Made by a program: the position numbers and the translations under genes. Below the pieces are notes generated by a model. It did not search any database. It was given only the letters and a program-made list of their open reading frames with translations, and was not told where the DNA came from. Of a stretch of 48,743 nucleotides of DNA, positions 1 to 48,743 are shown piece after piece. The stretch is from positions 1 to 48,743 of the forward strand of contig JAZLAK010000018.1 of the NCBI GenBank assembly GCA_045613165.1. The letters run 5' to 3'. This stretch comes from Bacilli bacterium (GTDB taxonomy: Bacteria > Bacillota_I > Bacilli_A > RF39 > UBA660). The stretch's first letter is position 1; every line of letters begins with the position of its first letter.

Positions 1-200
1 TCTAATCCTATCGCTCTATAACCAATTAAATAATTATTAGCAGTAGTATTATTAATATCATTTAAATAAAATAAAGAACAAAATATTTCACTTGGCATAG
101 CACTAGCACATACTTTAGAATATTTTTTTATTATATTAAATAAATTTCCTAAAGAAACATAATTTTTATTATCATTCATTTTAACAAACTTTTTTTCCAT
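1..200 (-). CDS. hypothetical protein, N-terminal fragment (gene runs off left edge)
   Basis: ATG at 198-200 (minus) opens a frame with no stop to position 1 (MEKKFVKMNDNKNYVSLGNLFNIIKKYSK...). No recognisable motif. Confidence 0.3.
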   Translation of the reverse strand, partial: MEKKFVKMNDNKNYVSLGNLFNIIKKYSKVCASAMPSEIFCSLFYLNDINNTTANNYLIGYRAIGL

Positions 201-307
201 ATGTATCACTATATTTATTATAACATATATACTGTGGATAAGTGTGGATTACAAAATATTACTATTTTTTCAATTTTTATATATAATTTAAATGAAAGGA
301 GAATTTT

Positions 308-1543
308 ATGAAAAAATTCATAAAAAATTATAAGTCTACACTTATTTTATTAGGAGCAATTATTATTGGTGCTATTATAGGTTTAATATTTGGAGAAAAA
401 GCAACAATATTAAGTCCGTTCGGTGACTTATTCTTAAACCTATTATTCATAATTATTGTTCCACTTATATTCTTAACTATTACTACATCAATTGGGAAAA
501 TGTCCCAACCTAAAAGATTAGGAAAAATCCTTACATCCATAGTATTGGTATTTATTATTACATCTTTAGTAAGTGTTCTAATAGGTATAGTAAGTACACG
601 AACTACTCTAGTAAATAATAATGACGGAGTAAAAATTAAAGAAACTTTAGAAAAAAATGTTGAAACTGAAAAAGAAGATTTAAACATTTTAGAACGTACA
701 GTAAATACTATAAGTACAAACGATTTTGAGAAATTATTATCAAAAGATAACATAATAGCTTTAATAGTATTCTCTATACTTATTGGTCTTTCAATTAATG
801 CATCGAAAGAAAAAGGAAAACCATTCTTGAATATACTTGAAAGTATGAATGAGGTGACTGGGAAGTTTATTAATATCATTATGTATTATGCACCAATAGG
901 TCTTGGATGCTACTTCGCTGCTTTCATTGGTCAATTTGGTTCTAGTATTGCAATTGGATACTTAAAATCATTTATTGTATATTTAATTGCTTGCATATTT
1001 GTTTACTTTATTATTTATTCATTATATGCATTTATTGCAGGAGGAAAAAAAGGAGTTAAAAGTTATTGGAAGAATATAATTCCAGCAACTGTTACTTCAT
1101 TAGCAACTTGTTCATCAGCAGCATGTATTCCAGTTAATACAAAATGCGCCAAAAATATTGGAGTTCCAAACGATATTGCTGATACAACTATACCTTTAGG
1201 AACATCATTTCATAAAGATGGTTCTATTATAGGAAGTGTATTTAAAATAATGTTCTTAGTATATTTATTTAATATGGATGTATCTGTATTTAAAATATTA
1301 GGTGTTGCACTTATTGCAACAATATTAGTTACAGCAGTTCCTATAGGTGGAGGAACTATCTCAGAAATGTTAATTATTACTATGATGGGCTTCCCAGTTG
1401 CAGCACTACCCATTTTAACAATAATAGCGACTATAATAGATGCTCCCGCAACAGTATTAAATGTTGTTGGAGATTCAGCAAGTAGTATGTTAGTAGCAAG
1501 AATTGTAGACGGAAAACATTGGTTAAAAAAGAAAAAGGCGTAA
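308..1543 (+). CDS. dicarboxylate/amino acid:cation symporter (DAACS/SDF family)
   Basis: 411 aa polytopic membrane protein. GGAG RBS upstream. The TM pattern and the conserved C-terminal half (SSAACIPV, PLGTSFHKDGS, VGDSASS) are typical of GltP/SstT-type symporters. Confidence 0.8.
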   Translation: MKKFIKNYKSTLILLGAIIIGAIIGLIFGEKATILSPFGDLFLNLLFIIIVPLIFLTITTSIGKMSQPKRLGKILTSIVLVFIITSLVSVLIGIVSTRTTLVNNNDGVKIKETLEKNVETEKEDLNILERTVNTISTNDFEKLLSKDNIIALIVFSILIGLSINASKEKGKPFLNILESMNEVTGKFINIIMYYAPIGLGCYFAAFIGQFGSSIAIGYLKSFIVYLIACIFVYFIIYSLYAFIAGGKKGVKSYWKNIIPATVTSLATCSSAACIPVNTKCAKNIGVPNDIADTTIPLGTSFHKDGSIIGSVFKIMFLVYLFNMDVSVFKILGVALIATILVTAVPIGGGTISEMLIITMMGFPVAALPILTIIATIIDAPATVLNVVGDSASSMLVARIVDGKHWLKKKKA

Positions 1544-1560
1544 TAACTAAAATACTGAAA

Positions 1561-1589
1561 TTGACTAAATAAAATTTATATGATAATAT
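1561..1589 (+). promoter_or_regulatory. sigma-A-type promoter (TTGACT-17-TAATAT with TGn extended -10)
   Basis: TTGACT at 1561-1566, a 17 nt spacer ending in TGA, and TAATAT at 1584-1589. No protein-coding ORF follows. Confidence 0.5.
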
Positions 1590-1595
1590 GTATTT

Positions 1596-1714
1596 AGCAA
1601 GAAAACTTGCATAAAATAAAAAAGGATATATCTAACATGTGGAGTTGTTAGATACATCCCGTTAGATTTGGACGCATACTAACAATAACAAAAACCCGTT
1701 AGTATGCTTTTTTT
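1596..1714 (+). ncRNA. candidate small RNA (~120 nt), unknown family
   Basis: Lies between the promoter at 1561-1589 and an intrinsic terminator. Contains a 13/14 bp hairpin (1624-1637 / 1646-1659) and a small hairpin gcaag-aaaa-cttgc. No ORF. Converges on the peptide ORF at 1715-1792. Confidence 0.4.
1674..1714 (+). terminator. rho-independent terminator
   Basis: Perfect 10 bp stem gcatactaac / gttagtatgc (1674-1683 / 1698-1707) followed by T7 (1708-1714). Confidence 0.7.
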
Positions 1715-1792
1715 CTATCTGAATAATAGTGTAAATACTAAAATAAATAGAAGAAGTATTATGAAATATAGAGTTTTCTCTCTTATAGTCAT
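1715..1792 (-). CDS. 25 aa hydrophobic peptide (MTIREKTLYFIILLLFILVFTLLFR), candidate type I toxin-like
   Basis: The ATG has a near-perfect SD (TAAGGAGGTGA, GGAGG 7 nt upstream). Charged N-terminus followed by a single TM segment. Its stop codon abuts the T-run of the convergent sRNA terminator. Confidence 0.4.
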   Translation of the reverse strand: MTIREKTLYFIILLLFILVFTLLFR

Positions 1793-1933
1793 ACACTCAC
1801 CTCCTTAAAATTAAAAATTTAATTATAAGGAATGCAACTAACGCATGTTAAATATATCAACGCTTATAATAACATATATTTTTAACAAAATACAAGTATA
1901 TATTATAAAAAGTTATTCATTAAAGAATAACTT

Positions 1934-3304
1934 TTATTTTACTAACATATCACTTAATTTAGTTACATATCCAGCGCCTAAAGTTAAAACTAAATCATCT
2001 TCACTTACATTATCGCTCAAATATTTCTTTATTTCTTCAAAATCACTTATATGTATTGCATCTTTTCCTAACTTTTTCAATTCATTGATTATATCACTCT
2101 CTTTAACGCCAAACTCATTTACTTCTCTAGCAGCATATATATCAGTAATAATAATATTATCAAAACTAACTAATGATTTTGCAAAGTCAACATAATGATT
2201 TTTAACTCTAGAATAAGTGTGAGGTTCAAATATAACCCACGATTTATTATACTTTTTATTTAAAATTGATTTGCCTACTGCATCAACTTCTGTTGGATGA
2301 TGCCCATAATCATCATATACTTTAGCACCATTTAATTCACCCTTATATTCAAATCTTCTTGCAGCACCAGTATAATTTTTTAATCCTTCTTTAATAGAAT
2401 CAATACTTATTCCATAATAATCACATAGTGCAACACTCCCTAAACTATTTAAAACATTATGCATACCAACAACACTTAAACTAATTTTATCAACATATTG
2501 TCTATTTCTATATAAATCGTATGTAGGATATCCCATTTCATCAAATACAATATTTTTAGCATAATAATTATAATTTTCATCATAACCATATGTTAAAACT
2601 TTTGCTTCAGTATTTAACGCTAGTTCTAAACAGTTTTTATCTTCACCATTTAATACTAGTAAACCATCACTAGGTAAATGACTTACATATTCTTTAAATG
2701 ATTTTTTTACATTTTCAAATGTTTTAAAATAATCCATATGATCATTATCAATATTTAAAATTATTGCGCTTTTTTGTTTAAAATTCAAATAACTATCACA
2801 ATATTCACAAGCTTCTATTATAAAATAATCACTTTTTCCTACTCTATAATTACCATTAATACTTTTTAAGATTGAACCAACTTGAATAGTAGGATCAGTA
2901 TTCTCCGCTAAAAAGCATTCACTAACCATACTAGTTGTAGTTGTTTTTCCATGAGTCCCAGCAACACCTATTGTATCTTTAAATAATTTAGTCAATTCTC
3001 CTAAAAATAAACCTCTTTCCATAATTGGAATATTTAATTCTTTAGCATGTACTAACTCAGGATTATCCTCTTTAACGGCAGCAGTATAAACAATTAAATC
3101 ATAAGTTTCATTAATATTATCATAATTATGACCTATATATACATTTATTCCACTACTAATTAATTCTTCAACTACTCTACTACTTTCATTATTACTTCCA
3201 CTAACATTAAATCCCCATGATACTAATATATGTGCCAAACCACTCATACTAATACCACCTATACCTACCATATAAATATTTTTATGCTTATTTAAATCAA
3301 ACAT
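1934..3304 (-). CDS. murC: UDP-N-acetylmuramate--L-alanine ligase
   Basis: 456 aa. N-terminal GIGGISMSGLA dinucleotide-type fold, Mur ligase P-loop GTHGKTTTTSM, and the length and order are typical of MurC. Confidence 0.92.
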   Translation of the reverse strand: MFDLNKHKNIYMVGIGGISMSGLAHILVSWGFNVSGSNNESSRVVEELISSGINVYIGHNYDNINETYDLIVYTAAVKEDNPELVHAKELNIPIMERGLFLGELTKLFKDTIGVAGTHGKTTTTSMVSECFLAENTDPTIQVGSILKSINGNYRVGKSDYFIIEACEYCDSYLNFKQKSAIILNIDNDHMDYFKTFENVKKSFKEYVSHLPSDGLLVLNGEDKNCLELALNTEAKVLTYGYDENYNYYAKNIVFDEMGYPTYDLYRNRQYVDKISLSVVGMHNVLNSLGSVALCDYYGISIDSIKEGLKNYTGAARRFEYKGELNGAKVYDDYGHHPTEVDAVGKSILNKKYNKSWVIFEPHTYSRVKNHYVDFAKSLVSFDNIIITDIYAAREVNEFGVKESDIINELKKLGKDAIHISDFEEIKKYLSDNVSEDDLVLTLGAGYVTKLSDMLVK

Positions 3305-3331
3305 ATTATCACCTCTTTAACTCTTTATAAA

Positions 3332-4261
3332 TTATATCATAAAATCATTTAATCTAACACTATCGACTAAAGGATTCAAACATCTATACTTTATATTTGG
3401 AATATCAAAAGCTGGTATTTCATCTAGTTTAATATTTTTAAATTTATTTAAATCTAATAATAATTCATTATCATTACAAATTTCTAATATATACATTAGT
3501 TCTTCTTCATCTAATTTATATAAATCTTCATAAGTTATTATATTTTTATCTATAGCATTCTTAGTTATACTAGCTAGTAACTCCATCATAAATATATCTT
3601 CTTTTGAATGACAATACATATCAATAGATTTGTTTACTTCTACTACAAGCTTTGCAACTTTTTCATTTTTAAAACCAATTTCTTTCTCTTTATCTTCATT
3701 AATAAATATTTCTATATCAGCAATAATATTTTTAACATCTTCTAAAGTTAAGTTTTTTGTCCAATATAAACCTGTTAATATAACTCCATCTAATCTATCA
3801 GCACATAATTTAGGTCTTTTATTATCAACAATAGTATACTTTTTAAAATCAATTATCTCCTCTAGTAATATACCATCCTCTTTTAAACACTCTAATAAAT
3901 ATTCATCTTTATCCAAAATATCTTTAATATACTGTTCTGTACTTTCTTGTTCTATATAATCATTATTCATATAATCAATAACATGAGAAAAACATGGCGT
4001 AGATATATCATGAAATAATGCTGCAAGTGTAGCTCTTTTATCTTTCGTACACATCCAAGTAATTAGAGCAACAGTTAAAGAATGATCATATCTAGATACA
4101 TATCCGCTAAAATTATAGATTTCTTTTGAAGCAAAATCCATTCCACAAAAATATCCTACATTCTTAAGACGTATTAATGATGGAACTCTTAAATATTTTT
4201 CAAAATTTTCATTAAATTTTTCAATATATAATAATTCTTTATATTGTTCTATCAAGTTCAT
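3332..4261 (-). CDS. HD-domain phosphohydrolase (dGTPase/SAMHD1-like, COG1078-type)
   Basis: RYDHSLTV ... LFHDISTPCFSHVIDY matches the H...HD...PFSH..D metal-binding pattern. Confidence 0.65.
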   Translation of the reverse strand: MNLIEQYKELLYIEKFNENFEKYLRVPSLIRLKNVGYFCGMDFASKEIYNFSGYVSRYDHSLTVALITWMCTKDKRATLAALFHDISTPCFSHVIDYMNNDYIEQESTEQYIKDILDKDEYLLECLKEDGILLEEIIDFKKYTIVDNKRPKLCADRLDGVILTGLYWTKNLTLEDVKNIIADIEIFINEDKEKEIGFKNEKVAKLVVEVNKSIDMYCHSKEDIFMMELLASITKNAIDKNIITYEDLYKLDEEELMYILEICNDNELLLDLNKFKNIKLDEIPAFDIPNIKYRCLNPLVDSVRLNDFMI

Positions 4262-4280
4262 AAAACATCACATCCAAATT

Positions 4281-4775
4281 CTATAAATTATTAATATAAT
4301 TCATAGATTTAACAAAAAAATCTATTTGATTTTGATTTAATTCCTTTTCATTTACCATATTCTGTAATTCATCAATACTAAACCATTTTACTTCAGTTAA
4401 TTCTTCTTCTTGAATATTAAATTCATTTATATCTAAATCTAATTTAGTATAATACATTTTATAACAATCTTTACCATCACAACCATTTGCAAACTCAATA
4501 ACTTCATTGTTAGAAATATCTATCCCTAATTCTTCCTTAACTTCAGTAATAATTCCTTCATATGGAGACTCACCAGATTTAGGATGACCACCAGTTACTC
4601 CCCAATCTCCACCTTTAGATTCTACCCTTTTTTGCATTAAAAATTTACCCTCACTATTTTGTATAGCAATCATAACAACCATTGGATAATACCCATCAGG
4701 AATTATATCCCCTTTATAATATGTTTTATCAGTTTTAATACTATCTTTATTATATAAATCTCTTTTCTCTCTCAT
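4281..4775 (-). CDS. NUDIX hydrolase
   Basis: Nudix box GGHPKSGESPYEGIITEVKEELGI (GX5EX7REUXEEXGU). Confidence 0.8.
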   Translation of the reverse strand: MREKRDLYNKDSIKTDKTYYKGDIIPDGYYPMVVMIAIQNSEGKFLMQKRVESKGGDWGVTGGHPKSGESPYEGIITEVKEELGIDISNNEVIEFANGCDGKDCYKMYYTKLDLDINEFNIQEEELTEVKWFSIDELQNMVNEKELNQNQIDFFVKSMNYINNL

Positions 4776-4787
4776 AAAATCACCTCA

Positions 4788-5996
4788 TTATTTTCTATTT
4801 AAAATAGTCACACTTTCAAAATGATATGTGTTACTAAACATATCTAATAAATAGACTTTATCAACATTATATAAATATTCTAAATTACTTAAATCTCTTG
4901 CTAAACTAATAGGATTACAAGAAACATATATTATTCTTTCAGCGCCAACACTAATTACATCACTAACCATATTTTTTACTAAACCAGTTCTAGGTGGATC
5001 AATCAATAAAGTATCTATTTTATCATTTATTTTTCTTATACATTTTGCACTATCACCACATAAATAATAAGTATTCTTAATATTATTAATTTTAGCATTA
5101 TTTATCGCGTCTATTATACTATTTTCGTTTATTTCTATACCATAAATTTTATTATACTTATCACTAACGCATTGTCCTAAAAAACCAACACCACAATATA
5201 AATCTAATAAATTATCTCCATAACTATTATCATTAATAATATTAATCATTTCGTTAGAAAAGTAATTAATTATTAGAAAAAATGAATTATAATTTACTTT
5301 AAATAATTTATCATTAAACTTTTCTATAAAATATTTTTCTGCATAATATATTTTATCATTTACTACGATACCAACTAATTTAACTTTAATTCTTAATTTA
5401 TCTATATCAATATCTACTTTTTCTTCACTATTAATAACTAATAAAATTTCATCATTATAATTAGAACGAATGATAATACTACCACTCTTTATATCAAATA
5501 AATCTTTATTTTCTAAAACTTTATTAATTGAATTTTTAGCTAGTAAACATTCTTTTATAGAAACAAAATGATGAGTATTACTATTATAATAACCCCATTC
5601 ATAATTTTCTATCTTAAACTCTACTTTATTTCTATAATTAAATATATCTTTATTCTCAATTACTTCTATATTAGAAGTAATATTAGCAAACTTAGATAAT
5701 ATATTTTTAAACTTATTTAGTTTATATTCAATACTATCTTCATAACTCATGTGTAATAAATTGCACCCACCACATAAATCATAATAAGGACATTTTGAAT
5801 TAACTCTTCTATCACTTTTATTAACATATTCTATAGCCTTAGCCACATAATATTTACTAGTTTCTTTTTCTATTTCAACTATAACTTCTTCATTAGGTAA
5901 AGTATTAGGTATAAATATTATTTTATCATTAATATATCCTATACCTCGTCCTTGATCATCTAACCTTAAAATTTTAACACTATTTTTTATATTCAT
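4788..5996 (-). CDS. 23S rRNA (uracil-C5)-methyltransferase, RlmCD/RumA family
   Basis: N-terminal TRAM-like domain, Fe-S cysteine cluster (C..CGGCNLLH), SAM-binding motif LLDLYCGVG, and the catalytic VSCNP region. Confidence 0.8.
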   Translation of the reverse strand: MNIKNSVKILRLDDQGRGIGYINDKIIFIPNTLPNEEVIVEIEKETSKYYVAKAIEYVNKSDRRVNSKCPYYDLCGGCNLLHMSYEDSIEYKLNKFKNILSKFANITSNIEVIENKDIFNYRNKVEFKIENYEWGYYNSNTHHFVSIKECLLAKNSINKVLENKDLFDIKSGSIIIRSNYNDEILLVINSEEKVDIDIDKLRIKVKLVGIVVNDKIYYAEKYFIEKFNDKLFKVNYNSFFLIINYFSNEMINIINDNSYGDNLLDLYCGVGFLGQCVSDKYNKIYGIEINENSIIDAINNAKINNIKNTYYLCGDSAKCIRKINDKIDTLLIDPPRTGLVKNMVSDVISVGAERIIYVSCNPISLARDLSNLEYLYNVDKVYLLDMFSNTYHFESVTILNRK

Positions 5997-6696
5997 ATAA
6001 TTTCTTCACTTCTTTTGTTGTTAAACTTCTATACTCTCCACTTTGTAAACCATTTAAATTTAAGAAAGCATATTCAACTCTACTTAATTTATCAACTAAA
6101 TATCCTAATTCCATAAATACTTTTTTTATAATATGATTTCTACCTTCTACAATACTTAACTCAAGTATACTGAAGTCTTTAATCTTATTATTAGTTTTTA
6201 TTTTAACTCTTGTAGGAACACATTTTACCCCATCTACATCTATGCCTTTTTCCAATCTTTTTAAATCACTTATTTCAAAGAATTTATTTAACTTGGCAAC
6301 ATATTTTTTTTCAATATTATTACTAGGATGCATCAATGTATTAGCTAACTCGCCATCATTTGTTAATATTAATAAGCCAGTAGTATCATAATCTAATCTA
6401 CCAACAGGATAAATACGTTTTTTTGTATCAATTAAATCAACAACAGTTTTTCTATCTTTATCATCACTAACAGAGCTTATTACACCTCTAGGTTTATTTA
6501 ATAAATAATATACTTTATCTTCCTCTAAATTAATTGCCTCACCATTAATAGTAATAGCATCAGTGCCACTAACTTTAGTTCCTAACTCTATAATTTTTTC
6601 TCCATTAACGAATACTTTTCCAGCTTTAATTAATTCTTCTGCTTTTCTTCTAGAACAATATCCACTATTTGCAATAACTTTTTGTAATCTTTCCAT
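5980..6696 (-). CDS. rluB: 23S rRNA pseudouridine synthase, RluB/RsuA family
   Basis: S4 domain (RLQKVIANSGYCSRRKAEELI) and the catalytic GRLDYDTTGLLILTNDGE motif. Overlaps the downstream methyltransferase gene by 17 nt. Confidence 0.85.
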   Translation of the reverse strand: MERLQKVIANSGYCSRRKAEELIKAGKVFVNGEKIIELGTKVSGTDAITINGEAINLEEDKVYYLLNKPRGVISSVSDDKDRKTVVDLIDTKKRIYPVGRLDYDTTGLLILTNDGELANTLMHPSNNIEKKYVAKLNKFFEISDLKRLEKGIDVDGVKCVPTRVKIKTNNKIKDFSILELSIVEGRNHIIKKVFMELGYLVDKLSRVEYAFLNLNGLQSGEYRSLTTKEVKKLYEYKK

Positions 6697-6787
6697 ATAA
6701 AGTACCTCTTTCTCTATAGTATTTTACCATATTTTATAGAATATCTAAAGTATATAAAAAACTTCACTAATATGAAGTTAATGTTTA

Positions 6788-6816
6788 TTGAAAATATAAA
6801 ATTTATATGCTATTAT
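6788..6816 (+). promoter_or_regulatory. sigma-A-type promoter (TTGAAA-17-TATTAT with TGn extended -10)
   Basis: TTGAAA at 6788-6793, a 17 nt spacer ending in TGC, and TATTAT at 6811-6816. No ORF follows. Confidence 0.5.
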
Positions 6817-6822
6817 TAATTT

Positions 6823-6895
6823 AGTAGAACATTCAAATTTGAATGTCTACCGTGTTAAGATAGACATAAGGATTTTAATCCTTGTGCCTTTTTTT
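6823..6895 (+). ncRNA. candidate small RNA (~73 nt), unknown family
   Basis: Promoter-to-terminator unit with hairpins acattcaaa/tttgaatgt and gtcta...tagac. Converges on the peptide ORF at 6907-6990. Confidence 0.4.
6865..6895 (+). terminator. rho-independent terminator
   Basis: 8 bp stem cataagga / tccttgtg (one G-U pair), then cc and T7 (6889-6895). Confidence 0.65.
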
Positions 6896-6906
6896 ATTAA
6901 CCAAAA

Positions 6907-6990
6907 CTACCCTTGTAGGAGGATAAATCTAATCAATAAAATGATAATTACTTGATATAAAATTATTACTAAAAACAATCTTTTACTCAT
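6907..6990 (-). CDS. 27 aa hydrophobic peptide (MSKRLFLVIILYQVIIILLIRFILLQG), candidate type I toxin-like
   Basis: ATG with GAGAGG 9 nt upstream. Basic N-terminus followed by one TM segment. The stop codon lies 11 nt from the end of the convergent sRNA terminator. A TTGTTA-16-TATAAT element lies upstream on the minus strand (~7045-7072). Confidence 0.3.
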   Translation of the reverse strand: MSKRLFLVIILYQVIIILLIRFILLQG

Positions 6991-7110
6991 AATACCAAAC
7001 CTCTCTAACATACTTATTAGAAGGTAGACACCAAACTTAAATGTTCGAGAAACTATTATAAAGTAATTATTTTTATTAACAAGCTATTCGACAAAACTAG
7101 ATAAAATATA

Positions 7111-7629
7111 TTAAAAAAACAAATATACTAACACAAATGCCATAGCCATACCAACTAAATCGGCAAATAAACCTACACCTAGAGCATATCTAGTTTTTTT
7201 TATGCCTACACTACCAAAATATAATGCTAAAACATAAAAAGTAGTATCAGTTGACCCTTGTAAAGTACTAGCAAGTCTTCCCATTAAAGAATCAGGTCCA
7301 AAATTCTCAAATATATTATTCATAATTGCTAAACTTGCATTACCTGATACAGGTCTAAAAAAAGCCATGGTAAAAATATCAGTACTTAAATTATACTTAT
7401 CTAAAAAAGGTGTTAAAAAAGAAAAAATATATTCAACAAATCCACTAGATATTAAAAGATTTACAGCAAATATCATAGCAATAATATTTGGAAATATTGA
7501 AACACATGTTTTTAAACCCTCATATACACCTTTTAAAAACGAATCATATATATTAATATGTTTCCTATAACCATATATAACAATAATTAAAACAATTAAA
7601 GGTAATATTATTATACTAAGTATCCCCAT
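7111..7629 (-). CDS. spmB: spore maturation protein B
   Basis: 172 aa polytopic membrane protein of the nucleoside-recognition/SpmB type, immediately downstream of spmA and dacB as in Bacillus and Clostridium. Confidence 0.75.
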   Translation of the reverse strand: MGILSIIILPLIVLIIVIYGYRKHINIYDSFLKGVYEGLKTCVSIFPNIIAMIFAVNLLISSGFVEYIFSFLTPFLDKYNLSTDIFTMAFFRPVSGNASLAIMNNIFENFGPDSLMGRLASTLQGSTDTTFYVLALYFGSVGIKKTRYALGVGLFADLVGMAMAFVLVYLFF

Positions 7630-8200
7630 TTTTTCTCCTTATAAAATAATCTAATATTAACCCTGATATACTTGAGCAAAATGTAGCTAATATACAAGTT
7701 GGAATTACTTCAGTGGGATTTAAGCTTCCATACATAGCTCTCATAGAAATTATAGTAGTAGGAATAATTGTAACTCCACCTGTATTTAATACTAAAAAAG
7801 TAATCATCGAACTACTTGCTGTATCCTTTTTATCATTAACTTTTTGTAATTCTTGCATAGCTTTTAAACCACACGGAGTTGCTGCACTACCAAGTCCTGC
7901 CATATTAATTGCAACATTGCTAGCAATCAAACCTAAAGCTTCGTTATCATGAGGAATTTTAGGAAATAATTTTTTTAAAACAAAACTTAGTTTTTTAGCA
8001 ATAAATTGTAATAATCCGCTATCTTCTGCAATTTGCATTAACCCCATCCATAAAGCAAGCATAGGTAACATTTCTAGCATCAAATCTAAAGCAACTTTTC
8101 CACTTGTTATAACTTCATTATTAATTAAATCAACTTTTCCATTAAATATCCCAAAAACTATACCAATTATTATAAATACTCCCCAAACAATATTTACCAT
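7616..8200 (-). CDS. spmA: spore maturation protein A
   Basis: 194 aa membrane protein in a conserved dacB-spmA-spmB arrangement. Overlaps spmB by 14 nt. Confidence 0.75.
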   Translation of the reverse strand: MVNIVWGVFIIIGIVFGIFNGKVDLINNEVITSGKVALDLMLEMLPMLALWMGLMQIAEDSGLLQFIAKKLSFVLKKLFPKIPHDNEALGLIASNVAINMAGLGSAATPCGLKAMQELQKVNDKKDTASSSMITFLVLNTGGVTIIPTTIISMRAMYGSLNPTEVIPTCILATFCSSISGLILDYFIRRKNGDT

Positions 8201-8209
8201 TTAACTCCC

Positions 8210-9277
8210 CTAACTTATTCCAAAAAAATTCTTTACTTTATCAAAAAAACTAAGCTTCTTTTTTTTATCATTTACACTAACTTTCTCTCTCTCATAAATA
8301 TATTCTTTTACTAAAACGCTATCATTTAATTTAATCATTACATACCCAACTATATCACTAACATTACCTTTATATAAAACTACTTCTTTATTTATTTTTT
8401 TATATTCACCACTAGTTAATGTTAAATACTTATCACTTTTTATATAGTAATTCTTATTATCAAAATTCTCTTTCTTTTTATCCAAAACTTTATAACTTTT
8501 ATATTCTTTAAAATATTTATTATATAAATCTTCATGATCTTTAAAATCATTTGGATCATTTAAAGTAACGACTACTAAATTCATATTATCTTTTGTTGCA
8601 GTAGTAACTAAAGTTCTTCGTGCTTTTTCTGTAAAACCAGTTTTACCGCCAGTACAATATTCATAATTTTTTAACAATTTATTTTTGTTATACCATAAAT
8701 AAGTTTTATAGTTAGTTTTAACTACCTTTTTTTCTGTGCTTACAATTTCTTTAAACTTATTATTCTTCATTGCTTCACTCATTAAAATTGCCATATCATA
8801 ACTAGTACTAATATTTCCTAGACCTTTATCATTTTCTAAACCACTAGAATTAATAAATGTTGTCTTCTTCATACCTATACCTTTAGCTGTTTCATTCATT
8901 AACTCTACAAAGCCTTCCATAGAGCCACCAACATAATTAGCAATTTGTATTGCAGCATCATTGCCACTTCTAAGCATTAGTCCATATAATAAATTTTCTA
9001 AACTCATTTCTTCTCCAACTTCTACATATATTCCACTACCATAACTTTTTAAAACACTTTCATCTATTTTAACTATATCTTTTATATTTGAATTATTTAA
9101 AGTAACCAAACTAGTCATAATTTTAGAAATAGATGCAATAAGTCTAACTTCATTTTGATTATAACCATATAAAACTCTCTTAGTATCCATATCCATAACA
9201 GTAACACTACTAGCACTTAAACTATATACTCTTATAGGAAATAAAAATATAATAAATATTAAAACTAACTTTTTCAC
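8210..9277 (-). CDS. dacB: D-alanyl-D-alanine carboxypeptidase (S11 family, sporulation-type)
   Basis: Signal peptide, then the SxxK (SISK), SGN (RSGND) and KTG (GKTGFT) motifs. Confidence 0.85.
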   Translation of the reverse strand: MKKLVLIFIIFLFPIRVYSLSASSVTVMDMDTKRVLYGYNQNEVRLIASISKIMTSLVTLNNSNIKDIVKIDESVLKSYGSGIYVEVGEEMSLENLLYGLMLRSGNDAAIQIANYVGGSMEGFVELMNETAKGIGMKKTTFINSSGLENDKGLGNISTSYDMAILMSEAMKNNKFKEIVSTEKKVVKTNYKTYLWYNKNKLLKNYEYCTGGKTGFTEKARRTLVTTATKDNMNLVVVTLNDPNDFKDHEDLYNKYFKEYKSYKVLDKKKENFDNKNYYIKSDKYLTLTSGEYKKINKEVVLYKGNVSDIVGYVMIKLNDSVLVKEYIYEREKVSVNDKKKKLSFFDKVKNFFGIS

Positions 9278-9334
9278 ATCATCACCTATAAAATTGTATG
9301 AAAAAAAGGACTTAGTTAGTCCTATTCAATCTTA

Positions 9335-10090
9335 TTAATATCTAAATAATATTTTTAAAACTTGATTAATTGTATTCATATTTAAAAATACAATTAATAA
9401 ACTACTTACCAAAAATGGTCCAAACGGTAACATATTATCTTTATTTTTAAAAGTTATATACAAAGCATAAGGGAATGCTAAGAATGACGCTAATACAATA
9501 TAAATTATACCTAATTTAATTCCTACTAACATACCAGCTACAAAAGATAATTTAATATCTCCTCCACCTAATGCTTCTTGTTTAAATGCTAAATACCCAA
9601 ATAATCTAAGTAAATAAGCAACACCAAATATAACTAGTCCACTAACTAATGACATTAGCGCATTAATTATTCCAACATCATACCATTTTATTAAAAATAT
9701 AAGTATCGCGCTAACAACTAATGGACTATCATTTATAATCATATATTTAGAATCACTTACAAATATTATAATAACTAAACTAGCAACAATAACTGCTAAA
9801 AAGAAATTTGGAGTTATTCCAAAAACTTTATAACACAAAGCAAATAAAGCTCCACTTAATAATTCCATTAAGAAATATATTGAACCAATTGGTTCTTTAC
9901 ATTTCTTACATAAACCACCTAATAATATATAACTTAATATTGGAATATTTTCATACCATTTTAATACGTGTCCGCACTTTTCACAATGACTACCAGGTTT
10001 AACTATAGATCTCTCCTCTGGTAATCTAGTACCAACAACCCCATAAAATGAACCAAATATAGCACCAATAATAAATATTAAATATAACAT
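9335..10090 (-). CDS. prepilin peptidase (A24 family, PilD/ComC-type)
   Basis: N-terminal Cys pairs (CEKCGH...CKKCKE), a polytopic membrane body, and the GGGDIKL catalytic Asp motif. Confidence 0.85.
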   Translation of the reverse strand: MLYLIFIIGAIFGSFYGVVGTRLPEERSIVKPGSHCEKCGHVLKWYENIPILSYILLGGLCKKCKEPIGSIYFLMELLSGALFALCYKVFGITPNFFLAVIVASLVIIIFVSDSKYMIINDSPLVVSAILIFLIKWYDVGIINALMSLVSGLVIFGVAYLLRLFGYLAFKQEALGGGDIKLSFVAGMLVGIKLGIIYIVLASFLAFPYALYITFKNKDNMLPFGPFLVSSLLIVFLNMNTINQVLKILFRY

Positions 10091-10098
10091 AAAACCAC

Positions 10099-11724
10099 CT
10101 AACTTATTTGTCCATATAAACTAAACATTGGAATTATAACAGACAATACTACACCACCAACTACAACTGCTAAGAAAACAATCATTAATGGTTCTATTAA
10201 AGATTTTAATGAATTTATTATATTTTTATGTTCTTCTTGATAATAAACACTAACTTTACTCATCATTTCAGCAAGTTCTCCAGTAGATTCACCTGTAACT
10301 ATCATATAATAAGCAACATCTGGAATAGCCCAATTATCTTTAAAGCTTGTACTTATTTTCTCACCAACGGCAATATTATTTATAGTATTAAACATTATTT
10401 CTTTATATATTTCATTATTTGTAATTTTTGTTAATATTTCAATACTATCAGTAATAAATACATTATTCTTTAGTAATGAAGAAAATGTTTTAGTAAATAT
10501 AGTCATTTCATTATAAATTATAATATTACCAAATAATGGCAACTTCATAGCAAAATTTTGTAAACCATGTTTAACTAATTTAACATTTTTATATAAATAA
10601 ACTATTATCATTACAACAATACATATTCCTAAAATAATATACATTATATTACTTTTTAAGAAATCACTCGCTGCTAATACAAATAGTGTTAGCCCATTTA
10701 ATTCAACACCTGCTGATTCATATATTCCTTGGAATTGAGGTACAACATAAATCAAGATAAATGTTACAACCGCTATAGAGAAAATCATAACTGCTGTTGG
10801 ATAAGTTAAAGCACTTATCATTTGTTTACGAGTAGCCTCTATTTCATTATAGTAATTAGACATATCATCTAAAGTTTCTTCTAATTCTCCAGTTGCTTCT
10901 GCTGCTTTTATCATATTAACAAGTAATGATGGAAAAGCACTACCTTGCTTATCTAAAGCTTCACTAAAACTTTCTCCCATTATTAATTGATAAACTATTG
11001 CATCAAACAATCTTTTTTTATACGGATCTTTTTTACCCATTTGCATTCCTAAAATTCTCATGGAATCAGTTAAAGGAATACCACTTTTCAAATATGTTGA
11101 TAATTGTGTCAACCAAAATATTAAATCCTTAGTTTTTAATCTACGTTTTGCAAATTGTTTTTGTCCATACAATAATTCTATATATTTATTTGTCTCTAAC
11201 TTATAAACAGTATAACCTTCAGACTCTAAAAAATTAAAAACTTCTTGCTTAGTAAATGCAACTAAATAACCAATTGTATCATGACCTTCACTATCCTTAG
11301 CTTGATATCTATATGTATTAGGATATTCAGTTCTTACACTATCTTGTTTATTTATTTCATTAAGTAAAATATCTCTTTCTTTAAGTTTTCTATCATTTAA
11401 TTTCTTTTGCTTTAAAGTTTCTTCTTTTTTTAATTTCTTTACTTCTGATTTTTTCAAAGCTTGAGATTCTTTCAATTCTTTATTCTTTTTAATTTTATCA
11501 TCAATAGAATCCATCTCTAAATTAACTGCTTTTATTACTTCTTTCTTATCTTTCTTTCTCTTAGTCTCAGCATAACCTTTATATACTGAAGAAGAAAATA
11601 AATTATATATAAATACAAATGGATAACCCATTGCATACATTGTATAATAACATCCTAAACAAAAGTATTTAAAAGGAGACAATAACATTTTAAACAAATT
11701 ATTATTTTTTTTATTCTTTGCCAT
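10099..11724 (-). CDS. type II secretion system F family platform protein (PilC/TadBC-like) with ~135 aa N-terminal extension
   Basis: Two T2SSF repeats (LTQLSTYLKSGIPLTDSMRIL and TKTFSSLLKNNVFITDSIEIL). The canonical PilC N-terminus (YRYQAKDSEGHDTIGYL...) starts only near residue 137. Confidence 0.8.
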   Translation of the reverse strand: MAKNKKNNNLFKMLLSPFKYFCLGCYYTMYAMGYPFVFIYNLFSSSVYKGYAETKRKKDKKEVIKAVNLEMDSIDDKIKKNKELKESQALKKSEVKKLKKEETLKQKKLNDRKLKERDILLNEINKQDSVRTEYPNTYRYQAKDSEGHDTIGYLVAFTKQEVFNFLESEGYTVYKLETNKYIELLYGQKQFAKRRLKTKDLIFWLTQLSTYLKSGIPLTDSMRILGMQMGKKDPYKKRLFDAIVYQLIMGESFSEALDKQGSAFPSLLVNMIKAAEATGELEETLDDMSNYYNEIEATRKQMISALTYPTAVMIFSIAVVTFILIYVVPQFQGIYESAGVELNGLTLFVLAASDFLKSNIMYIILGICIVVMIIVYLYKNVKLVKHGLQNFAMKLPLFGNIIIYNEMTIFTKTFSSLLKNNVFITDSIEILTKITNNEIYKEIMFNTINNIAVGEKISTSFKDNWAIPDVAYYMIVTGESTGELAEMMSKVSVYYQEEHKNIINSLKSLIEPLMIVFLAVVVGGVVLSVIIPMFSLYGQIS

Positions 11725-11827
11725 ACATATTCTCCTTCTATTCTAACATTTTAATTATAACATATATTACACAATAACTGTCAATTATTTTTAATATTTA
11801 CATATAATTAAATGAGCGTGATCTTTT

Positions 11828-12124
11828 ATGAATAATGGAACATCTTTATCAAAAATATTAAATGGAATAAATAGTACTCTTAATATAGCTAATAAAGCAA
11901 TACCTCTATATCAACAAACAAAACCTATGATAAAAACAGTAAAACAAACTTACAATACTATAAAAAATAATAAAAATGATTTATCTAATATGATTAAATT
12001 AATGAAAGTAAAAAATGCTATAAAAAAAGATATGTCCAATAAAACTAATGTAATCCAACAACCTACTAAACAAACTACCAACTCAACTTATTCAAATATA
12101 AATAATCCAAAATTTTTCATATAA
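11828..12124 (+). CDS. hypothetical small protein (possibly YqfQ/VrrA-like)
   Basis: 98 aa, N/K/T-rich. LSKILNGINSTLNIANKAIPLYQQTKPMIKTV loosely recalls YqfQ-type proteins. Weak call. Confidence 0.35.
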   Translation: MNNGTSLSKILNGINSTLNIANKAIPLYQQTKPMIKTVKQTYNTIKNNKNDLSNMIKLMKVKNAIKKDMSNKTNVIQQPTKQTTNSTYSNINNPKFFI

Positions 12125-12155
12125 AAAAGATTAGAATTAAACTAATTCTAATCTT
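12121..12155 (-). terminator. rho-independent terminator of the alpha operon
   Basis: 12 bp stem aagattagaatt / aattctaatctt overlapping the rplQ stop, followed on the minus strand by a T-run. Confidence 0.6.
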
Positions 12156-12478
12156 ACCATTAAAGCATCGTCTCCGATTCTTTCTTTTAATTTAATAATA
12201 CGAGTATATCCTCCATTACGATCAGCATATTTTGGAGCTAATTCGTTAAATACTTTATTAACAACATCTTTATCATTATGTAAGAAAGCTAATGCTTGTC
12301 TTCTAGATATTAAAGTACCTTTTTTTCCATAAGTAACCATTTTATCAACAAACTTACGAGCTTCTTTAGCTCTAGCTTCAGTTGTTACAACATATCCATG
12401 ATTAATTACATCTTTAGTTAAACCAGCTAAAATGCTTCTTCTAATACGGGATTCTCTTCCTAATTTTCTATATGCCAT
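12137..12478 (-). CDS. rplQ: 50S ribosomal protein L17
   Basis: MAYRKLGRESRIRRSIL... The start was moved to the third Met because the AAGGAG SD lies 9 nt upstream of it. Confidence 0.95.
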   Translation of the reverse strand: MAYRKLGRESRIRRSILAGLTKDVINHGYVVTTEARAKEARKFVDKMVTYGKKGTLISRRQALAFLHNDKDVVNKVFNELAPKYADRNGGYTRIIKLKERIGDDALMVRLELV

Positions 12479-12491
12479 AATCATTCACTCC

Positions 12492-13433
12492 TTAATCACG
12501 GAACTTAAGTCCCATTTCTTTTACTTTATCTAAAACTTCTTTTAGAGATTTCTTTCCTAAATTACGTATTTTAGTTACTTCAACTTCTTTTTTATCAATT
12601 AAATCTTGCATTGTATTAATACCAGCTCTTTTTAAGCAGTTATATGCTCTAACGCTAAATTCAATTTCTTCAATTGGAGTTTCTAAAGTTTTTGTAATTG
12701 TATCTACCTTTTTCTCAGCTATGATACCAGTAATATCTGAAATTTGATTTAAATCTGCTACTATATTTAAGTGTTCAATTAATATTTTACTTGATAAAGC
12801 CATAGCTTCTTCAGGAGTAATTGAACCATTTGTATAAACATCCATTATTAATTTATCAAAATTTTCATTTTGTCCAACACGAGCACTTTCAACTTCATAA
12901 GATACTCTTTCAATTGGTGAATATAATGAATCTATAGGAATAACACCAACACTAGCATTATCTAATAATTCTTTATTTTGTTTTGCATCAACATATCCAC
13001 GACCACAACCAACAGTCATTTCTATATCAATTTTACCACCTTCAACTAAGTTACAAATAACTAAGTCTGGATTAATAATTTCTATATCAGCATCATGTTC
13101 TATCATACCAGCAGTAACAACACCTTCTGTATTAGCTACTAATCTCATTGTTTTATTTTCTTTAGTATGATTTTTTAAAACTAAGCTTTTTAAATTGATA
13201 ATAATTGTTGTTACATCTTCTCTAATTCCATCAATTTTTTGGAATTCATGTAATACACCATCAATTTTAACACTTGTTATTGCACTTCCAGGTAAACTAG
13301 AAAGCATAACTCTTCTTAATGCATTTCCAATAGTAGTACCAAATCCTCTTTCAAGAGGTTCTAATTCAAATCTTCCATAACTATTTTTTTCAACATATTC
13401 AGTTATTTTATATTCTGGTTTTTCAAAATTCAT
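12492..13433 (-). CDS. rpoA: DNA-directed RNA polymerase subunit alpha
   Basis: 313 aa. GTTIGNALRRVMLSSLPG and the C-terminal domain SVRAYNCLKRAGI. Confidence 0.96.
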   Translation of the reverse strand: MNFEKPEYKITEYVEKNSYGRFELEPLERGFGTTIGNALRRVMLSSLPGSAITSVKIDGVLHEFQKIDGIREDVTTIIINLKSLVLKNHTKENKTMRLVANTEGVVTAGMIEHDADIEIINPDLVICNLVEGGKIDIEMTVGCGRGYVDAKQNKELLDNASVGVIPIDSLYSPIERVSYEVESARVGQNENFDKLIMDVYTNGSITPEEAMALSSKILIEHLNIVADLNQISDITGIIAEKKVDTITKTLETPIEEIEFSVRAYNCLKRAGINTMQDLIDKKEVEVTKIRNLGKKSLKEVLDKVKEMGLKFRD

Positions 13434-13445
13434 AACTTTTCCTCC

Positions 13446-13829
13446 TTAATTTCTTGGACGTTTAGGTGGTCTACAACCATTATGTGGAACTGGTGTTTCA
13501 TCATTTATTGCTGTAATTTCAAGTCCAGCAGCTTGTAATGAACGAATAGCATTTTCTCTTCCGCCACCCATTCCTCTAACGAATACTTCAACTTTTTTAA
13601 CTCCAGCTTCTCCTGCAGCACGACCAGCTTGTTCAGCAGCCATTCCAGCAGCAAATGGAGTTTTCTTTTTAGAACCTTTATAACCAATTGTACCAGCAGA
13701 AGCCCAACTAATTACATTACCTTCAACATCTGTAATTGATACAACAGTATTATTATATGTTGAATGAATATGTGCTTGACCTTCTGGAATATTTTTCTTT
13801 ACTTTTCTTTTTCTTCTATTATAAGCCAT
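13446..13829 (-). CDS. rpsK: 30S ribosomal protein S11
   Basis: Sequence and operon position ([18 protein letters not shown]...). Confidence 0.96.
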
Positions 13830-13848
13830 AATTCTTTCCTCCTATTTA

Positions 13849-14223
13849 CTACTTACCAACTTTTTTCTTGTTAGCAACTACTTTTCCTCTACCTTTACGA
13901 GTTCTAGCGTTTCTACTAGTTCTTTGTCCACGAACTGGTAAACCTTTTTTATGTCTAATACCTTCGTAAGAACCAATTTCCATTTTATTTTTAATATTCA
14001 TATTTACTTCACGACGAAGTTCACCTTCAACTAAATATTTGTCAACTTCTTTTCTTAAAGCATTTTCTTCAGCTTCTGTTAAATCAGCAACTTTTTTACC
14101 ACATTCAACTTTAGCATCATTACAAATAGTTTCAGCTAAACTTCTACCAATACCATAAATACGAGTAAGTCCAGTTTGAATATTTTTATCTTTTGGTAAT
14201 TCAATATTTTTAATACGTGCCAT
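13849..14223 (-). CDS. rpsM: 30S ribosomal protein S13
   Basis: [13 protein letters not shown]...LTRIYGIG. Confidence 0.96.
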
Positions 14224-14235
14224 ATTTACCTCCTA

Positions 14236-14349
14236 TTAACCTTGTCTTTGTTTGTGTTTTGGATTTTCACAAATTACCATAACTTTACCTTTTCTTCTAA
14301 TAATTCTACATTTAGCACAAATTTTCTTTACTGATGGTCTAACCTTCAT
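14236..14349 (-). CDS. rpmJ: 50S ribosomal protein L36
   Basis: Not in the ORF track because it is under 60 aa. My own translation is [37 protein letters not shown]. It lies between infA and rpsM. Confidence 0.93.
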
Positions 14350-14358
14350 TTAAATCTC

Positions 14359-14574
14359 CTACTTTCCTCTATAAGTTATACGCCCACGTGTTATATCATA
14401 AGGTGAAAGCTCTACTGTAACTCTATCACCTGGTAAGACACGAATCATATTCATTCGCATTTTACCAGAAACGTGAGCCATTACAATAGAACCGTTATCC
14501 AATTCTACTTTATAATCATCTTTTATAGCATCTATTACTTTACCTTCGAATTCTAACGTAGCTTCTTTAGCCAT
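14359..14574 (-). CDS. infA: translation initiation factor IF-1
   Basis: 71 aa S1-like protein ([16 protein letters not shown]). Confidence 0.95.
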
Positions 14575-14577
14575 TGT

Positions 14578-15324
14578 TCACTCTCCTGTTAATATTTCAT
14601 ATCCATCATCACGAACAACTATTGTATGTTCAAAATGTGCACTCGGTTTATTATCACGAGTTACAATAGTCCAATCGTCTTCAAGGACATATATTTTTCT
14701 GGTTCCTAGATTTAACATTGGTTCAACTGCCAATGTCATTCCAGATTTTAATGTTAATCCTGTATTATACTTTCCATAATTGGGAACATCAGGTTCTTCA
14801 TGAAGTGAAGTACCAATTCCATGTCCAACTAATTCTTGTACAACACCAAGATTATGTTTTTTTGCATATTGTTCAATTCTTGCTCCTATATTACCTAACT
14901 TAGCACCATCTTTGATTTCTTTCAAACCAACAAATAACGCTTTTTCAGTATGATGTAATAAGTATTCTTTTTCTTTGCTTATTTTTCCTACTGGATAAGT
15001 CCAAGCAGAATCACTATGATAACCATCTTTAACTACTCCAATATCTATCGAAACAATATCTCCCTCATTAAGTACTCTTTTACCAGGTATACCATGAACT
15101 ATTTCTTCATTAACTGATATACAAACACTTTTAGGAAAATCATACATATTTAGAAAACCAGGCTCAGCACCATGACTTCTTATAAATTTATCTGCTTCTT
15201 CATTTAAATACTCAGTAGTAATTCCCGGTTTAATTAATGACTTCAAATATTGATGAGTCAAATAATTAATATGACCGGCTTCTTTCATCTTAACGATTTC
15301 AGCTTCACTTTTAATAGTTACCAT
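14578..15324 (-). CDS. map: type I methionine aminopeptidase
   Basis: 248 aa with metal ligands in DIGVVKDGYHSDSA, HGIG and EPM. Ends in a TGA stop. Confidence 0.95.
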   Translation of the reverse strand: MVTIKSEAEIVKMKEAGHINYLTHQYLKSLIKPGITTEYLNEEADKFIRSHGAEPGFLNMYDFPKSVCISVNEEIVHGIPGKRVLNEGDIVSIDIGVVKDGYHSDSAWTYPVGKISKEKEYLLHHTEKALFVGLKEIKDGAKLGNIGARIEQYAKKHNLGVVQELVGHGIGTSLHEEPDVPNYGKYNTGLTLKSGMTLAVEPMLNLGTRKIYVLEDDWTIVTRDNKPSAHFEHTIVVRDDGYEILTGE

Positions 15325-15968
15325 TACAATATCACTTTCTTTACTTCTTCAAATGTTTCATTTGGAGTATTAACTTTATCAATTATTACTAATAAACCAT
15401 TCGATTTATAATAATCTAATAAAGGTTGTGTTTGATTTATATAAGTATCAAATCTAATCTTAAATGATTCTTCATTATCATCACTTCGACCAATTAATTC
15501 TATACCACAATCATCACAAATATTTGTAACTTTAGGCATCTTTTCGTTTATATACTTATTATAAATCTTATTACATTTAGGACAACTAATACGTCCTAAT
15601 GCTCTTTTCATTGCTGTTTCACTATCTACATTTAAATATATAACAGCATCTATACTTAAATTTAATGAATTTAATACATTCTCTAATATGTTAGCTTGTT
15701 CAATATTTCTTGGATATCCATCTAATATAAATGGTCCATCAATACTTGATAATTTATCTCTTAGTAATTCAGTAACAATATCATCATCAACAAATTTACC
15801 TTGACTCAATAAGTCTTTAATATAATTACCTAACTCACTACCATCATTTTGTTTTGAACGTAATAAATCACCTGTAGATATATGATTATAACCAAATTCA
15901 CTTACTAATAATTCACTTTGAGTTCCTTTGCCAGCAGCTGGAGGCGCAATGAAAATAATGTTTTTCAT
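15324..15968 (-). CDS. adk: adenylate kinase
   Basis: P-loop APPAAGKGTQ and a zinc lid CPKC...CDDCG. Confidence 0.95.
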   Translation of the reverse strand: MKNIIFIAPPAAGKGTQSELLVSEFGYNHISTGDLLRSKQNDGSELGNYIKDLLSQGKFVDDDIVTELLRDKLSSIDGPFILDGYPRNIEQANILENVLNSLNLSIDAVIYLNVDSETAMKRALGRISCPKCNKIYNKYINEKMPKVTNICDDCGIELIGRSDDNEESFKIRFDTYINQTQPLLDYYKSNGLLVIIDKVNTPNETFEEVKKVIL

Positions 15969-17236
15969 TATCTTCTGCGTCTCTTTCTACTACCTTTGTA
16001 ACTTCTACTAACAATTGAACTTTCTAATTGTTTATAAGTTTCTAATGCAACACCAACAACTATTAATAATCCAGTACCACCTAAAGTAACTGTATTTGAT
16101 AAATGTGGTATTTTACTCATTAATATTGGTAATGCAGCTAAAACAATTAAGAATAATGAACCAACTACAGTAAGTTTAGTTATAACACTCTTTAAATAAG
16201 CAGCAGTTTTTTCACCAGGTTTAACACCAGGGATATAACTTCTATTCTTATCTAAATTTTCACTCATTTCTTCAGGATTTAATTCCATTAATGTATATAC
16301 ATATCCAAAAATGAATATTAATGCTATATAAAGAATAAATCCTGTAAAACTTGTATAATTAATATAATTATTAATAAAATTTTTAAATGCTTCGTTATTT
16401 ATAACTTGAGCTACCAATGAAGGTATACCTACAAATGCAGAAGCAAATATTACAGGCATAACACCAGCACTATTCAACTTAATAGGAATATAAGATTGTT
16501 CAGCGTTATATGAACTACTTGTTCTATTACTATATTGAATTGGAATTCTTCTTTGAGCTGTTTCAATGAAAATTACTCCAACAATAATTAGTACATATAC
16601 TATAACGAATAGAATAAATAAACTTGTACCAGCCATTGTACTAAAATTACCAGCTAATACTAAATCATTAAATGCTGTTATAAACATACCTGGTAAAGCT
16701 TGTACTATACCCGCCATGATTATCAAAGACATACCATTTCCAATACCCTTATTTGTAACTTCATCAGCAAGCCATATTAATAATGAACTTCCTGCAGTTA
16801 ATATTAGAGTTGTCTTTAAAACTGTTAAAGACCCCATACCTTTCAAATAAGCATAACTGAATAAATATCCTTGAAGAAAAGCAAATAATATTCCTAAATA
16901 TCTATTAATTCTATTAATCTTTTGTCTTCCTGTTGCCCCTTGTTCTTTTAATTCTTTAAAATATGGTAATATATCCATTTGTAATAATTGAGTTATGATT
17001 GATGCAGAAATATAAGGTCCTACACCTAACGCAAATATTGAAAATGATTTTAAACTACCACCACTCATAAGACTTAAAAGTTCTAAGAACCCTAAATCAC
17101 TTGTGATTGCCTTAGCACCTGGAACTATTATATTAGTACCAAGTATAAATGTAGCCAAAACAGCTAAAGTGAATAGAATTCTTTTTCTTAAATCTTTATT
17201 ATTAGGACTAAATAGCCCCTTAAGATTAGAAAACAT
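15968..17236 (-). CDS. secY: preprotein translocase subunit SecY
   Basis: 422 aa, 10-TM pattern, at the expected spc operon position. Confidence 0.95.
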   Translation of the reverse strand: MFSNLKGLFSPNNKDLRKRILFTLAVLATFILGTNIIVPGAKAITSDLGFLELLSLMSGGSLKSFSIFALGVGPYISASIITQLLQMDILPYFKELKEQGATGRQKINRINRYLGILFAFLQGYLFSYAYLKGMGSLTVLKTTLILTAGSSLLIWLADEVTNKGIGNGMSLIIMAGIVQALPGMFITAFNDLVLAGNFSTMAGTSLFILFVIVYVLIIVGVIFIETAQRRIPIQYSNRTSSSYNAEQSYIPIKLNSAGVMPVIFASAFVGIPSLVAQVINNEAFKNFINNYINYTSFTGFILYIALIFIFGYVYTLMELNPEEMSENLDKNRSYIPGVKPGEKTAAYLKSVITKLTVVGSLFLIVLAALPILMSKIPHLSNTVTLGGTGLLIVVGVALETYKQLESSIVSRSYKGSRKRRRR

Positions 17237-17676
17237 TAAATCACCTCAGCAGTTCCGCCAGCACTCTCTATCTTAGTTACAGCAGCACTAGAGAATCTAT
17301 GAGCTTTAACTGTAACTTTCTTTTCTAATGTACCATTACCTAGTACTTTAATTCCACATAATTGTTTTTTAACAATACCTTTTTCTTTTAAAACTTCAGG
17401 AGTAATAACATCCCCATCATTGAATTTATTTAAATCACTTAAATTGATTGTAGCAAATTCAGTTCTAAATCTAGCATTATTAAATCCTCTTTTTGGAATT
17501 CTTCTATATAATGGGCTTTGTCCACCTTCAAACCAAGCTGAAATACTAGCACCACTTCTAGATTTTTGACCATTTTCTCCACGAGTTGAAGTTTTACCCA
17601 TTCCTGAACCTGGTCCACGTCCAACTCTTTTTCTTGACTTAGCTTCAGGAGTTTTACATAAATTTTCTAACTTCAT
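17236..17676 (-). CDS. rplO: 50S ribosomal protein L15
   Basis: GRGPGSGMGKTSTRGENGQKSRSG. The start was set at MKLENL, where a GAGGAG SD lies upstream. The 13-codon extension in the ORF track overlaps rpsE. Confidence 0.93.
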   Translation of the reverse strand: MKLENLCKTPEAKSRKRVGRGPGSGMGKTSTRGENGQKSRSGASISAWFEGGQSPLYRRIPKRGFNNARFRTEFATINLSDLNKFNDGDVITPEVLKEKGIVKKQLCGIKVLGNGTLEKKVTVKAHRFSSAAVTKIESAGGTAEVI

Positions 17677-17677
17677 A

Positions 17678-18187
17678 CTATAACTCCTCAACTTTCTTTC
17701 CACGTAATTCTGCAATGTGTTCTGCAGTACGTTCTGATTTTAAAGCTTCTAATGTAGCTTTTGCCATATTAATTTTTGTATTAGAACCAAGTGATTTAGA
17801 TACTATATCTTTAATACCAGCTAATTCTAAAATAACACGAACAGCACCACCAGCTATAACACCAGTACCTTCTTTTGCAGGTTTAATTAAAACTCTAGCT
17901 TTTCCACATTCTCCAATTGCATCATGTGGTATAGTTCTATTATCAACGATAGCAACTTTGCATAGATTTTTATTTGCTGCTTGGATACCTTTTTTAATAG
18001 CTTCTGGAACTTCGTTAGCTTTACCTGTTCCAATTCCAACAAGTCCTTTTCCATCTCCTACAGCCATTGTAGCAGAGAAACGGAAATGACGACCTCCCTT
18101 AGTAACTTTAGTTACACGAGAGATAGAAACAACTCTTTCTTCAAGAAGTTTCTTTTTAGAGTCCATATTTTTTTCTTGTCTTGCCAT
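17678..18187 (-). CDS. rpsE: 30S ribosomal protein S5
   Basis: Sequence ([21 protein letters not shown]) and position. Confidence 0.96.
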
Positions 18188-18202
18188 AAACTATCCTCCC
18201 AC

Positions 18203-18559
18203 TTAAAATTCTAATCCATTTTCACGTGCAGCGTCAGCTAAAGCTTCTACACGTCCATGATATTGGTATCCACCTCTATCAAATACTACTTTAGTGATTC
18301 CAACTTTTTTAGCTTTTTCAGCTATGTCTTTACCAACTAATTTAGCACCTTCAACGTTTCCACCATTTTCAATCTTTAAACTTTGACTTGAAGAACTAAC
18401 TAAGGTAATTCCTTTTTCATCATCGATTAATTGAGCAAAAATGTTTGAATTAGATCTGAAAACGTTTAATCTTGGGCATGCTTCAGTACCAGCAACTTTA
18501 TTACGAACACGAGCATGTCTTATTTTTCTTTGTTCATTTCTTGATTCCTTCTTAATCAT
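18203..18559 (-). CDS. rplR: 50S ribosomal protein L18
   Basis: Sequence and position. Confidence 0.95.
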
Positions 18560-18576
18560 ACTTAAATCTCCTTACC

Positions 18577-19116
18577 TTATTTAGCAGCTTTCTTTCCTTC
18601 TTTACGTCTAATATGTTCACCCTTATATCTAATACCTTTACCTTTATATGGTTCTGGTTTTCTAAGTTTTCTTATATTAGCAGCAAATTCAGAAACTTTT
18701 TGCTTATCAATACCACTTATAGATATTTCTGTTGCATTTACTTGTTCAACAGTTAAATCAGCAGGAGCTTCAACAACAACTGGATGAGAGAAACCTGCAT
18801 TAACGTTGATTTTGTTTCCTTGAACATTAAATCTATAACCTACACCAACTATTTCTAATTCCTTTTTATATCCTTCACTAACACCAACAATCATGTTACT
18901 GATTAAAGCATTAGTTGTTCCATGTAAACTTTTAATAATTTTTAAATCGTTTGGTCTACTAATTTCTACAACATTTTCATTAACTGTTATAGTTAAATCT
19001 TTATTAAATTCATTACTTAATTCACCTTTAGGACCTTTAACAGTTACCACATTATTTTCTACAGTAACAGTAACTCCTGCAGGAATAGTAATTTTTCTAT
19101 TTCCTATTCTACTCAT
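18577..19116 (-). CDS. rplF: 50S ribosomal protein L6
   Basis: MSRIGNRKITIPAGVTV... Confidence 0.96.
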   Translation of the reverse strand: MSRIGNRKITIPAGVTVTVENNVVTVKGPKGELSNEFNKDLTITVNENVVEISRPNDLKIIKSLHGTTNALISNMIVGVSEGYKKELEIVGVGYRFNVQGNKINVNAGFSHPVVVEAPADLTVEQVNATEISISGIDKQKVSEFAANIRKLRKPEPYKGKGIRYKGEHIRRKEGKKAAK

Positions 19117-19128
19117 AGCACGTTTTCC

Positions 19129-19527
19129 TTACCAAATATAGGCAAGTACTTCTCCTCCTAGTTTTTGTTTTCTAGCATCTCTATCAGTCATAATTCCGTT
19201 AGAAGTAGAAATAATAGCAATTCCTAATCCATTTAAAACTCTAGGAAGTTCATCATGTTTAGCATATACTCTTAAACCAGATTTACTAATTCTTTTTAAT
19301 CCAGTTATAACTCTTTCTTTCTTACCTTCAGAATATTTAAGAGTTAATGTAATTGTATCACCATTAGTATTTTTTGAAACTTTATAATCACTAATATAAC
19401 CTTCTTCTTTCAATATTCTTGAAAGTTCTTCAGTCATTTTTGATCCTAAAACTTCAACAGTGTCATATTTCATTTGATTTGCATTACGAATTCTTGTAAG
19501 CATATCAGCTATTCTATCTTGTACCAT
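19129..19527 (-). CDS. rpsH: 30S ribosomal protein S8
   Basis: [14 protein letters not shown]... Confidence 0.96.
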
Positions 19528-19542
19528 AATTACCCTTCCTTT

Positions 19543-19728
19543 CTACCAACTAGCTTTTTTTACACCAGGTATTTGTCCTTGATTTGCAAGTTCTCTAAAA
19601 CAAATACGGCATAAACCAAATTTTCTTAATACTCCGTGAGGACGTCCACATCTTTCACAACGAGTATAAGCTCTAACCTTGAACTTAGGTGTACGTTTAT
19701 TTTTAACTTTCATACTTGTTCTTGCCAT
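19543..19728 (-). CDS. rpsN: 30S ribosomal protein S14 type Z (zinc-binding)
   Basis: 61 aa with a CxxC...CxxC zinc motif (CERCGRP...CRICFRE). Confidence 0.95.
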
Positions 19729-19737
19729 AACCGTTAC

Positions 19738-20277
19738 CTACTTTCTAAATGGCATTCCGAATCCACTTAATAATTCAAAAGCTTCTTCGTTAGTTTTTGC
19801 AGTTGTAACAAAAACTATATCCATTCCTCTTAATTTTACAATATTATCATAATCAATTTCAGGGAAAATTAATTGTTCTTTAATACCTAAAGTATAGTTT
19901 CCAAAACCATCAAATGCTTTTGAAGAAACTCCTCTAAAGTCTCTTACACGAGGTAATGCAACTTTGATTAATTTTTCCATGAAATTATACATAGCTTCAC
20001 CTCTTAAAGTTACTTTAACTCCAATAGGTTGACCTTCTCTTAATTTAAATCCAGCTATAGATTTTTTTGCTTTAGTTATAATTGGTTTTTGACCAGTAAT
20101 AACTTCTAAGTCTTTTGCAGCTGCTTCTATAAATTTTGAATCATGACTAGCTTCTCCAACACCTATATTAACAACAATTTTATCTAACTTAGGAACTTGC
20201 ATAATTGATTTATAACCAAATTTTTCCATTAAGTTATTTTTAATTTCATTATTATATAATTCTTTAAATGTACTCAT
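19738..20277 (-). CDS. rplE: 50S ribosomal protein L5
   Basis: Sequence and position. Confidence 0.96.
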
Positions 20278-20570
20278 TATTTTTCACCTACTTCTTTCTT
20301 AGTAGATTTTTTTGTAGTAGTTTTCTTTTCAGTAGTTTTTTTAGTTTCTTTTCCTTCGATAACTTTTACATTAGATACATGAATAGGTGCTTCTACACTA
20401 AGTATTCCACCAGTTTCATTCATTTGGCTAGGTTTCATATGTTTTTTAACAATATTGATACCTTCAACAACAACTTTATCTTTCTTTTTTAGAGTAACAA
20501 GAACTTTACCTTCTTTTCCTCTATCTTTTCCAGCTAAAATTTTAACTTTGTCTCCAACTCTAACTTTCAT
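20277..20570 (-). CDS. rplX: 50S ribosomal protein L24 (with K/T-rich C-terminal tail)
   Basis: KOW motif [19 protein letters not shown]. The tail is [25 protein letters not shown]. Confidence 0.94.
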
Positions 20571-20578
20571 ATATCCTC

Positions 20579-20947
20579 CTATAATACTTCAGGTGCAAGT
20601 GAGATAATCTTCATATAATCTTTATCACGAAGTTCTCTTGCAACTGGTCCTAGAACACGTGTTCCAATTGGACTCTTATCTTCTTTTACTAATACACATG
20701 CATTGTCATCGAATCTTATATAAGAACCATCTTTACGTCTAACACCTTCAACGCTTCTTACGATAACTGCTTTAACTACTTTACCTTTTTTAATATTTGA
20801 ATTTGGTATAGCTTTCTTAACTGATGCTACTACTACATCACCAATATTACCATACTTTCTATGACTTCCGCCTAATACACGGATAACCATTAATTCTCTT
20901 GCACCAGAGTTATCTGCTACTTTTAATCTAGTTTGTTGTTGTATCAT
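20579..20947 (-). CDS. rplN: 50S ribosomal protein L14
   Basis: [19 protein letters not shown]... Confidence 0.97.
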
Positions 20948-20958
20948 AATAACCCTCC

Positions 20959-21219
20959 TTACAAGATCACAGCTTCTTTAATAACTTCAACTAGTTCATA
21001 TCTCTTAGTTTTTGATAATGGACGAGTCATTGCTATTCTTACTGTGTCCCCTTCTTTAGCTTTATTATTTTCATCGTGTGCACGATATTTTTTTGAATAT
21101 TTAACCATTTTACCATATAAAGGATGTTTTCTGTGAGTTTCAACTAAAACAGTAATAGTCTTATCATTCTTATCACTTACAACACGACCAACAAGTTCTG
21201 TTCTTTTAGTTTCTTTCAT
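20959..21219 (-). CDS. rpsQ: 30S ribosomal protein S17
   Basis: Sequence and position. Confidence 0.96.
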
Positions 21220-21422
21220 TAATTCTCACTCCCATCATTTAATTTTTCAGTTAAAACTGTTTTTAATCTTGCTACATCTTTTCTTAAAGCGTTAATTCTA
21301 TGAGGTTTATCTAAAGTACCAGTAGCTTGTTTCATTCTTAATTCAAATAATTCAGTTTTATTTTCTGCGATTTTTTTATTAATATCTTCAACAGACATTT
21401 TTCTTATTTCACTAGCCTTCAT
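21219..21422 (-). CDS. rpmC: 50S ribosomal protein L29
   Basis: Sequence and position. Confidence 0.95.
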
Positions 21423-21849
21423 TTTTAACCTCTCCTTCTCTCATTACGAATTTTGTTTTAACACTTAGCTTATGACTAGCAAGTCTTAAAGCTTCACGAG
21501 CAACTTCTTCGCTAACTCCAGCAATTTCAAACATGATTTTGCCTTCTTTAACTACTGCTACCCATTCATTTACGTTACCTTTACCTTTACCTTGACGAGT
21601 TTCTAAAGGTTTTTGTGTTCTAGCTAAGTGAGGGAAAATATTAATCCATACTTTTCCTCCACGTTTCATATAACGTGTCATAGCGATACGAGCTGCTTCA
21701 ATTTGACGAGCACTAACATATCCACCTTCTTTAGCTTGAAGACCAAAATCTCCAAATTGTAAAGTTAAGTTTCCTTTAGCTTTTCCATCATAAGTAAGTC
21801 TATGAGGCTTACGATATTTAGTTCTTTTTGGCATTAGTGGCATTACCAT
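21412..21849 (-). CDS. rplP: 50S ribosomal protein L16
   Basis: [12 protein letters not shown]... The exact start is ambiguous among three in-frame Met codons (21849, 21843, 21834). Confidence 0.94.
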
Positions 21850-22498
21850 CAGCCTCCTTTACCTTTTTCTTATTACCAAGGATTTCTCCTTTGTAAATCC
21901 AAACTTTAACACCTATTTTTCCATAAGTTGTATCTGCTTCACTTGTTGCATAATCTATATTAGCTCTAATAGTGTGTAGTGGAACAGTACCTTCAGTATA
22001 TCCTTCAGTACGAGCCATTTCAGCACCAGCTAATCTTCCTGAAACTGCAGTTTTAATACCTTTAGCTCCAGCTTTCATTGTATTTTTAATAGCCTTCTTT
22101 TGAACGTTACGGAAATTAGCTCTATTTTCAATTTGTTTAGCAATTGAATCAGCAACTAATTGTGCGTTCATATCAGGATTCTTTTCTTCAATGATAGTTA
22201 CATAAACATCTTCGTTTGAAACTTTCTTTAAAGATTTTCTTAATTTTTCGATATCTTCTCCACCACGACCGATTATAACACCAGGTTTAGCAGTATGAAT
22301 TTTAACTTCAACTTTATCTTTTCTTCTTTCGATTTCAACACTACTTAAAGCAGCATCAGATAAAGTTTTTAATAAATATTCACGAATTTTGATATCATTA
22401 TTTAATTTAACGGCATAATCTTTATCAGCATACCAATTACTTTGCCATGATTTATTTACGCCAAGTCTTAATCCATTAGGATTTACCTTTTGTCCCAT
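21818..22498 (-). CDS. rpsC: 30S ribosomal protein S3
   Basis: [24 protein letters not shown]... Confidence 0.97.
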
Positions 22499-22500
22499 CG

Positions 22501-22845
22501 TTATGCCTCCTTAACTCCGTCACTAACTTTAACAGTTATATGACTTGTTCTTTTATCTCTTCTATCTACTTTTGAACGAGAACCAATCTTAGATCTCTTT
22601 AATACAGGACCTGGATTGATAAAACATTCAGATATTACTAAATCTTCATATTTCATATTAAAGTTATTAGTAGCGTTTGCAACAGCACTATTTAAAACTT
22701 TAATTATTAATCTACTTGATTTAGTATTAGTATTTTTTAATATTGCTTGAGCTTCACTAGCTTTCTTACCTCTTATTAAATCAAGAGTCATTCTAGCTTT
22801 TCTTGGAGCTACCATAGCAGATTTATGTATTGCAAATGTTTCCAT
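22501..22845 (-). CDS. rplV: 50S ribosomal protein L22
   Basis: Sequence and position. Confidence 0.96.
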
Positions 22846-22856
22846 CTATTTACCTC

Positions 22857-23120
22857 CTACTTTTGTCCTGCATGTCCGCCGAATTTACGAGTTAAAGCAA
22901 ATTCGCCTAATTTGTGTCCTACCATATCTTCAGTTACATATACTGGAATAAAATCTTTTCCATTATGAACTGCAATAGTGTGTCCTACAAATTCTGGAAA
23001 GATTGTTGAACGACGAGACCAAGTTTTAACAACTTCTTTTTTATTTGATTCATTTAATTTTTCGATCTTTTTCATTAAACTAGCGTCAACGAAAGGACCT
23101 TTTTTAATACTTCTTGCCAT
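22857..23120 (-). CDS. rpsS: 30S ribosomal protein S19
   Basis: [12 protein letters not shown]... Confidence 0.97.
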
Positions 23121-23132
23121 TTAAACACTCTC

Positions 23133-23963
23133 CTATTTCTTTCTCTTGCTTACGATAAATTTATCAGAAGCTTTCTTATTTTTACGAGTTTTTAATCCAA
23201 GAGCTGGTTTACCCCAAGGAGTAACAGGCCCCTTTCTTCCTATTGGTGTACGACCTTCACCACCACCATGAGGGTGATCGTTAGGGTTCATAACAGAACC
23301 ACGGTTTGTAGGTCTAATACCCATATGACGACTACGTCCAGCTTTACCGATGTTTACTAATTCATAATCTTCATTACCAACTACACCGATAGTAGCCATA
23401 CAAGTTCCTAAAACTAATCTAGTTTCACCACTTTGTAAACGTATTAATACATATTTTTCTTCACGACCTAATATTTGAGCGCTAGCACCAGCAGAACGAG
23501 CAAGTTCAGCACCCTTACCAGGTTTTAATTCAACATTGTGAATAACAGTACCAACTGGAATGTTTTTTAACATCATAGCATTACCAACTTTGATATCTAC
23601 TGCTTCTCCACTTTCAACGATTGCACCAACTTTTAAATCTTTAGGAGCGATAATATATCTCTTTTCTCCATCTTTATAAGTTAATAATGCAATGTTAGCA
23701 CTACGATTTGGATCATATTCAATACTAGTTACTCTAGCAGGAACTCCAAATTTATTTCTTTTAAAATCTATTAAACGATATTTTCTTTTAGCTCCTCCAC
23801 CAATGTGTTGAACAGTCATTCTACCAGTATTATTTCTACCACCAGTTTTAGTCTTTTTAACTAATAAACTTTTAGTAGCTTTAACACCTGTTAACTCTTC
23901 ATTTGCTAAAGTACTCATACCTCTACGACCATTAGTCGTTGGTTTATATTTCTTTATAGCCAT
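23133..23963 (-). CDS. rplB: 50S ribosomal protein L2
   Basis: 276 aa, with [17 protein letters not shown]. Confidence 0.97.
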
Positions 23964-23976
23964 ATCTTACACCGCC

Positions 23977-24252
23977 TTACATTTCTATAGCTTGACCGTC
24001 AACTAAAGTAACGATAGCTTTCTTATAAGTCTTAGTTTTTCCAGTGTATCTACCAACTCTTTTATCTTTTGCTTTAGTATTTAATGTATTTACACTTTTT
24101 ACTTTTACTCTAAATAATTCTTCAACAGCAATCTTTATTTGAGTTTTATTAGCATTTTTAGCAACTTTGAAAACATAAGTTTTTCCATCGCTTGCTAACA
24201 TTTGACTTTTTTCAGTTATAACTGGTGCAATAATAATTTCACTATTCATCAT
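23977..24252 (-). CDS. rplW: 50S ribosomal protein L23
   Basis: Sequence and position. Confidence 0.95.
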
Positions 24253-24875
24253 TATTTAAGCACCTCCTCTATATATTTAACAGCAGCTTCTTCCATTACT
24301 ACTGTATCAGCATTAACGATATCGTATACATTTATTTGATTAGCCATTATAACAGCAGCATAACCTAAGTTTCTAGTTGCTAAATATAAGTTTTCAGCAT
24401 CATTTGCAGTAACAAATAATACTTTACCAGCTAATTTTAAATTTACGATTAAATCTTTAACATCTTTAGTTTTAGCAGTTGCTAATTCTAAATTATCAAC
24501 TATAACTAATTCATTATTTTTAACTTTGTAAGTTAAAGCAGAACGTATAGCTAATCCTCTTTCTTTTCTATTCATCTTGAATGAATAACTTCTTGGAGTA
24601 ACACCAAATACAACTCCACCGCCTCTATAATGAGGAGCACGAATAGTACCTTGTCTTGCGTTACCAGTACCTTTTTGTCTATATGGTTTTCTTCCTCCAC
24701 CACTAACTTCACTACGAGTCTTAGTTTTATGAGTTCCTTGTCTTAATGATGCTAATTGTAAATCAATTGCTTTCTTAACGATTGCATCATTAGTTTCAAT
24801 ATTCCAAATACTATCATTTAGTTTTAAATCATTAGTTTTTTCACCTTTAAGGTTTATAATATCTAATTTAGCCAT
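24252..24875 (-). CDS. rplD: 50S ribosomal protein L4
   Basis: [19 protein letters not shown]. Confidence 0.96.
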
Positions 24876-24898
24876 TTTAAAATCTCCTTTATACTGAA

Positions 24899-25660
24899 TT
24901 AAGCTTCAGTAGTTTCCTCGATTTCTGCATTTTCAGTAGCTTCTATAGTTTCAGTTGTTTCTTCAATTTCTTCAACAACATCAACAACAGTTTCTTCTAC
25001 TTCATATTTAACTAATTCTTTAGGGTTAACTTTTCCATTTCCCTTAACTGCAGATTTGATTAAAACTAATGAATTTTTTGCTCCTGGAACATTTCCACTA
25101 ACTAAGATATAGTTATCAACTAAGTTAATATCAATAATTTCAAGATTTTGAATAGTAACTGTTTCACTTCCCATGTGTCCAGCTAATTTTTTACCCTTTA
25201 ATACTCTCATTGGTCTCATAGTTCCCATTGAACCTGGTCTTCTATGATATCTTGAACCGTGTGTTTCTGGTCCACGAGATTGGTTATGACGTTTAATAAC
25301 ACCAGCAAATCCTTTACCTTTACTAGTACCAGTAACATCAACCTTTTCTCCTATTTCAAATGTGTCGGCTTTTATAGTGCTTCCTAGTTCATATTGAGTT
25401 ACATCTTCAACTCTAATTTCTTTTAAGAAGCGCTTAGGAGCAACACCTGCTTTTTTAGCATGTCCTATTTCAGCTTTAGTAGCATGTTTTTCCTTTTTAT
25501 CAACAATTCCTAATTGAACAGCATTATAACCATCGTTTTCAATAGTTTTAACTTGAGTTATAACATTTGGTTCAACAGCAATTACTGTAACAGGAATAAC
25601 TCTACCATCTGTCGTAAATTTTTCGGTCATACCGATTTTACGTCCTAAGATTCCTTTCAT
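24899..25660 (-). CDS. rplC: 50S ribosomal protein L3 with ~45 aa acidic C-terminal extension
   Basis: [12 protein letters not shown]... is canonical L3 up to about residue 208, followed by an E/T/V-rich tail. Confidence 0.95.
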
Positions 25661-25674
25661 TTTCTTACCTCCAA

Positions 25675-25980
25675 TTATTTAGTTTCAATTTTAATGTCAA
25701 CACCACTTGGAACATCTAAGTGAGTTAAAGCATCAATAACTTCCTTACTAGGATTCTTTATATCAATAAGTCTTTTATGAGTACGCATTTCAAATTGTTC
25801 TCTACTATCTTTATATTTATGAACCGCTCTTAATACAGTATATCTTTGTATTTCTGTAGGAAGAGGGATAGGTCCAGATATTTCTCCACCTATTCTTTTG
25901 ATTGTAGTAACAATCTTTGCAGCTGTATCATCAAGTACTTTATGATCATAAGCTTTTAATCTAATTCTTACTTTTGACAT
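25675..25980 (-). CDS. rpsJ: 30S ribosomal protein S10
   Basis: [13 protein letters not shown]... Confidence 0.97.
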
Positions 25981-26110
25981 TTTTCATGTCCTCCCTTCGT
26001 TTATATCAACGTATAAACATGACTCCGTTACGAATTCCCTGTAAACTAGTTTTATTTAACAACTCCACCTAGTGTATCAGCCACCTCGCACATCATAGCC
26101 AGATAAATAC
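25981..26110 (-). promoter_or_regulatory. ~130 nt 5' leader of the S10 operon, locally GC-enriched and structured
   Basis: Lies between the promoter at 26118-26146 and the rpsJ ATG. Contains hairpins GUUUAUA-CGUUGA-UAUAAAC just before the GGGAGG SD, and ACUAG...CUAGU. Confidence 0.4.
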
Positions 26111-26117
26111 ATAATCC

Positions 26118-26146
26118 ATTATATACTAACTTTATACTAATTTCAA
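26118..26146 (-). promoter_or_regulatory. S10 operon promoter (TTGAAA-17-TATAAT)
   Basis: On the minus strand, TTGAAA (26146-26141), a 17 nt spacer, and TATAAT (26123-26118). Confidence 0.6.
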
Positions 26147-26272
26147 CCCCTAAATTACATTTTTTTTATTTTTTTAATATTTCTAAGATTTTAATAGTTT
26201 TAATACTATTTTCTAAAAGTTTTGTCTCCCTACTTCAAAATTTTTTTATGCATTGCCTTAATATCTAAATCT

Positions 26273-26300
26273 TTAACACATTTAAAAACCATGATATAAT
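26273..26300 (+). promoter_or_regulatory. promoter of the glycosyltransferase gene (TTAACA-16-TATAAT with TGn)
   Basis: TTAACA at 26273-26278 and TGATATAAT ending at 26300. A GAGGTG RBS precedes the ATG at 26319. Confidence 0.45.
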
Positions 26301-26318
26301 TAAATATAGAGGTGCAGT

Positions 26319-27260
26319 ATGAAAATAAGTATTATAATACCTTCTTATAATGAAGAAGGAAATATATTAGAATTAAATAAAAAACTAACAAACGCTTTAA
26401 AAGATTTAGATTATGAACTTATATATATAAATGATGGTTCAACTGATTCTACAATAGAAAAAATAAAAAAAGTATTTGAAAGTGATAAAGAACACATAAA
26501 ATATATTTCGTTTAGTAAAAACTTTGGCAAAGACGCCGCAATATATGCTGGTTTAAAACATTCTACTGGAGATTATACCTGTATAATAGATTCAGACTTA
26601 CAACAAAATCCTAAATATATATTAAGCATGTATGATTATTTAAATAATCATGAAAATGTAGACCAAATAGCGATGGTAATGAAAAATAGAAATAAAGAAA
26701 ATTTTATCAATAGAATATTTAAAAAGAATTTCTATAAAATTATAAATAAATTATCAGATACTAAATTAGTAGATGGCGCTAGTGATTTTAGAATGTTTAG
26801 AAAAAATGTAAAAAATGCTATATTAAGTTTAAGTGAGAAAAATAGATTTACTAAAGGAATATTTTCTTGGATAGGATTTAATACTGAATATATGTATTAC
26901 AACGTAGAAAAAAGACACAGTGGAAAATCTAAATTTAATAACAAAGAACAAATTAAATATGCTTTAACCGGCATAACAAATTTTTCTATAAAACCATTAT
27001 CGTTAGCGACTATAATTGGAATAATAATTTCTTTAATTGCATTTGTATATATTATAATAACAATATTTCAAGTATTATTATTTGGTAAAGACGTACCAGG
27101 ATACGCTTCACTACTTATAGTTAGTTTATTTATGGGAGGTATACAAATGATATTTATAGGCATAATTGGAACTTATTTAGGAAAATCTTATATAGAAACA
27201 AAAAATAGACCCATATATATAGAAAAAGAAACTAAAGGATTCGATGAAGAAATACTTTAG
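26319..27260 (+). CDS. family 2 glycosyltransferase, polyprenol-phosphate sugar transferase type (GtrB/CsbB-like)
   Basis: ISIIIPSYNEE..., DGSTDST and IIDSDLQ (the DxD region), plus two C-terminal TM helices. Confidence 0.8.
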   Translation: MKISIIIPSYNEEGNILELNKKLTNALKDLDYELIYINDGSTDSTIEKIKKVFESDKEHIKYISFSKNFGKDAAIYAGLKHSTGDYTCIIDSDLQQNPKYILSMYDYLNNHENVDQIAMVMKNRNKENFINRIFKKNFYKIINKLSDTKLVDGASDFRMFRKNVKNAILSLSEKNRFTKGIFSWIGFNTEYMYYNVEKRHSGKSKFNNKEQIKYALTGITNFSIKPLSLATIIGIIISLIAFVYIIITIFQVLLFGKDVPGYASLLIVSLFMGGIQMIFIGIIGTYLGKSYIETKNRPIYIEKETKGFDEEIL

Positions 27261-27271
27261 TTTTTTATTTT

Positions 27272-27295
27272 TAAAAAAAAGAAGCATATGCTTCT
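27272..27295 (-). terminator. rho-independent terminator closing the T4SS-like cluster
   Basis: Palindrome agaagcat/atgcttct (27280-27295) directly after the coupling-protein stop codon, followed on the minus strand by T8. Confidence 0.6.
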
Positions 27296-29578
27296 CTATT
27301 CATCTTGAAAGAAATCATCAAAATATTGATCATCTGTTATTGAATTATCATTAATAACGTTAGTATCTATTTCTTTTTTATCTTCTTTTTTATTTTCTTC
27401 AACAATATTATTTTCATTTAATATATCACTAAATGTTTTTATATTACGATTATCTAAATTTAATATATCTAATTCTTCGATATTTTCGTCTTTATTATCT
27501 AATTCTACAGAATCTATATTATCTTTAGAATTATCCAATGATTTTAAATCATCTTTAAATTCATTTATAACTGTTTCAGAATCTTTGTTATCAAATACTT
27601 CAATAGTTTTATTTTTTTCTTTTTCTAATCTTTCTTCTTCTTCAAGTTCTGCAATTTTTGCATCAATTTTCTTTAAAAGTTCATCAACATCAACTTCACC
27701 ACTACCTTCAAATGGATTTGGAAAACTGTTTTTCATATCATTATTTCCAGAACCAAATGGACTAGGAGTTATAAATGGATTAGGATTTCCAAAAGGATTA
27801 GAAGGTTCAAATGGATTAGGTCCCATACCTCCACTTGGCATAGGATTAGAATTTAAATTGTTCATAACCCTTTCTTTTTTTCTTTTATTAACATAATCTT
27901 TTAAATCAAATAACCCTATCTCGCCTTTAGTTCTTTCAATAAATTCAGCTTTAGGAAAAGAATTTCCCCAATTTATCTCATAACTAGGTTTCAATTTTGT
28001 TTTAAATGGGTTTAATCTAGTTCTCATTATAATAGCTTCATTCATCTTCATTTTTTGTAAATCACTTACAGTAACTAATGGAGTTGAAGCAGTTTTATCC
28101 TTTTCCTTACTTTTCTTTTCACCACATAATTTACTAATTTCTTCTAAAGCGGCTAATTCAGTTGTTAATAAATAAATTAAATTACCACAATTACTTCTTA
28201 TAGTTTCAGCATCTTCTTTACCATATACATCATTTAATTGTGCAAAATTTTGTATTATAAATGTAAATCTTATTGCTCTACTACGCGCAGCAGTAACCAT
28301 TGTTGTTACATCTTTTAAAGGGGGCATATTGGCAAATTCATCAAGTATAAAGTTAGTTCTAACTGGCAACTTTCCACCACATTCTTGTGCAACATCAATT
28401 AATGTCTCATAACATTGTTTAATGAATATTGTTGCTAATGCATGATATGTAGTTTTTTCATCATGAATAACCATAAACACTGCTGTTGGTTGCTTACCAA
28501 TATCTCTCATGTTAAAGTCACTTTTTGATAACATTTCAGATAATTGTTCACGACTCGCAAATAATCTTATCTTTTGTCTAAATACAGCAAGTATTCCACC
28601 TTTAGTATCAGTTGGCGAATTTATAGTATTACTTGCAAATATATATGGAGTACTAGACTCACCTTTTATATTAAAATATTCTTTAATATAATTTGATGGC
28701 GGACATTTTTCTTCTCCAACTGTTGTAACATAACTTATAGAATTTAAATTTACTTCTTCCTCTTTAGCATCTTCAAATAAACCTAATGTTACTCCAGCAA
28801 AATAATCGGAAGCACTTTTTTCCCAAAAAGGATCTTGCGCTTTTTTATCTTGAACAATATTTAACGCAACGTCGTCAACTAACTCTGTTGCTTTGTCTGT
28901 ATTTCCAGCTTTATATAATTGATAAGGTAATGTTAAAGGATTCCAACAATTACCTTTTTGAGGTTCACGAAAATTTAAAACAATAATTTTATACCCTCTA
29001 TCACGTAACATATTTGAATGATTTTTGTATATCTCACCTTTAGGGTCAGTTATAACCATACTCTCTCTAGCCTTAGCTAAACTATAAACTAATGGATCAA
29101 CAACACTTGTAGTTTTACCACTACCTGTAGCACCTATAACTAAAGTATGATTTTCACCATTATCAACCCACATATCTCTTCCATCATTAACTAATACAGT
29201 ACCAGCAGCTTCAGAATCTTTATTAGCTATAGGAACTTTTACTACTTTAGATGCTGTTTTAATTTCTTTCTCTTTAGACCAACGTGCATATCCTTTTTCA
29301 TCTTTTTCACCAATACTTAATCCAAACCCCTTACCTTTTTCTCTATCAAATATATAAGAAGAAACACTCGCAAAAATAGAAATTAATACTACAAAGAATA
29401 ATAAAAATGTCCCTAATATATATCTAGAACCAAACCCAGCAAAAGGATTAAATCCAATAAATTCACCTTCATTTATAATATTTACTGCATTACTAACAGC
29501 AATACTACAAAGAAATAATAAGAATATACAAAATATTATAAAGATAATTAAATCTTTAGAACTAACATTAAATTTCAT
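27296..29578 (-). CDS. type IV coupling protein (VirD4/TraG family) with NPF-repeat and acidic C-terminal tail
   Basis: Two N-terminal TM helices, Walker A VIGATGSGKTTS, TDPKGE, and Walker B NFILDEFANMPPL. Confidence 0.85.
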   Translation of the reverse strand: MKFNVSSKDLIIFIIFCIFLLFLCSIAVSNAVNIINEGEFIGFNPFAGFGSRYILGTFLLFFVVLISIFASVSSYIFDREKGKGFGLSIGEKDEKGYARWSKEKEIKTASKVVKVPIANKDSEAAGTVLVNDGRDMWVDNGENHTLVIGATGSGKTTSVVDPLVYSLAKARESMVITDPKGEIYKNHSNMLRDRGYKIIVLNFREPQKGNCWNPLTLPYQLYKAGNTDKATELVDDVALNIVQDKKAQDPFWEKSASDYFAGVTLGLFEDAKEEEVNLNSISYVTTVGEEKCPPSNYIKEYFNIKGESSTPYIFASNTINSPTDTKGGILAVFRQKIRLFASREQLSEMLSKSDFNMRDIGKQPTAVFMVIHDEKTTYHALATIFIKQCYETLIDVAQECGGKLPVRTNFILDEFANMPPLKDVTTMVTAARSRAIRFTFIIQNFAQLNDVYGKEDAETIRSNCGNLIYLLTTELAALEEISKLCGEKKSKEKDKTASTPLVTVSDLQKMKMNEAIIMRTRLNPFKTKLKPSYEINWGNSFPKAEFIERTKGEIGLFDLKDYVNKRKKERVMNNLNSNPMPSGGMGPNPFEPSNPFGNPNPFITPSPFGSGNNDMKNSFPNPFEGSGEVDVDELLKKIDAKIAELEEEERLEKEKNKTIEVFDNKDSETVINEFKDDLKSLDNSKDNIDSVELDNKDENIEELDILNLDNRNIKTFSDILNENNIVEENKKEDKKEIDTNVINDNSITDDQYFDDFFQDE

Positions 29579-29631
29579 GATTACTCTCCTTCATTCAAAC
29601 ATATTATAAAACAAACAACATTTTTTTTCCA

Positions 29632-30312
29632 TCATTTATTAGAATTTTTTACCTTTTCATAAATTACAACAGTTGAAATTAAAATTACTATTCCCATAAC
29701 TCCTAAAATAATATAAAGAATATTACTTTTTTGATTTGAATTTGATAAACTGATTATATTTTCTTCTTCCGCAAAAATAATTTTTATATTTTTATTATAA
29801 GAATTTTCTCTATTTATCTCCCAATAATATATATTATCTATAACTTTATCAGCATTATTATAAGACACTTCTTTATCAGTAGAAATTTCAATACTAATAT
29901 TGTTTAATTCTAAATATTTATCATAAATATCATTTATCTTTCCACTTTCTAATGTATTAGCACTAAATTTCATATCAGGAAAAACCATTCTTCCTATTTG
30001 AGTATTATCATATTCATCTTTATTAAAGTCATATTTATATTCTAATTGCAGTATAGGATCCATAATTAACTTCTTTGTATAATAAGAATAACCAAATGAT
30101 AATCCTTCCTCTTTTGTATAATCGGATACATCTAAGTAATTCGTAGATAAATCAAATGCATAAACACTTTCAACTTCTTCTTTAAATTTATCTATATTTT
30201 TTATAACTACATCTTCTTTAAAAGTATTATCAACAAACTCTAACTTATAAGTTATATCACAACCAGTTAAAAAAGTCATCACAAATAATAAAAAGAATAA
30301 TTTTAATTTCAT
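29632..30312 (-). CDS. lipoprotein with additional C-terminal TM anchor, unknown function
   Basis: Lipobox FLTGC after a signal peptide. C-terminal hydrophobic segment ILYIILGVMGIVILISTVVIY. Confidence 0.6.
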   Translation of the reverse strand: MKLKLFFLLFVMTFLTGCDITYKLEFVDNTFKEDVVIKNIDKFKEEVESVYAFDLSTNYLDVSDYTKEEGLSFGYSYYTKKLIMDPILQLEYKYDFNKDEYDNTQIGRMVFPDMKFSANTLESGKINDIYDKYLELNNISIEISTDKEVSYNNADKVIDNIYYWEINRENSYNKNIKIIFAEEENIISLSNSNQKSNILYIILGVMGIVILISTVVIYEKVKNSNK

Positions 30313-30322
30313 ATTATCACCC

Positions 30323-31996
30323 TTATGAACAATTTTTTTGATAATAATTTTCCATATCCACTATTTTATACCCATTAAGTCCACTAGAACTTCTCTCAGA
30401 AAATATAACTCCATAAGCTGTTCCTTTCGCTTCCGCAACCAACAATTTATCTCCTCTATTTTCTAATATCAAAACTACATGAGAATTACTTGCAGCAATA
30501 TCACCAACTTTTGCTTCGTTAATCGAAATAGAAGAACCATAATTTTTAAAATCATCAGCTAAAATAGGATAAAAATTCTTACATCCTCCATTATATAATG
30601 CCCACGATACAAAGCCACTGCAATCTAAACCAGATGGCTGCCTTGAAAAACTAGTAGAATGACCCCCTGCACCTACATATTCATAACTACCCCAATTACC
30701 ATTTGCTCCAGTTGAAATAGTGCCGTGTCCACCACCCCAAAAATATGGAATAATTATATTTTTATCTAATAAAGATTGAATTAAAGTGGTTGCAGCAGTA
30801 GCTGGAGCAAGCCCTGTTCCATACCCTACAGCATCTACATTATTTTTTATATTTTCATTTAAAGAATTCAATTCACTTTCTCCTAAAATTGAAATTAAAG
30901 TTTTTCCACCAGACATTATTTGACCATTACCACCATCCAATAAGTCATCACTTATATCTCCTATGCTTCCACTTGAGCCACACATTATTTTACCCGAACT
31001 ACTTATATTAGAAGTTACTATTCCATTTAAAGTTTTATATGTTTCACTATCATAATGTAATCCGTCACTAGTTCCTATATTACTTAAACTACTATAACTA
31101 TCAATATAATTATTAGAAAAATTATCAGCTAATTTTTTATTAAATGCTTCTATATCAGCATTAGTAACCGTATATCCATTAGCAACAGTTTTTGACTCAT
31201 CAACAGGATTAACAGATAAAATATAAAAATTATTATTAGGATATTTAGCAATTAAAGACTTATAAGCTGTAATATAATTATCAATATTATATAAATCATT
31301 TACGCCTAAACCTAAAACTATAACAGCATTAGTTTTTTCTTGTAATTTAGATTCAATATTAGGTAAAGCAGTACTATTAAACCATTCATAACCTTTTCCA
31401 ACCTCAGCTATATAATTCACATTTTCATTTTCAATCGAAGACTGCATACCAACAGTTCTAGAATCACCAACATATAATAGTCTATTCTCGACTTCTTCAG
31501 CACTACATTTTCTACTACCTGCACTAGAACCACTAATACTTGTACCATTAGTAAGTGATAAATTATGAACATCATCTTGAGCAAATACTGTATAAACCAT
31601 TAACAATAATAATAAACATGCACCGCCACCTACAATTAATTTTATTTTTAAACCAGTAGGTATTCTGTTCCATAATCTCTTTGAAAAATTCCCATCTCCA
31701 AAAAATAAACTTGAACTTTTCTTATTACCAAAACCAAAAACCTTTGATAAAGGTGATGAATTATTTATAAACTTATCTTTATTACTAGCCATAACTTCTT
31801 GTTCACTCATATTATGATTTTTAATAGCATTATTAACTCTATTTAAACCATTACCAACTATTTTGGAACTTTTATTAATAGCTGTACTTGCAATTTTAGC
31901 AGATGGATGTGGAATCCTTCCAATAGCATTTCCAATTTTTTTTACACTATCTACTGTATTAGAATTTACTTTATATTTTTCCATCGCATCCACCAC
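30323..31996 (-). CDS. membrane-anchored bifunctional cell-wall hydrolase: SGNH/GDSL esterase domain plus NlpC/P60 endopeptidase domain
   Basis: TM helix near residue 120. SGNH blocks LLYVGDSRT, GLGVND and DGLHY. NlpC/P60 catalytic GLDCSGFVSWAL and downstream SHVVLI. Confidence 0.75.
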   Translation of the reverse strand: MVDAMEKYKVNSNTVDSVKKIGNAIGRIPHPSAKIASTAINKSSKIVGNGLNRVNNAIKNHNMSEQEVMASNKDKFINNSSPLSKVFGFGNKKSSSLFFGDGNFSKRLWNRIPTGLKIKLIVGGGACLLLLLMVYTVFAQDDVHNLSLTNGTSISGSSAGSRKCSAEEVENRLLYVGDSRTVGMQSSIENENVNYIAEVGKGYEWFNSTALPNIESKLQEKTNAVIVLGLGVNDLYNIDNYITAYKSLIAKYPNNNFYILSVNPVDESKTVANGYTVTNADIEAFNKKLADNFSNNYIDSYSSLSNIGTSDGLHYDSETYKTLNGIVTSNISSSGKIMCGSSGSIGDISDDLLDGGNGQIMSGGKTLISILGESELNSLNENIKNNVDAVGYGTGLAPATAATTLIQSLLDKNIIIPYFWGGGHGTISTGANGNWGSYEYVGAGGHSTSFSRQPSGLDCSGFVSWALYNGGCKNFYPILADDFKNYGSSISINEAKVGDIAASNSHVVLILENRGDKLLVAEAKGTAYGVIFSERSSSGLNGYKIVDMENYYQKNCS

Positions 31997-32008
31997 CTAA
32001 CTACTTTT

Positions 32009-32503
32009 TTATTTTATAACAACAGTATATTCATCTAAATAAACTTCATAGTTCATAATAGACTTTTCTCTTATTATATACTGATTACCACTTTTATCAT
32101 ATATATTAAATACTTTATCTCCACTCATACTACTTACACTATATTTATCAACTTCCATTGAATAAGTTGATATACTAATAGAATTATTTACATATTCTTT
32201 ATATTTATCTAAACTTCCAAATCTTTTATCTCTATATTCCTTATTTAAACTATTATAAGCAACTTCTTCATCATTTAACATATTATTTTTATAATCATTA
32301 AGATATTTTTTTACCATATCTTCTTCTGTAACGTATACAGGAACATACTCATTACTGCTATAATTCTTTAAATAAGTATAATCTTCAATAGTATCATTTA
32401 AAATATCTTTATCATTTATTGTAAACAAATAAATAATAAAAGTAACCAATAATAAACCAATACAAATAAATATAATTTTTTTATTTTTTAATATATTTTC
32501 CAT
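32009..32503 (-). CDS. bitopic membrane protein, unknown function (possible VirB8-like scaffold)
   Basis: One N-terminal TM helix plus a ~130 aa extracytoplasmic domain. Shares 1 nt with the upstream gene. Confidence 0.3.
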   Translation of the reverse strand: MENILKNKKIIFICIGLLLVTFIIYLFTINDKDILNDTIEDYTYLKNYSSNEYVPVYVTEEDMVKKYLNDYKNNMLNDEEVAYNSLNKEYRDKRFGSLDKYKEYVNNSISISTYSMEVDKYSVSSMSGDKVFNIYDKSGNQYIIREKSIMNYEVYLDEYTVVIK

Positions 32504-33009
32504 TATTTTACCTCCTTAAACATTTCACCATCATAAGGAGTTACACTAAATAATTGATTTTCTAAATCTAAATTAACTATTAAATAATAGTCTTTTCTAT
32601 TTCCTATACCATCTATTGTTTCTTCAATTAAATAGCCATAAACAAAATATTTAATTACTTTTTCATTACCAACTTGATAATATATTTTTTTAGATTTAAA
32701 ACTATAATTACCACTTAATTTATTAACAAAATTATAAACATTATTAGTATCAATATTATTATTTTTTTTATATTCTTCATCTAATATTTTAATTAATTCA
32801 TCTGTTTTGTTTCCACTTAAATATGTAATATACTTGTAAACACAAGAATTTACAGTGAAAAACCTAGAATAATCTTCTACCAATCTATACTTAGGTTTTT
32901 CATTCAATACAACATCTTTATCATCATTATTTAAAAATAATAATGCAACTATACATAATAAAATAATACTAATAATTATTAATAAAGTATAATCTTTCTT
33001 TTCTTTCAT
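32503..33009 (-). CDS. bitopic membrane protein, unknown function (possible VirB8/TcpC-like NTF2-fold scaffold)
   Basis: One N-terminal TM helix plus a ~130 aa alpha+beta domain (helix-rich then strand-rich, ...KYFVYGYLIEE...YYLIVNLD...FSVTPY). Confidence 0.3.
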   Translation of the reverse strand: MKEKKDYTLLIIISIILLCIVALLFLNNDDKDVVLNEKPKYRLVEDYSRFFTVNSCVYKYITYLSGNKTDELIKILDEEYKKNNNIDTNNVYNFVNKLSGNYSFKSKKIYYQVGNEKVIKYFVYGYLIEETIDGIGNRKDYYLIVNLDLENQLFSVTPYDGEMFKEVK

Positions 33010-33024
33010 TAAATATCAACCCCA

Positions 33025-35103
33025 TTATCCGTAAACATTCATATTATAAGTACCGTTTACAAACAAATCACATTCTGCTATTCTTCTTTTCTTTAAACCT
33101 TCTAAATAAGTACCTGAAGAATCACGTAATGCCTTTTGTTCCCACCAATTTGTACATAAAGCATCAGTTGAACTATATTTAGCATATGCATCAAAGAAAC
33201 CATTTATATTACCACAGTTAAATTGTAAACTTGCTAATGCACCAATTTGATTTTCACTTAAAGTAATACCTTTTGTAGATAGCATTCCCCTTATATTATT
33301 TAATCTTCCTTCAACATCTTCATAATATATTGAGTCAACTATTGCCTTAGGAACTAAACTTCCAACAGATAAAGTATCAGGATTTATACCATGTGCTCTA
33401 AATGCATCTGCATTATATTTTAATGTAATACCATGACCTACAGTAGGAATATCACCTTTATTTTGATAAACTTTATAATATTCACCTTCAACAGGACCAG
33501 TACCTTCCATATAGCCTATCCATTCTAACAATTGACTACCTGCACCACTAGGTCTAGGATTGTCAGCAGAAACAAAATTTAAAGGATCTTGAGTTGATGA
33601 TAAATCATTACCTCCAACTCTTACTTCAAAATGTAAATGTGCTCCTGTTGAGCTTCCACTATTTCCTACTTTACCAATTACTTGACCTCTTTTTACACTA
33701 TCTCCCATTTCAACATTAATACTATCTTTAGATAAATGTGCATATACAGTATAATTATTATCAACATGTTGAATAATAACGTAGTTTCCATATCCACCAC
33801 CACATGATTTATCTCCACCATCATTACAACTAACTCCATCACTTTTGGTAGATTTTATAACTACACCATCTTTACTAGCTATTACATTAGTAATTCCTTG
33901 ATCACCGGGAATATCAATTCCATTGTGCTTAGAATTTGGTTTACCAGTTACTGGATGAGTTCTAAAACCATATTTACTAGAAATAGATGTTTTTGCTGGA
34001 TCGCCCATTGCCATTATAGAACCACCTGACTCAGTAGTTTCATTACTTCCTATAGGCCACCAATAAAGATTGGAATTAGCACTATTAAAAGATTCTGAAA
34101 CTTTAGAAAAATTATCTAAACCATACATTTCTAATACACTTTTTATTCCTGCAATAATTCTCTTTCTAGCTTTAATAATATCATCTTTATGTTTTTCTAA
34201 TAACTCAGGATCACTTTCAGTAGCTTTATAAAAATCTTCCATACTTTTATATCCACTACGTTGCAACACTACATCAAAATAACTTCTTAAATGTTTTTTG
34301 TTATCAAAATAATCACTATTTTCTAAAAAATCATAAAAGAATTCTTCATTAACTTGTTTTTCGCTTGAAGTTTTTAAATAAGGAGATTTATATCCTAACT
34401 CTTTAGCAGCAGCATTACATTTTTTTTCATTTTCAGTTCCTAAAAAAGATAAACCTAAAGAATCAAAAAATGTACCTTTATACTTATCTATCTCAGCAAC
34501 ACATTTGCCATCAAGTACTTTAATAGAAGCTACTGAACAAGCTTGATAAGAATTTCCATTAGAATCAGTATATGTTTGAGGAGATTCATTAGCTTCACCA
34601 TAACAAACAGTACTATAACCAATAAAATTATTTATCAAACTTTTTAGACTATCAGTTTCATTATCAAAATACGATTTTGCTGTAACTCTATCACCATCGT
34701 CACTACCAATAAACTTATTCTTCGTAGTTTCATCTTCATCTATTTTATATGGATTATATTTTTTTTCTTCACTAGGATCAGCAAATGAATCAGCATTTAA
34801 ACCATAAAATACAGTAGCAATAATTATATTATCATTAACATATCCATATTTTTTTTGAACTTGATCTAATATTTCATATAACCTAGTATAGAACTTTTCT
34901 TTAGTTTTTAAAACATCATCAACACATTCTGTATCATCCTCATCACAAGTCGAAGTCCAAAAATTTTTATTTTGCTCTAAAAGTTTATCCCAATCAAAGT
35001 TAGAATATGCAAAACTAGCTGCATAAACACTAACTTTAATAGAAAAAAACGTTATTAAAAGAAAACTTAAAATAAGTAAACTTTTCAATAACTTTTTTTT
35101 CAT
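33025..35103 (-). CDS. secreted bifunctional peptidoglycan hydrolase: M23 metallopeptidase plus GH24 (phage-type) lysozyme
   Basis: Signal peptide. M23 motifs HNGIDI and GSSTGAHLHFEV. The C-terminal EWIGYMEG...IPTVGHGITL...QIGALASLQFNCG...GLKKRRIAE pattern is typical of GH24. Confidence 0.8.
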   Translation of the reverse strand: MKKKLLKSLLILSFLLITFFSIKVSVYAASFAYSNFDWDKLLEQNKNFWTSTCDEDDTECVDDVLKTKEKFYTRLYEILDQVQKKYGYVNDNIIIATVFYGLNADSFADPSEEKKYNPYKIDEDETTKNKFIGSDDGDRVTAKSYFDNETDSLKSLINNFIGYSTVCYGEANESPQTYTDSNGNSYQACSVASIKVLDGKCVAEIDKYKGTFFDSLGLSFLGTENEKKCNAAAKELGYKSPYLKTSSEKQVNEEFFYDFLENSDYFDNKKHLRSYFDVVLQRSGYKSMEDFYKATESDPELLEKHKDDIIKARKRIIAGIKSVLEMYGLDNFSKVSESFNSANSNLYWWPIGSNETTESGGSIMAMGDPAKTSISSKYGFRTHPVTGKPNSKHNGIDIPGDQGITNVIASKDGVVIKSTKSDGVSCNDGGDKSCGGGYGNYVIIQHVDNNYTVYAHLSKDSINVEMGDSVKRGQVIGKVGNSGSSTGAHLHFEVRVGGNDLSSTQDPLNFVSADNPRPSGAGSQLLEWIGYMEGTGPVEGEYYKVYQNKGDIPTVGHGITLKYNADAFRAHGINPDTLSVGSLVPKAIVDSIYYEDVEGRLNNIRGMLSTKGITLSENQIGALASLQFNCGNINGFFDAYAKYSSTDALCTNWWEQKALRDSSGTYLEGLKKRRIAECDLFVNGTYNMNVYG

Positions 35104-35118
35104 TTTATCACCTACCTA

Positions 35119-36921
35119 TTAAAATCCTCCGCCAGAACCAAATGAATCTAATTCTTCTTGAGTAAGGATTACATTAATTCTCATACGTCTACTTCCACAT
35201 ACAAACAATGCCTCTCCTTGACTATAACCTTTAATGCTTTCCTTTTCATTATCATTTAAATCTATTAATCTAGATAAATCTTCAACAGCTTGTTTCTTTA
35301 ATCCCATAACTAAGTAATATGAAGCATTATCAAATATTGCTTTACCATGAACTATTACATTTTCAGCAGCAAAGTCTGTAGGTTGTTGAGTAATTATTAT
35401 AGTACCAGTATTATACTTTCTACTACGTCTTTGCATTTGAGCTAAAAACTCAGCACCTAATTCATTTCTACCGCCTAATAAAACATGAGCTTCATCTACC
35501 ATTAATACTGTATTAACACTAGGATCTAAACATAATCCCCAAGCATACTTTAATATATTAAAGAATAATGCATTTCTAATACTTTCATCACTATTCATTA
35601 ATTCACGAATATTAAATACCATAAAATCACTATCTTGACTTATAGTTGTATGACCATTAAAGTAATATCTTAATTCCTTAACAAAAGGACGAATCTTTAA
35701 TTCTAATCTTTCCATTACATCTTTTTCACGAGTTGCTTCAGGCATAGATAAAAGTTTACCTTTAATAGTACTATATACATCATCAAATGTTGGATAATCT
35801 TTAGATGTAAAACCGCTAAAATCAGTATTAAAATCTATTTTAAAACGTTTATAAGTATCTTGAACAACTTCACTAAACATAGCTAAAACATCTTCTTCAA
35901 TATCAGGACTATAATATTTCAAGAATGCTTTTAAAGATTGTAACGTACGAGTTAATACTGTATATCCTAAACCATTTTTTAATTCTTCTTCATCAGCATC
36001 TACAACTACTTCTAATGGATTTATAATACCAAATTGACCACCCTTACCTAAGTCAATAAAATCTCCTCCAAAAGATTTAGTCATTTCTTCTAACTCACCC
36101 TCTGGGTCAATACAAATTAATTGACAACCATTTCTAATATGAGTTCTTAACATTAACTTAGCAGCAGTTGATTTACCACTACCACTTGTACCTAAAATAA
36201 TTAAGTTAGCATTATTTCTATTAAATTCTTTCTTAGTTTGATATAAGAATTGATTAAATAGAACAACACCACCAGAGAAGTCAACTCCTAATAAAGTTGG
36301 AGCAGTAAATTCTCCTCCTGGGTCTTTTATACTATCAAACACAAATGGATACATTGCAGCAATTGTTGGACTTGGTATTGGAATACCAACTCTCTCTTCA
36401 ATATCTTGTTTAGGGAATATTGGTATCATTGATTTAAGTACTTTTTCTTGTTCAAACATCATAGGAATACCACGCATACCTAGAGCATCTAAATAATTTC
36501 TAGTTTGCATCTTTTTCATTTCTAATTCTTCTTTAGAATCAGCAGATAACATTACATGCATTTGGAAATCAAATATTTTAGATTGAGTAGCTGCTAACAT
36601 AGAAACAAAACTTTCTAAAGATTCATAATCTTGACGAATACTTTCTTGCATTGTTCTATCATTTTCATGTTGATATCTTTCTTTTAAGTCCGCTATCTCT
36701 TTATTAATCATTTTACTCATTGTACTAAATTCAATTGGAATATGTTTAACAACAACTTTAACACCAGGTAAATTAGTAACATTACTTAAAAATCCAGGAC
36801 CAATTAATTTAGGATAATTAATTATTGTTAAAATAGTACAATATTTATCACTTATTACAAAATCATTTAATTTAAAATCTATTCCCTTTGGAGCTATTTC
36901 ACTCTTAAATGTATTAGACAC
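35119..36921 (-). CDS. VirB4-type T4SS ATPase, C-terminal 600 aa part (GTG start)
   Basis: Walker A LGTSGSGKSTAAK and Walker B LMVDEAHVLL. It begins with the middle region of Gram-positive VirB4/TcpF/PrgJ-type proteins, not their N-domain. Confidence 0.85.
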   Translation of the reverse strand: MSNTFKSEIAPKGIDFKLNDFVISDKYCTILTIINYPKLIGPGFLSNVTNLPGVKVVVKHIPIEFSTMSKMINKEIADLKERYQHENDRTMQESIRQDYESLESFVSMLAATQSKIFDFQMHVMLSADSKEELEMKKMQTRNYLDALGMRGIPMMFEQEKVLKSMIPIFPKQDIEERVGIPIPSPTIAAMYPFVFDSIKDPGGEFTAPTLLGVDFSGGVVLFNQFLYQTKKEFNRNNANLIILGTSGSGKSTAAKLMLRTHIRNGCQLICIDPEGELEEMTKSFGGDFIDLGKGGQFGIINPLEVVVDADEEELKNGLGYTVLTRTLQSLKAFLKYYSPDIEEDVLAMFSEVVQDTYKRFKIDFNTDFSGFTSKDYPTFDDVYSTIKGKLLSMPEATREKDVMERLELKIRPFVKELRYYFNGHTTISQDSDFMVFNIRELMNSDESIRNALFFNILKYAWGLCLDPSVNTVLMVDEAHVLLGGRNELGAEFLAQMQRRSRKYNTGTIIITQQPTDFAAENVIVHGKAIFDNASYYLVMGLKKQAVEDLSRLIDLNDNEKESIKGYSQGEALFVCGSRRMRINVILTQEELDSFGSGGGF

Positions 36922-37474
36922 TACTCATCACCGTCCCAAACTCACTCTTCATATTCCCGTTAAAGAAACTATCAATTACTACTCTTAAGTCTTCATCACT
37001 TACTTGTCTAGAATTTAAACCAGATGTAGCAAGATTACTAATTAAAGTATGAATTCTTTTTTGTAATACTTCAGTTTTCTTATCTCTAAACAAAATATAA
37101 TATTCAGTATCTACTGCATTAACAGTTGTATTTCTAAACATTTCACCTTTATCTATATCTTGTTTAATTAATTTTCTTATTTGTTGACTTTGAACATTGT
37201 TATACATTAATTGTAATTGTGCCAAATACATATTTATATCAACAGGTCTATCACAAACAACCAACCAAAATTCATAATCAATTACATTATAAAAATTTCT
37301 TAAATTAAATATAATATTATTTTGTTCTTGATAATCAAGAATAAATATATTTTTAGGTTCTATTCTAACTCCAGTTACATAATAATCATTATCTAACTGT
37401 ATCATACCATTCTTTATAGTTTTAATAGGAACCCAATCTTCCGTATATTTGCTAGTATTATTATTTTTCGCCAC
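36914..37474 (-). CDS. VirB4 N-terminal-domain-like protein (separate 186 aa ORF)
   Basis: DWVPIKTIKNGMIQLDNDYYVTGVRIEPKNIFIL... resembles the N-terminal start of Gram-positive VirB4 homologues. Overlaps the ATPase ORF by 8 nt (GTGTCTAA). Confidence 0.55.
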   Translation of the reverse strand: MAKNNNTSKYTEDWVPIKTIKNGMIQLDNDYYVTGVRIEPKNIFILDYQEQNNIIFNLRNFYNVIDYEFWLVVCDRPVDINMYLAQLQLMYNNVQSQQIRKLIKQDIDKGEMFRNTTVNAVDTEYYILFRDKKTEVLQKRIHTLISNLATSGLNSRQVSDEDLRVVIDSFFNGNMKSEFGTVMSSV

Positions 37475-37775
37475 GATTCATACACCAACCTCTCCAATAA
37501 TGACTTCTTCTATTAGTAAAGTAATTATAAACATTACCTATAAAAGTTCTAATATTATGATGATTTGGTACTGGAAGTACCAAAAAAGCACTTATCAAAG
37601 CAGGAGTAATTATCATAAAAGCCTGCTTTAAATTACTTGTATCCATTATAAATAACAATAAGAATGTTATTACACAACCAGTACCAAATATAACTAAATC
37701 AGTAGGATTAAAGAAGCCAAGTATCAACATAGACTTCTTTGAATTCGCTGGTATCAAATATCCATTTTCACCCAT
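37461..37775 (-). CDS. small two-TM membrane protein, VirB3-like (PrgI/TcpE class)
   Basis: 104 aa with two hydrophobic helices, immediately upstream of and overlapping the VirB4 genes. Confidence 0.5.
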   Translation of the reverse strand: MGENGYLIPANSKKSMLILGFFNPTDLVIFGTGCVITFLLLFIMDTSNLKQAFMIITPALISAFLVLPVPNHHNIRTFIGNVYNYFTNRRSHYWRGWCMNRGEK

Positions 37776-37793
37776 TTTTTATTCCTCCTAATA

Positions 37794-40268
37794 TCATTTT
37801 TTATCTTTTCTTTCTTGCTCTAATTTAGTTTGATGTTTATAAGCTACACTTAATTTATCTGCACTTAATTGACCTTTTAATGCACCAGAAGAACCATTTA
37901 AACCTTCACGAGCTTTTCCAGTAATAGGATCTATAGAACCATCACCTTCCAATAATTTAACAATTAAATCTTCGCTAACTAAATTTCCATTACCATCTAC
38001 AACTTTATTATCTTTTATAGTTAATGAACCAAGTTGATCCATTTGAGCATCACTTAATTGTAATTTCTCTCTTATTATTTCTAATTCTACTGGATCTGAA
38101 TTTAAAGATTGACTAAACTCATATGCAACATAAGCAGCATTTTGAAGATTATTTTTAATTGCATCTACACGCTTTGACTTCATTTGTTGTTCCAATCTAC
38201 TAATAGCATTATCTAAATCAGCACCTGCAGAAATACCGTCATACCCATGACCAGCAGCTTGAGCTGCTTTCATTTCTTTTAAACGTGTATCCATCGCTGT
38301 ATAACCACCACTCTTATACATACTTTCATAATCATCAAAATGACTTATTACATCTTCCTCATATTTAATAGTATCTAATATATCTCGACCACCATCAAAC
38401 CCTGTCCAAGAACCAGCAGCAGCTACAGAATCTCCTATACGACCTTTTATAACTCCTCTTAGATTACCGCCATGCAATGCTTTATATTTAGCTCTTTCTT
38501 TTCTTTTTGCAGTAGTTTCATCAATCGCACGATCAGCATTCATCCCTAAATTATCTAAAGTGCTTCCATAGCCAGCTTTAGCTCCTCTTCGAGCACCTCC
38601 TACTAATCCACCTACAGTGCTACCTATAACACTACCAATACTCTTTCCTTCTCTAATACTTCTAAACATATTACGCGAAGCACTTCCAAATCCTCCTCGA
38701 GCCAGTCCCATTGCTCCCATTGCAAGTTTATTGTCACTAAGTTGTTTCTTAGGACTTTTAAGACTAAAGTTCCCTTTTCCTCCACCGAAGAATTGTTTAA
38801 ATAATTCTGGTGCTTCTAAAGCAAACTGTAATATTCCTAATATAACTACAACTGATGCTAAACCAGATAATAATGAAAAACCTCCAGTAGTTGCAAATAA
38901 ATTAGAAATAACATCTGGAACTAAACTTACTCCAAATAAAGAAAAATATATTATAATTAATCTAATAAATACATCTAAATATGTATTTAATAATTCTTTT
39001 AACCATTTATCAAATATAGCTTCCTTTTGTTTCGGAACAATTCTCATCATTACAGTTATAGGTGATACAATTTGTAAAAATCCTAACTTAGCAACTCGCT
39101 TTCCAATTGCTAAAGTATAACATACAAACATATACAAACCTAAACAACCAGCTATAAATGCTAAAAAATAATTAAATTCAAAAGTATCTTCATCACCTTT
39201 TATTCTATTAATAAATTCCGAATCTTCATTGAATACAGCCATATTTCCAGAATATTTTGCCATATCTACATCATAAACATAAAAAGCACAAATTTTCTTT
39301 TCATCTTCAGTATCTATTTTTCCATTTTGAGTATCATCACTACTTGTATTACCTTCATCAAATGTATAATTACAACTAGAATCATTTCCACAAGTCTTTA
39401 AATAATTAACACATTCATTATAACCAAATTTTGTTGGATGATAAAAAGCTGAAAAAATGGTTGGAGCAACTATTCTTGCTCCTTTTTCCACATCAGGCAA
39501 AGCATTATACAATTGACATGATGCAGATAAATTTGTAGTTACTTGATTGTCGTTATAACCAAACCAAGTTGCTATTTGTTTTATACCACCTACAATAGTA
39601 CCACCTACACAGCCTATAACACCACCAGCTGCTGCTCCTATACCAAGCCCCGCAGCATGACCAATAATATTTCCAACAACCGGAACCGCTGAACCAATTG
39701 TAGTACCTCCTACAGCTCCAACAGTACCACCAATGGCAGCACCGCCAGCACCACCTTTAACACAATAAGTACCAATAGAAACATCTTGTTTTTCAGCATC
39801 AATATGTGTATTTAGCATCTCCATATCAGCATAATCACAATCATCTTCAGAAGTTGAATCTCCTAATATAATTTGTCCAATAATATTACTATTTAATACA
39901 TGATATTGAAACGTATTCATATATTTAAATATTGTTGGCAACAAAATAATTAAAACTAAAGATATTATAGTTTCTTTAACAATTTTTGTAGTTTGACCTG
40001 TACTTTTCTTTTCTTCAGGATTTATAATCATAAGTACAAGATTATACGCAAAAATAAATAGCATCGCTATTCCCATTATTACATACAATCTACCTGTAAT
40101 TTGTTCAAAAACTTCATCACTAAACAAACTAACATTAGCTACAGTAACAAATAATTGATAAATAGTTGAAATTAACCCATATACCATAGAGTTAAGACTT
40201 AACCATATACTCATCCAAGTTTCAGCTACTGCTTCAGTAAAAAAACCACCTAAACTTAATAAACTCAT
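37794..40268 (-). CDS. VirB6/TrbL-like polytopic channel protein with glycine-zipper insert and ~330 aa hydrophilic C-terminal domain
   Basis: 824 aa, multiple TM helices, and a TrbL-like core (LGFLQIVSPITVMMRIVPKQKEAIFDKWLKELLNTYLDVF). Size and tail resemble TcpH/Orf15-type proteins. Confidence 0.65.
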   Translation of the reverse strand: MSLLSLGGFFTEAVAETWMSIWLSLNSMVYGLISTIYQLFVTVANVSLFSDEVFEQITGRLYVIMGIAMLFIFAYNLVLMIINPEEKKSTGQTTKIVKETIISLVLIILLPTIFKYMNTFQYHVLNSNIIGQIILGDSTSEDDCDYADMEMLNTHIDAEKQDVSIGTYCVKGGAGGAAIGGTVGAVGGTTIGSAVPVVGNIIGHAAGLGIGAAAGGVIGCVGGTIVGGIKQIATWFGYNDNQVTTNLSASCQLYNALPDVEKGARIVAPTIFSAFYHPTKFGYNECVNYLKTCGNDSSCNYTFDEGNTSSDDTQNGKIDTEDEKKICAFYVYDVDMAKYSGNMAVFNEDSEFINRIKGDEDTFEFNYFLAFIAGCLGLYMFVCYTLAIGKRVAKLGFLQIVSPITVMMRIVPKQKEAIFDKWLKELLNTYLDVFIRLIIIYFSLFGVSLVPDVISNLFATTGGFSLLSGLASVVVILGILQFALEAPELFKQFFGGGKGNFSLKSPKKQLSDNKLAMGAMGLARGGFGSASRNMFRSIREGKSIGSVIGSTVGGLVGGARRGAKAGYGSTLDNLGMNADRAIDETTAKRKERAKYKALHGGNLRGVIKGRIGDSVAAAGSWTGFDGGRDILDTIKYEEDVISHFDDYESMYKSGGYTAMDTRLKEMKAAQAAGHGYDGISAGADLDNAISRLEQQMKSKRVDAIKNNLQNAAYVAYEFSQSLNSDPVELEIIREKLQLSDAQMDQLGSLTIKDNKVVDGNGNLVSEDLIVKLLEGDGSIDPITGKAREGLNGSSGALKGQLSADKLSVAYKHQTKLEQERKDKK

Positions 40269-40278
40269 TTTGTCACCT

Positions 40279-40632
40279 CTACTCTATACAAACATTACTA
40301 TCAATTGATACTAAATCTAAAAGTAAATTAATTAATACTGGCAAAAAGAAAAGTATTATAGCGCATACCAATCTTTTCAAAAGTATCTGAAAAGCTTTTT
40401 TTAAACCTTTATCATCTTTAGCAGTTACTGCTTTAATAAAATCATAAGTACTTAAACCAATTATCAATAAAGGAACTATTATTTTTACAAAATCAAAAAC
40501 ATTTTGTAAATCTTGTTTAACATCTCCCCAACTATTGCAATCTAAAGTATCAGCAAAAACAATAGTTTTAAAACTATACATTACTAAAAATATAATCATA
40601 AATATATATATAAATTTCTTATTACTCTTCAT
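40279..40632 (-). CDS. VirB2/T4SS-pilin-like protein, paralogue 1
   Basis: Signal peptide (…TIVFA/D), then two TM helices flanking a K/D-rich loop. Shares the core IIVPLLIIGLSTYDFIKAV...LPVL with the ORFs at 40714 and 43086. Confidence 0.55.
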   Translation of the reverse strand: MKSNKKFIYIFMIIFLVMYSFKTIVFADTLDCNSWGDVKQDLQNVFDFVKIIVPLLIIGLSTYDFIKAVTAKDDKGLKKAFQILLKRLVCAIILFFLPVLINLLLDLVSIDSNVCIE

Positions 40633-40713
40633 AAAAATTCCTCTATCTAAAAATTAGTATTATACGTATAAAGTATAACATAAAAAAAAACAACAGTAAA
40701 GTTGTTTATTTTA

Positions 40714-41067
40714 TTAATTACATTGACTTGGATGTAAGAAACAAGTTTCACAAGTTTTGAAACTTTCAGCATCTGCTGAATAATCATTAACAAATGTACC
40801 AAAAATCCATAAAACTAAATTTGGAATTAAGAATATTACTATACCAGCAATAACTCTATAAATTAATCTCTTAGTTTGTTTCTTAATTTCATCTTCTTTT
40901 TCTGCTATAACTGCTTTACCAAAATCAAATATACCTAAAGCAATAATTAATAAAGGAATAGCAATTTTAAATACTAATAAAATATATCCTATAATTTGCA
41001 CTATATCTTTCATTTGTGTACAAAATGATGTAATATCAAATCCAGCAGCTAAACTAAATAAATTCAT
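40714..41067 (-). CDS. VirB2/T4SS-pilin-like protein, paralogue 2
   Basis: Core IAIPLLIIALGIFDFGKAV...FLIPNL and C-terminal KTCETCFLHPSQCN. Has its own promoter. Confidence 0.55.
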   Translation of the reverse strand: MNLFSLAAGFDITSFCTQMKDIVQIIGYILLVFKIAIPLLIIALGIFDFGKAVIAEKEDEIKKQTKRLIYRVIAGIVIFLIPNLVLWIFGTFVNDYSADAESFKTCETCFLHPSQCN

Positions 41068-41096
41068 ATCAATACCTCTTCTTTCTTTATAACAAT

Positions 41097-41125
41097 ATTT
41101 TAAAAAATATAACCTTTATTGTCAA
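41097..41125 (-). promoter_or_regulatory. internal promoter (TTGACA-17-TAAAAT) for pilin-like paralogue 2
   Basis: On the minus strand, TTGACA (41125-41120), a 17 nt spacer, and TAAAAT (41102-41097). An AGAAGAGG RBS follows. Confidence 0.5.
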
Positions 41126-41130
41126 CCTTT

Positions 41131-42165
41131 TTAAAATCTTTTGCCAAATAAACCACGTTTTTTAAAATTATCTCCACACTTAGTATATCCTAATTTAGTT
41201 AATAATTTATCAACGCTTATAACTCTATCTAAATTATCTCTAAAATTAGATACTACACTAAACACTTTAATTTTACTTTCAACTTCGAACTCAGCAACTT
41301 GATTATCATCCATATTAGTTCTATTAATAACAACCTTTTCTCCACTTAGTTCTTCAAATATTTTACCATTTCTTCTAATCAACTTTGTCATTTTAATAGT
41401 ACCAGGTTCAATTAAATATATGATATCAGAACAAAACGCTTTGCTATCTACTGCATTTAAATCAACAATAACAGCATCAGCATCTTGATGATCTTTTATT
41501 TTTTTCAACACTTCTTCTTTACTAGTACAAGAATATAAATTAGGAGTATCAAAGAAAATAAAATCTTGTTTATTCATCTCTATACCGATAGCTTTATACT
41601 TTATATTCAATTGTTTTACCATTTGTACAACTAAAGTAGTTGCACCAGCATGTTCAGTTAAATTTACAACACCAATAATCTTTTTATTACCATTATATTT
41701 ATCAGGTAAAACGAAATCTTGAAAAGTAAACTCTTTATCATAATTAATCCCTAATTCTTCATCTATTTCTTTATTTATTTCATAAGAACTTTTACTAATT
41801 TGTAAATTTGATACATCTTTAAACTCTTTAGGACTATTAAACATTTCAATAATTTCATTATAATTTATAGTAAAATTATAAACTCCTAAAGTAACTAAAT
41901 CACTTATAAAATTTTCATTATTACTAATATCATTTAAATATAATATAATTTTTTTACTATCTATACTCTCAAATAACTTCTTTAAATTATTATAATCATT
42001 ATAATCTTTAATAGCAGTTACATCTAATATCATTTTATTAAAGAAAAAATTAGTAAACATATCAATTAATTCTTCTACAGTATAAATACCATCTACACTT
42101 TTAATAACATCTATACTCAAACTATTAAGTTCATATCTTTTCTCATTACTAACTATAACATTCAT
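41131..42165 (-). CDS. two-domain protein: receiver-like N-domain plus ParA/MinD-fold domain with degenerate P-loop (TadZ/CpaE-like architecture)
   Basis: The N-terminal ~115 aa show an alternating beta/alpha pattern. KIIGVVNLTEHAGATTLVVQMV lacks the Walker lysine. DAVIVDL is Walker B-like. Confidence 0.35.
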   Translation of the reverse strand: MNVIVSNEKRYELNSLSIDVIKSVDGIYTVEELIDMFTNFFFNKMILDVTAIKDYNDYNNLKKLFESIDSKKIILYLNDISNNENFISDLVTLGVYNFTINYNEIIEMFNSPKEFKDVSNLQISKSSYEINKEIDEELGINYDKEFTFQDFVLPDKYNGNKKIIGVVNLTEHAGATTLVVQMVKQLNIKYKAIGIEMNKQDFIFFDTPNLYSCTSKEEVLKKIKDHQDADAVIVDLNAVDSKAFCSDIIYLIEPGTIKMTKLIRRNGKIFEELSGEKVVINRTNMDDNQVAEFEVESKIKVFSVVSNFRDNLDRVISVDKLLTKLGYTKCGDNFKKRGLFGKRF

Positions 42166-42179
42166 ACTTTAACCCACCT

Positions 42180-42656
42180 TTAACATGTTGAAGTATCATT
42201 TGGAAAATAAATTGATTCCGTTTCCCCTTTTATTCTAAAAGTTGTTAAATCACCAAACATAGGTAAATCTATTTTAAAAAACACTACAACTCTAAAAAAT
42301 TCTTTATCAATAACTGTAGTTGAAGCATCATTAGCATCTTTAGAAATACAATAGTAACCCTTATTACTACTACTCTTACTTCCATCCAAATTATATGCAA
42401 TATATTCGTACGGATTTTTATCATTTTTTTCCGGACAAGTCCCAGGAACTAAATAACCATCTGTTTTTAAATATTCCCCTATTTTCTTTCTAGCACAAGG
42501 ATTATTGCCTTCATATTTACTAATCAAATCAACAATATTATTCTTTACATCAAATGCTTTCGCATAATTTATTGAAACAGCTAAAAAAGAGGCAAAGAAC
42601 ACTATAAATGTTATTACCAACCCAAATAACCAAGTTCCTCCAATTGCCTCTCTCAT
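42180..42656 (-). CDS. TadE-like pseudopilin candidate / bitopic exported protein
   Basis: MREAIGG followed by a 22 aa hydrophobic segment, then a beta-rich domain with 4 Cys and an ending (FRVVVFFKIDLPMFGDL...) reminiscent of TadE-type proteins. Confidence 0.3.
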   Translation of the reverse strand: MREAIGGTWLFGLVITFIVFFASFLAVSINYAKAFDVKNNIVDLISKYEGNNPCARKKIGEYLKTDGYLVPGTCPEKNDKNPYEYIAYNLDGSKSSSNKGYYCISKDANDASTTVIDKEFFRVVVFFKIDLPMFGDLTTFRIKGETESIYFPNDTSTC

Positions 42657-42677
42657 ATTTCATTACCTCACTTTTAA

Positions 42678-42989
42678 TTATTTAGAAAAAATAATCATGC
42701 CAGTACCAGTTCCAGTACCAGTACCAGTTCCAGTTCCAGTTGAATTTGTTGTTTTATCATCACAATATACTGTACCAGTTGTTGAACATTCATCATTTTG
42801 ACAGTATTCACATTTAACTTTACCACTTGTACCATCTGGTTGACAGTTAAATGCTTGTGAACAACGTGTAGAAGCTGTAATTCCAGACTTTATAGAAGGC
42901 CAAATTAATGTAGTAAACAATACTCCTACTGCCGCAATAGCAACTACTGCTACGGCAGTCATACTTAATTCTCCACTTGCTTCTTTCAT
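42678..42989 (-). CDS. pilin-like protein with class-III-signal-like N-terminus, 6-Cys domain and (TG)7 tail
   Basis: MKEASGE followed by a 22 aa Ala/Val-rich hydrophobic helix. Has its own strong promoter and an AGGAAAGGA RBS. Confidence 0.4.
   Translation of the reverse strand: MKEASGELSMTAVAVVAIAAVGVLFTTLIWPSIKSGITASTRCSQAFNCQPDGTSGKVKCEYCQNDECSTTGTVYCDDKTTNSTGTGTGTGTGTGTGMIIFSK
42699..42740 (-). repeat. hexanucleotide tandem repeat (ACTGGN)x7 encoding (Thr-Gly)7
   Basis: Seven consecutive in-frame ACT-GGN units, read directly near the 3' end of the pilin-like gene. Confidence 0.9.
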
Positions 42990-43023
42990 ATATATATCAA
43001 ATCCTTTCCTATTTTATACTTAT

Positions 43024-43051
43024 ATTATATCAAAACTAATTCGTTATACAA
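43024..43051 (-). promoter_or_regulatory. internal promoter (TTGTAT-16-TATAAT with TGn extended -10)
   Basis: On the minus strand, TTGTAT (43051-43046), a 16 nt spacer ending in TGA, and TATAAT (43029-43024). Confidence 0.5.
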
Positions 43052-43085
43052 GTATTTAATTTTACTTTTACAAATTATTAACAAT

Positions 43086-43544
43086 CTAATTATCACTTAT
43101 ATTACAATTACCAGGTTTTAATAAACAATCAGCACAAGTTTTATATTGACCTGTTTCAATAATATTTAATTTATCACTCATACTAAATACTACAGCTACT
43201 ATATTTGGTACAAAGAAAACTATTAAACCAGCTAATATTCTTATACCCAATTGTTTAACTTGTTTACCTAAACTTTTTTCATCTTTATCTATTACAGACT
43301 TAGCTAAATCAAATGTTCCTAAACCAATTATGATTAAAGGAACAGCAACTCTAGCTATTAATAAAACATATCCAAATAATCTCATAACTGTTTTAATGGA
43401 ATTTTCATCACAAGGATTTTCAGCAACATATTCTACAGCTTGAGTAGTTGAAGGTGCAGCATTAACATTCATTGCACAAAACATAAAAAACGATAATATA
43501 AATAAACTAAATACAAATATTCTTTTCTTACTACTCATATTCAT
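43086..43544 (-). CDS. VirB2/T4SS-pilin-like protein, paralogue 3
   Basis: Start reset to MNMSSKKR (ATG at 43544 or 43538), which overlaps the upstream stop codon. Signal peptide (…NVNA/A), core VAVPLIIIGLGTFDLAKSV...FFVPNI, and C-terminal KTCADCLLKPGNCN. Confidence 0.55.
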   Translation of the reverse strand: MNMSSKKRIFVFSLFILSFFMFCAMNVNAAPSTTQAVEYVAENPCDENSIKTVMRLFGYVLLIARVAVPLIIIGLGTFDLAKSVIDKDEKSLGKQVKQLGIRILAGLIVFFVPNIVAVVFSMSDKLNIIETGQYKTCADCLLKPGNCNISDN

Positions 43545-44541
43545 ACTTATCCCCCATCTTACTTTGAATGAATTTTTTATAAATATAATATCCACCAGCT
43601 ATTAACGCTAATATTAAAATAATTATAAATATAATACTTAATGCATTAGATTTTTCTTTTAAGGATATATCAAGAACATAAACATTTTCAGTTCCATCTT
43701 CTGCAGTAACAGTTATAGTAACTCTACTACCATCAGTTAAATTTTCATTACCTGTAATAGTTACTACCGCTTTCTCATCCTCTACTTCATAATCTATTTC
43801 CAATTCACTAACTTGAGAATCCAATTTAATTGGATATTCATTGATTTTTGAATTGAATGGTATATTATATCCTTTAACACTTAAAGAACTTAATTTAGCA
43901 TTACTAGACATAATATAAACTTCTTTTGAAATATTAATTTTATATTCAGTAGAACTATTATCAGTACCAATTACTATTATACTAATTACACTACCATTTT
44001 CTATATTAGTATTATTCTTTATTTCTACTTTACTATTTTCATCTTCTGGTATAGCGGTAATATCTATTGAATTAATAGTAGAATCTACATTTACTGTATA
44101 TTCATAAATTTCTGGATTAAAAACTATATTCCCATTAGATAAAGTTAGTGATTTTAATTTTGTATTAACAATTACTGCTGTTGTTGTAGTTGTTGATGAT
44201 GTAGTTTTTGTTGTTTTTGTTTTAGTAGTTTTCTTTGTAGTAGTAAACTTAGCACCATTTGAGGTTCTAGAACAATCATAATCAAAAACAATATAACAAC
44301 TTCTAGTTTCTCCTATATTACAAACTTTATTAGTGAATTCTTTACATGTATCAGTTACTGTACTAGTATACGGAGATTTGTTCCCATTAGAACAACTATA
44401 TGTTTTAGGATTATCATACACCAATTCGTAATTAAAGTTATTTTTACATGTTGCAGTTACGCTATACTGACGTTGTTCAGCATTAATAATACTTGGAAAA
44501 ATTAACATTCCTATAACAAATAACAATAAATTTTTCTTCAT
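43531..44541 (-). CDS. TM-anchored surface protein: 6-Cys N-domain, T/K linker, two cadherin-like beta-sandwich repeats
   Basis: Signal peptide. Repeats of the type LKSLTLSNGNIVFNPEIYEYTVNV... and LSSLSVKGYNIPFNSKINEYPIKL.... C-terminal TM helix plus a charged tail. No LPXTG. Confidence 0.6.
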   Translation of the reverse strand: MKKNLLLFVIGMLIFPSIINAEQRQYSVTATCKNNFNYELVYDNPKTYSCSNGNKSPYTSTVTDTCKEFTNKVCNIGETRSCYIVFDYDCSRTSNGAKFTTTKKTTKTKTTKTTSSTTTTTAVIVNTKLKSLTLSNGNIVFNPEIYEYTVNVDSTINSIDITAIPEDENSKVEIKNNTNIENGSVISIIVIGTDNSSTEYKINISKEVYIMSSNAKLSSLSVKGYNIPFNSKINEYPIKLDSQVSELEIDYEVEDEKAVVTITGNENLTDGSRVTITVTAEDGTENVYVLDISLKEKSNALSIIFIIILILALIAGGYYIYKKFIQSKMGDKYEYE

Positions 44542-44554
44542 ATTTTCAACTCCT

Positions 44555-44583
44555 AAAAAAAGAAGATAATATGATTACCTTCT
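44555..44583 (-). terminator. internal rho-independent terminator
   Basis: On the minus strand, a 10 bp stem agaaggtaat / attatcttct (one G-U pair) followed by T7. Overlaps a possible TTGAAA-18-TATTAT promoter. Confidence 0.55.
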
Positions 44584-44637
44584 CTAACTTTTCAATCATA
44601 TTCTATATAAATATGATAAACTATTTTATTAATAAAA

Positions 44638-45234
44638 TCAAATATTTTTAAATAAATTGAATTTTTTTGTTAATAACATAAAACTATATGATATTATTGC
44701 TACTATTCCCAATACTATAAAATATGTATTTACTCCTAGTTCCTCTTGTTCTCCTGGATCAGCACTATTATAATTATTTCCTACATTTGTATTGTTACTT
44801 ACTTGATTTTCTAATTGTACCGAACCATTTCCATTGTCACTTGTACATGTTATATAATATTCTTCTGAAAAATATCCTGTTCCGTTTATTTTTGTTCCTT
44901 CTTCTACATAAGGAGAATTACCTGTACTACCTAATGTATAATTTATATACTTTTCTCCATTAGAACATTTTACACTTCTACTTAATACTTTTTCTAAATT
45001 TAATGAATTTACATAACTTATACTACATGTTGTTCCATTACAAACTGCTTTACCATATACTGTTACCCAATCATTTCCATTTACATTTGTTGTTGTTATC
45101 CCATTAGTATAATTAGATTGTAATGTTGAATAATTATCATCACCCGGATCAGCATTAGTTGCTGCAGCATTTACATTTAATCTTACAGCAACTAAACTAA
45201 TCATTATTATATTTAGTATTAATATCTTCTTCAT
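44638..45234 (-). CDS. TM-anchored surface protein, 4 Cys, unknown function
   Basis: Signal peptide (…NVNA/A), an N/G/T-rich ectodomain, and a C-terminal TM helix. The CSNG motif is shared with the 336 aa protein. Confidence 0.5.
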   Translation of the reverse strand: MKKILILNIIMISLVAVRLNVNAAATNADPGDDNYSTLQSNYTNGITTTNVNGNDWVTVYGKAVCNGTTCSISYVNSLNLEKVLSRSVKCSNGEKYINYTLGSTGNSPYVEEGTKINGTGYFSEEYYITCTSDNGNGSVQLENQVSNNTNVGNNYNSADPGEQEELGVNTYFIVLGIVAIISYSFMLLTKKFNLFKNI

Positions 45235-45246
45235 CTTTACCTCTCC

Positions 45247-48200
45247 TTATTCTTCAAAATACTCTCTATTAGCTTTCGATTTTTTCTTTACTATTATTAT
45301 GCCACTACTTACTAATATTATTACAACTCCAGCCACTATTGAAGCTATTTCTATTGTTTTATTGAAAGCATCTTTCTTTATGTCTATTGAATAAGTCTCA
45401 TATTCTCCATTTTCAGCAACAACTTTTACTCTAACTGTACTGAATCCAGTTAACTCATCATTACCTCTTATGAATACTTCTGCTCTATTATTATTTGGTA
45501 CAGCAGTTATTACTAAACTCTTTTCTTGTTTTATCTTAACTGTATATTCTTTTTTATTTGGATCAAAATCTATAGCTTTCTCATAATTTAATACTCTTAA
45601 ATCTTTTAATGTAGTATCATTTGAAACTTCTAATCCAAACTCTTTTCTTATTATCGTTAATCTATAATAACTTTCTTCATTTTCCTTATCGATTACTCTT
45701 ATTTCTATAAAGTTTTCTCCAACATCTAAACCTATACCCTTATTAGATACAACTTTATATTCAGTATCACTCTTTTTCTTAATACTTATACTAGCAATAC
45801 TATCTTCATCTTTTAATACACTATTTATATCTATTGTATCAGTTTCATAACCAACACTTAAACTATAATTTGCTATATCTTCTTCGAAAGGCATATATAC
45901 TCCAGGAATTACTAAATCTTCTATTTGTAAAGATTCTTTTGTTATTGTATCAGTACCTTCTTTTACAAAAGTTAATACATAAGTTCTTGTACTTCCTGTT
46001 TCACTTTTAACTTTTATTAATTTAACTGTTGTATCTCCATTAATATCAATTATATCAGGTTCATAACCACTAACATAACTAGCTTTATTACTTGCTATAG
46101 TTGCTTGAACATCCACACTAGTAGTTGATTTAGGAACTTCAATTTTATAATCAGTTACATTAGCATTAAAGTTAATATCGCCAACATTTAATATTATATC
46201 ACTTAAAGTATTATCACTTGTTCTACTATCAGTTCTAGTTACTAATATTGTATATGTTCTAGTAATGCCTTCTTTATTTTGAATCTTAATTAATACAGTA
46301 TTTATACCATAATTCAAATTAACTGTTCTTGGTTCAAAACCATCAACATATTTAGAATCTGTACTTGTTAATGTTGCATAAACACTAACAGTTGGTGAAT
46401 CTACTTCTAATTTATATTCCATATCATATGGGTTAAATGCATCTGCAACGACTTTACTATCTTTGCTTAAATCATTTGATAATCTAACATAATTATTGTT
46501 TTTAACATCAGCAACTTTATATGCTGTACCTGAACTTACAGGATTTTGAACATTACCATTTGCATCATATAATTGTAATTTATTAATTGTTGTATTCGTA
46601 TTAGTAGTATCTATTACAGCGCCACTAACCGCATTACTTATATTACCTTTGCTATCTCTTACCCAAATATATTTAACACCCGGACTTGATTCTATTGTAA
46701 ATGAATTACCATTAATTGGTACCCAAGTATTACTATCAGTTGGAGTTAAATAATAATCACTAGTAAAATATGAATCAATAACTCCTTCTTTAGCAGTAGC
46801 AGTTACTCTAATTGTTCCATAACCATTACTTTGTACTATTCCACTTGTTACGGATAATGTTGGTTTAGCACTATTTCCTTTTGTACAACTAACTCTATAA
46901 GTTCTTGTACATATTCCTTTAGAATTACAACTTTCTTTACTTTCAGCAGATACAGCTGTTCTGTCAAAATAATATCCGTTCTTAGTATCACATTTATAAT
47001 ATTCTTCTAAAAGTTCTTTAACTTCAGCATTAGTAGCATCTTTATCATAACAAATTGTATAAGAACTAGCCTTTCTCATACTCTTCATAGAAGTGTTAGA
47101 ACATTTATTATCTTCCAACTTATCACAAGCTTTTTTAGCATCACTTTGATTATCATCTAAATAATCTTTATCAATAGTACCATTTTCACTTATTTCACCA
47201 CTGGATTTCTTGATTTTAGTATAATTACAAGCATCACTAGTACAAGTTGTTATATATAATTGGTCTCCACAAGAATAATTTTGACCATTTAATTTTACAT
47301 ATCTATATCCTACATCTTCTGGAGTAGCAGTAGCAGTATTATCCGCACTACACGCTGCACCTTCATAAGTGCTAGCTAATTTCATTCTATAAATTTTTCT
47401 ATATTTTCCAGTAGAATTTTCATAATAATAACAATAATCTGTTCCACTTTCTTTTGTACAATACTCTATCCAAATTTGTTGTCCACATGTAAAATCTACA
47501 GAACCACCATCAGCAACATAATCTTTTTGTAAATATCTATATCCTCCGATATCTTCTCTATAACATGCATAAAAATCTGTATTAGCACTAACAGTAAATG
47601 AACTATCTTTAACGATTACATTACTATTACAATTTGGAGCACCATTTGAAACAGTTTTAGTCCATCCAATTAATTGACCTTGTCCATCTCTATACATACT
47701 TGAAGAACTAGCTGGAAAATTAACTTTAGTACCACCAGCAATTCCAGTTTTTTGACAAACTCCAGCAGTTGGAACTGAAAAACCAGCATCACAAGCTAAA
47801 CCATATCCATAATTTTGATCAAATAAAACTTTATAAGTTATTACCGTAGGAGAAGAACCTCCAGAAGAACCTCCAGATGTTCCACCACTTGAGCCTCCAA
47901 AAACACTACAACTTCCACTAGTAATATTACAACATCCATTATTGTTATTCCATAAATGACATTTACCTGAAACTACTTTAGCATTACAACTAGATTTTGT
48001 CCAAGTACCATAATTAGATTGTCCACAAGTATTTCCATTTTTCTTACTTGAAGTATTACAACATTTATTTGTTGAATCATAAGTATATCCTCTACCTGTA
48101 CATTCACTTATACTTCCCCAAGCTTTATTTGTTGTGCCGCATGTACTAAAACTTGTTGTTACTTTTCTTGTTGTAGTCGTATTAGAAGAACTTAACCCAG

Positions 48201-48525
48201 CATAACACGCGCCTTGTCTCCATATACATCCACTACTTGTACACTTACTATGATCTTTTATACTTCTACAATAACTTGTTGTTATCTTTCTTGTAGTTGT
48301 TGTAGTTTTCTTAGTAGTTTTCTTACTTGTTATCTTTGTACCATTATAACAAGCATTTTGTCTCCATATACAATTATAACCACCTGCTGTCTTACCTTGA
48401 CAATTAGTTTTTGATTTTATTGAAGTACATGTTGCAGCTTCTACAAACATTCCCATAATGAAAAAAAACAACATTCCCACAAATAACTTACTTAATTTTC
48501 GTTCATTAAAAGTTTTACTACTCAT
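45247..48525 (-). CDS. large cysteine-rich TM-anchored surface protein/adhesin with 4-5 C-terminal cadherin-like repeats
   Basis: Start reset to MSSKTF (GAGAGG SD upstream). Signal peptide, duplicated C-x-SIK...CIWRQxACY modules, a GGS linker, a Listeria-Bacteroides-repeat-like segment, repeated YRY...C modules, repeats of the type TLSDIILNVGDINFNANVTDYKIEV..., and a C-terminal TM helix. Confidence 0.65.
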   Translation of the reverse strand: MSSKTFNERKLSKLFVGMLFFFIMGMFVEAATCTSIKSKTNCQGKTAGGYNCIWRQNACYNGTKITSKKTTKKTTTTTRKITTSYCRSIKDHSKCTSSGCIWRQGACYAGLSSSNTTTTRKVTTSFSTCGTTNKAWGSISECTGRGYTYDSTNKCCNTSSKKNGNTCGQSNYGTWTKSSCNAKVVSGKCHLWNNNNGCCNITSGSCSVFGGSSGGTSGGSSGGSSPTVITYKVLFDQNYGYGLACDAGFSVPTAGVCQKTGIAGGTKVNFPASSSSMYRDGQGQLIGWTKTVSNGAPNCNSNVIVKDSSFTVSANTDFYACYREDIGGYRYLQKDYVADGGSVDFTCGQQIWIEYCTKESGTDYCYYYENSTGKYRKIYRMKLASTYEGAACSADNTATATPEDVGYRYVKLNGQNYSCGDQLYITTCTSDACNYTKIKKSSGEISENGTIDKDYLDDNQSDAKKACDKLEDNKCSNTSMKSMRKASSYTICYDKDATNAEVKELLEEYYKCDTKNGYYFDRTAVSAESKESCNSKGICTRTYRVSCTKGNSAKPTLSVTSGIVQSNGYGTIRVTATAKEGVIDSYFTSDYYLTPTDSNTWVPINGNSFTIESSPGVKYIWVRDSKGNISNAVSGAVIDTTNTNTTINKLQLYDANGNVQNPVSSGTAYKVADVKNNNYVRLSNDLSKDSKVVADAFNPYDMEYKLEVDSPTVSVYATLTSTDSKYVDGFEPRTVNLNYGINTVLIKIQNKEGITRTYTILVTRTDSRTSDNTLSDIILNVGDINFNANVTDYKIEVPKSTTSVDVQATIASNKASYVSGYEPDIIDINGDTTVKLIKVKSETGSTRTYVLTFVKEGTDTITKESLQIEDLVIPGVYMPFEEDIANYSLSVGYETDTIDINSVLKDEDSIASISIKKKSDTEYKVVSNKGIGLDVGENFIEIRVIDKENEESYYRLTIIRKEFGLEVSNDTTLKDLRVLNYEKAIDFDPNKKEYTVKIKQEKSLVITAVPNNNRAEVFIRGNDELTGFSTVRVKVVAENGEYETYSIDIKKDAFNKTIEIASIVAGVVIILVSSGIIIVKKKSKANREYFEE

Positions 48526-48560
48526 ATTAAAACCTCTCACTTTCTATTTTATACATCTTA

Positions 48561-48743: not shown

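Follow-up and report, generated by a model that had tools for sequence, protein, structure and literature searches.

Type IV secretion systems (T4SSs) of monoderm bacteria are described in the literature as lacking a VirB2 pilin, with the Patescibacteria as the exception (PMC4027160, PMC12857230), in keeping with the premise of the original prediction. The question raised by this locus is whether three small membrane proteins, encoded beside T4SS genes in a 48,743-nucleotide stretch of Bacilli DNA (the window), are nonetheless pilin subunits. From sequence comparisons we lean towards the reading that all three are VirB2-like T4SS subunits, forming a divergent Bacilli branch of the T4SS_pilin family (PF18895); their identity as subunits is probable, and their polymerisation and disulfides are putative.

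Three paralogous two-helix proteins

The three ORFs are at positions 40279–40632 (paralogue 1, type C; 117 aa), 40714–41067 (paralogue 2, type A; 117 aa) and 43086–43544 (paralogue 3, type B; 152 aa), all on the minus strand. They lie where originally described, and every quoted motif was recovered, including the core segments (IIVPLLIIGLSTYDFIKAV, IAIPLLIIALGIFDFGKAV and VAVPLIIIGLGTFDLAKSV), the ends of helix 2 (FFLP, FLIP and FFVP) and the pairs of Cys motifs (LDCNSW with NVCIE, SFCTQ with KTCETCFLHPSQCN, and NPCDEN with KTCADCLLKPGNCN). The paralogy proposed by eye is genuine, with pairwise identities of 33–35% (35% between paralogues 2 and 3) and 16 invariant columns; because tblastn matches each paralogue to orthologues of the other paralogues in other genomes at E-values of 1e-8 to 1e-24, this is not a chance hydrophobic resemblance.

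Each of the proteins is a two-helix hairpin with two hydrophobic segments by hydropathy, and paralogues 1 and 3 have an additional N-terminal signal-peptide-like segment that is absent from paralogue 2. The inter-helix loops are lysine/arginine-rich (net charge +3 to +5) and the tails are acidic; hydropathy, this distribution of charge and the AF2 model agree on a predicted topology with both tails on the same outer side of the membrane, as had been proposed. The AF2 model of paralogue 2 (pLDDT 80; helices 20–54, 58–92 and 94–111) has a core of two 35-residue helices with a 3-residue turn between them (pLDDT 85–93).

All three paralogues have Cys residues in both tails, one in the N-tail and either one or three in the C-tail, and the array has a conserved C-tail motif, CxxCxxxPxxC. 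The 1+1 pattern of paralogue 1 is conserved, and the 1+3 pattern of paralogue 2 (C16; C106, C109 and C116) is kept in 64 of 67 orthologues. The mature N-tail of paralogue 3 is about 20 aa with the NPC motif, and its C-tail has KTCxxC...C. Its start is the ATG at 43544, as in its orthologues, rather than the upstream GTG at 43595, and overlaps the 3′ end of the upstream surface-protein gene. Type B orthologues frequently have extra Cys-rich N-terminal domains, which are large and variable.

The suggestion that these cysteines staple the two termini together gains strong statistical support from Cys parity across the family. Counts are odd in both tails of 263 of 282 family members (93%), and in 111 of 126 representatives after clustering at 50% identity (p about 2e-50, with a null of 25%). 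On the N side, counts run 1, 3, 5 and onwards to 29, and are odd in 62 of the 70 proteins with extra domains; neighbouring exported proteins have even counts (6 and 4). The odd/odd parity supports a candidate N-to-C disulfide, and an inter-subunit bond would fit it equally well.

Matches to pilin families

Of the two pilin families to which the original prediction pointed, PF18895 is matched below its threshold by two of the ORFs, and PF04956 (TrbC/VirB2) is matched by none of the three at E≤1; there is no TraA match either. PF18895 is the top-ranked Pfam match of both paralogue 2 (5.4e-5, 23.6 bits) and paralogue 1 (0.0029, 18.1 bits), against a cut-off of 26.6 bits, and the alignment spans nearly the entire model (positions 7–71 of 71); paralogue 3 has no PF18895 match in the Pfam search. 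It is also the commonest Pfam family among the relatives, matching 38 of 71 (best 3.4e-6), and some wider relatives reach the cut-off (P0251, at 26.9 bits); a precomputed PF18895 domain is present in 16 of 120. The commonest NCBIfam match (17 of 71 relatives) is NF045849, 'Mbov_0395 pilin-like conjugal transfer protein', which paralogue 2 matches at 0.0019; the score for this family, 17.9 bits, is well short of the equivalog cut-off of 40 bits. No curated Pfam or NCBIfam cut-off is reached by any of the three ORFs.

The expected similarity to solved VirB2/TraA pilins was not borne out, as neither sequence nor fold gave a significant match. A profile search of PDB sequences returned spurious GPCR helices only, and nothing was significant by Foldseek, where the top matches are generic hairpins (HtrII, ATP-synthase c) with E-values above 3. 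We note that the two-helix hairpin is a very common shape among membrane proteins, which counts against a pilin reading.

Gene neighbourhood and alternative roles

The pilin-like genes are directly upstream of VirB6-, VirB3- and VirB4-like genes, and the whole cluster is transcribed from the minus strand. The stop codon of paralogue 1 is 10 nt from the start of the VirB6-like gene (37794–40268), which codes for an 824-aa polytopic membrane protein of the Mollicutes ICE CDS16 type (NF045848, 2.5e-12; NF045889, 7.8e-8); its N-terminus (MSLLSLGG..., with a hairpin at 51–116) weakly resembles the pilins (PF18895, 5.6e-4 on residues 51–116), not significantly so by hhalign. The VirB3/VirB4 block (35119–37775) contains a VirB3-like ORF (37461–37775), which aligns with the VirB3-like N-terminus of the fused Mollicutes VirB4 model, and a split VirB4 with an N-terminal part (36914–37474) and an ATPase part (35119–36921). 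Jointly the three ORFs cover the fused model, with NF045975 (VirB4_plasma) matches of 5.2e-104, 1.3e-17 and 0.1 on successive stretches of the profile; the block also matches AAA_10, P-loop_TraG and, weakly, TcpE, and the split is kept in all loci. The T4SS module downstream of VirB4 (27296–35103) includes an M23 plus lysozyme hydrolase (33025–35103; Peptidase_M23 2e-26, Phage_lysozyme 5.5e-8), two ORFs without assigned function (32009–33009), an NlpC/P60 protein (30323–31996; NLPC_P60 2.3e-4), a further ORF without assigned function (29632–30312), and a VirD4 coupling protein (27296–29578; T4SS-DNA_transf 2.8e-57). Upstream of the array are genes for three surface proteins (43531–48540, minus strand), probable adhesins, all of which have a signal peptide and are anchored in the membrane at the C-terminus; two of the three have a cadherin-like beta-sandwich (PF12733, 4.4e-13 and 4.5e-21) and Cys-rich N-terminal regions. 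With no recognisable relaxase in the cluster, a chromosomal location and a fixed position beside the S10 ribosomal operon in several species, the locus is not a classical Firmicute conjugative element.

The wider family comprises about 9,600 cluster representatives. The three paralogues form three orthologous groups, whose gene order is shared by at least 10 genomes of uncultured gut Bacilli, and the order pilin, pilin, VirB6, VirB3, VirB4 is kept in more than 12. Cross-species identity is 90–99% for VirB4, 48–90% for the pilins and 39–72% for the syntenic upstream surface proteins; such fast divergence of putative pilins and adhesins beside a conserved VirB4 is the pattern that would be expected of surface-exposed parts.

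The strong promoter noticed for paralogue 2 is real and conserved. It is a sigma-70-type site (41097–41125, minus strand; TTGACA-17-TAAAAT, 11 of 12 matches) and the best in the region 40000–45400, with promoter-like sites not enriched overall (42 found versus 45.5 expected in shuffled sequence); the −35 and −10 boxes and the RBS GAAAGAAGAGG are kept in 10 other genomes, and the flanks diverge. Because a probable intrinsic terminator, a hairpin with a U-run, directly follows its stop codon (40680–40714, minus strand; −12.5 kcal/mol, z = −3.65, 0 of 200 shuffles folding as well), paralogue 2 is a separate transcription unit. The terminator AACAACTTTACTGTTGTT and T-run are conserved in nine loci and diverged in L009 and L010, and in L024 a different hairpin and T-run stand in place of AACAACTTTACTGTTGTT. 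A TG-extended −10-like site after the terminator (40700–40672, minus strand; TTTACT-17-TATACT with TG) may serve as promoter for the genes downstream. A conserved strong promoter and a terminator of its own are as expected of a major subunit.

An alternative that we regard as rather unlikely is that these are non-polymerising inner-membrane parts of the T4SS channel, VirB3-like or accessory as in CDS13/CDS15 of the Mycoplasma ICE, which aid assembly or gating of the VirB6/VirB4 complex and form no fibre. Their position equals that of CDS15, a protein essential to transfer (PMC6030558) that a recent review calls VirB3-like, not pilin-like (PMC12857230); the weak NF045849 matches and the lack of a Foldseek match to solved pilins agree with this, and conjugative pili are not known from monoderm T4SSs (PMC4027160). 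However, the cluster already has a separate VirB3-like ORF, and the consistent Pfam match is to the pilin family, not VirB3. Three divergent paralogues are also difficult to reconcile with a stoichiometric part of the channel, as are the large variable extracellular domains of type B orthologues and the strong promoter and the terminator of paralogue 2.

Three conserved genes between paralogues 3 and 2, all on the minus strand, bring a second machine into consideration. The first (42678–42989; 103 aa) has an N-terminus, MKEASGELSMTAVAVVAIAAVG, with a Flp-like leader and hydrophobic helix, which is invariant in seven of nine loci and near-identical in the other two, and a Cys-rich tail (6 Cys); its (ACTGGN)7 Thr-Gly repeat is specific to the window, and 2–3 copies of the gene follow Tad-like modules in L022 and L024. 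The second (42180–42656; 158 aa, 4 Cys) has an N-terminal anchor (MREAIGGTWLFGLVITF...) and is TadE-like by eye; neither protein has a family match in Pfam or NCBIfam searches. The third (41131–42165; 344 aa, AF2 pLDDT 79) is a cytoplasmic protein of TadZ/CpaE-like architecture, whose N-domain is receiver/flavodoxin-like and whose SIMIBI C-domain is MinD/ParA-like, the Walker A being degenerate (TEHAGATT); among its Foldseek matches, IcmF has an E-value of 5.5e-7 and MinD, ParF, FlhG, BcsQ and HypB lie between 1e-4 and 7e-6, and none of its 1502 homologues has a Pfam domain. Because these Tad-like genes stand among the pilin genes, and some relatives adjoin a Tad-like module with no VirB4 nearby, a T4SS-only reading is not secure.

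The hairpin proteins could work for a Tad-like (type IVc pilus-like) machine instead of the VirB4 machine, either as membrane accessory parts or as the unconventional subunit of a fibre that a VirB11/TadA-like ATPase assembles, with mere remnants of the module kept beside the T4SS in the lineage of the window; we give this still less credence than a role in the channel. Paralogue 2 is always directly after the TadZ-like gene, and the window holds a prepilin peptidase and a PilC-like gene. Family members close Tad-like modules (a CpaB-like protein, a VirB11/TadA-like ATPase and two membrane proteins) in L019 and L022, with no VirB4 or VirB6 nearby, and the block in L024 and L022 is preceded by DUF5411, CpaB/RcpC-like and T2SSE ATPase genes and two membrane-protein genes. 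In the window and more than 12 relatives, however, the cluster has neither T2SSE ATPase nor platform genes and all three paralogues are retained beside VirB6, VirB3 and VirB4, with tight spacing of paralogue 1 and VirB6. Type IV/Tad pilins are single-helix proteins bearing a prepilin motif, unlike the three hairpin proteins; moreover, the sole family-level matches of the hairpin family are T4SS-related, and the L019 ATPase scores best as VirB11, itself a T4SS component.

That they are unrelated small secreted or membrane peptides (holin-like, bacteriocin or immunity) merely neighbouring the T4SS is already disfavoured and very improbable: some immunity and holin proteins share the small, two-helix, Cys-rich-tailed shape and no curated cut-off is reached, but there are no relevant PHROGs or PADLOC matches and no adjacent genes for toxins, lysin cassettes or bacteriocin processing, the top match is consistently the pilin family, and T4SS synteny is strict in genomes whose pilins have diverged to 58% identity.

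A proposed pilin trio and its relatives

As VirB2-like subunits, the proteins would insert as helical hairpins, the basic loop being cytoplasmic and the two tails extracellular, as predicted by the AF2 model, hydropathy and the positive-inside rule; types B and C would do so via a cleaved Sec signal peptide, and leaderless type A probably directly, like ATP-synthase subunit c. The Cys just before helix 1 may pair with a C-tail Cys, as the odd/odd parity suggests, and the disulfide would close the hairpin as a functional analogue of the head-to-tail cyclisation of T-pilin and RP4 TrbC. Paralogue 2, which is conserved as a single-gene unit and has a near-consensus promoter, strong RBS and its own terminator, would be the abundant major subunit, and paralogues 1 and 3 minor or specialised ones; type B orthologues frequently have large Cys-rich extracellular domains, such as tip or adhesive subunits would have. 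By analogy with VirB/R388, the VirB3/VirB4 ATPase would pull subunits from the membrane and stack them on the VirB6-like platform, the M23/lysozyme and NlpC/P60 hydrolases would open the wall for the resulting short conduit or pilus, and VirD4 would supply the substrate.

Agrobacterium VirB2 T-pilin and RP4 TrbC similarly have two helices, a basic cytoplasmic loop and termini outside (predicted here), a gene that heads the virB3/virB4 region, and covalently joined termini (proposed here). Unlike them, the Bacilli proteins have no PF04956 or fold match and one is without a signal peptide; their termini would be joined by a disulfide instead of a peptide bond, with no TraF-type cyclase seen, and the monoderm host has no outer-membrane core complex (no VirB7, VirB9 or VirB10). 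Mycoplasma ICE CDS15 (Mbov_0395, NF045849) is likewise a small two-helix protein encoded directly upstream of homologues of CDS16 (VirB6-like, Mbov_0396) and CDS17 (VirB4, Mbov_0397), families that are the best NCBIfam matches of VirB6 and VirB4 in the window. However, CDS15 is single-copy on a mobile ICE in a wall-less host using genetic code 4, whereas here there are three paralogues with Cys-bearing tails at a chromosomal locus of a walled host. Bartonella Trw also has several variable pilin paralogues per T4SS locus, with fast-diverging surface parts and a conserved ATPase (PMC12857230), but in a diderm proteobacterium, without VirD4, and with multiple VirB2/VirB5 copies from recent tandem amplifications (PMC12857230) rather than the VirD4 and three old, distinct orthologous groups found here.

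Patescibacteria T4SSs have arrays of 2–11 divergent VirB2-like genes, mostly without a relaxase (PMC12102498), as in Southlakia epibionticum ML1 and Nanosynbacter lyticus TM7x (PMC12102498, PMC12857230), and the Southlakia array is essential (PMC12857230). The Bacilli system appears to resemble these essential pilin-array systems more closely than a plasmid conjugation system, because it is chromosomal, without a recognisable relaxase and fixed beside the S10 operon. Both consist of small two-helix PF18895-matching proteins (sub-threshold here, and so a divergent branch), encoded as divergent paralogue arrays beside monoderm-type (MPF-FATA-related) VirB6, VirB3 and VirB4 genes; both are chromosomal, usually without a relaxase, in monoderm hosts, and at sites that are likely highly expressed (the S10 operon here, near dnaA in Patescibacteria). 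The host here, in contrast, belongs to a walled Bacilli lineage of the animal gut, the pattern of one N-tail and one or three C-tail Cys residues is conserved, the presumed major subunit is leaderless, Tad-like genes are interleaved, and VirD4 and two cell-wall hydrolases are present.

If this reading is correct, pilin-like subunits would be present in a Gram-positive group that reviews describe as without such pilins; with pilin arrays already known from Patescibacteria, the Bacilli trio would be a new variant.

Paralogous two-helix proteins and their relatives

The 48.7 kb window (about 27% G+C) is an entire contig, and nearly all of its genes are on the minus strand, among them the three small ORFs that the original prediction described as paralogous VirB2-like pilin candidates. 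They are present on that strand at 40279-40632 (paralogue 1), 40714-41067 (paralogue 2) and 43086-43544 (paralogue 3), each of the sequence motifs quoted for them was found in the ORFs, and their paralogy is borne out by pairwise identities of 33-35% with 16 invariant columns. Hydropathy gives two hydrophobic segments in each protein, with an N-terminal signal-peptide-like segment in paralogues 1 and 3 and none in paralogue 2; in all three, the loop between the helices has a net positive charge and the tails are acidic.

A profile of the three ORFs recovered 259 word-sharing relatives, and the 120 listed relatives that were grouped form three groups, one for each ORF. Type A proteins (paralogue 2-like) are leaderless, about 116 aa long and start with MxLLSLGA..FC; type B proteins (paralogue 3-like) have a signal peptide and the motif YVAENPCDENSI, often with an extra Cys-rich domain ahead; and type C proteins (paralogue 1-like) have a signal peptide and end in NVCIE. 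An exhaustive HMM search with the family over 1.84 billion cluster representatives returned 9,599 representatives at E<=1e-3 and 4,159 at E<=1e-10, many of which have extracellular N-terminal domains of 100-350 aa before the C-terminal hairpin. Annotation of these about 9,600 representatives is mostly hypothetical: where the source gives a relative from the wider search any name, it is 'hypothetical protein [Bacilli bacterium]', and a look-up of cluster-member names returned no source that names these proteins. Among the type B relatives P0121-P0268, many have such N-terminal domains of 100-350 aa, with abundant Cys and CxxxxxC(K/R)W-like repeats, and some members have C-terminal extensions such as ...SSSGRTHGGTGGSF. 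The type B sequences suggest modular adhesive or tip subunits on a shared hairpin.

PF18895, the T4SS_pilin family, ranks first for paralogue 2 (23.6 bits, E 5.4e-5, model positions 7-71 of 71) and paralogue 1 (18.1 bits, E 0.0029), but all scores are under its 26.6-bit gathering cut-off; paralogue 3 has no match to it. It is by far the commonest family among 71 relatives (38 at E<=0.01, best 3.4e-6), a precomputed PF18895 domain is present on 16 of 120 wider relatives, and a few wider relatives score above the cut-off (e.g. P0251 at 26.9 bits). The PF18895 shape, two hydrophobic helices and a short polar loop in a core of about 70 aa, was found by AF2, hydropathy and HMM alignment, and the context is also that of PF18895, with VirB4, VirB6 and VirB3 neighbours and divergent paralogue arrays. 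The tie of the three ORFs to PF18895 is a superfamily-level one and not one of curated membership. NF045849 (Mbov_0395 pilin-like conjugal transfer protein) directly matches paralogue 2 only (17.9 bits, E 0.0019), below the 40-bit equivalog cut-off, and 17 of the 71 relatives at E<=0.01 (best 1.3e-3), with none reaching 40 bits.

PF04956 (TrbC/VirB2), to which the original prediction also pointed, gave no match to the three ORFs in a search of all Pfam at E<=1, nor did the TraA family, and neither family was found among the 71 relatives. Pilins of the T-pilin type (PF04956) have a long cleaved signal peptide and are cyclised head-to-tail by a TraF-type peptidase; paralogue 2 is leaderless, and the scan of cluster ORFs detected no gene resembling TraF or a signal peptidase. 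The curated cut-offs of PF18895, PF04956 and NF045849 were all tested, and the three ORFs reach none of them. An AF2 model of paralogue 2, built with a 71-sequence alignment (pLDDT 80), has two helices of 35 residues each (20-54, 58-92) followed by a third at the C-terminus (94-111). Foldseek, which discriminates short helical hairpins poorly, matched this model to nothing in the PDB at E<=0.001; its best matches were generic hairpins with E above 3, and it detected no likeness to the solved conjugative pilins there (VirB2, TraA and TraM). Matches to GPCR TM5-TM6 and MscS helices in a profile search of PDB sequences (E 0.005 or worse) were judged spurious. The VirB2-pilin reading is thus upheld in part: kinship with VirB2-type pilins rests on PF18895 similarity, topology and gene context, and not on a fold match, whereas PF04956, the fold comparison and the curated cut-offs speak against it. 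Searches of PHROGs and PADLOC returned no relevant match, which speaks against an origin in a phage or a defence system. None of 72,556 plasmids matched paralogue 2 by tblastn, so a close relative of this gene is not known from any plasmid.

Cysteine pattern and expression signals

The tails of each pilin candidate had been predicted to be stapled to one another by a disulfide. Type A proteins have one Cys in the N-tail and three in the C-tail in 64 of 67 sequences, type C proteins have one in each, and type B proteins have an odd N-side number and three in the C-tail. Among the 282 family members with a recognisable core, with N-side Cys counted after removal of the predicted signal peptide, 263 have odd numbers in both the N-side and the C-tail, as have 111 of 126 representatives clustered at 50% identity (binomial p about 2e-50, shared ancestry being ignored). 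The N-terminal domains in this set differ widely in size and Cys content, and in the proteins with extra domains the N-side count takes the values 1, 3, 5 and so on to 29, and is odd in 62 of 70 (binomial p about 9e-12, shared ancestry again being ignored). The exported neighbour proteins of 103 and 158 aa have even Cys counts, 6 and 4, respectively. Should every exported Cys be paired, such counts would require a bond between one N-side and one C-tail Cys, within a subunit or between neighbouring ones, and this parity lends statistical support to the predicted staple.

The strong promoter predicted for paralogue 2 was also recovered, as TTGACA-17-TAAAAT at 41125-41097; it outranks every other site in the region, and its -35 box, -10 box and RBS are kept in ten genomes while the flanks diverge. 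Directly 3' of the paralogue 2 stop there is a hairpin followed by a U-run (-12.5 kcal/mol, z = -3.65), which is kept in nine loci, diverged in two, and exchanged for a different hairpin and T-run in one distant locus; a TG-extended -10-like site is located after it. With its promoter and 3' hairpin conserved, paralogue 2 is a conserved single-gene unit with strong signals, as would be expected of an abundant structural subunit.

T4SS and Tad-like genes of the cluster

A VirB6-like protein is encoded at 37794-40268 on the minus strand (NF045848 at 2.5e-12, NF045889 at 7.8e-8), and VirB3-VirB4 are encoded at 35119-37775 (minus strand) by three overlapping ORFs of 104, 186 and 600 aa that tile the fused Mollicutes 'VirB4_plasma' model. 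The VirB3-like ORF (37461-37775, minus strand), which has a weak TcpE match, aligns with positions 2-79 of the fused model, immediately before the two ORFs that follow it, and the VirB4 ATPase part (35119-36921, minus strand) matches NF045975 at 5.2e-104; the split is kept in every related locus and is therefore not a sequencing artefact. Genes for an M23 and lysozyme hydrolase, an NlpC/P60 protein and VirD4 (2.8e-57) are downstream on the same strand as the paralogues, and the array is preceded upstream by genes for three anchored surface proteins, of which two have cadherin-like domains. The paralogues are positioned as NF045849-type genes are, directly upstream of Mbov_0396-type (VirB6-like) and Mbov_0397-type (VirB4) genes, and the best-matching T4SS for the cluster is the Mycoplasma ICE type.

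The whole gene order is common to thirteen MAG loci, mostly labelled 'uncultured Bacilli bacterium', from the Hadza human gut, rabbit and others. In the closer loci VirB4 is 90-99% identical, compared with 48-90% for the pilins and 39-72% for the surface proteins. Two of the related loci (L007 and L012, on CAYQJD01 contigs) are Bacilli-type clusters in a MAG labelled 'uncultured Muribaculaceae bacterium', which is probably a mis-binning or labelling error rather than a transfer to Bacteroidota. At L009 4468-8014, in a rabbit-gut MAG, EpsG-family and YfhO-family genes are inserted between the type B pilin and Flp-like genes, which hints at glycosylation of surface components.

The VirB6-like protein begins MSLLSLGG..., resembling the MNLFSLAAG... 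start of paralogue 2, and its hairpin (residues 51-116), which is strongly conserved in relatives, matches PF18895 at E 5.6e-4. Comparison of the family profile with the VirB6-like N-terminus by hhalign was not significant (E 0.028, probability 1.8%), and given this result a fused pilin domain in VirB6 was not adopted, despite the PF18895 match and the shared N-terminal motif; residues 1-120 may be a pilin-like module.

The reading we prefer, and regard as somewhat probable, is that the three ORFs encode disulfide-stapled VirB2-like T4SS subunits, of which paralogue 2 is the major one. They could instead encode non-polymerising channel subunits, as the Mycoplasma ICE gene CDS15, which holds a position equivalent to that of the Bacilli paralogues and is essential for transfer (PMC6030558), has recently been termed VirB3-like in a review (PMC12857230). 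We consider this unlikely: the VirB3 role is already filled by the separate ORF at 37461-37775, and the paralogues have no VirB3, TcpE or PrgI match in all Pfam at E<=1.

Three genes, all conserved, lie between paralogues 3 and 2. The 103-aa protein (42678-42989, minus strand) has, by appearance, a Flp-type prepilin leader and helix at its N-terminus (MKEASGELSMTAVAVVAIAAVG), which is unchanged in 7 of the 9 related loci and almost so in the remaining two, and the 158-aa protein (42180-42656, minus strand), with the N-terminal anchor MREAIGGTWLFGLVITF..., is TadE-like by appearance; neither has a Pfam or NCBIfam match. At its end the 103-aa ORF contains the repeat (ACTGGN)7 (42700-42741, minus strand), encoding (Thr-Gly)7 and followed by a short tail. 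Orthologues of this ORF are 81-94 aa and lack the repeat, which the terminator scan flags as a hairpin and which could be a microsatellite of variable length or else result from assembly or a frameshift. The 344-aa protein (41131-42165, minus strand), always encoded directly upstream of paralogue 2, has 1502 homologues and no family match. Its AF2 model (pLDDT 79) comprises a receiver/flavodoxin-like N-domain and a MinD/ParA/FlhG/BcsQ-like C-domain, a TadZ/CpaE-like architecture as modelled; the Walker A motif is degenerate (TEHAGATT, no lysine), and the protein is probably a non-catalytic positioning protein.

In distant Bacilli (L024 1437-15864, L022 1215-9399 and L019 4819-10432), the block of Flp-like, TadE-like, TadZ-like and pilin genes is preceded by genes for DUF5411, a CpaB/RcpC-like protein, a T2SSE ATPase (best NCBIfam matches VirB11 at 2e-31 and the TadA family at 1.3e-27) and two membrane proteins (about 297 and 262 aa); in L022 and L024 the 103-aa and 158-aa genes are present in 2-3 copies after the Tad-like ATPase module. 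The pilin, VirB6, VirB3 and VirB4 genes of L024 come after the Tad-like block, and in L022 and L019 pilin-like genes close the module with no VirB6, VirB3 or VirB4 nearby. These arrangements suggest an ancestral locus that combined Tad-like with T4SS parts, and the hairpin family is not tied to VirB4 alone. L022 and L019 would also fit the idea that the three proteins are components of the Tad-like module, yet the window's clade lacks the ATPase and platform genes in the cluster and still keeps all three paralogues beside VirB6, VirB3 and VirB4, which favours a T4SS affiliation and leaves the Tad assignment quite improbable. Type IV and Flp pilins have one N-terminal hydrophobic helix after a prepilin-peptidase site (G, hydrophobics, and Glu/Tyr at +5/+6); the paralogues have two helices and no prepilin leader, and their only match to a pilin or Flp Pfam family is a meaningless one to PF13400 at E 0.69. 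It is scarcely credible that the three are unrelated small peptides that happen to lie next to the T4SS. Chance likeness between hydrophobic ORFs was rejected on the conservation of the orthologues, and each paralogue matches the others' orthologues in other genomes at E 1e-8 to 1e-24.

Chromosomal setting and relationship to known systems

Within 12137-29578, a GT2 glycosyltransferase gene separates VirD4 from the S10-spc-alpha ribosomal operon, which has the same orientation, and further on are MurC, a D-Ala-D-Ala carboxypeptidase, a prepilin peptidase and a PilC-like gene. The last two (A24_N plus Peptidase_A24, and a 541-aa T2SSF protein; 9335-11724, minus strand) are just past rpoA and L17, and could process the Flp-like 103-aa protein; there is no T2SSE ATPase among the window ORFs scanned, several small ORFs being left out. 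The exact S10 protein is present in several metagenome samples on contigs as long as 233 kb (loci L014-L018), where the T4SS is also immediately upstream of the S10 operon and gene lengths differ from those of the window (VirD4 of 742 versus 760 aa). In a related MAG, the housekeeping genes for a P-type ATPase, guanylate kinase and a patatin-like protein are upstream of the first surface-protein gene. No cluster ORF has a Pfam relaxase or integrase domain. With this absence, housekeeping genes on both sides and the same position elsewhere, a classical ICE or plasmid origin was rejected, and the T4SS appears to be fixed in the chromosome of this lineage. Few components of Mycoplasma ICEs are recognisable outside the Mollicutes, so the absence of such domains is compatible with DNA transfer.

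The closest described systems are the VirB2-like arrays of Patescibacteria T4SSs, in which 2-11 divergent PF18895 or PF04956 genes are near virB4 in chromosomal settings mostly without a relaxase, and of which the Southlakia pilin array is essential (PMC12102498, PMC12857230). Paralogue identity in those arrays averages 25% and reaches 54% at most (PMC12102498), compared with 33-35% among the three Bacilli paralogues; unlike those arrays, the Bacilli trio has the Cys pattern, a leaderless probable major subunit and Tad-like genes. Guglielmini et al. reported VirB2 homologues to be absent from monoderms (PMC4027160), a 2025 review gives Patescibacteria as the sole Gram-positive exception with VirB2 (PMC12857230), and whether the Patescibacteria pilins derive from a monoderm ancestor or were co-opted from diderm systems could not be said in the study of those arrays (PMC12102498). 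The present case extends VirB2-like pilin arrays from Patescibacteria to Bacilli, and a large pilin-like family of about 9,600 representatives in Bacilli, set in a Mollicutes-ICE/MPF-FATA-type T4SS, suggests that in at least one branch the monoderm T4SSs have VirB2-like subunits of their own.

The gut Bacilli that carry the cluster are genome-reduced and uncultured. A broader proposal, which we put forward tentatively and consider doubtful as a whole, is that in these bacteria a vertically inherited composite of Tad-like and T4SS parts, with no recognisable relaxase, builds a disulfide-stapled VirB2-like pilus that serves an interbacterial or host-dependent lifestyle, as in epibiotic Patescibacteria, and not plasmid transfer. 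The questions raised are whether a T4SS pilus can cross the Gram-positive wall, whether a disulfide can replace pilin cyclisation, and why a T4SS with no recognisable relaxase is kept beside the ribosomal operon in genome-reduced gut Bacilli. If the proposal is true, Bacillota would gain their first conjugative-type pilus, with a disulfide as an alternative to pilin cyclisation.

Follow-up and report, generated by a model that had tools for sequence, protein, structure and literature searches.

Type IV filaments are known to serve VirB4-based transfer machines, as exemplified by the thin pilus of R64 (IncI1) and by the Ups pili that act with Ced DNA import in Sulfolobales (PMC12102498). In Patescibacteria, type IV pili are a separate system that collaborates with the T4SS and lies outside the T4SS clusters analysed (PMC12102498). 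For Tad systems there is precedent for Gram-positive loci in which no prepilin motif can be recognised (PMC3244431), and for a peptidase that is encoded outside the tad cluster or is shared between systems (PMC13091076; PMC6668835). TadZ/CpaE, which possesses an atypical REC domain, a deviant Walker A motif and a C-terminal amphipathic helix, forms a ring around CpaF (PMC13170226; PMC6668835).

We have analysed a stretch of 48,743 nucleotides from a Bacilli bacterium (GenBank assembly GCA_045613165.1, contig JAZLAK010000018.1), hereafter the window, in which three adjacent genes, hereafter the trio, are embedded in a T4SS cluster. We propose, as a reading that we consider rather probable, that the trio is the subunit and organiser half of a highly divergent Tad-type (type IVc-like) pilus that is joined, throughout the lineage, to a chromosomal, relaxase-less T4SS of Gram-positive type. 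The trio and its neighbours, all on the reverse strand, are as follows.

43086-43595, reverse strand: third VirB2-like paralogue, 169 aa, with a signal peptide, directly upstream of the trio
42678-42989, reverse strand: small pilin-like protein, 103 aa, starting MKEASGE (ORF)
42700-42741, reverse strand: hexanucleotide tandem repeat, encoding (Thr-Gly)7 near the C-terminus of the 103 aa protein (TRF)
42180-42656, reverse strand: pseudopilin-like protein, 158 aa, starting MREAIGG (ORF)
41131-42165, reverse strand: TadZ/CpaE-like organiser, 344 aa (ORF)
40714-41067, reverse strand: VirB2-like 'T4SS_pilin' gene (PF18895), directly downstream of the trio
40279-40632, reverse strand: second VirB2-like 'T4SS_pilin' gene (PF18895) downstream of the trio
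37794-40268, reverse strand: VirB6-like (Pfam/NCBIfam)
37461-37775, reverse strand: TcpE/VirB3-like (Pfam/NCBIfam)
36914-37474 and 35119-36921, reverse strand: VirB4, as two ORFs (Pfam/NCBIfam)
33025-35103, reverse strand: M23 and lysozyme hydrolase (Pfam/NCBIfam)
30323-31996, reverse strand: NlpC/P60-like (Pfam/NCBIfam)
27296-29578, reverse strand: VirD4 (Pfam/NCBIfam)

The T4SS cluster is of Gram-positive type, and searches of its genes (27296-40268) with Pfam and NCBIfam found no relaxase. The two downstream VirB2-like proteins (40714-41067 and 40279-40632) match PF18895 with E-values of 5.4e-5 and 2.9e-3, both below the Pfam cutoff, and give a weak match to the NCBIfam Mbov_0395 pilin-like model; their genes are syntenic with the trio in 67-69 of 80 loci. 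The upstream 169 aa protein has no significant Pfam match of its own, and it cross-matches the 117 aa VirB2-like paralogues in tblastn synteny maps and is visibly alike in sequence. Synteny of the trio itself extends to 70-80 of the 80 genomes compared, which come from related uncultured gut Bacilli (RF39/'Tenericutes'-like). Its position inside the T4SS cluster, between the VirB2-like genes, could indicate that both smaller proteins (103 and 158 aa) are bitopic T4SS components that stay uncleaved, fixed in the membrane by signal anchors and docking on a partner through their conserved cytoplasmic N-termini, and that the 344 aa protein is a ParA/MinD-like organiser of the T4SS, similar to VirC1, with no filament being formed.

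The earlier note had drawn attention to the near-identical starts of the two smaller proteins, MKEASGE and MREAIGG, each followed by a hydrophobic stretch of about 22 residues, and both ORFs do show this. When all six frames of the whole window were scanned for M[KR][EDQN][AVST]x[GS] followed by a hydrophobic run, only these two ORFs fitted. Across 155 distinct small proteins from related loci the leader logo reads M-K-E-A-T-G-E-L, with G6 present in 149, and across 130 distinct larger proteins it reads M-[RK]-E-[AS]-I-G-G-T-W, with position 6 occupied by Gly in 109, Ser in 10 and Ala in 4. This conservation of the leader motif is far beyond chance. The simplest reading of the M-[KR]-E-A-x-G leader would be a non-canonical class III (prepilin) signal, in which a small residue directly precedes the hydrophobic helix.

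The 103 aa protein is made up of a 6-residue leader (MKEASG), a hydrophobic helix of about 24 residues and a Cys-rich, variable C-terminal half. M1, K2, A4, G6, E7 and L8 are invariant in the family alignment and Cys residues are conserved. dN/dS of the gene is 0.2-1.0; the N-terminus does not vary, and the C-terminus evolves fast. An invariant N-terminal helix carrying a hypervariable C-terminus is typical of exposed pilins, and this trait speaks against a mere T4SS component. Members of the family are 58-103 aa in length and in relatives their genes sit between platform-like and pseudopilin-like genes; small size, a short Gly-ending leader abutting the hydrophobic helix and a tad-type operon in relatives are all Flp-like traits. 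The (Thr-Gly)7 tail, encoded by a repeat of period 6 with 7.0 copies and 91% matches, is specific to the protein of the window, as no homologue in the family alignment has one.

The Flp motif consists of G / XXXXEY after the leader, inside a hydrophobic segment of about 20 residues. In the 103 aa protein G6 is followed by ELSMTAV, and the pilin residues E+5 and Y+6 are therefore missing. Flp PF04964 matched neither this protein (Pfam and NCBIfam) nor 58 relatives (Pfam), and the sole recurrent Pfam signal was a weak, sub-threshold one to the archaeal Pilin_N PF07790 in 6 of 58 family members (best E 0.0076). Comparison by hhalign of the small-pilin profile with an approximate sequence of Caulobacter PilA, a Flp pilin, gave nothing. 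The missing canonical E+5 and the lack of pilin HMM or fold matches for the two proteins would be consistent with signal anchors that remain uncleaved. We regard the 103 aa protein as a candidate major pilin subunit. The strong promoter that had been ascribed to its gene was not recovered, since the promoter scan returned 35 sites against 35.7 expected from shuffles and none of them lies upstream of 42989. An extended -10 resembling TGnTATAAT is visible by eye at this gene and is the sole promoter-like feature there.

In the 158 aa protein the leader MREAIG(G) runs into a long helix at the N-terminus, and a small beta-sheet domain follows. Its AF2 model (pLDDT 78.6) places the first helix at residues 5-47, a length of 43 residues, a second helix at residues 53-65 and four strands, and Foldseek found no fold match for it in the PDB below an E of 0.2. 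The suggestion that the protein ends like a TadE pseudopilin could not be confirmed, as there is no TadE, Flp or CpaE match in Pfam or NCBIfam; TadE PF07811 is likewise without a match in 59 relatives, and PF13400 (Tad) appears in 2 of 59, at an E of 0.14 only. DUF5411 was considered as a relative of the family and rejected, because hhalign aligns the first 16 residues only, with a probability of 16%. Within the window's clade dN/dS of the gene is 0.18-0.45, and we consider the protein to be a candidate minor or initiator pilin.

The 344 aa protein starts with a receiver-like domain (residues 1 to about 122), which is followed by a disordered linker, a MinD/ParA fold (about 160-330) and a basic-hydrophobic C-terminal tail, KKRGLFGKRF. 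Searches against curated CpaE/TadZ or ParA-family models gave no Pfam or NCBIfam match, and nothing was found among PDB sequences by single sequence or by profile; the 1502 homologues (clusters) of the family are all unnamed and without Pfam domains. Structure prediction and fold search both support the TadZ/CpaE architecture that had been proposed. The AF2 model (pLDDT 88.6) consists of an atypical receiver-like domain and a MinD/ParA fold. Foldseek returned HypB, MinD, FlhG and ParF with E-values of 4e-6 to 1e-4, receiver-domain matches (RcpB-type RcsB, PleD) and, at rank 44, the two-domain TadZ entry of E. rectale (3fkq), which aligns over both domains and 412 alignment columns with an E of 9.5e-4, so that the fold-search support from this particular entry is modest. 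That MinD, ParF and HypB rank above TadZ is in keeping with a ParA/MinD-like organiser of the T4SS, but the receiver-like domain at the N-terminus and the P-loop without lysines are those expected of TadZ, not of VirC1 or ParA.

The P-loop (NLTEHAGATT) is free of lysine, as the earlier note had also observed, and both the signature and the catalytic lysine are absent. In the family alignment the consensus of this loop is KNxTxHAGATT, and E196 and D235 do not vary; the protein is probably ATPase-dead. The gene is under purifying selection in the window's clade (dN/dS 0.13-0.33). Partition ParA and MinD proteins have a deviant Walker A motif, KGGxGK[ST], with both lysines and are encoded in an operon with parB or minC/minE. 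The 344 aa protein does not fit this description: the P-loop lysines are missing, there is an extra receiver-like domain, and the neighbours are pilin-like and T4SS genes.

The window has no T2SSE ATPase anywhere along its length and none of the motor, platform (TadB/TadC-like) and RcpC genes of a Tad operon. In 43 of 80 genome loci and most of 80 metagenome loci, an operon is found in the order DUF5411, RcpC/CpaB, T2SSE ATPase, a 297 aa and a 262 aa polytopic membrane protein, two small pilin-like proteins, two larger pilin-like proteins and the TadZ-like protein, and hence the motor operon lies directly upstream of the pilin-like genes in those relatives, about half of the genome loci. RcpC/CpaB is recognised by PF16976 at 29.2 bits (cutoff 28.8) and is upstream of the ATPase in 101 loci. 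The ATPase matches PF00437 with 91-104 bits, and its best PDB match is CpaF at 2e-17 with VirB11 nearly equal; VirB11 models score as well as TadA models, all of them below the curated NCBIfam cutoffs, and the ATPase is named 'pilus assembly protein CpaF' in one public source. For the 297 and 262 aa proteins no significant T2SSF signal was obtained in Pfam, NCBIfam, a PDB profile search or hhalign, and hhalign of the two against each other and against the PilC of the window (described below) gave just two short motif-like matches. They resemble TadB/TadC in size, position and topology only, and may represent divergent T2SSF platform proteins. The exact proteins of the motor operon occur on at least 1000 contigs, including 'Clostridium sp. 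CAG:533', and the platform-like protein has over 8000 clusters in gut metagenomes; tblastn with the 344 aa or the 297 aa protein found no match in plasmids. In a subset of loci only, an Rce1-like/CPBP protease divergently adjoins the operon, and for this reason it was set aside as a candidate for an alternative leader peptidase.

The complete operon, including the TadZ-like gene, is also found without adjacent T4SS genes (loci L018, L037 and L062), from which it follows that the 344 aa family belongs to the pilus module. Conversely, motor operons stand alone without pilins or TadZ in L104, L107, L113, L131, L155, L157 and L170-L179. The TadB-like proteins of these stand-alone operons form one clade, with at least 77% identity to that of L113, whereas those that are followed by pilin and TadZ-like genes have at most 73% identity to it, and this separate clade mirrors that of the window's trio. 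In the window's clade the motor operon is not adjacent to the trio. We infer that the window's own genome has it elsewhere on the chromosome, and a split arrangement of trio and separate motor operon within a single genome is probable.

These relatives bear directly on whether the trio encodes parts of the T4SS alone. In the window's clade the trio stays with the T4SS genes and the motor genes are elsewhere, as might be expected of T4SS components; against this, the same families complete a Tad-type operon with RcpC and a T2SSE ATPase in relatives, even without an adjacent T4SS, and they come in paralogous pairs, two small proteins and two large ones, as is the case in sets of pilins and minor pilins. 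We think it unlikely, then, that the 103 and 158 aa proteins are uncleaved T4SS components served by a VirC1-like protein, and a Tad-like module within a T4SS cluster is supported.

Relatives with the adjacent motor operon have two small and two large pilin-like genes; the window's clade has a single gene of each kind and lacks motor genes next to them. The trio could thus be seen as the decaying, non-functional remnant of a Tad operon, left in the T4SS cluster after motor-gene loss in the clade. This we regard as very improbable, as the ORFs are intact in all members of the clade with an invariant leader, the 158 and 344 aa genes show dN/dS of 0.13-0.45 at a dS of 0.6-1.0, and the same reduced arrangement has been kept in a second, distant clade (L020, L023, L034, L053, L068 and L070).

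The window does contain two genes of the type IV pilus family of functions, which had been proposed as partners of the trio.

9335-10090, reverse strand: pilD, PilD/ComC-type A24 prepilin peptidase (A24_N_bact and Peptidase_A24; Pfam)
10099-11724, reverse strand: pilC, 541 aa, with two T2SSF domains (Pfam)

We confirm that these are the only T2SSF and A24 genes of the window and that no T2SSE ATPase accompanies them there, which could suggest that they provide the platform and peptidase for the trio and that VirB4/VirD4 power the filament because no PilB/TadA exists. PilD lies 31 kb from the trio, and homologues of the pair were found within 10 kb of the trio in none of 80 genome loci. The A24 active-site motif is in none of the related loci, GGGDIK being present in the window's PilD only. 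A TadV-type peptidase is an A24 enzyme without the N-terminal domain; the related loci have no such dedicated enzyme, and the sole A24 enzyme of the window is of PilD type with A24_N_bact. A two-domain PilC/GspF-type protein, as encoded by pilC, is typical of type IVa or Com systems. Moreover, the pair lies just downstream of a ribosomal-protein operon that separates it from the T4SS cluster, and thus the simplest account of its lying some 30 kb from the trio is chromosomal context. The T4SS ATPases need not be called upon, since a dedicated ATPase and two platform-like proteins are encoded in the lineage itself, next to the same pilin families and also in stand-alone motor operons. Partnership with pilC/pilD under VirB4/VirD4 power is accordingly quite unlikely in our judgement. 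The idea that the system is divided between two loci was right in spirit, the motor operon being non-adjacent in the window's clade, but pilC/pilD is probably not the second locus. A link with the pair may persist at one point, in that cleavage of the leaders, should it occur, would require an A24 peptidase acting in trans, because none is near the system in any locus, and it is plausible that the window's PilD has this role.

Returning to the trio as half of a divergent Tad-type pilus, we suggest the following mechanism. The 103 aa protein would be the major pilin, with its invariant N-terminal helix and a hypervariable Cys-rich tip, and the 158 aa protein a minor or initiator pilin, analogous to TadE/F. 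An A24 peptidase encoded at another locus, possibly PilD of the window, would cleave off their leaders. The motor, comprising the CpaF-like T2SSE ATPase, RcpC/CpaB and the two platform-like proteins, would be supplied from elsewhere on the chromosome in the window's clade, and the 344 aa protein would dimerise, ring the motor ATPase at the membrane and position the machine. The resulting pilus would probably make cell-cell or cell-surface contact for the adjacent T4SS, by analogy with R64 conjugation and Ced DNA import.

A wider hypothesis, which we offer tentatively and hold to be possible though doubtful, is that this order-level lineage of reduced-genome gut Bacilli has vertically inherited a hybrid, in which a divergent Tad pilus with an unrecognised class of prepilin leader (M-K/R-E-A-x-G, no E+5) is coupled in its function to a Gram-positive T4SS that carries VirB2-like arrays but no relaxase. 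The T4SS operon would, in some clades, have captured the genes for pilins and TadZ, with the motor operon elsewhere, and the hybrid would mediate contact-dependent exchange of DNA or protein that is central to the lifestyle of these bacteria.

What we describe looks like two cell-surface machines that are paired throughout an entire bacterial lineage, a pairing that has gone without annotation. The protein families of the trio are abundant in gut metagenomes and are all unannotated, and their recognition as Tad-type would annotate a conserved surface machine of uncultured RF39-like Bacilli, extend the range of class III signal sequences beyond current pilin predictors and supply, from a monoderm, a case of a type IV filament whose genes are joined to those of a T4SS. 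The 'tad loci without prepilins' that were reported for Clostridia in 2011 may find an explanation here as well.

Compared with TadZ/CpaE (PDB 3FKQ; Caulobacter CpaE), the 344 aa family is likewise encoded within a pilus operon in relatives, and has a basic-hydrophobic C-terminal tail where CpaE has its amphipathic membrane-binding helix, although there is no sequence-level similarity. TadZ binds ATP, whereas the Walker A motif of the 344 aa protein is degenerate (HAGATT), more so than has been described for TadZ, and nucleotide binding is therefore uncertain.

Gram-positive Tad/Flp (type IVc) systems share with the present families RcpC/CpaB, a T2SSE ATPase, two membrane proteins of about 260-300 aa, one or more small pilins with a short Gly-ending leader before the hydrophobic helix, larger pseudopilin-like proteins and, in the operon of the relatives, a TadZ-like protein, and their gene order corresponds as well; the secretin is absent and the peptidase is outside the cluster in both. 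They differ in that Flp, TadE, T2SSF and CpaE HMMs are undetectable here, the leader, M-[KR]-E-A-x-G, is without E+5 or Y+6, a variable domain rich in Cys forms the C-terminal part of the pilin, the TadZ-like gene comes at the end and not at the start, and the P-loop is without both lysines. Moreover, the locus is fused to a T4SS cluster or, in the window, is split and partly embedded in one.

With the relaxase-less FATA-type T4SS of Patescibacteria the window shares PF18895/VirB2-like arrays beside VirB6, VirB3 and VirB4, the lack of a relaxase and a reduced-genome host, although the host here belongs to an RF39-like lineage of Bacilli. A likeness to the T4SS of Mycoplasma ICE is given by the NCBIfam matches to Mbov_0395, Mbov_0396 and Mbov_0397 in the window's cluster. 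The R64 and Ups-Ced systems have type IVb or archaeal pili with canonical prepilins in diderm or archaeal hosts, whereas the filament genes described here are Tad-like, monoderm and chromosomal, with no relaxase seen. What the present locus has in common with them is a type IV filament gene set beside a VirB4-based machine, presumably for cell contact.

The genes for the 103, 158 and 344 amino acid (aa) proteins lie on a chromosomal contig of low GC content (~27%), with nearly all genes on the minus strand, and have T4SS genes on both sides:

41131-42989, minus strand: trio of tightly packed ORFs for the 103, 158 and 344 aa proteins
43086-43595, minus strand: VirB2-like 'T4SS_pilin' gene, on one side of the trio
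40714-41067 and 40279-40632, minus strand: two VirB2-like 'T4SS_pilin' genes with weak PF18895 matches, on the other side

The synteny of the trio is kept in nearly all of 80 related genomes, where tblastn gave 80, 77 and 70 matches for its genes. A conserved motor operon lies upstream of the pilin-like genes in 43 of these genome loci and in most of 80 metagenome loci that were recovered with a 297 aa protein. It encodes, in order, a DUF5411 protein, RcpC/CpaB (PF16976, 29.2 bits against a cutoff of 28.8), a T2SSE ATPase (PF00437, 91-104 bits) and a pair of polytopic membrane proteins (297 and 262 aa), both strongly conserved. After it come genes for two small and two larger proteins that carry the leaders seen in the trio, and after these a gene of the 344 aa family. 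The best PDB relatives of the ATPase are CpaF (2e-17), VirB11 (3e-16) and archaeal FlaI/GspE; in NCBIfam the VirB11 and 'TadA family' models score about equally, both under their cutoffs, and in one public source the ATPase is called 'pilus assembly protein CpaF'. In size, position and topology the 297 and 262 aa proteins are like TadB/TadC, and no test gave a T2SSF signal in either. The full operon, 344 aa gene included, is also found without downstream T4SS genes (in L018, L037 and L062, these being related loci from other genomes or metagenomes), and thus the 344 aa protein belongs to the pilus module and not to the T4SS.

One small and one large pilin-like gene occur in the window and in L001-L015, its closest relatives, and likewise in another, distant clade (L020, L023, L034, L053, L068, L070); in both clades surface-protein and housekeeping genes, not the motor operon, lie upstream of the trio. 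Stand-alone motor operons also exist (L104, L107, L113, L116, L131, L147, L155, L157, L170-L179), followed by unrelated genes and lacking pilin and TadZ genes over the nearest 10 kb; their exact proteins have been deposited for 'Clostridium sp. CAG:533' and are found on at least 1000 contigs, of sizes up to 1.1 Mb. Every 297 aa protein with at least 77% identity to that of L113 is of the stand-alone kind, and those with pilin and TadZ-like genes after the motor operon are at most 73% identical to it. This complementary pattern matches the separate clade of the window's trio. Two contigs of nearly equal length (357,803 and 357,804), one with a trio that lacks adjacent motor genes and one with the L113 operon, hint that the two loci may share a contig. 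We infer that the window's genome most probably encodes its motor elsewhere.

The 103 aa protein starts MKEASGE and the 158 aa protein MREAIGG, each with ~22 hydrophobic residues directly after; no other ORF in any of the window's six frames fits this pattern. The shared leader described in the earlier note is real and conserved over 155 small and 130 larger distinct proteins from all fetched loci: the small family begins M-K-E-A-T-G-E-L-N-M-T-V, with G6 in 149 of 155, and the larger M-[RK]-E-[AS]-I-G-G-T-W-[LI]-F, with G (109/130), S (10/130) or A (4/130) at position 6. The canonical E+5 and the Flp Y+6 are absent; a short charged leader with a small residue at its end, set directly against a hydrophobic helix, has the form of a class III signal. 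Neither the window proteins nor 58-59 relatives, each scanned singly, matched the Flp or TadE models. Among the weak matches of the small family, the commonest was PF07790, which models the N-terminus of archaeal type IV pilins (6/58 members, best E 0.0076; 0.0028 in one paralogue). In the predicted structure of the 158 aa protein (pLDDT 78.6), a 43-residue helix at the N-terminus is joined by a second, short helix and a sheet of four strands, a topology that looks pilin-like, and Foldseek against the PDB returned no match below E 0.2. In the small family the N-terminus is invariant, and the C-terminal half behind it is rich in Cys and evolves fast (dN/dS 0.2-1.0 for the whole gene). Within the window's clade, purifying selection acts on the 158 and 344 aa genes (dN/dS 0.13-0.45).

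Several further features of these N- and C-termini were seen. A hexanucleotide repeated seven times in tandem (42700-42741, minus strand) encodes (Thr-Gly)7 in the C-terminal tail of the 103 aa protein; this tail is missing in every aligned homologue and could be a length-variable or glycosylated tip. In some relatives a pseudopilin-type N-terminus is fused to an enzyme domain, namely in a 555 aa protein of L047 (8315-9982; MKASISNTW, with a D-Ala-D-Ala dipeptidase-like Peptidase_M15 domain) and in the DUF5411 protein of the L113-type motor operon (L113 5200-6375; MKESLWGYW, with a Peptidase_C39_2 domain), and these may be pilus-borne or pilus-associated cell-wall hydrolases. A 650 aa protein of L062 (12034-13986), ~1 kb downstream of the TadZ-like gene, has the canonical type IV prepilin N-terminus MKKGFTLVELLAVIAIMG, so that canonical and non-canonical leaders coexist in the lineage.

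The homologues of the 344 aa protein form 1502 clusters (369 representatives at 50% clustering), none of them named or with a Pfam domain, and searches of Pfam, NCBIfam and PDB sequences, profile search included, gave no match. A confident AlphaFold2 model built on 40 diverse homologues (pLDDT 88.6) has two α/β domains joined by a disordered linker. Foldseek assigned the C-domain to the MinD/ParA/FlhG/HypB fold (E 4e-6 to 1e-4, probability 1.0) and matched the N-domain to receiver domains (RcsB, PleD). Across both domains it matched PDB 3fkq (E 9.5e-4, rank 44), an 'NtrC-like two-domain protein' of Eubacterium rectale by its title, which we take to be the TadZ structure of Xu et al. 2012. The proposed TadZ/CpaE architecture is therefore confirmed by fold, but not by sequence. 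The P-loop is NLTEHAGATT (family consensus KNxTxHAGATT), with both deviant Walker A lysines gone, and many members end in a short basic-hydrophobic tail (…KKRGLFGKRF in the window). TadZ/CpaE has been described as having an atypical receiver domain, a deviant Walker A and an amphipathic C-terminal helix, and as forming a ring of dimers round the CpaF motor (PMC6668835, PMC13170226).

After the T4SS cluster come a ribosomal-protein operon and, directly downstream of it and so parted from the cluster, pilD and pilC (9335-11724). PilD is a PilD/ComC-type A24 peptidase with N-terminal domain; PilC (10099-11724, minus strand; 541 aa) is a PilC/GspF-type platform with two T2SSF domains. The pair, put forward earlier as distant partners of the trio, is real and, as stated, has no ATPase nearby, nor has PilC a pilB or pilin partner gene in the window, but it is near the trio in none of 80 genome loci and nothing ties it to the trio; its distance of ~30 kb is most simply chromosomal context. 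None of the related loci has an A24 peptidase motif. PilD is still the only candidate in view for leader removal, and there is precedent for peptidases outside tad clusters or common to several systems (PMC13091076; PMC6668835). The ~135 residues before the T2SSF domains of PilC comprise a hydrophobic segment and a Lys/Glu-rich stretch. Beside the Tad-like operon of a subset of loci, an Rce1-like/CPBP intramembrane protease and a metallophosphoesterase are encoded divergently (L170 640-2066; homologous positions in ~10 loci), and the protease may be mere conserved context or an alternative leader protease.

Downstream of the VirB2-like genes are VirB6-like, TcpE/VirB3-like, VirB4, two cell-wall hydrolase and VirD4 genes, and several of their products match NCBIfam models made from Mycoplasma ICE proteins. 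Neither a relaxase nor an integrase was detected in the cluster (27296-48540), and housekeeping genes border it (the ribosomal-protein operon in the window, RNase J in relatives). The cluster thus has the look of a chromosomal system that is inherited vertically, and not of an ICE. VirB4 is divided between two ORFs with an 8-nt overlap (35119-37474, minus strand): the product of one, 186 aa long, matches the Mycoplasma-type VirB4 model over the N-terminal part, and that of the other, 600 aa long, has the P-loop part. Since a 187 + 600 aa split is also called in the related contig L161, this is a conserved arrangement and not a frameshift error. At protein level the window's C-terminal ORF (35119-36921, minus strand) shares 90-99% identity with those of the species of L001-L015 (86% in L015), against just 40-85% for its neighbours; the motor ATPase and 297 aa protein are similarly ultra-conserved, with exact sequences on at least 1000 contigs. 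The region's best sigma-70-like site, TTGACA-17-TAAAAT (11/12; 41097-41125, minus strand), closely follows the stop codon of the 344 aa gene and precedes the VirB2-like gene at 40714-41067; this prediction suggests that transcription of the downstream T4SS genes starts separately. At the head of the cluster (43531-48540, minus strand), two large surface proteins of 336 and 1097 aa, with Cadherin-like beta-sandwich repeats and C-terminal membrane anchors, diverge fast (30-72% identity between relatives) and are candidate adhesins of the T4SS.

Going beyond the observed gene content, conservation and predicted folds, we infer the following mechanism. The major pilin would be the 103 aa protein, with the 158 aa protein as a minor or priming pilin. 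Once both are inserted in the membrane, an A24 peptidase in trans would cut them after Gly6, and a CpaF-like motor, together with RcpC, would assemble them on a TadB/C-like platform. The TadZ-like 344 aa protein, catalytically degenerate, would organise or position the motor. The pilus module is directly upstream of T4SS genes in most relatives, and where the loci are split the pilin and TadZ genes remain within the T4SS cluster, which suggests co-regulation of pilus and T4SS and perhaps their co-localisation.

We found no published description of these families or of their T4SS linkage, and no homologues on known plasmids. Because the families fail sequence-based membership of Flp, TadE, T2SSF and CpaE, we regard the system as a very divergent Tad variant and not as a member. 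Its pairing with a T4SS has its closest parallels in the R64 thin pilus and the Ups/Ced pair (PMC12102498). The proposed workings of trio and motor are like those of the Gram-positive Tad system, and the system resembles the Clostridia 'tad loci lacking any recognisable prepilin' (PMC3244431).
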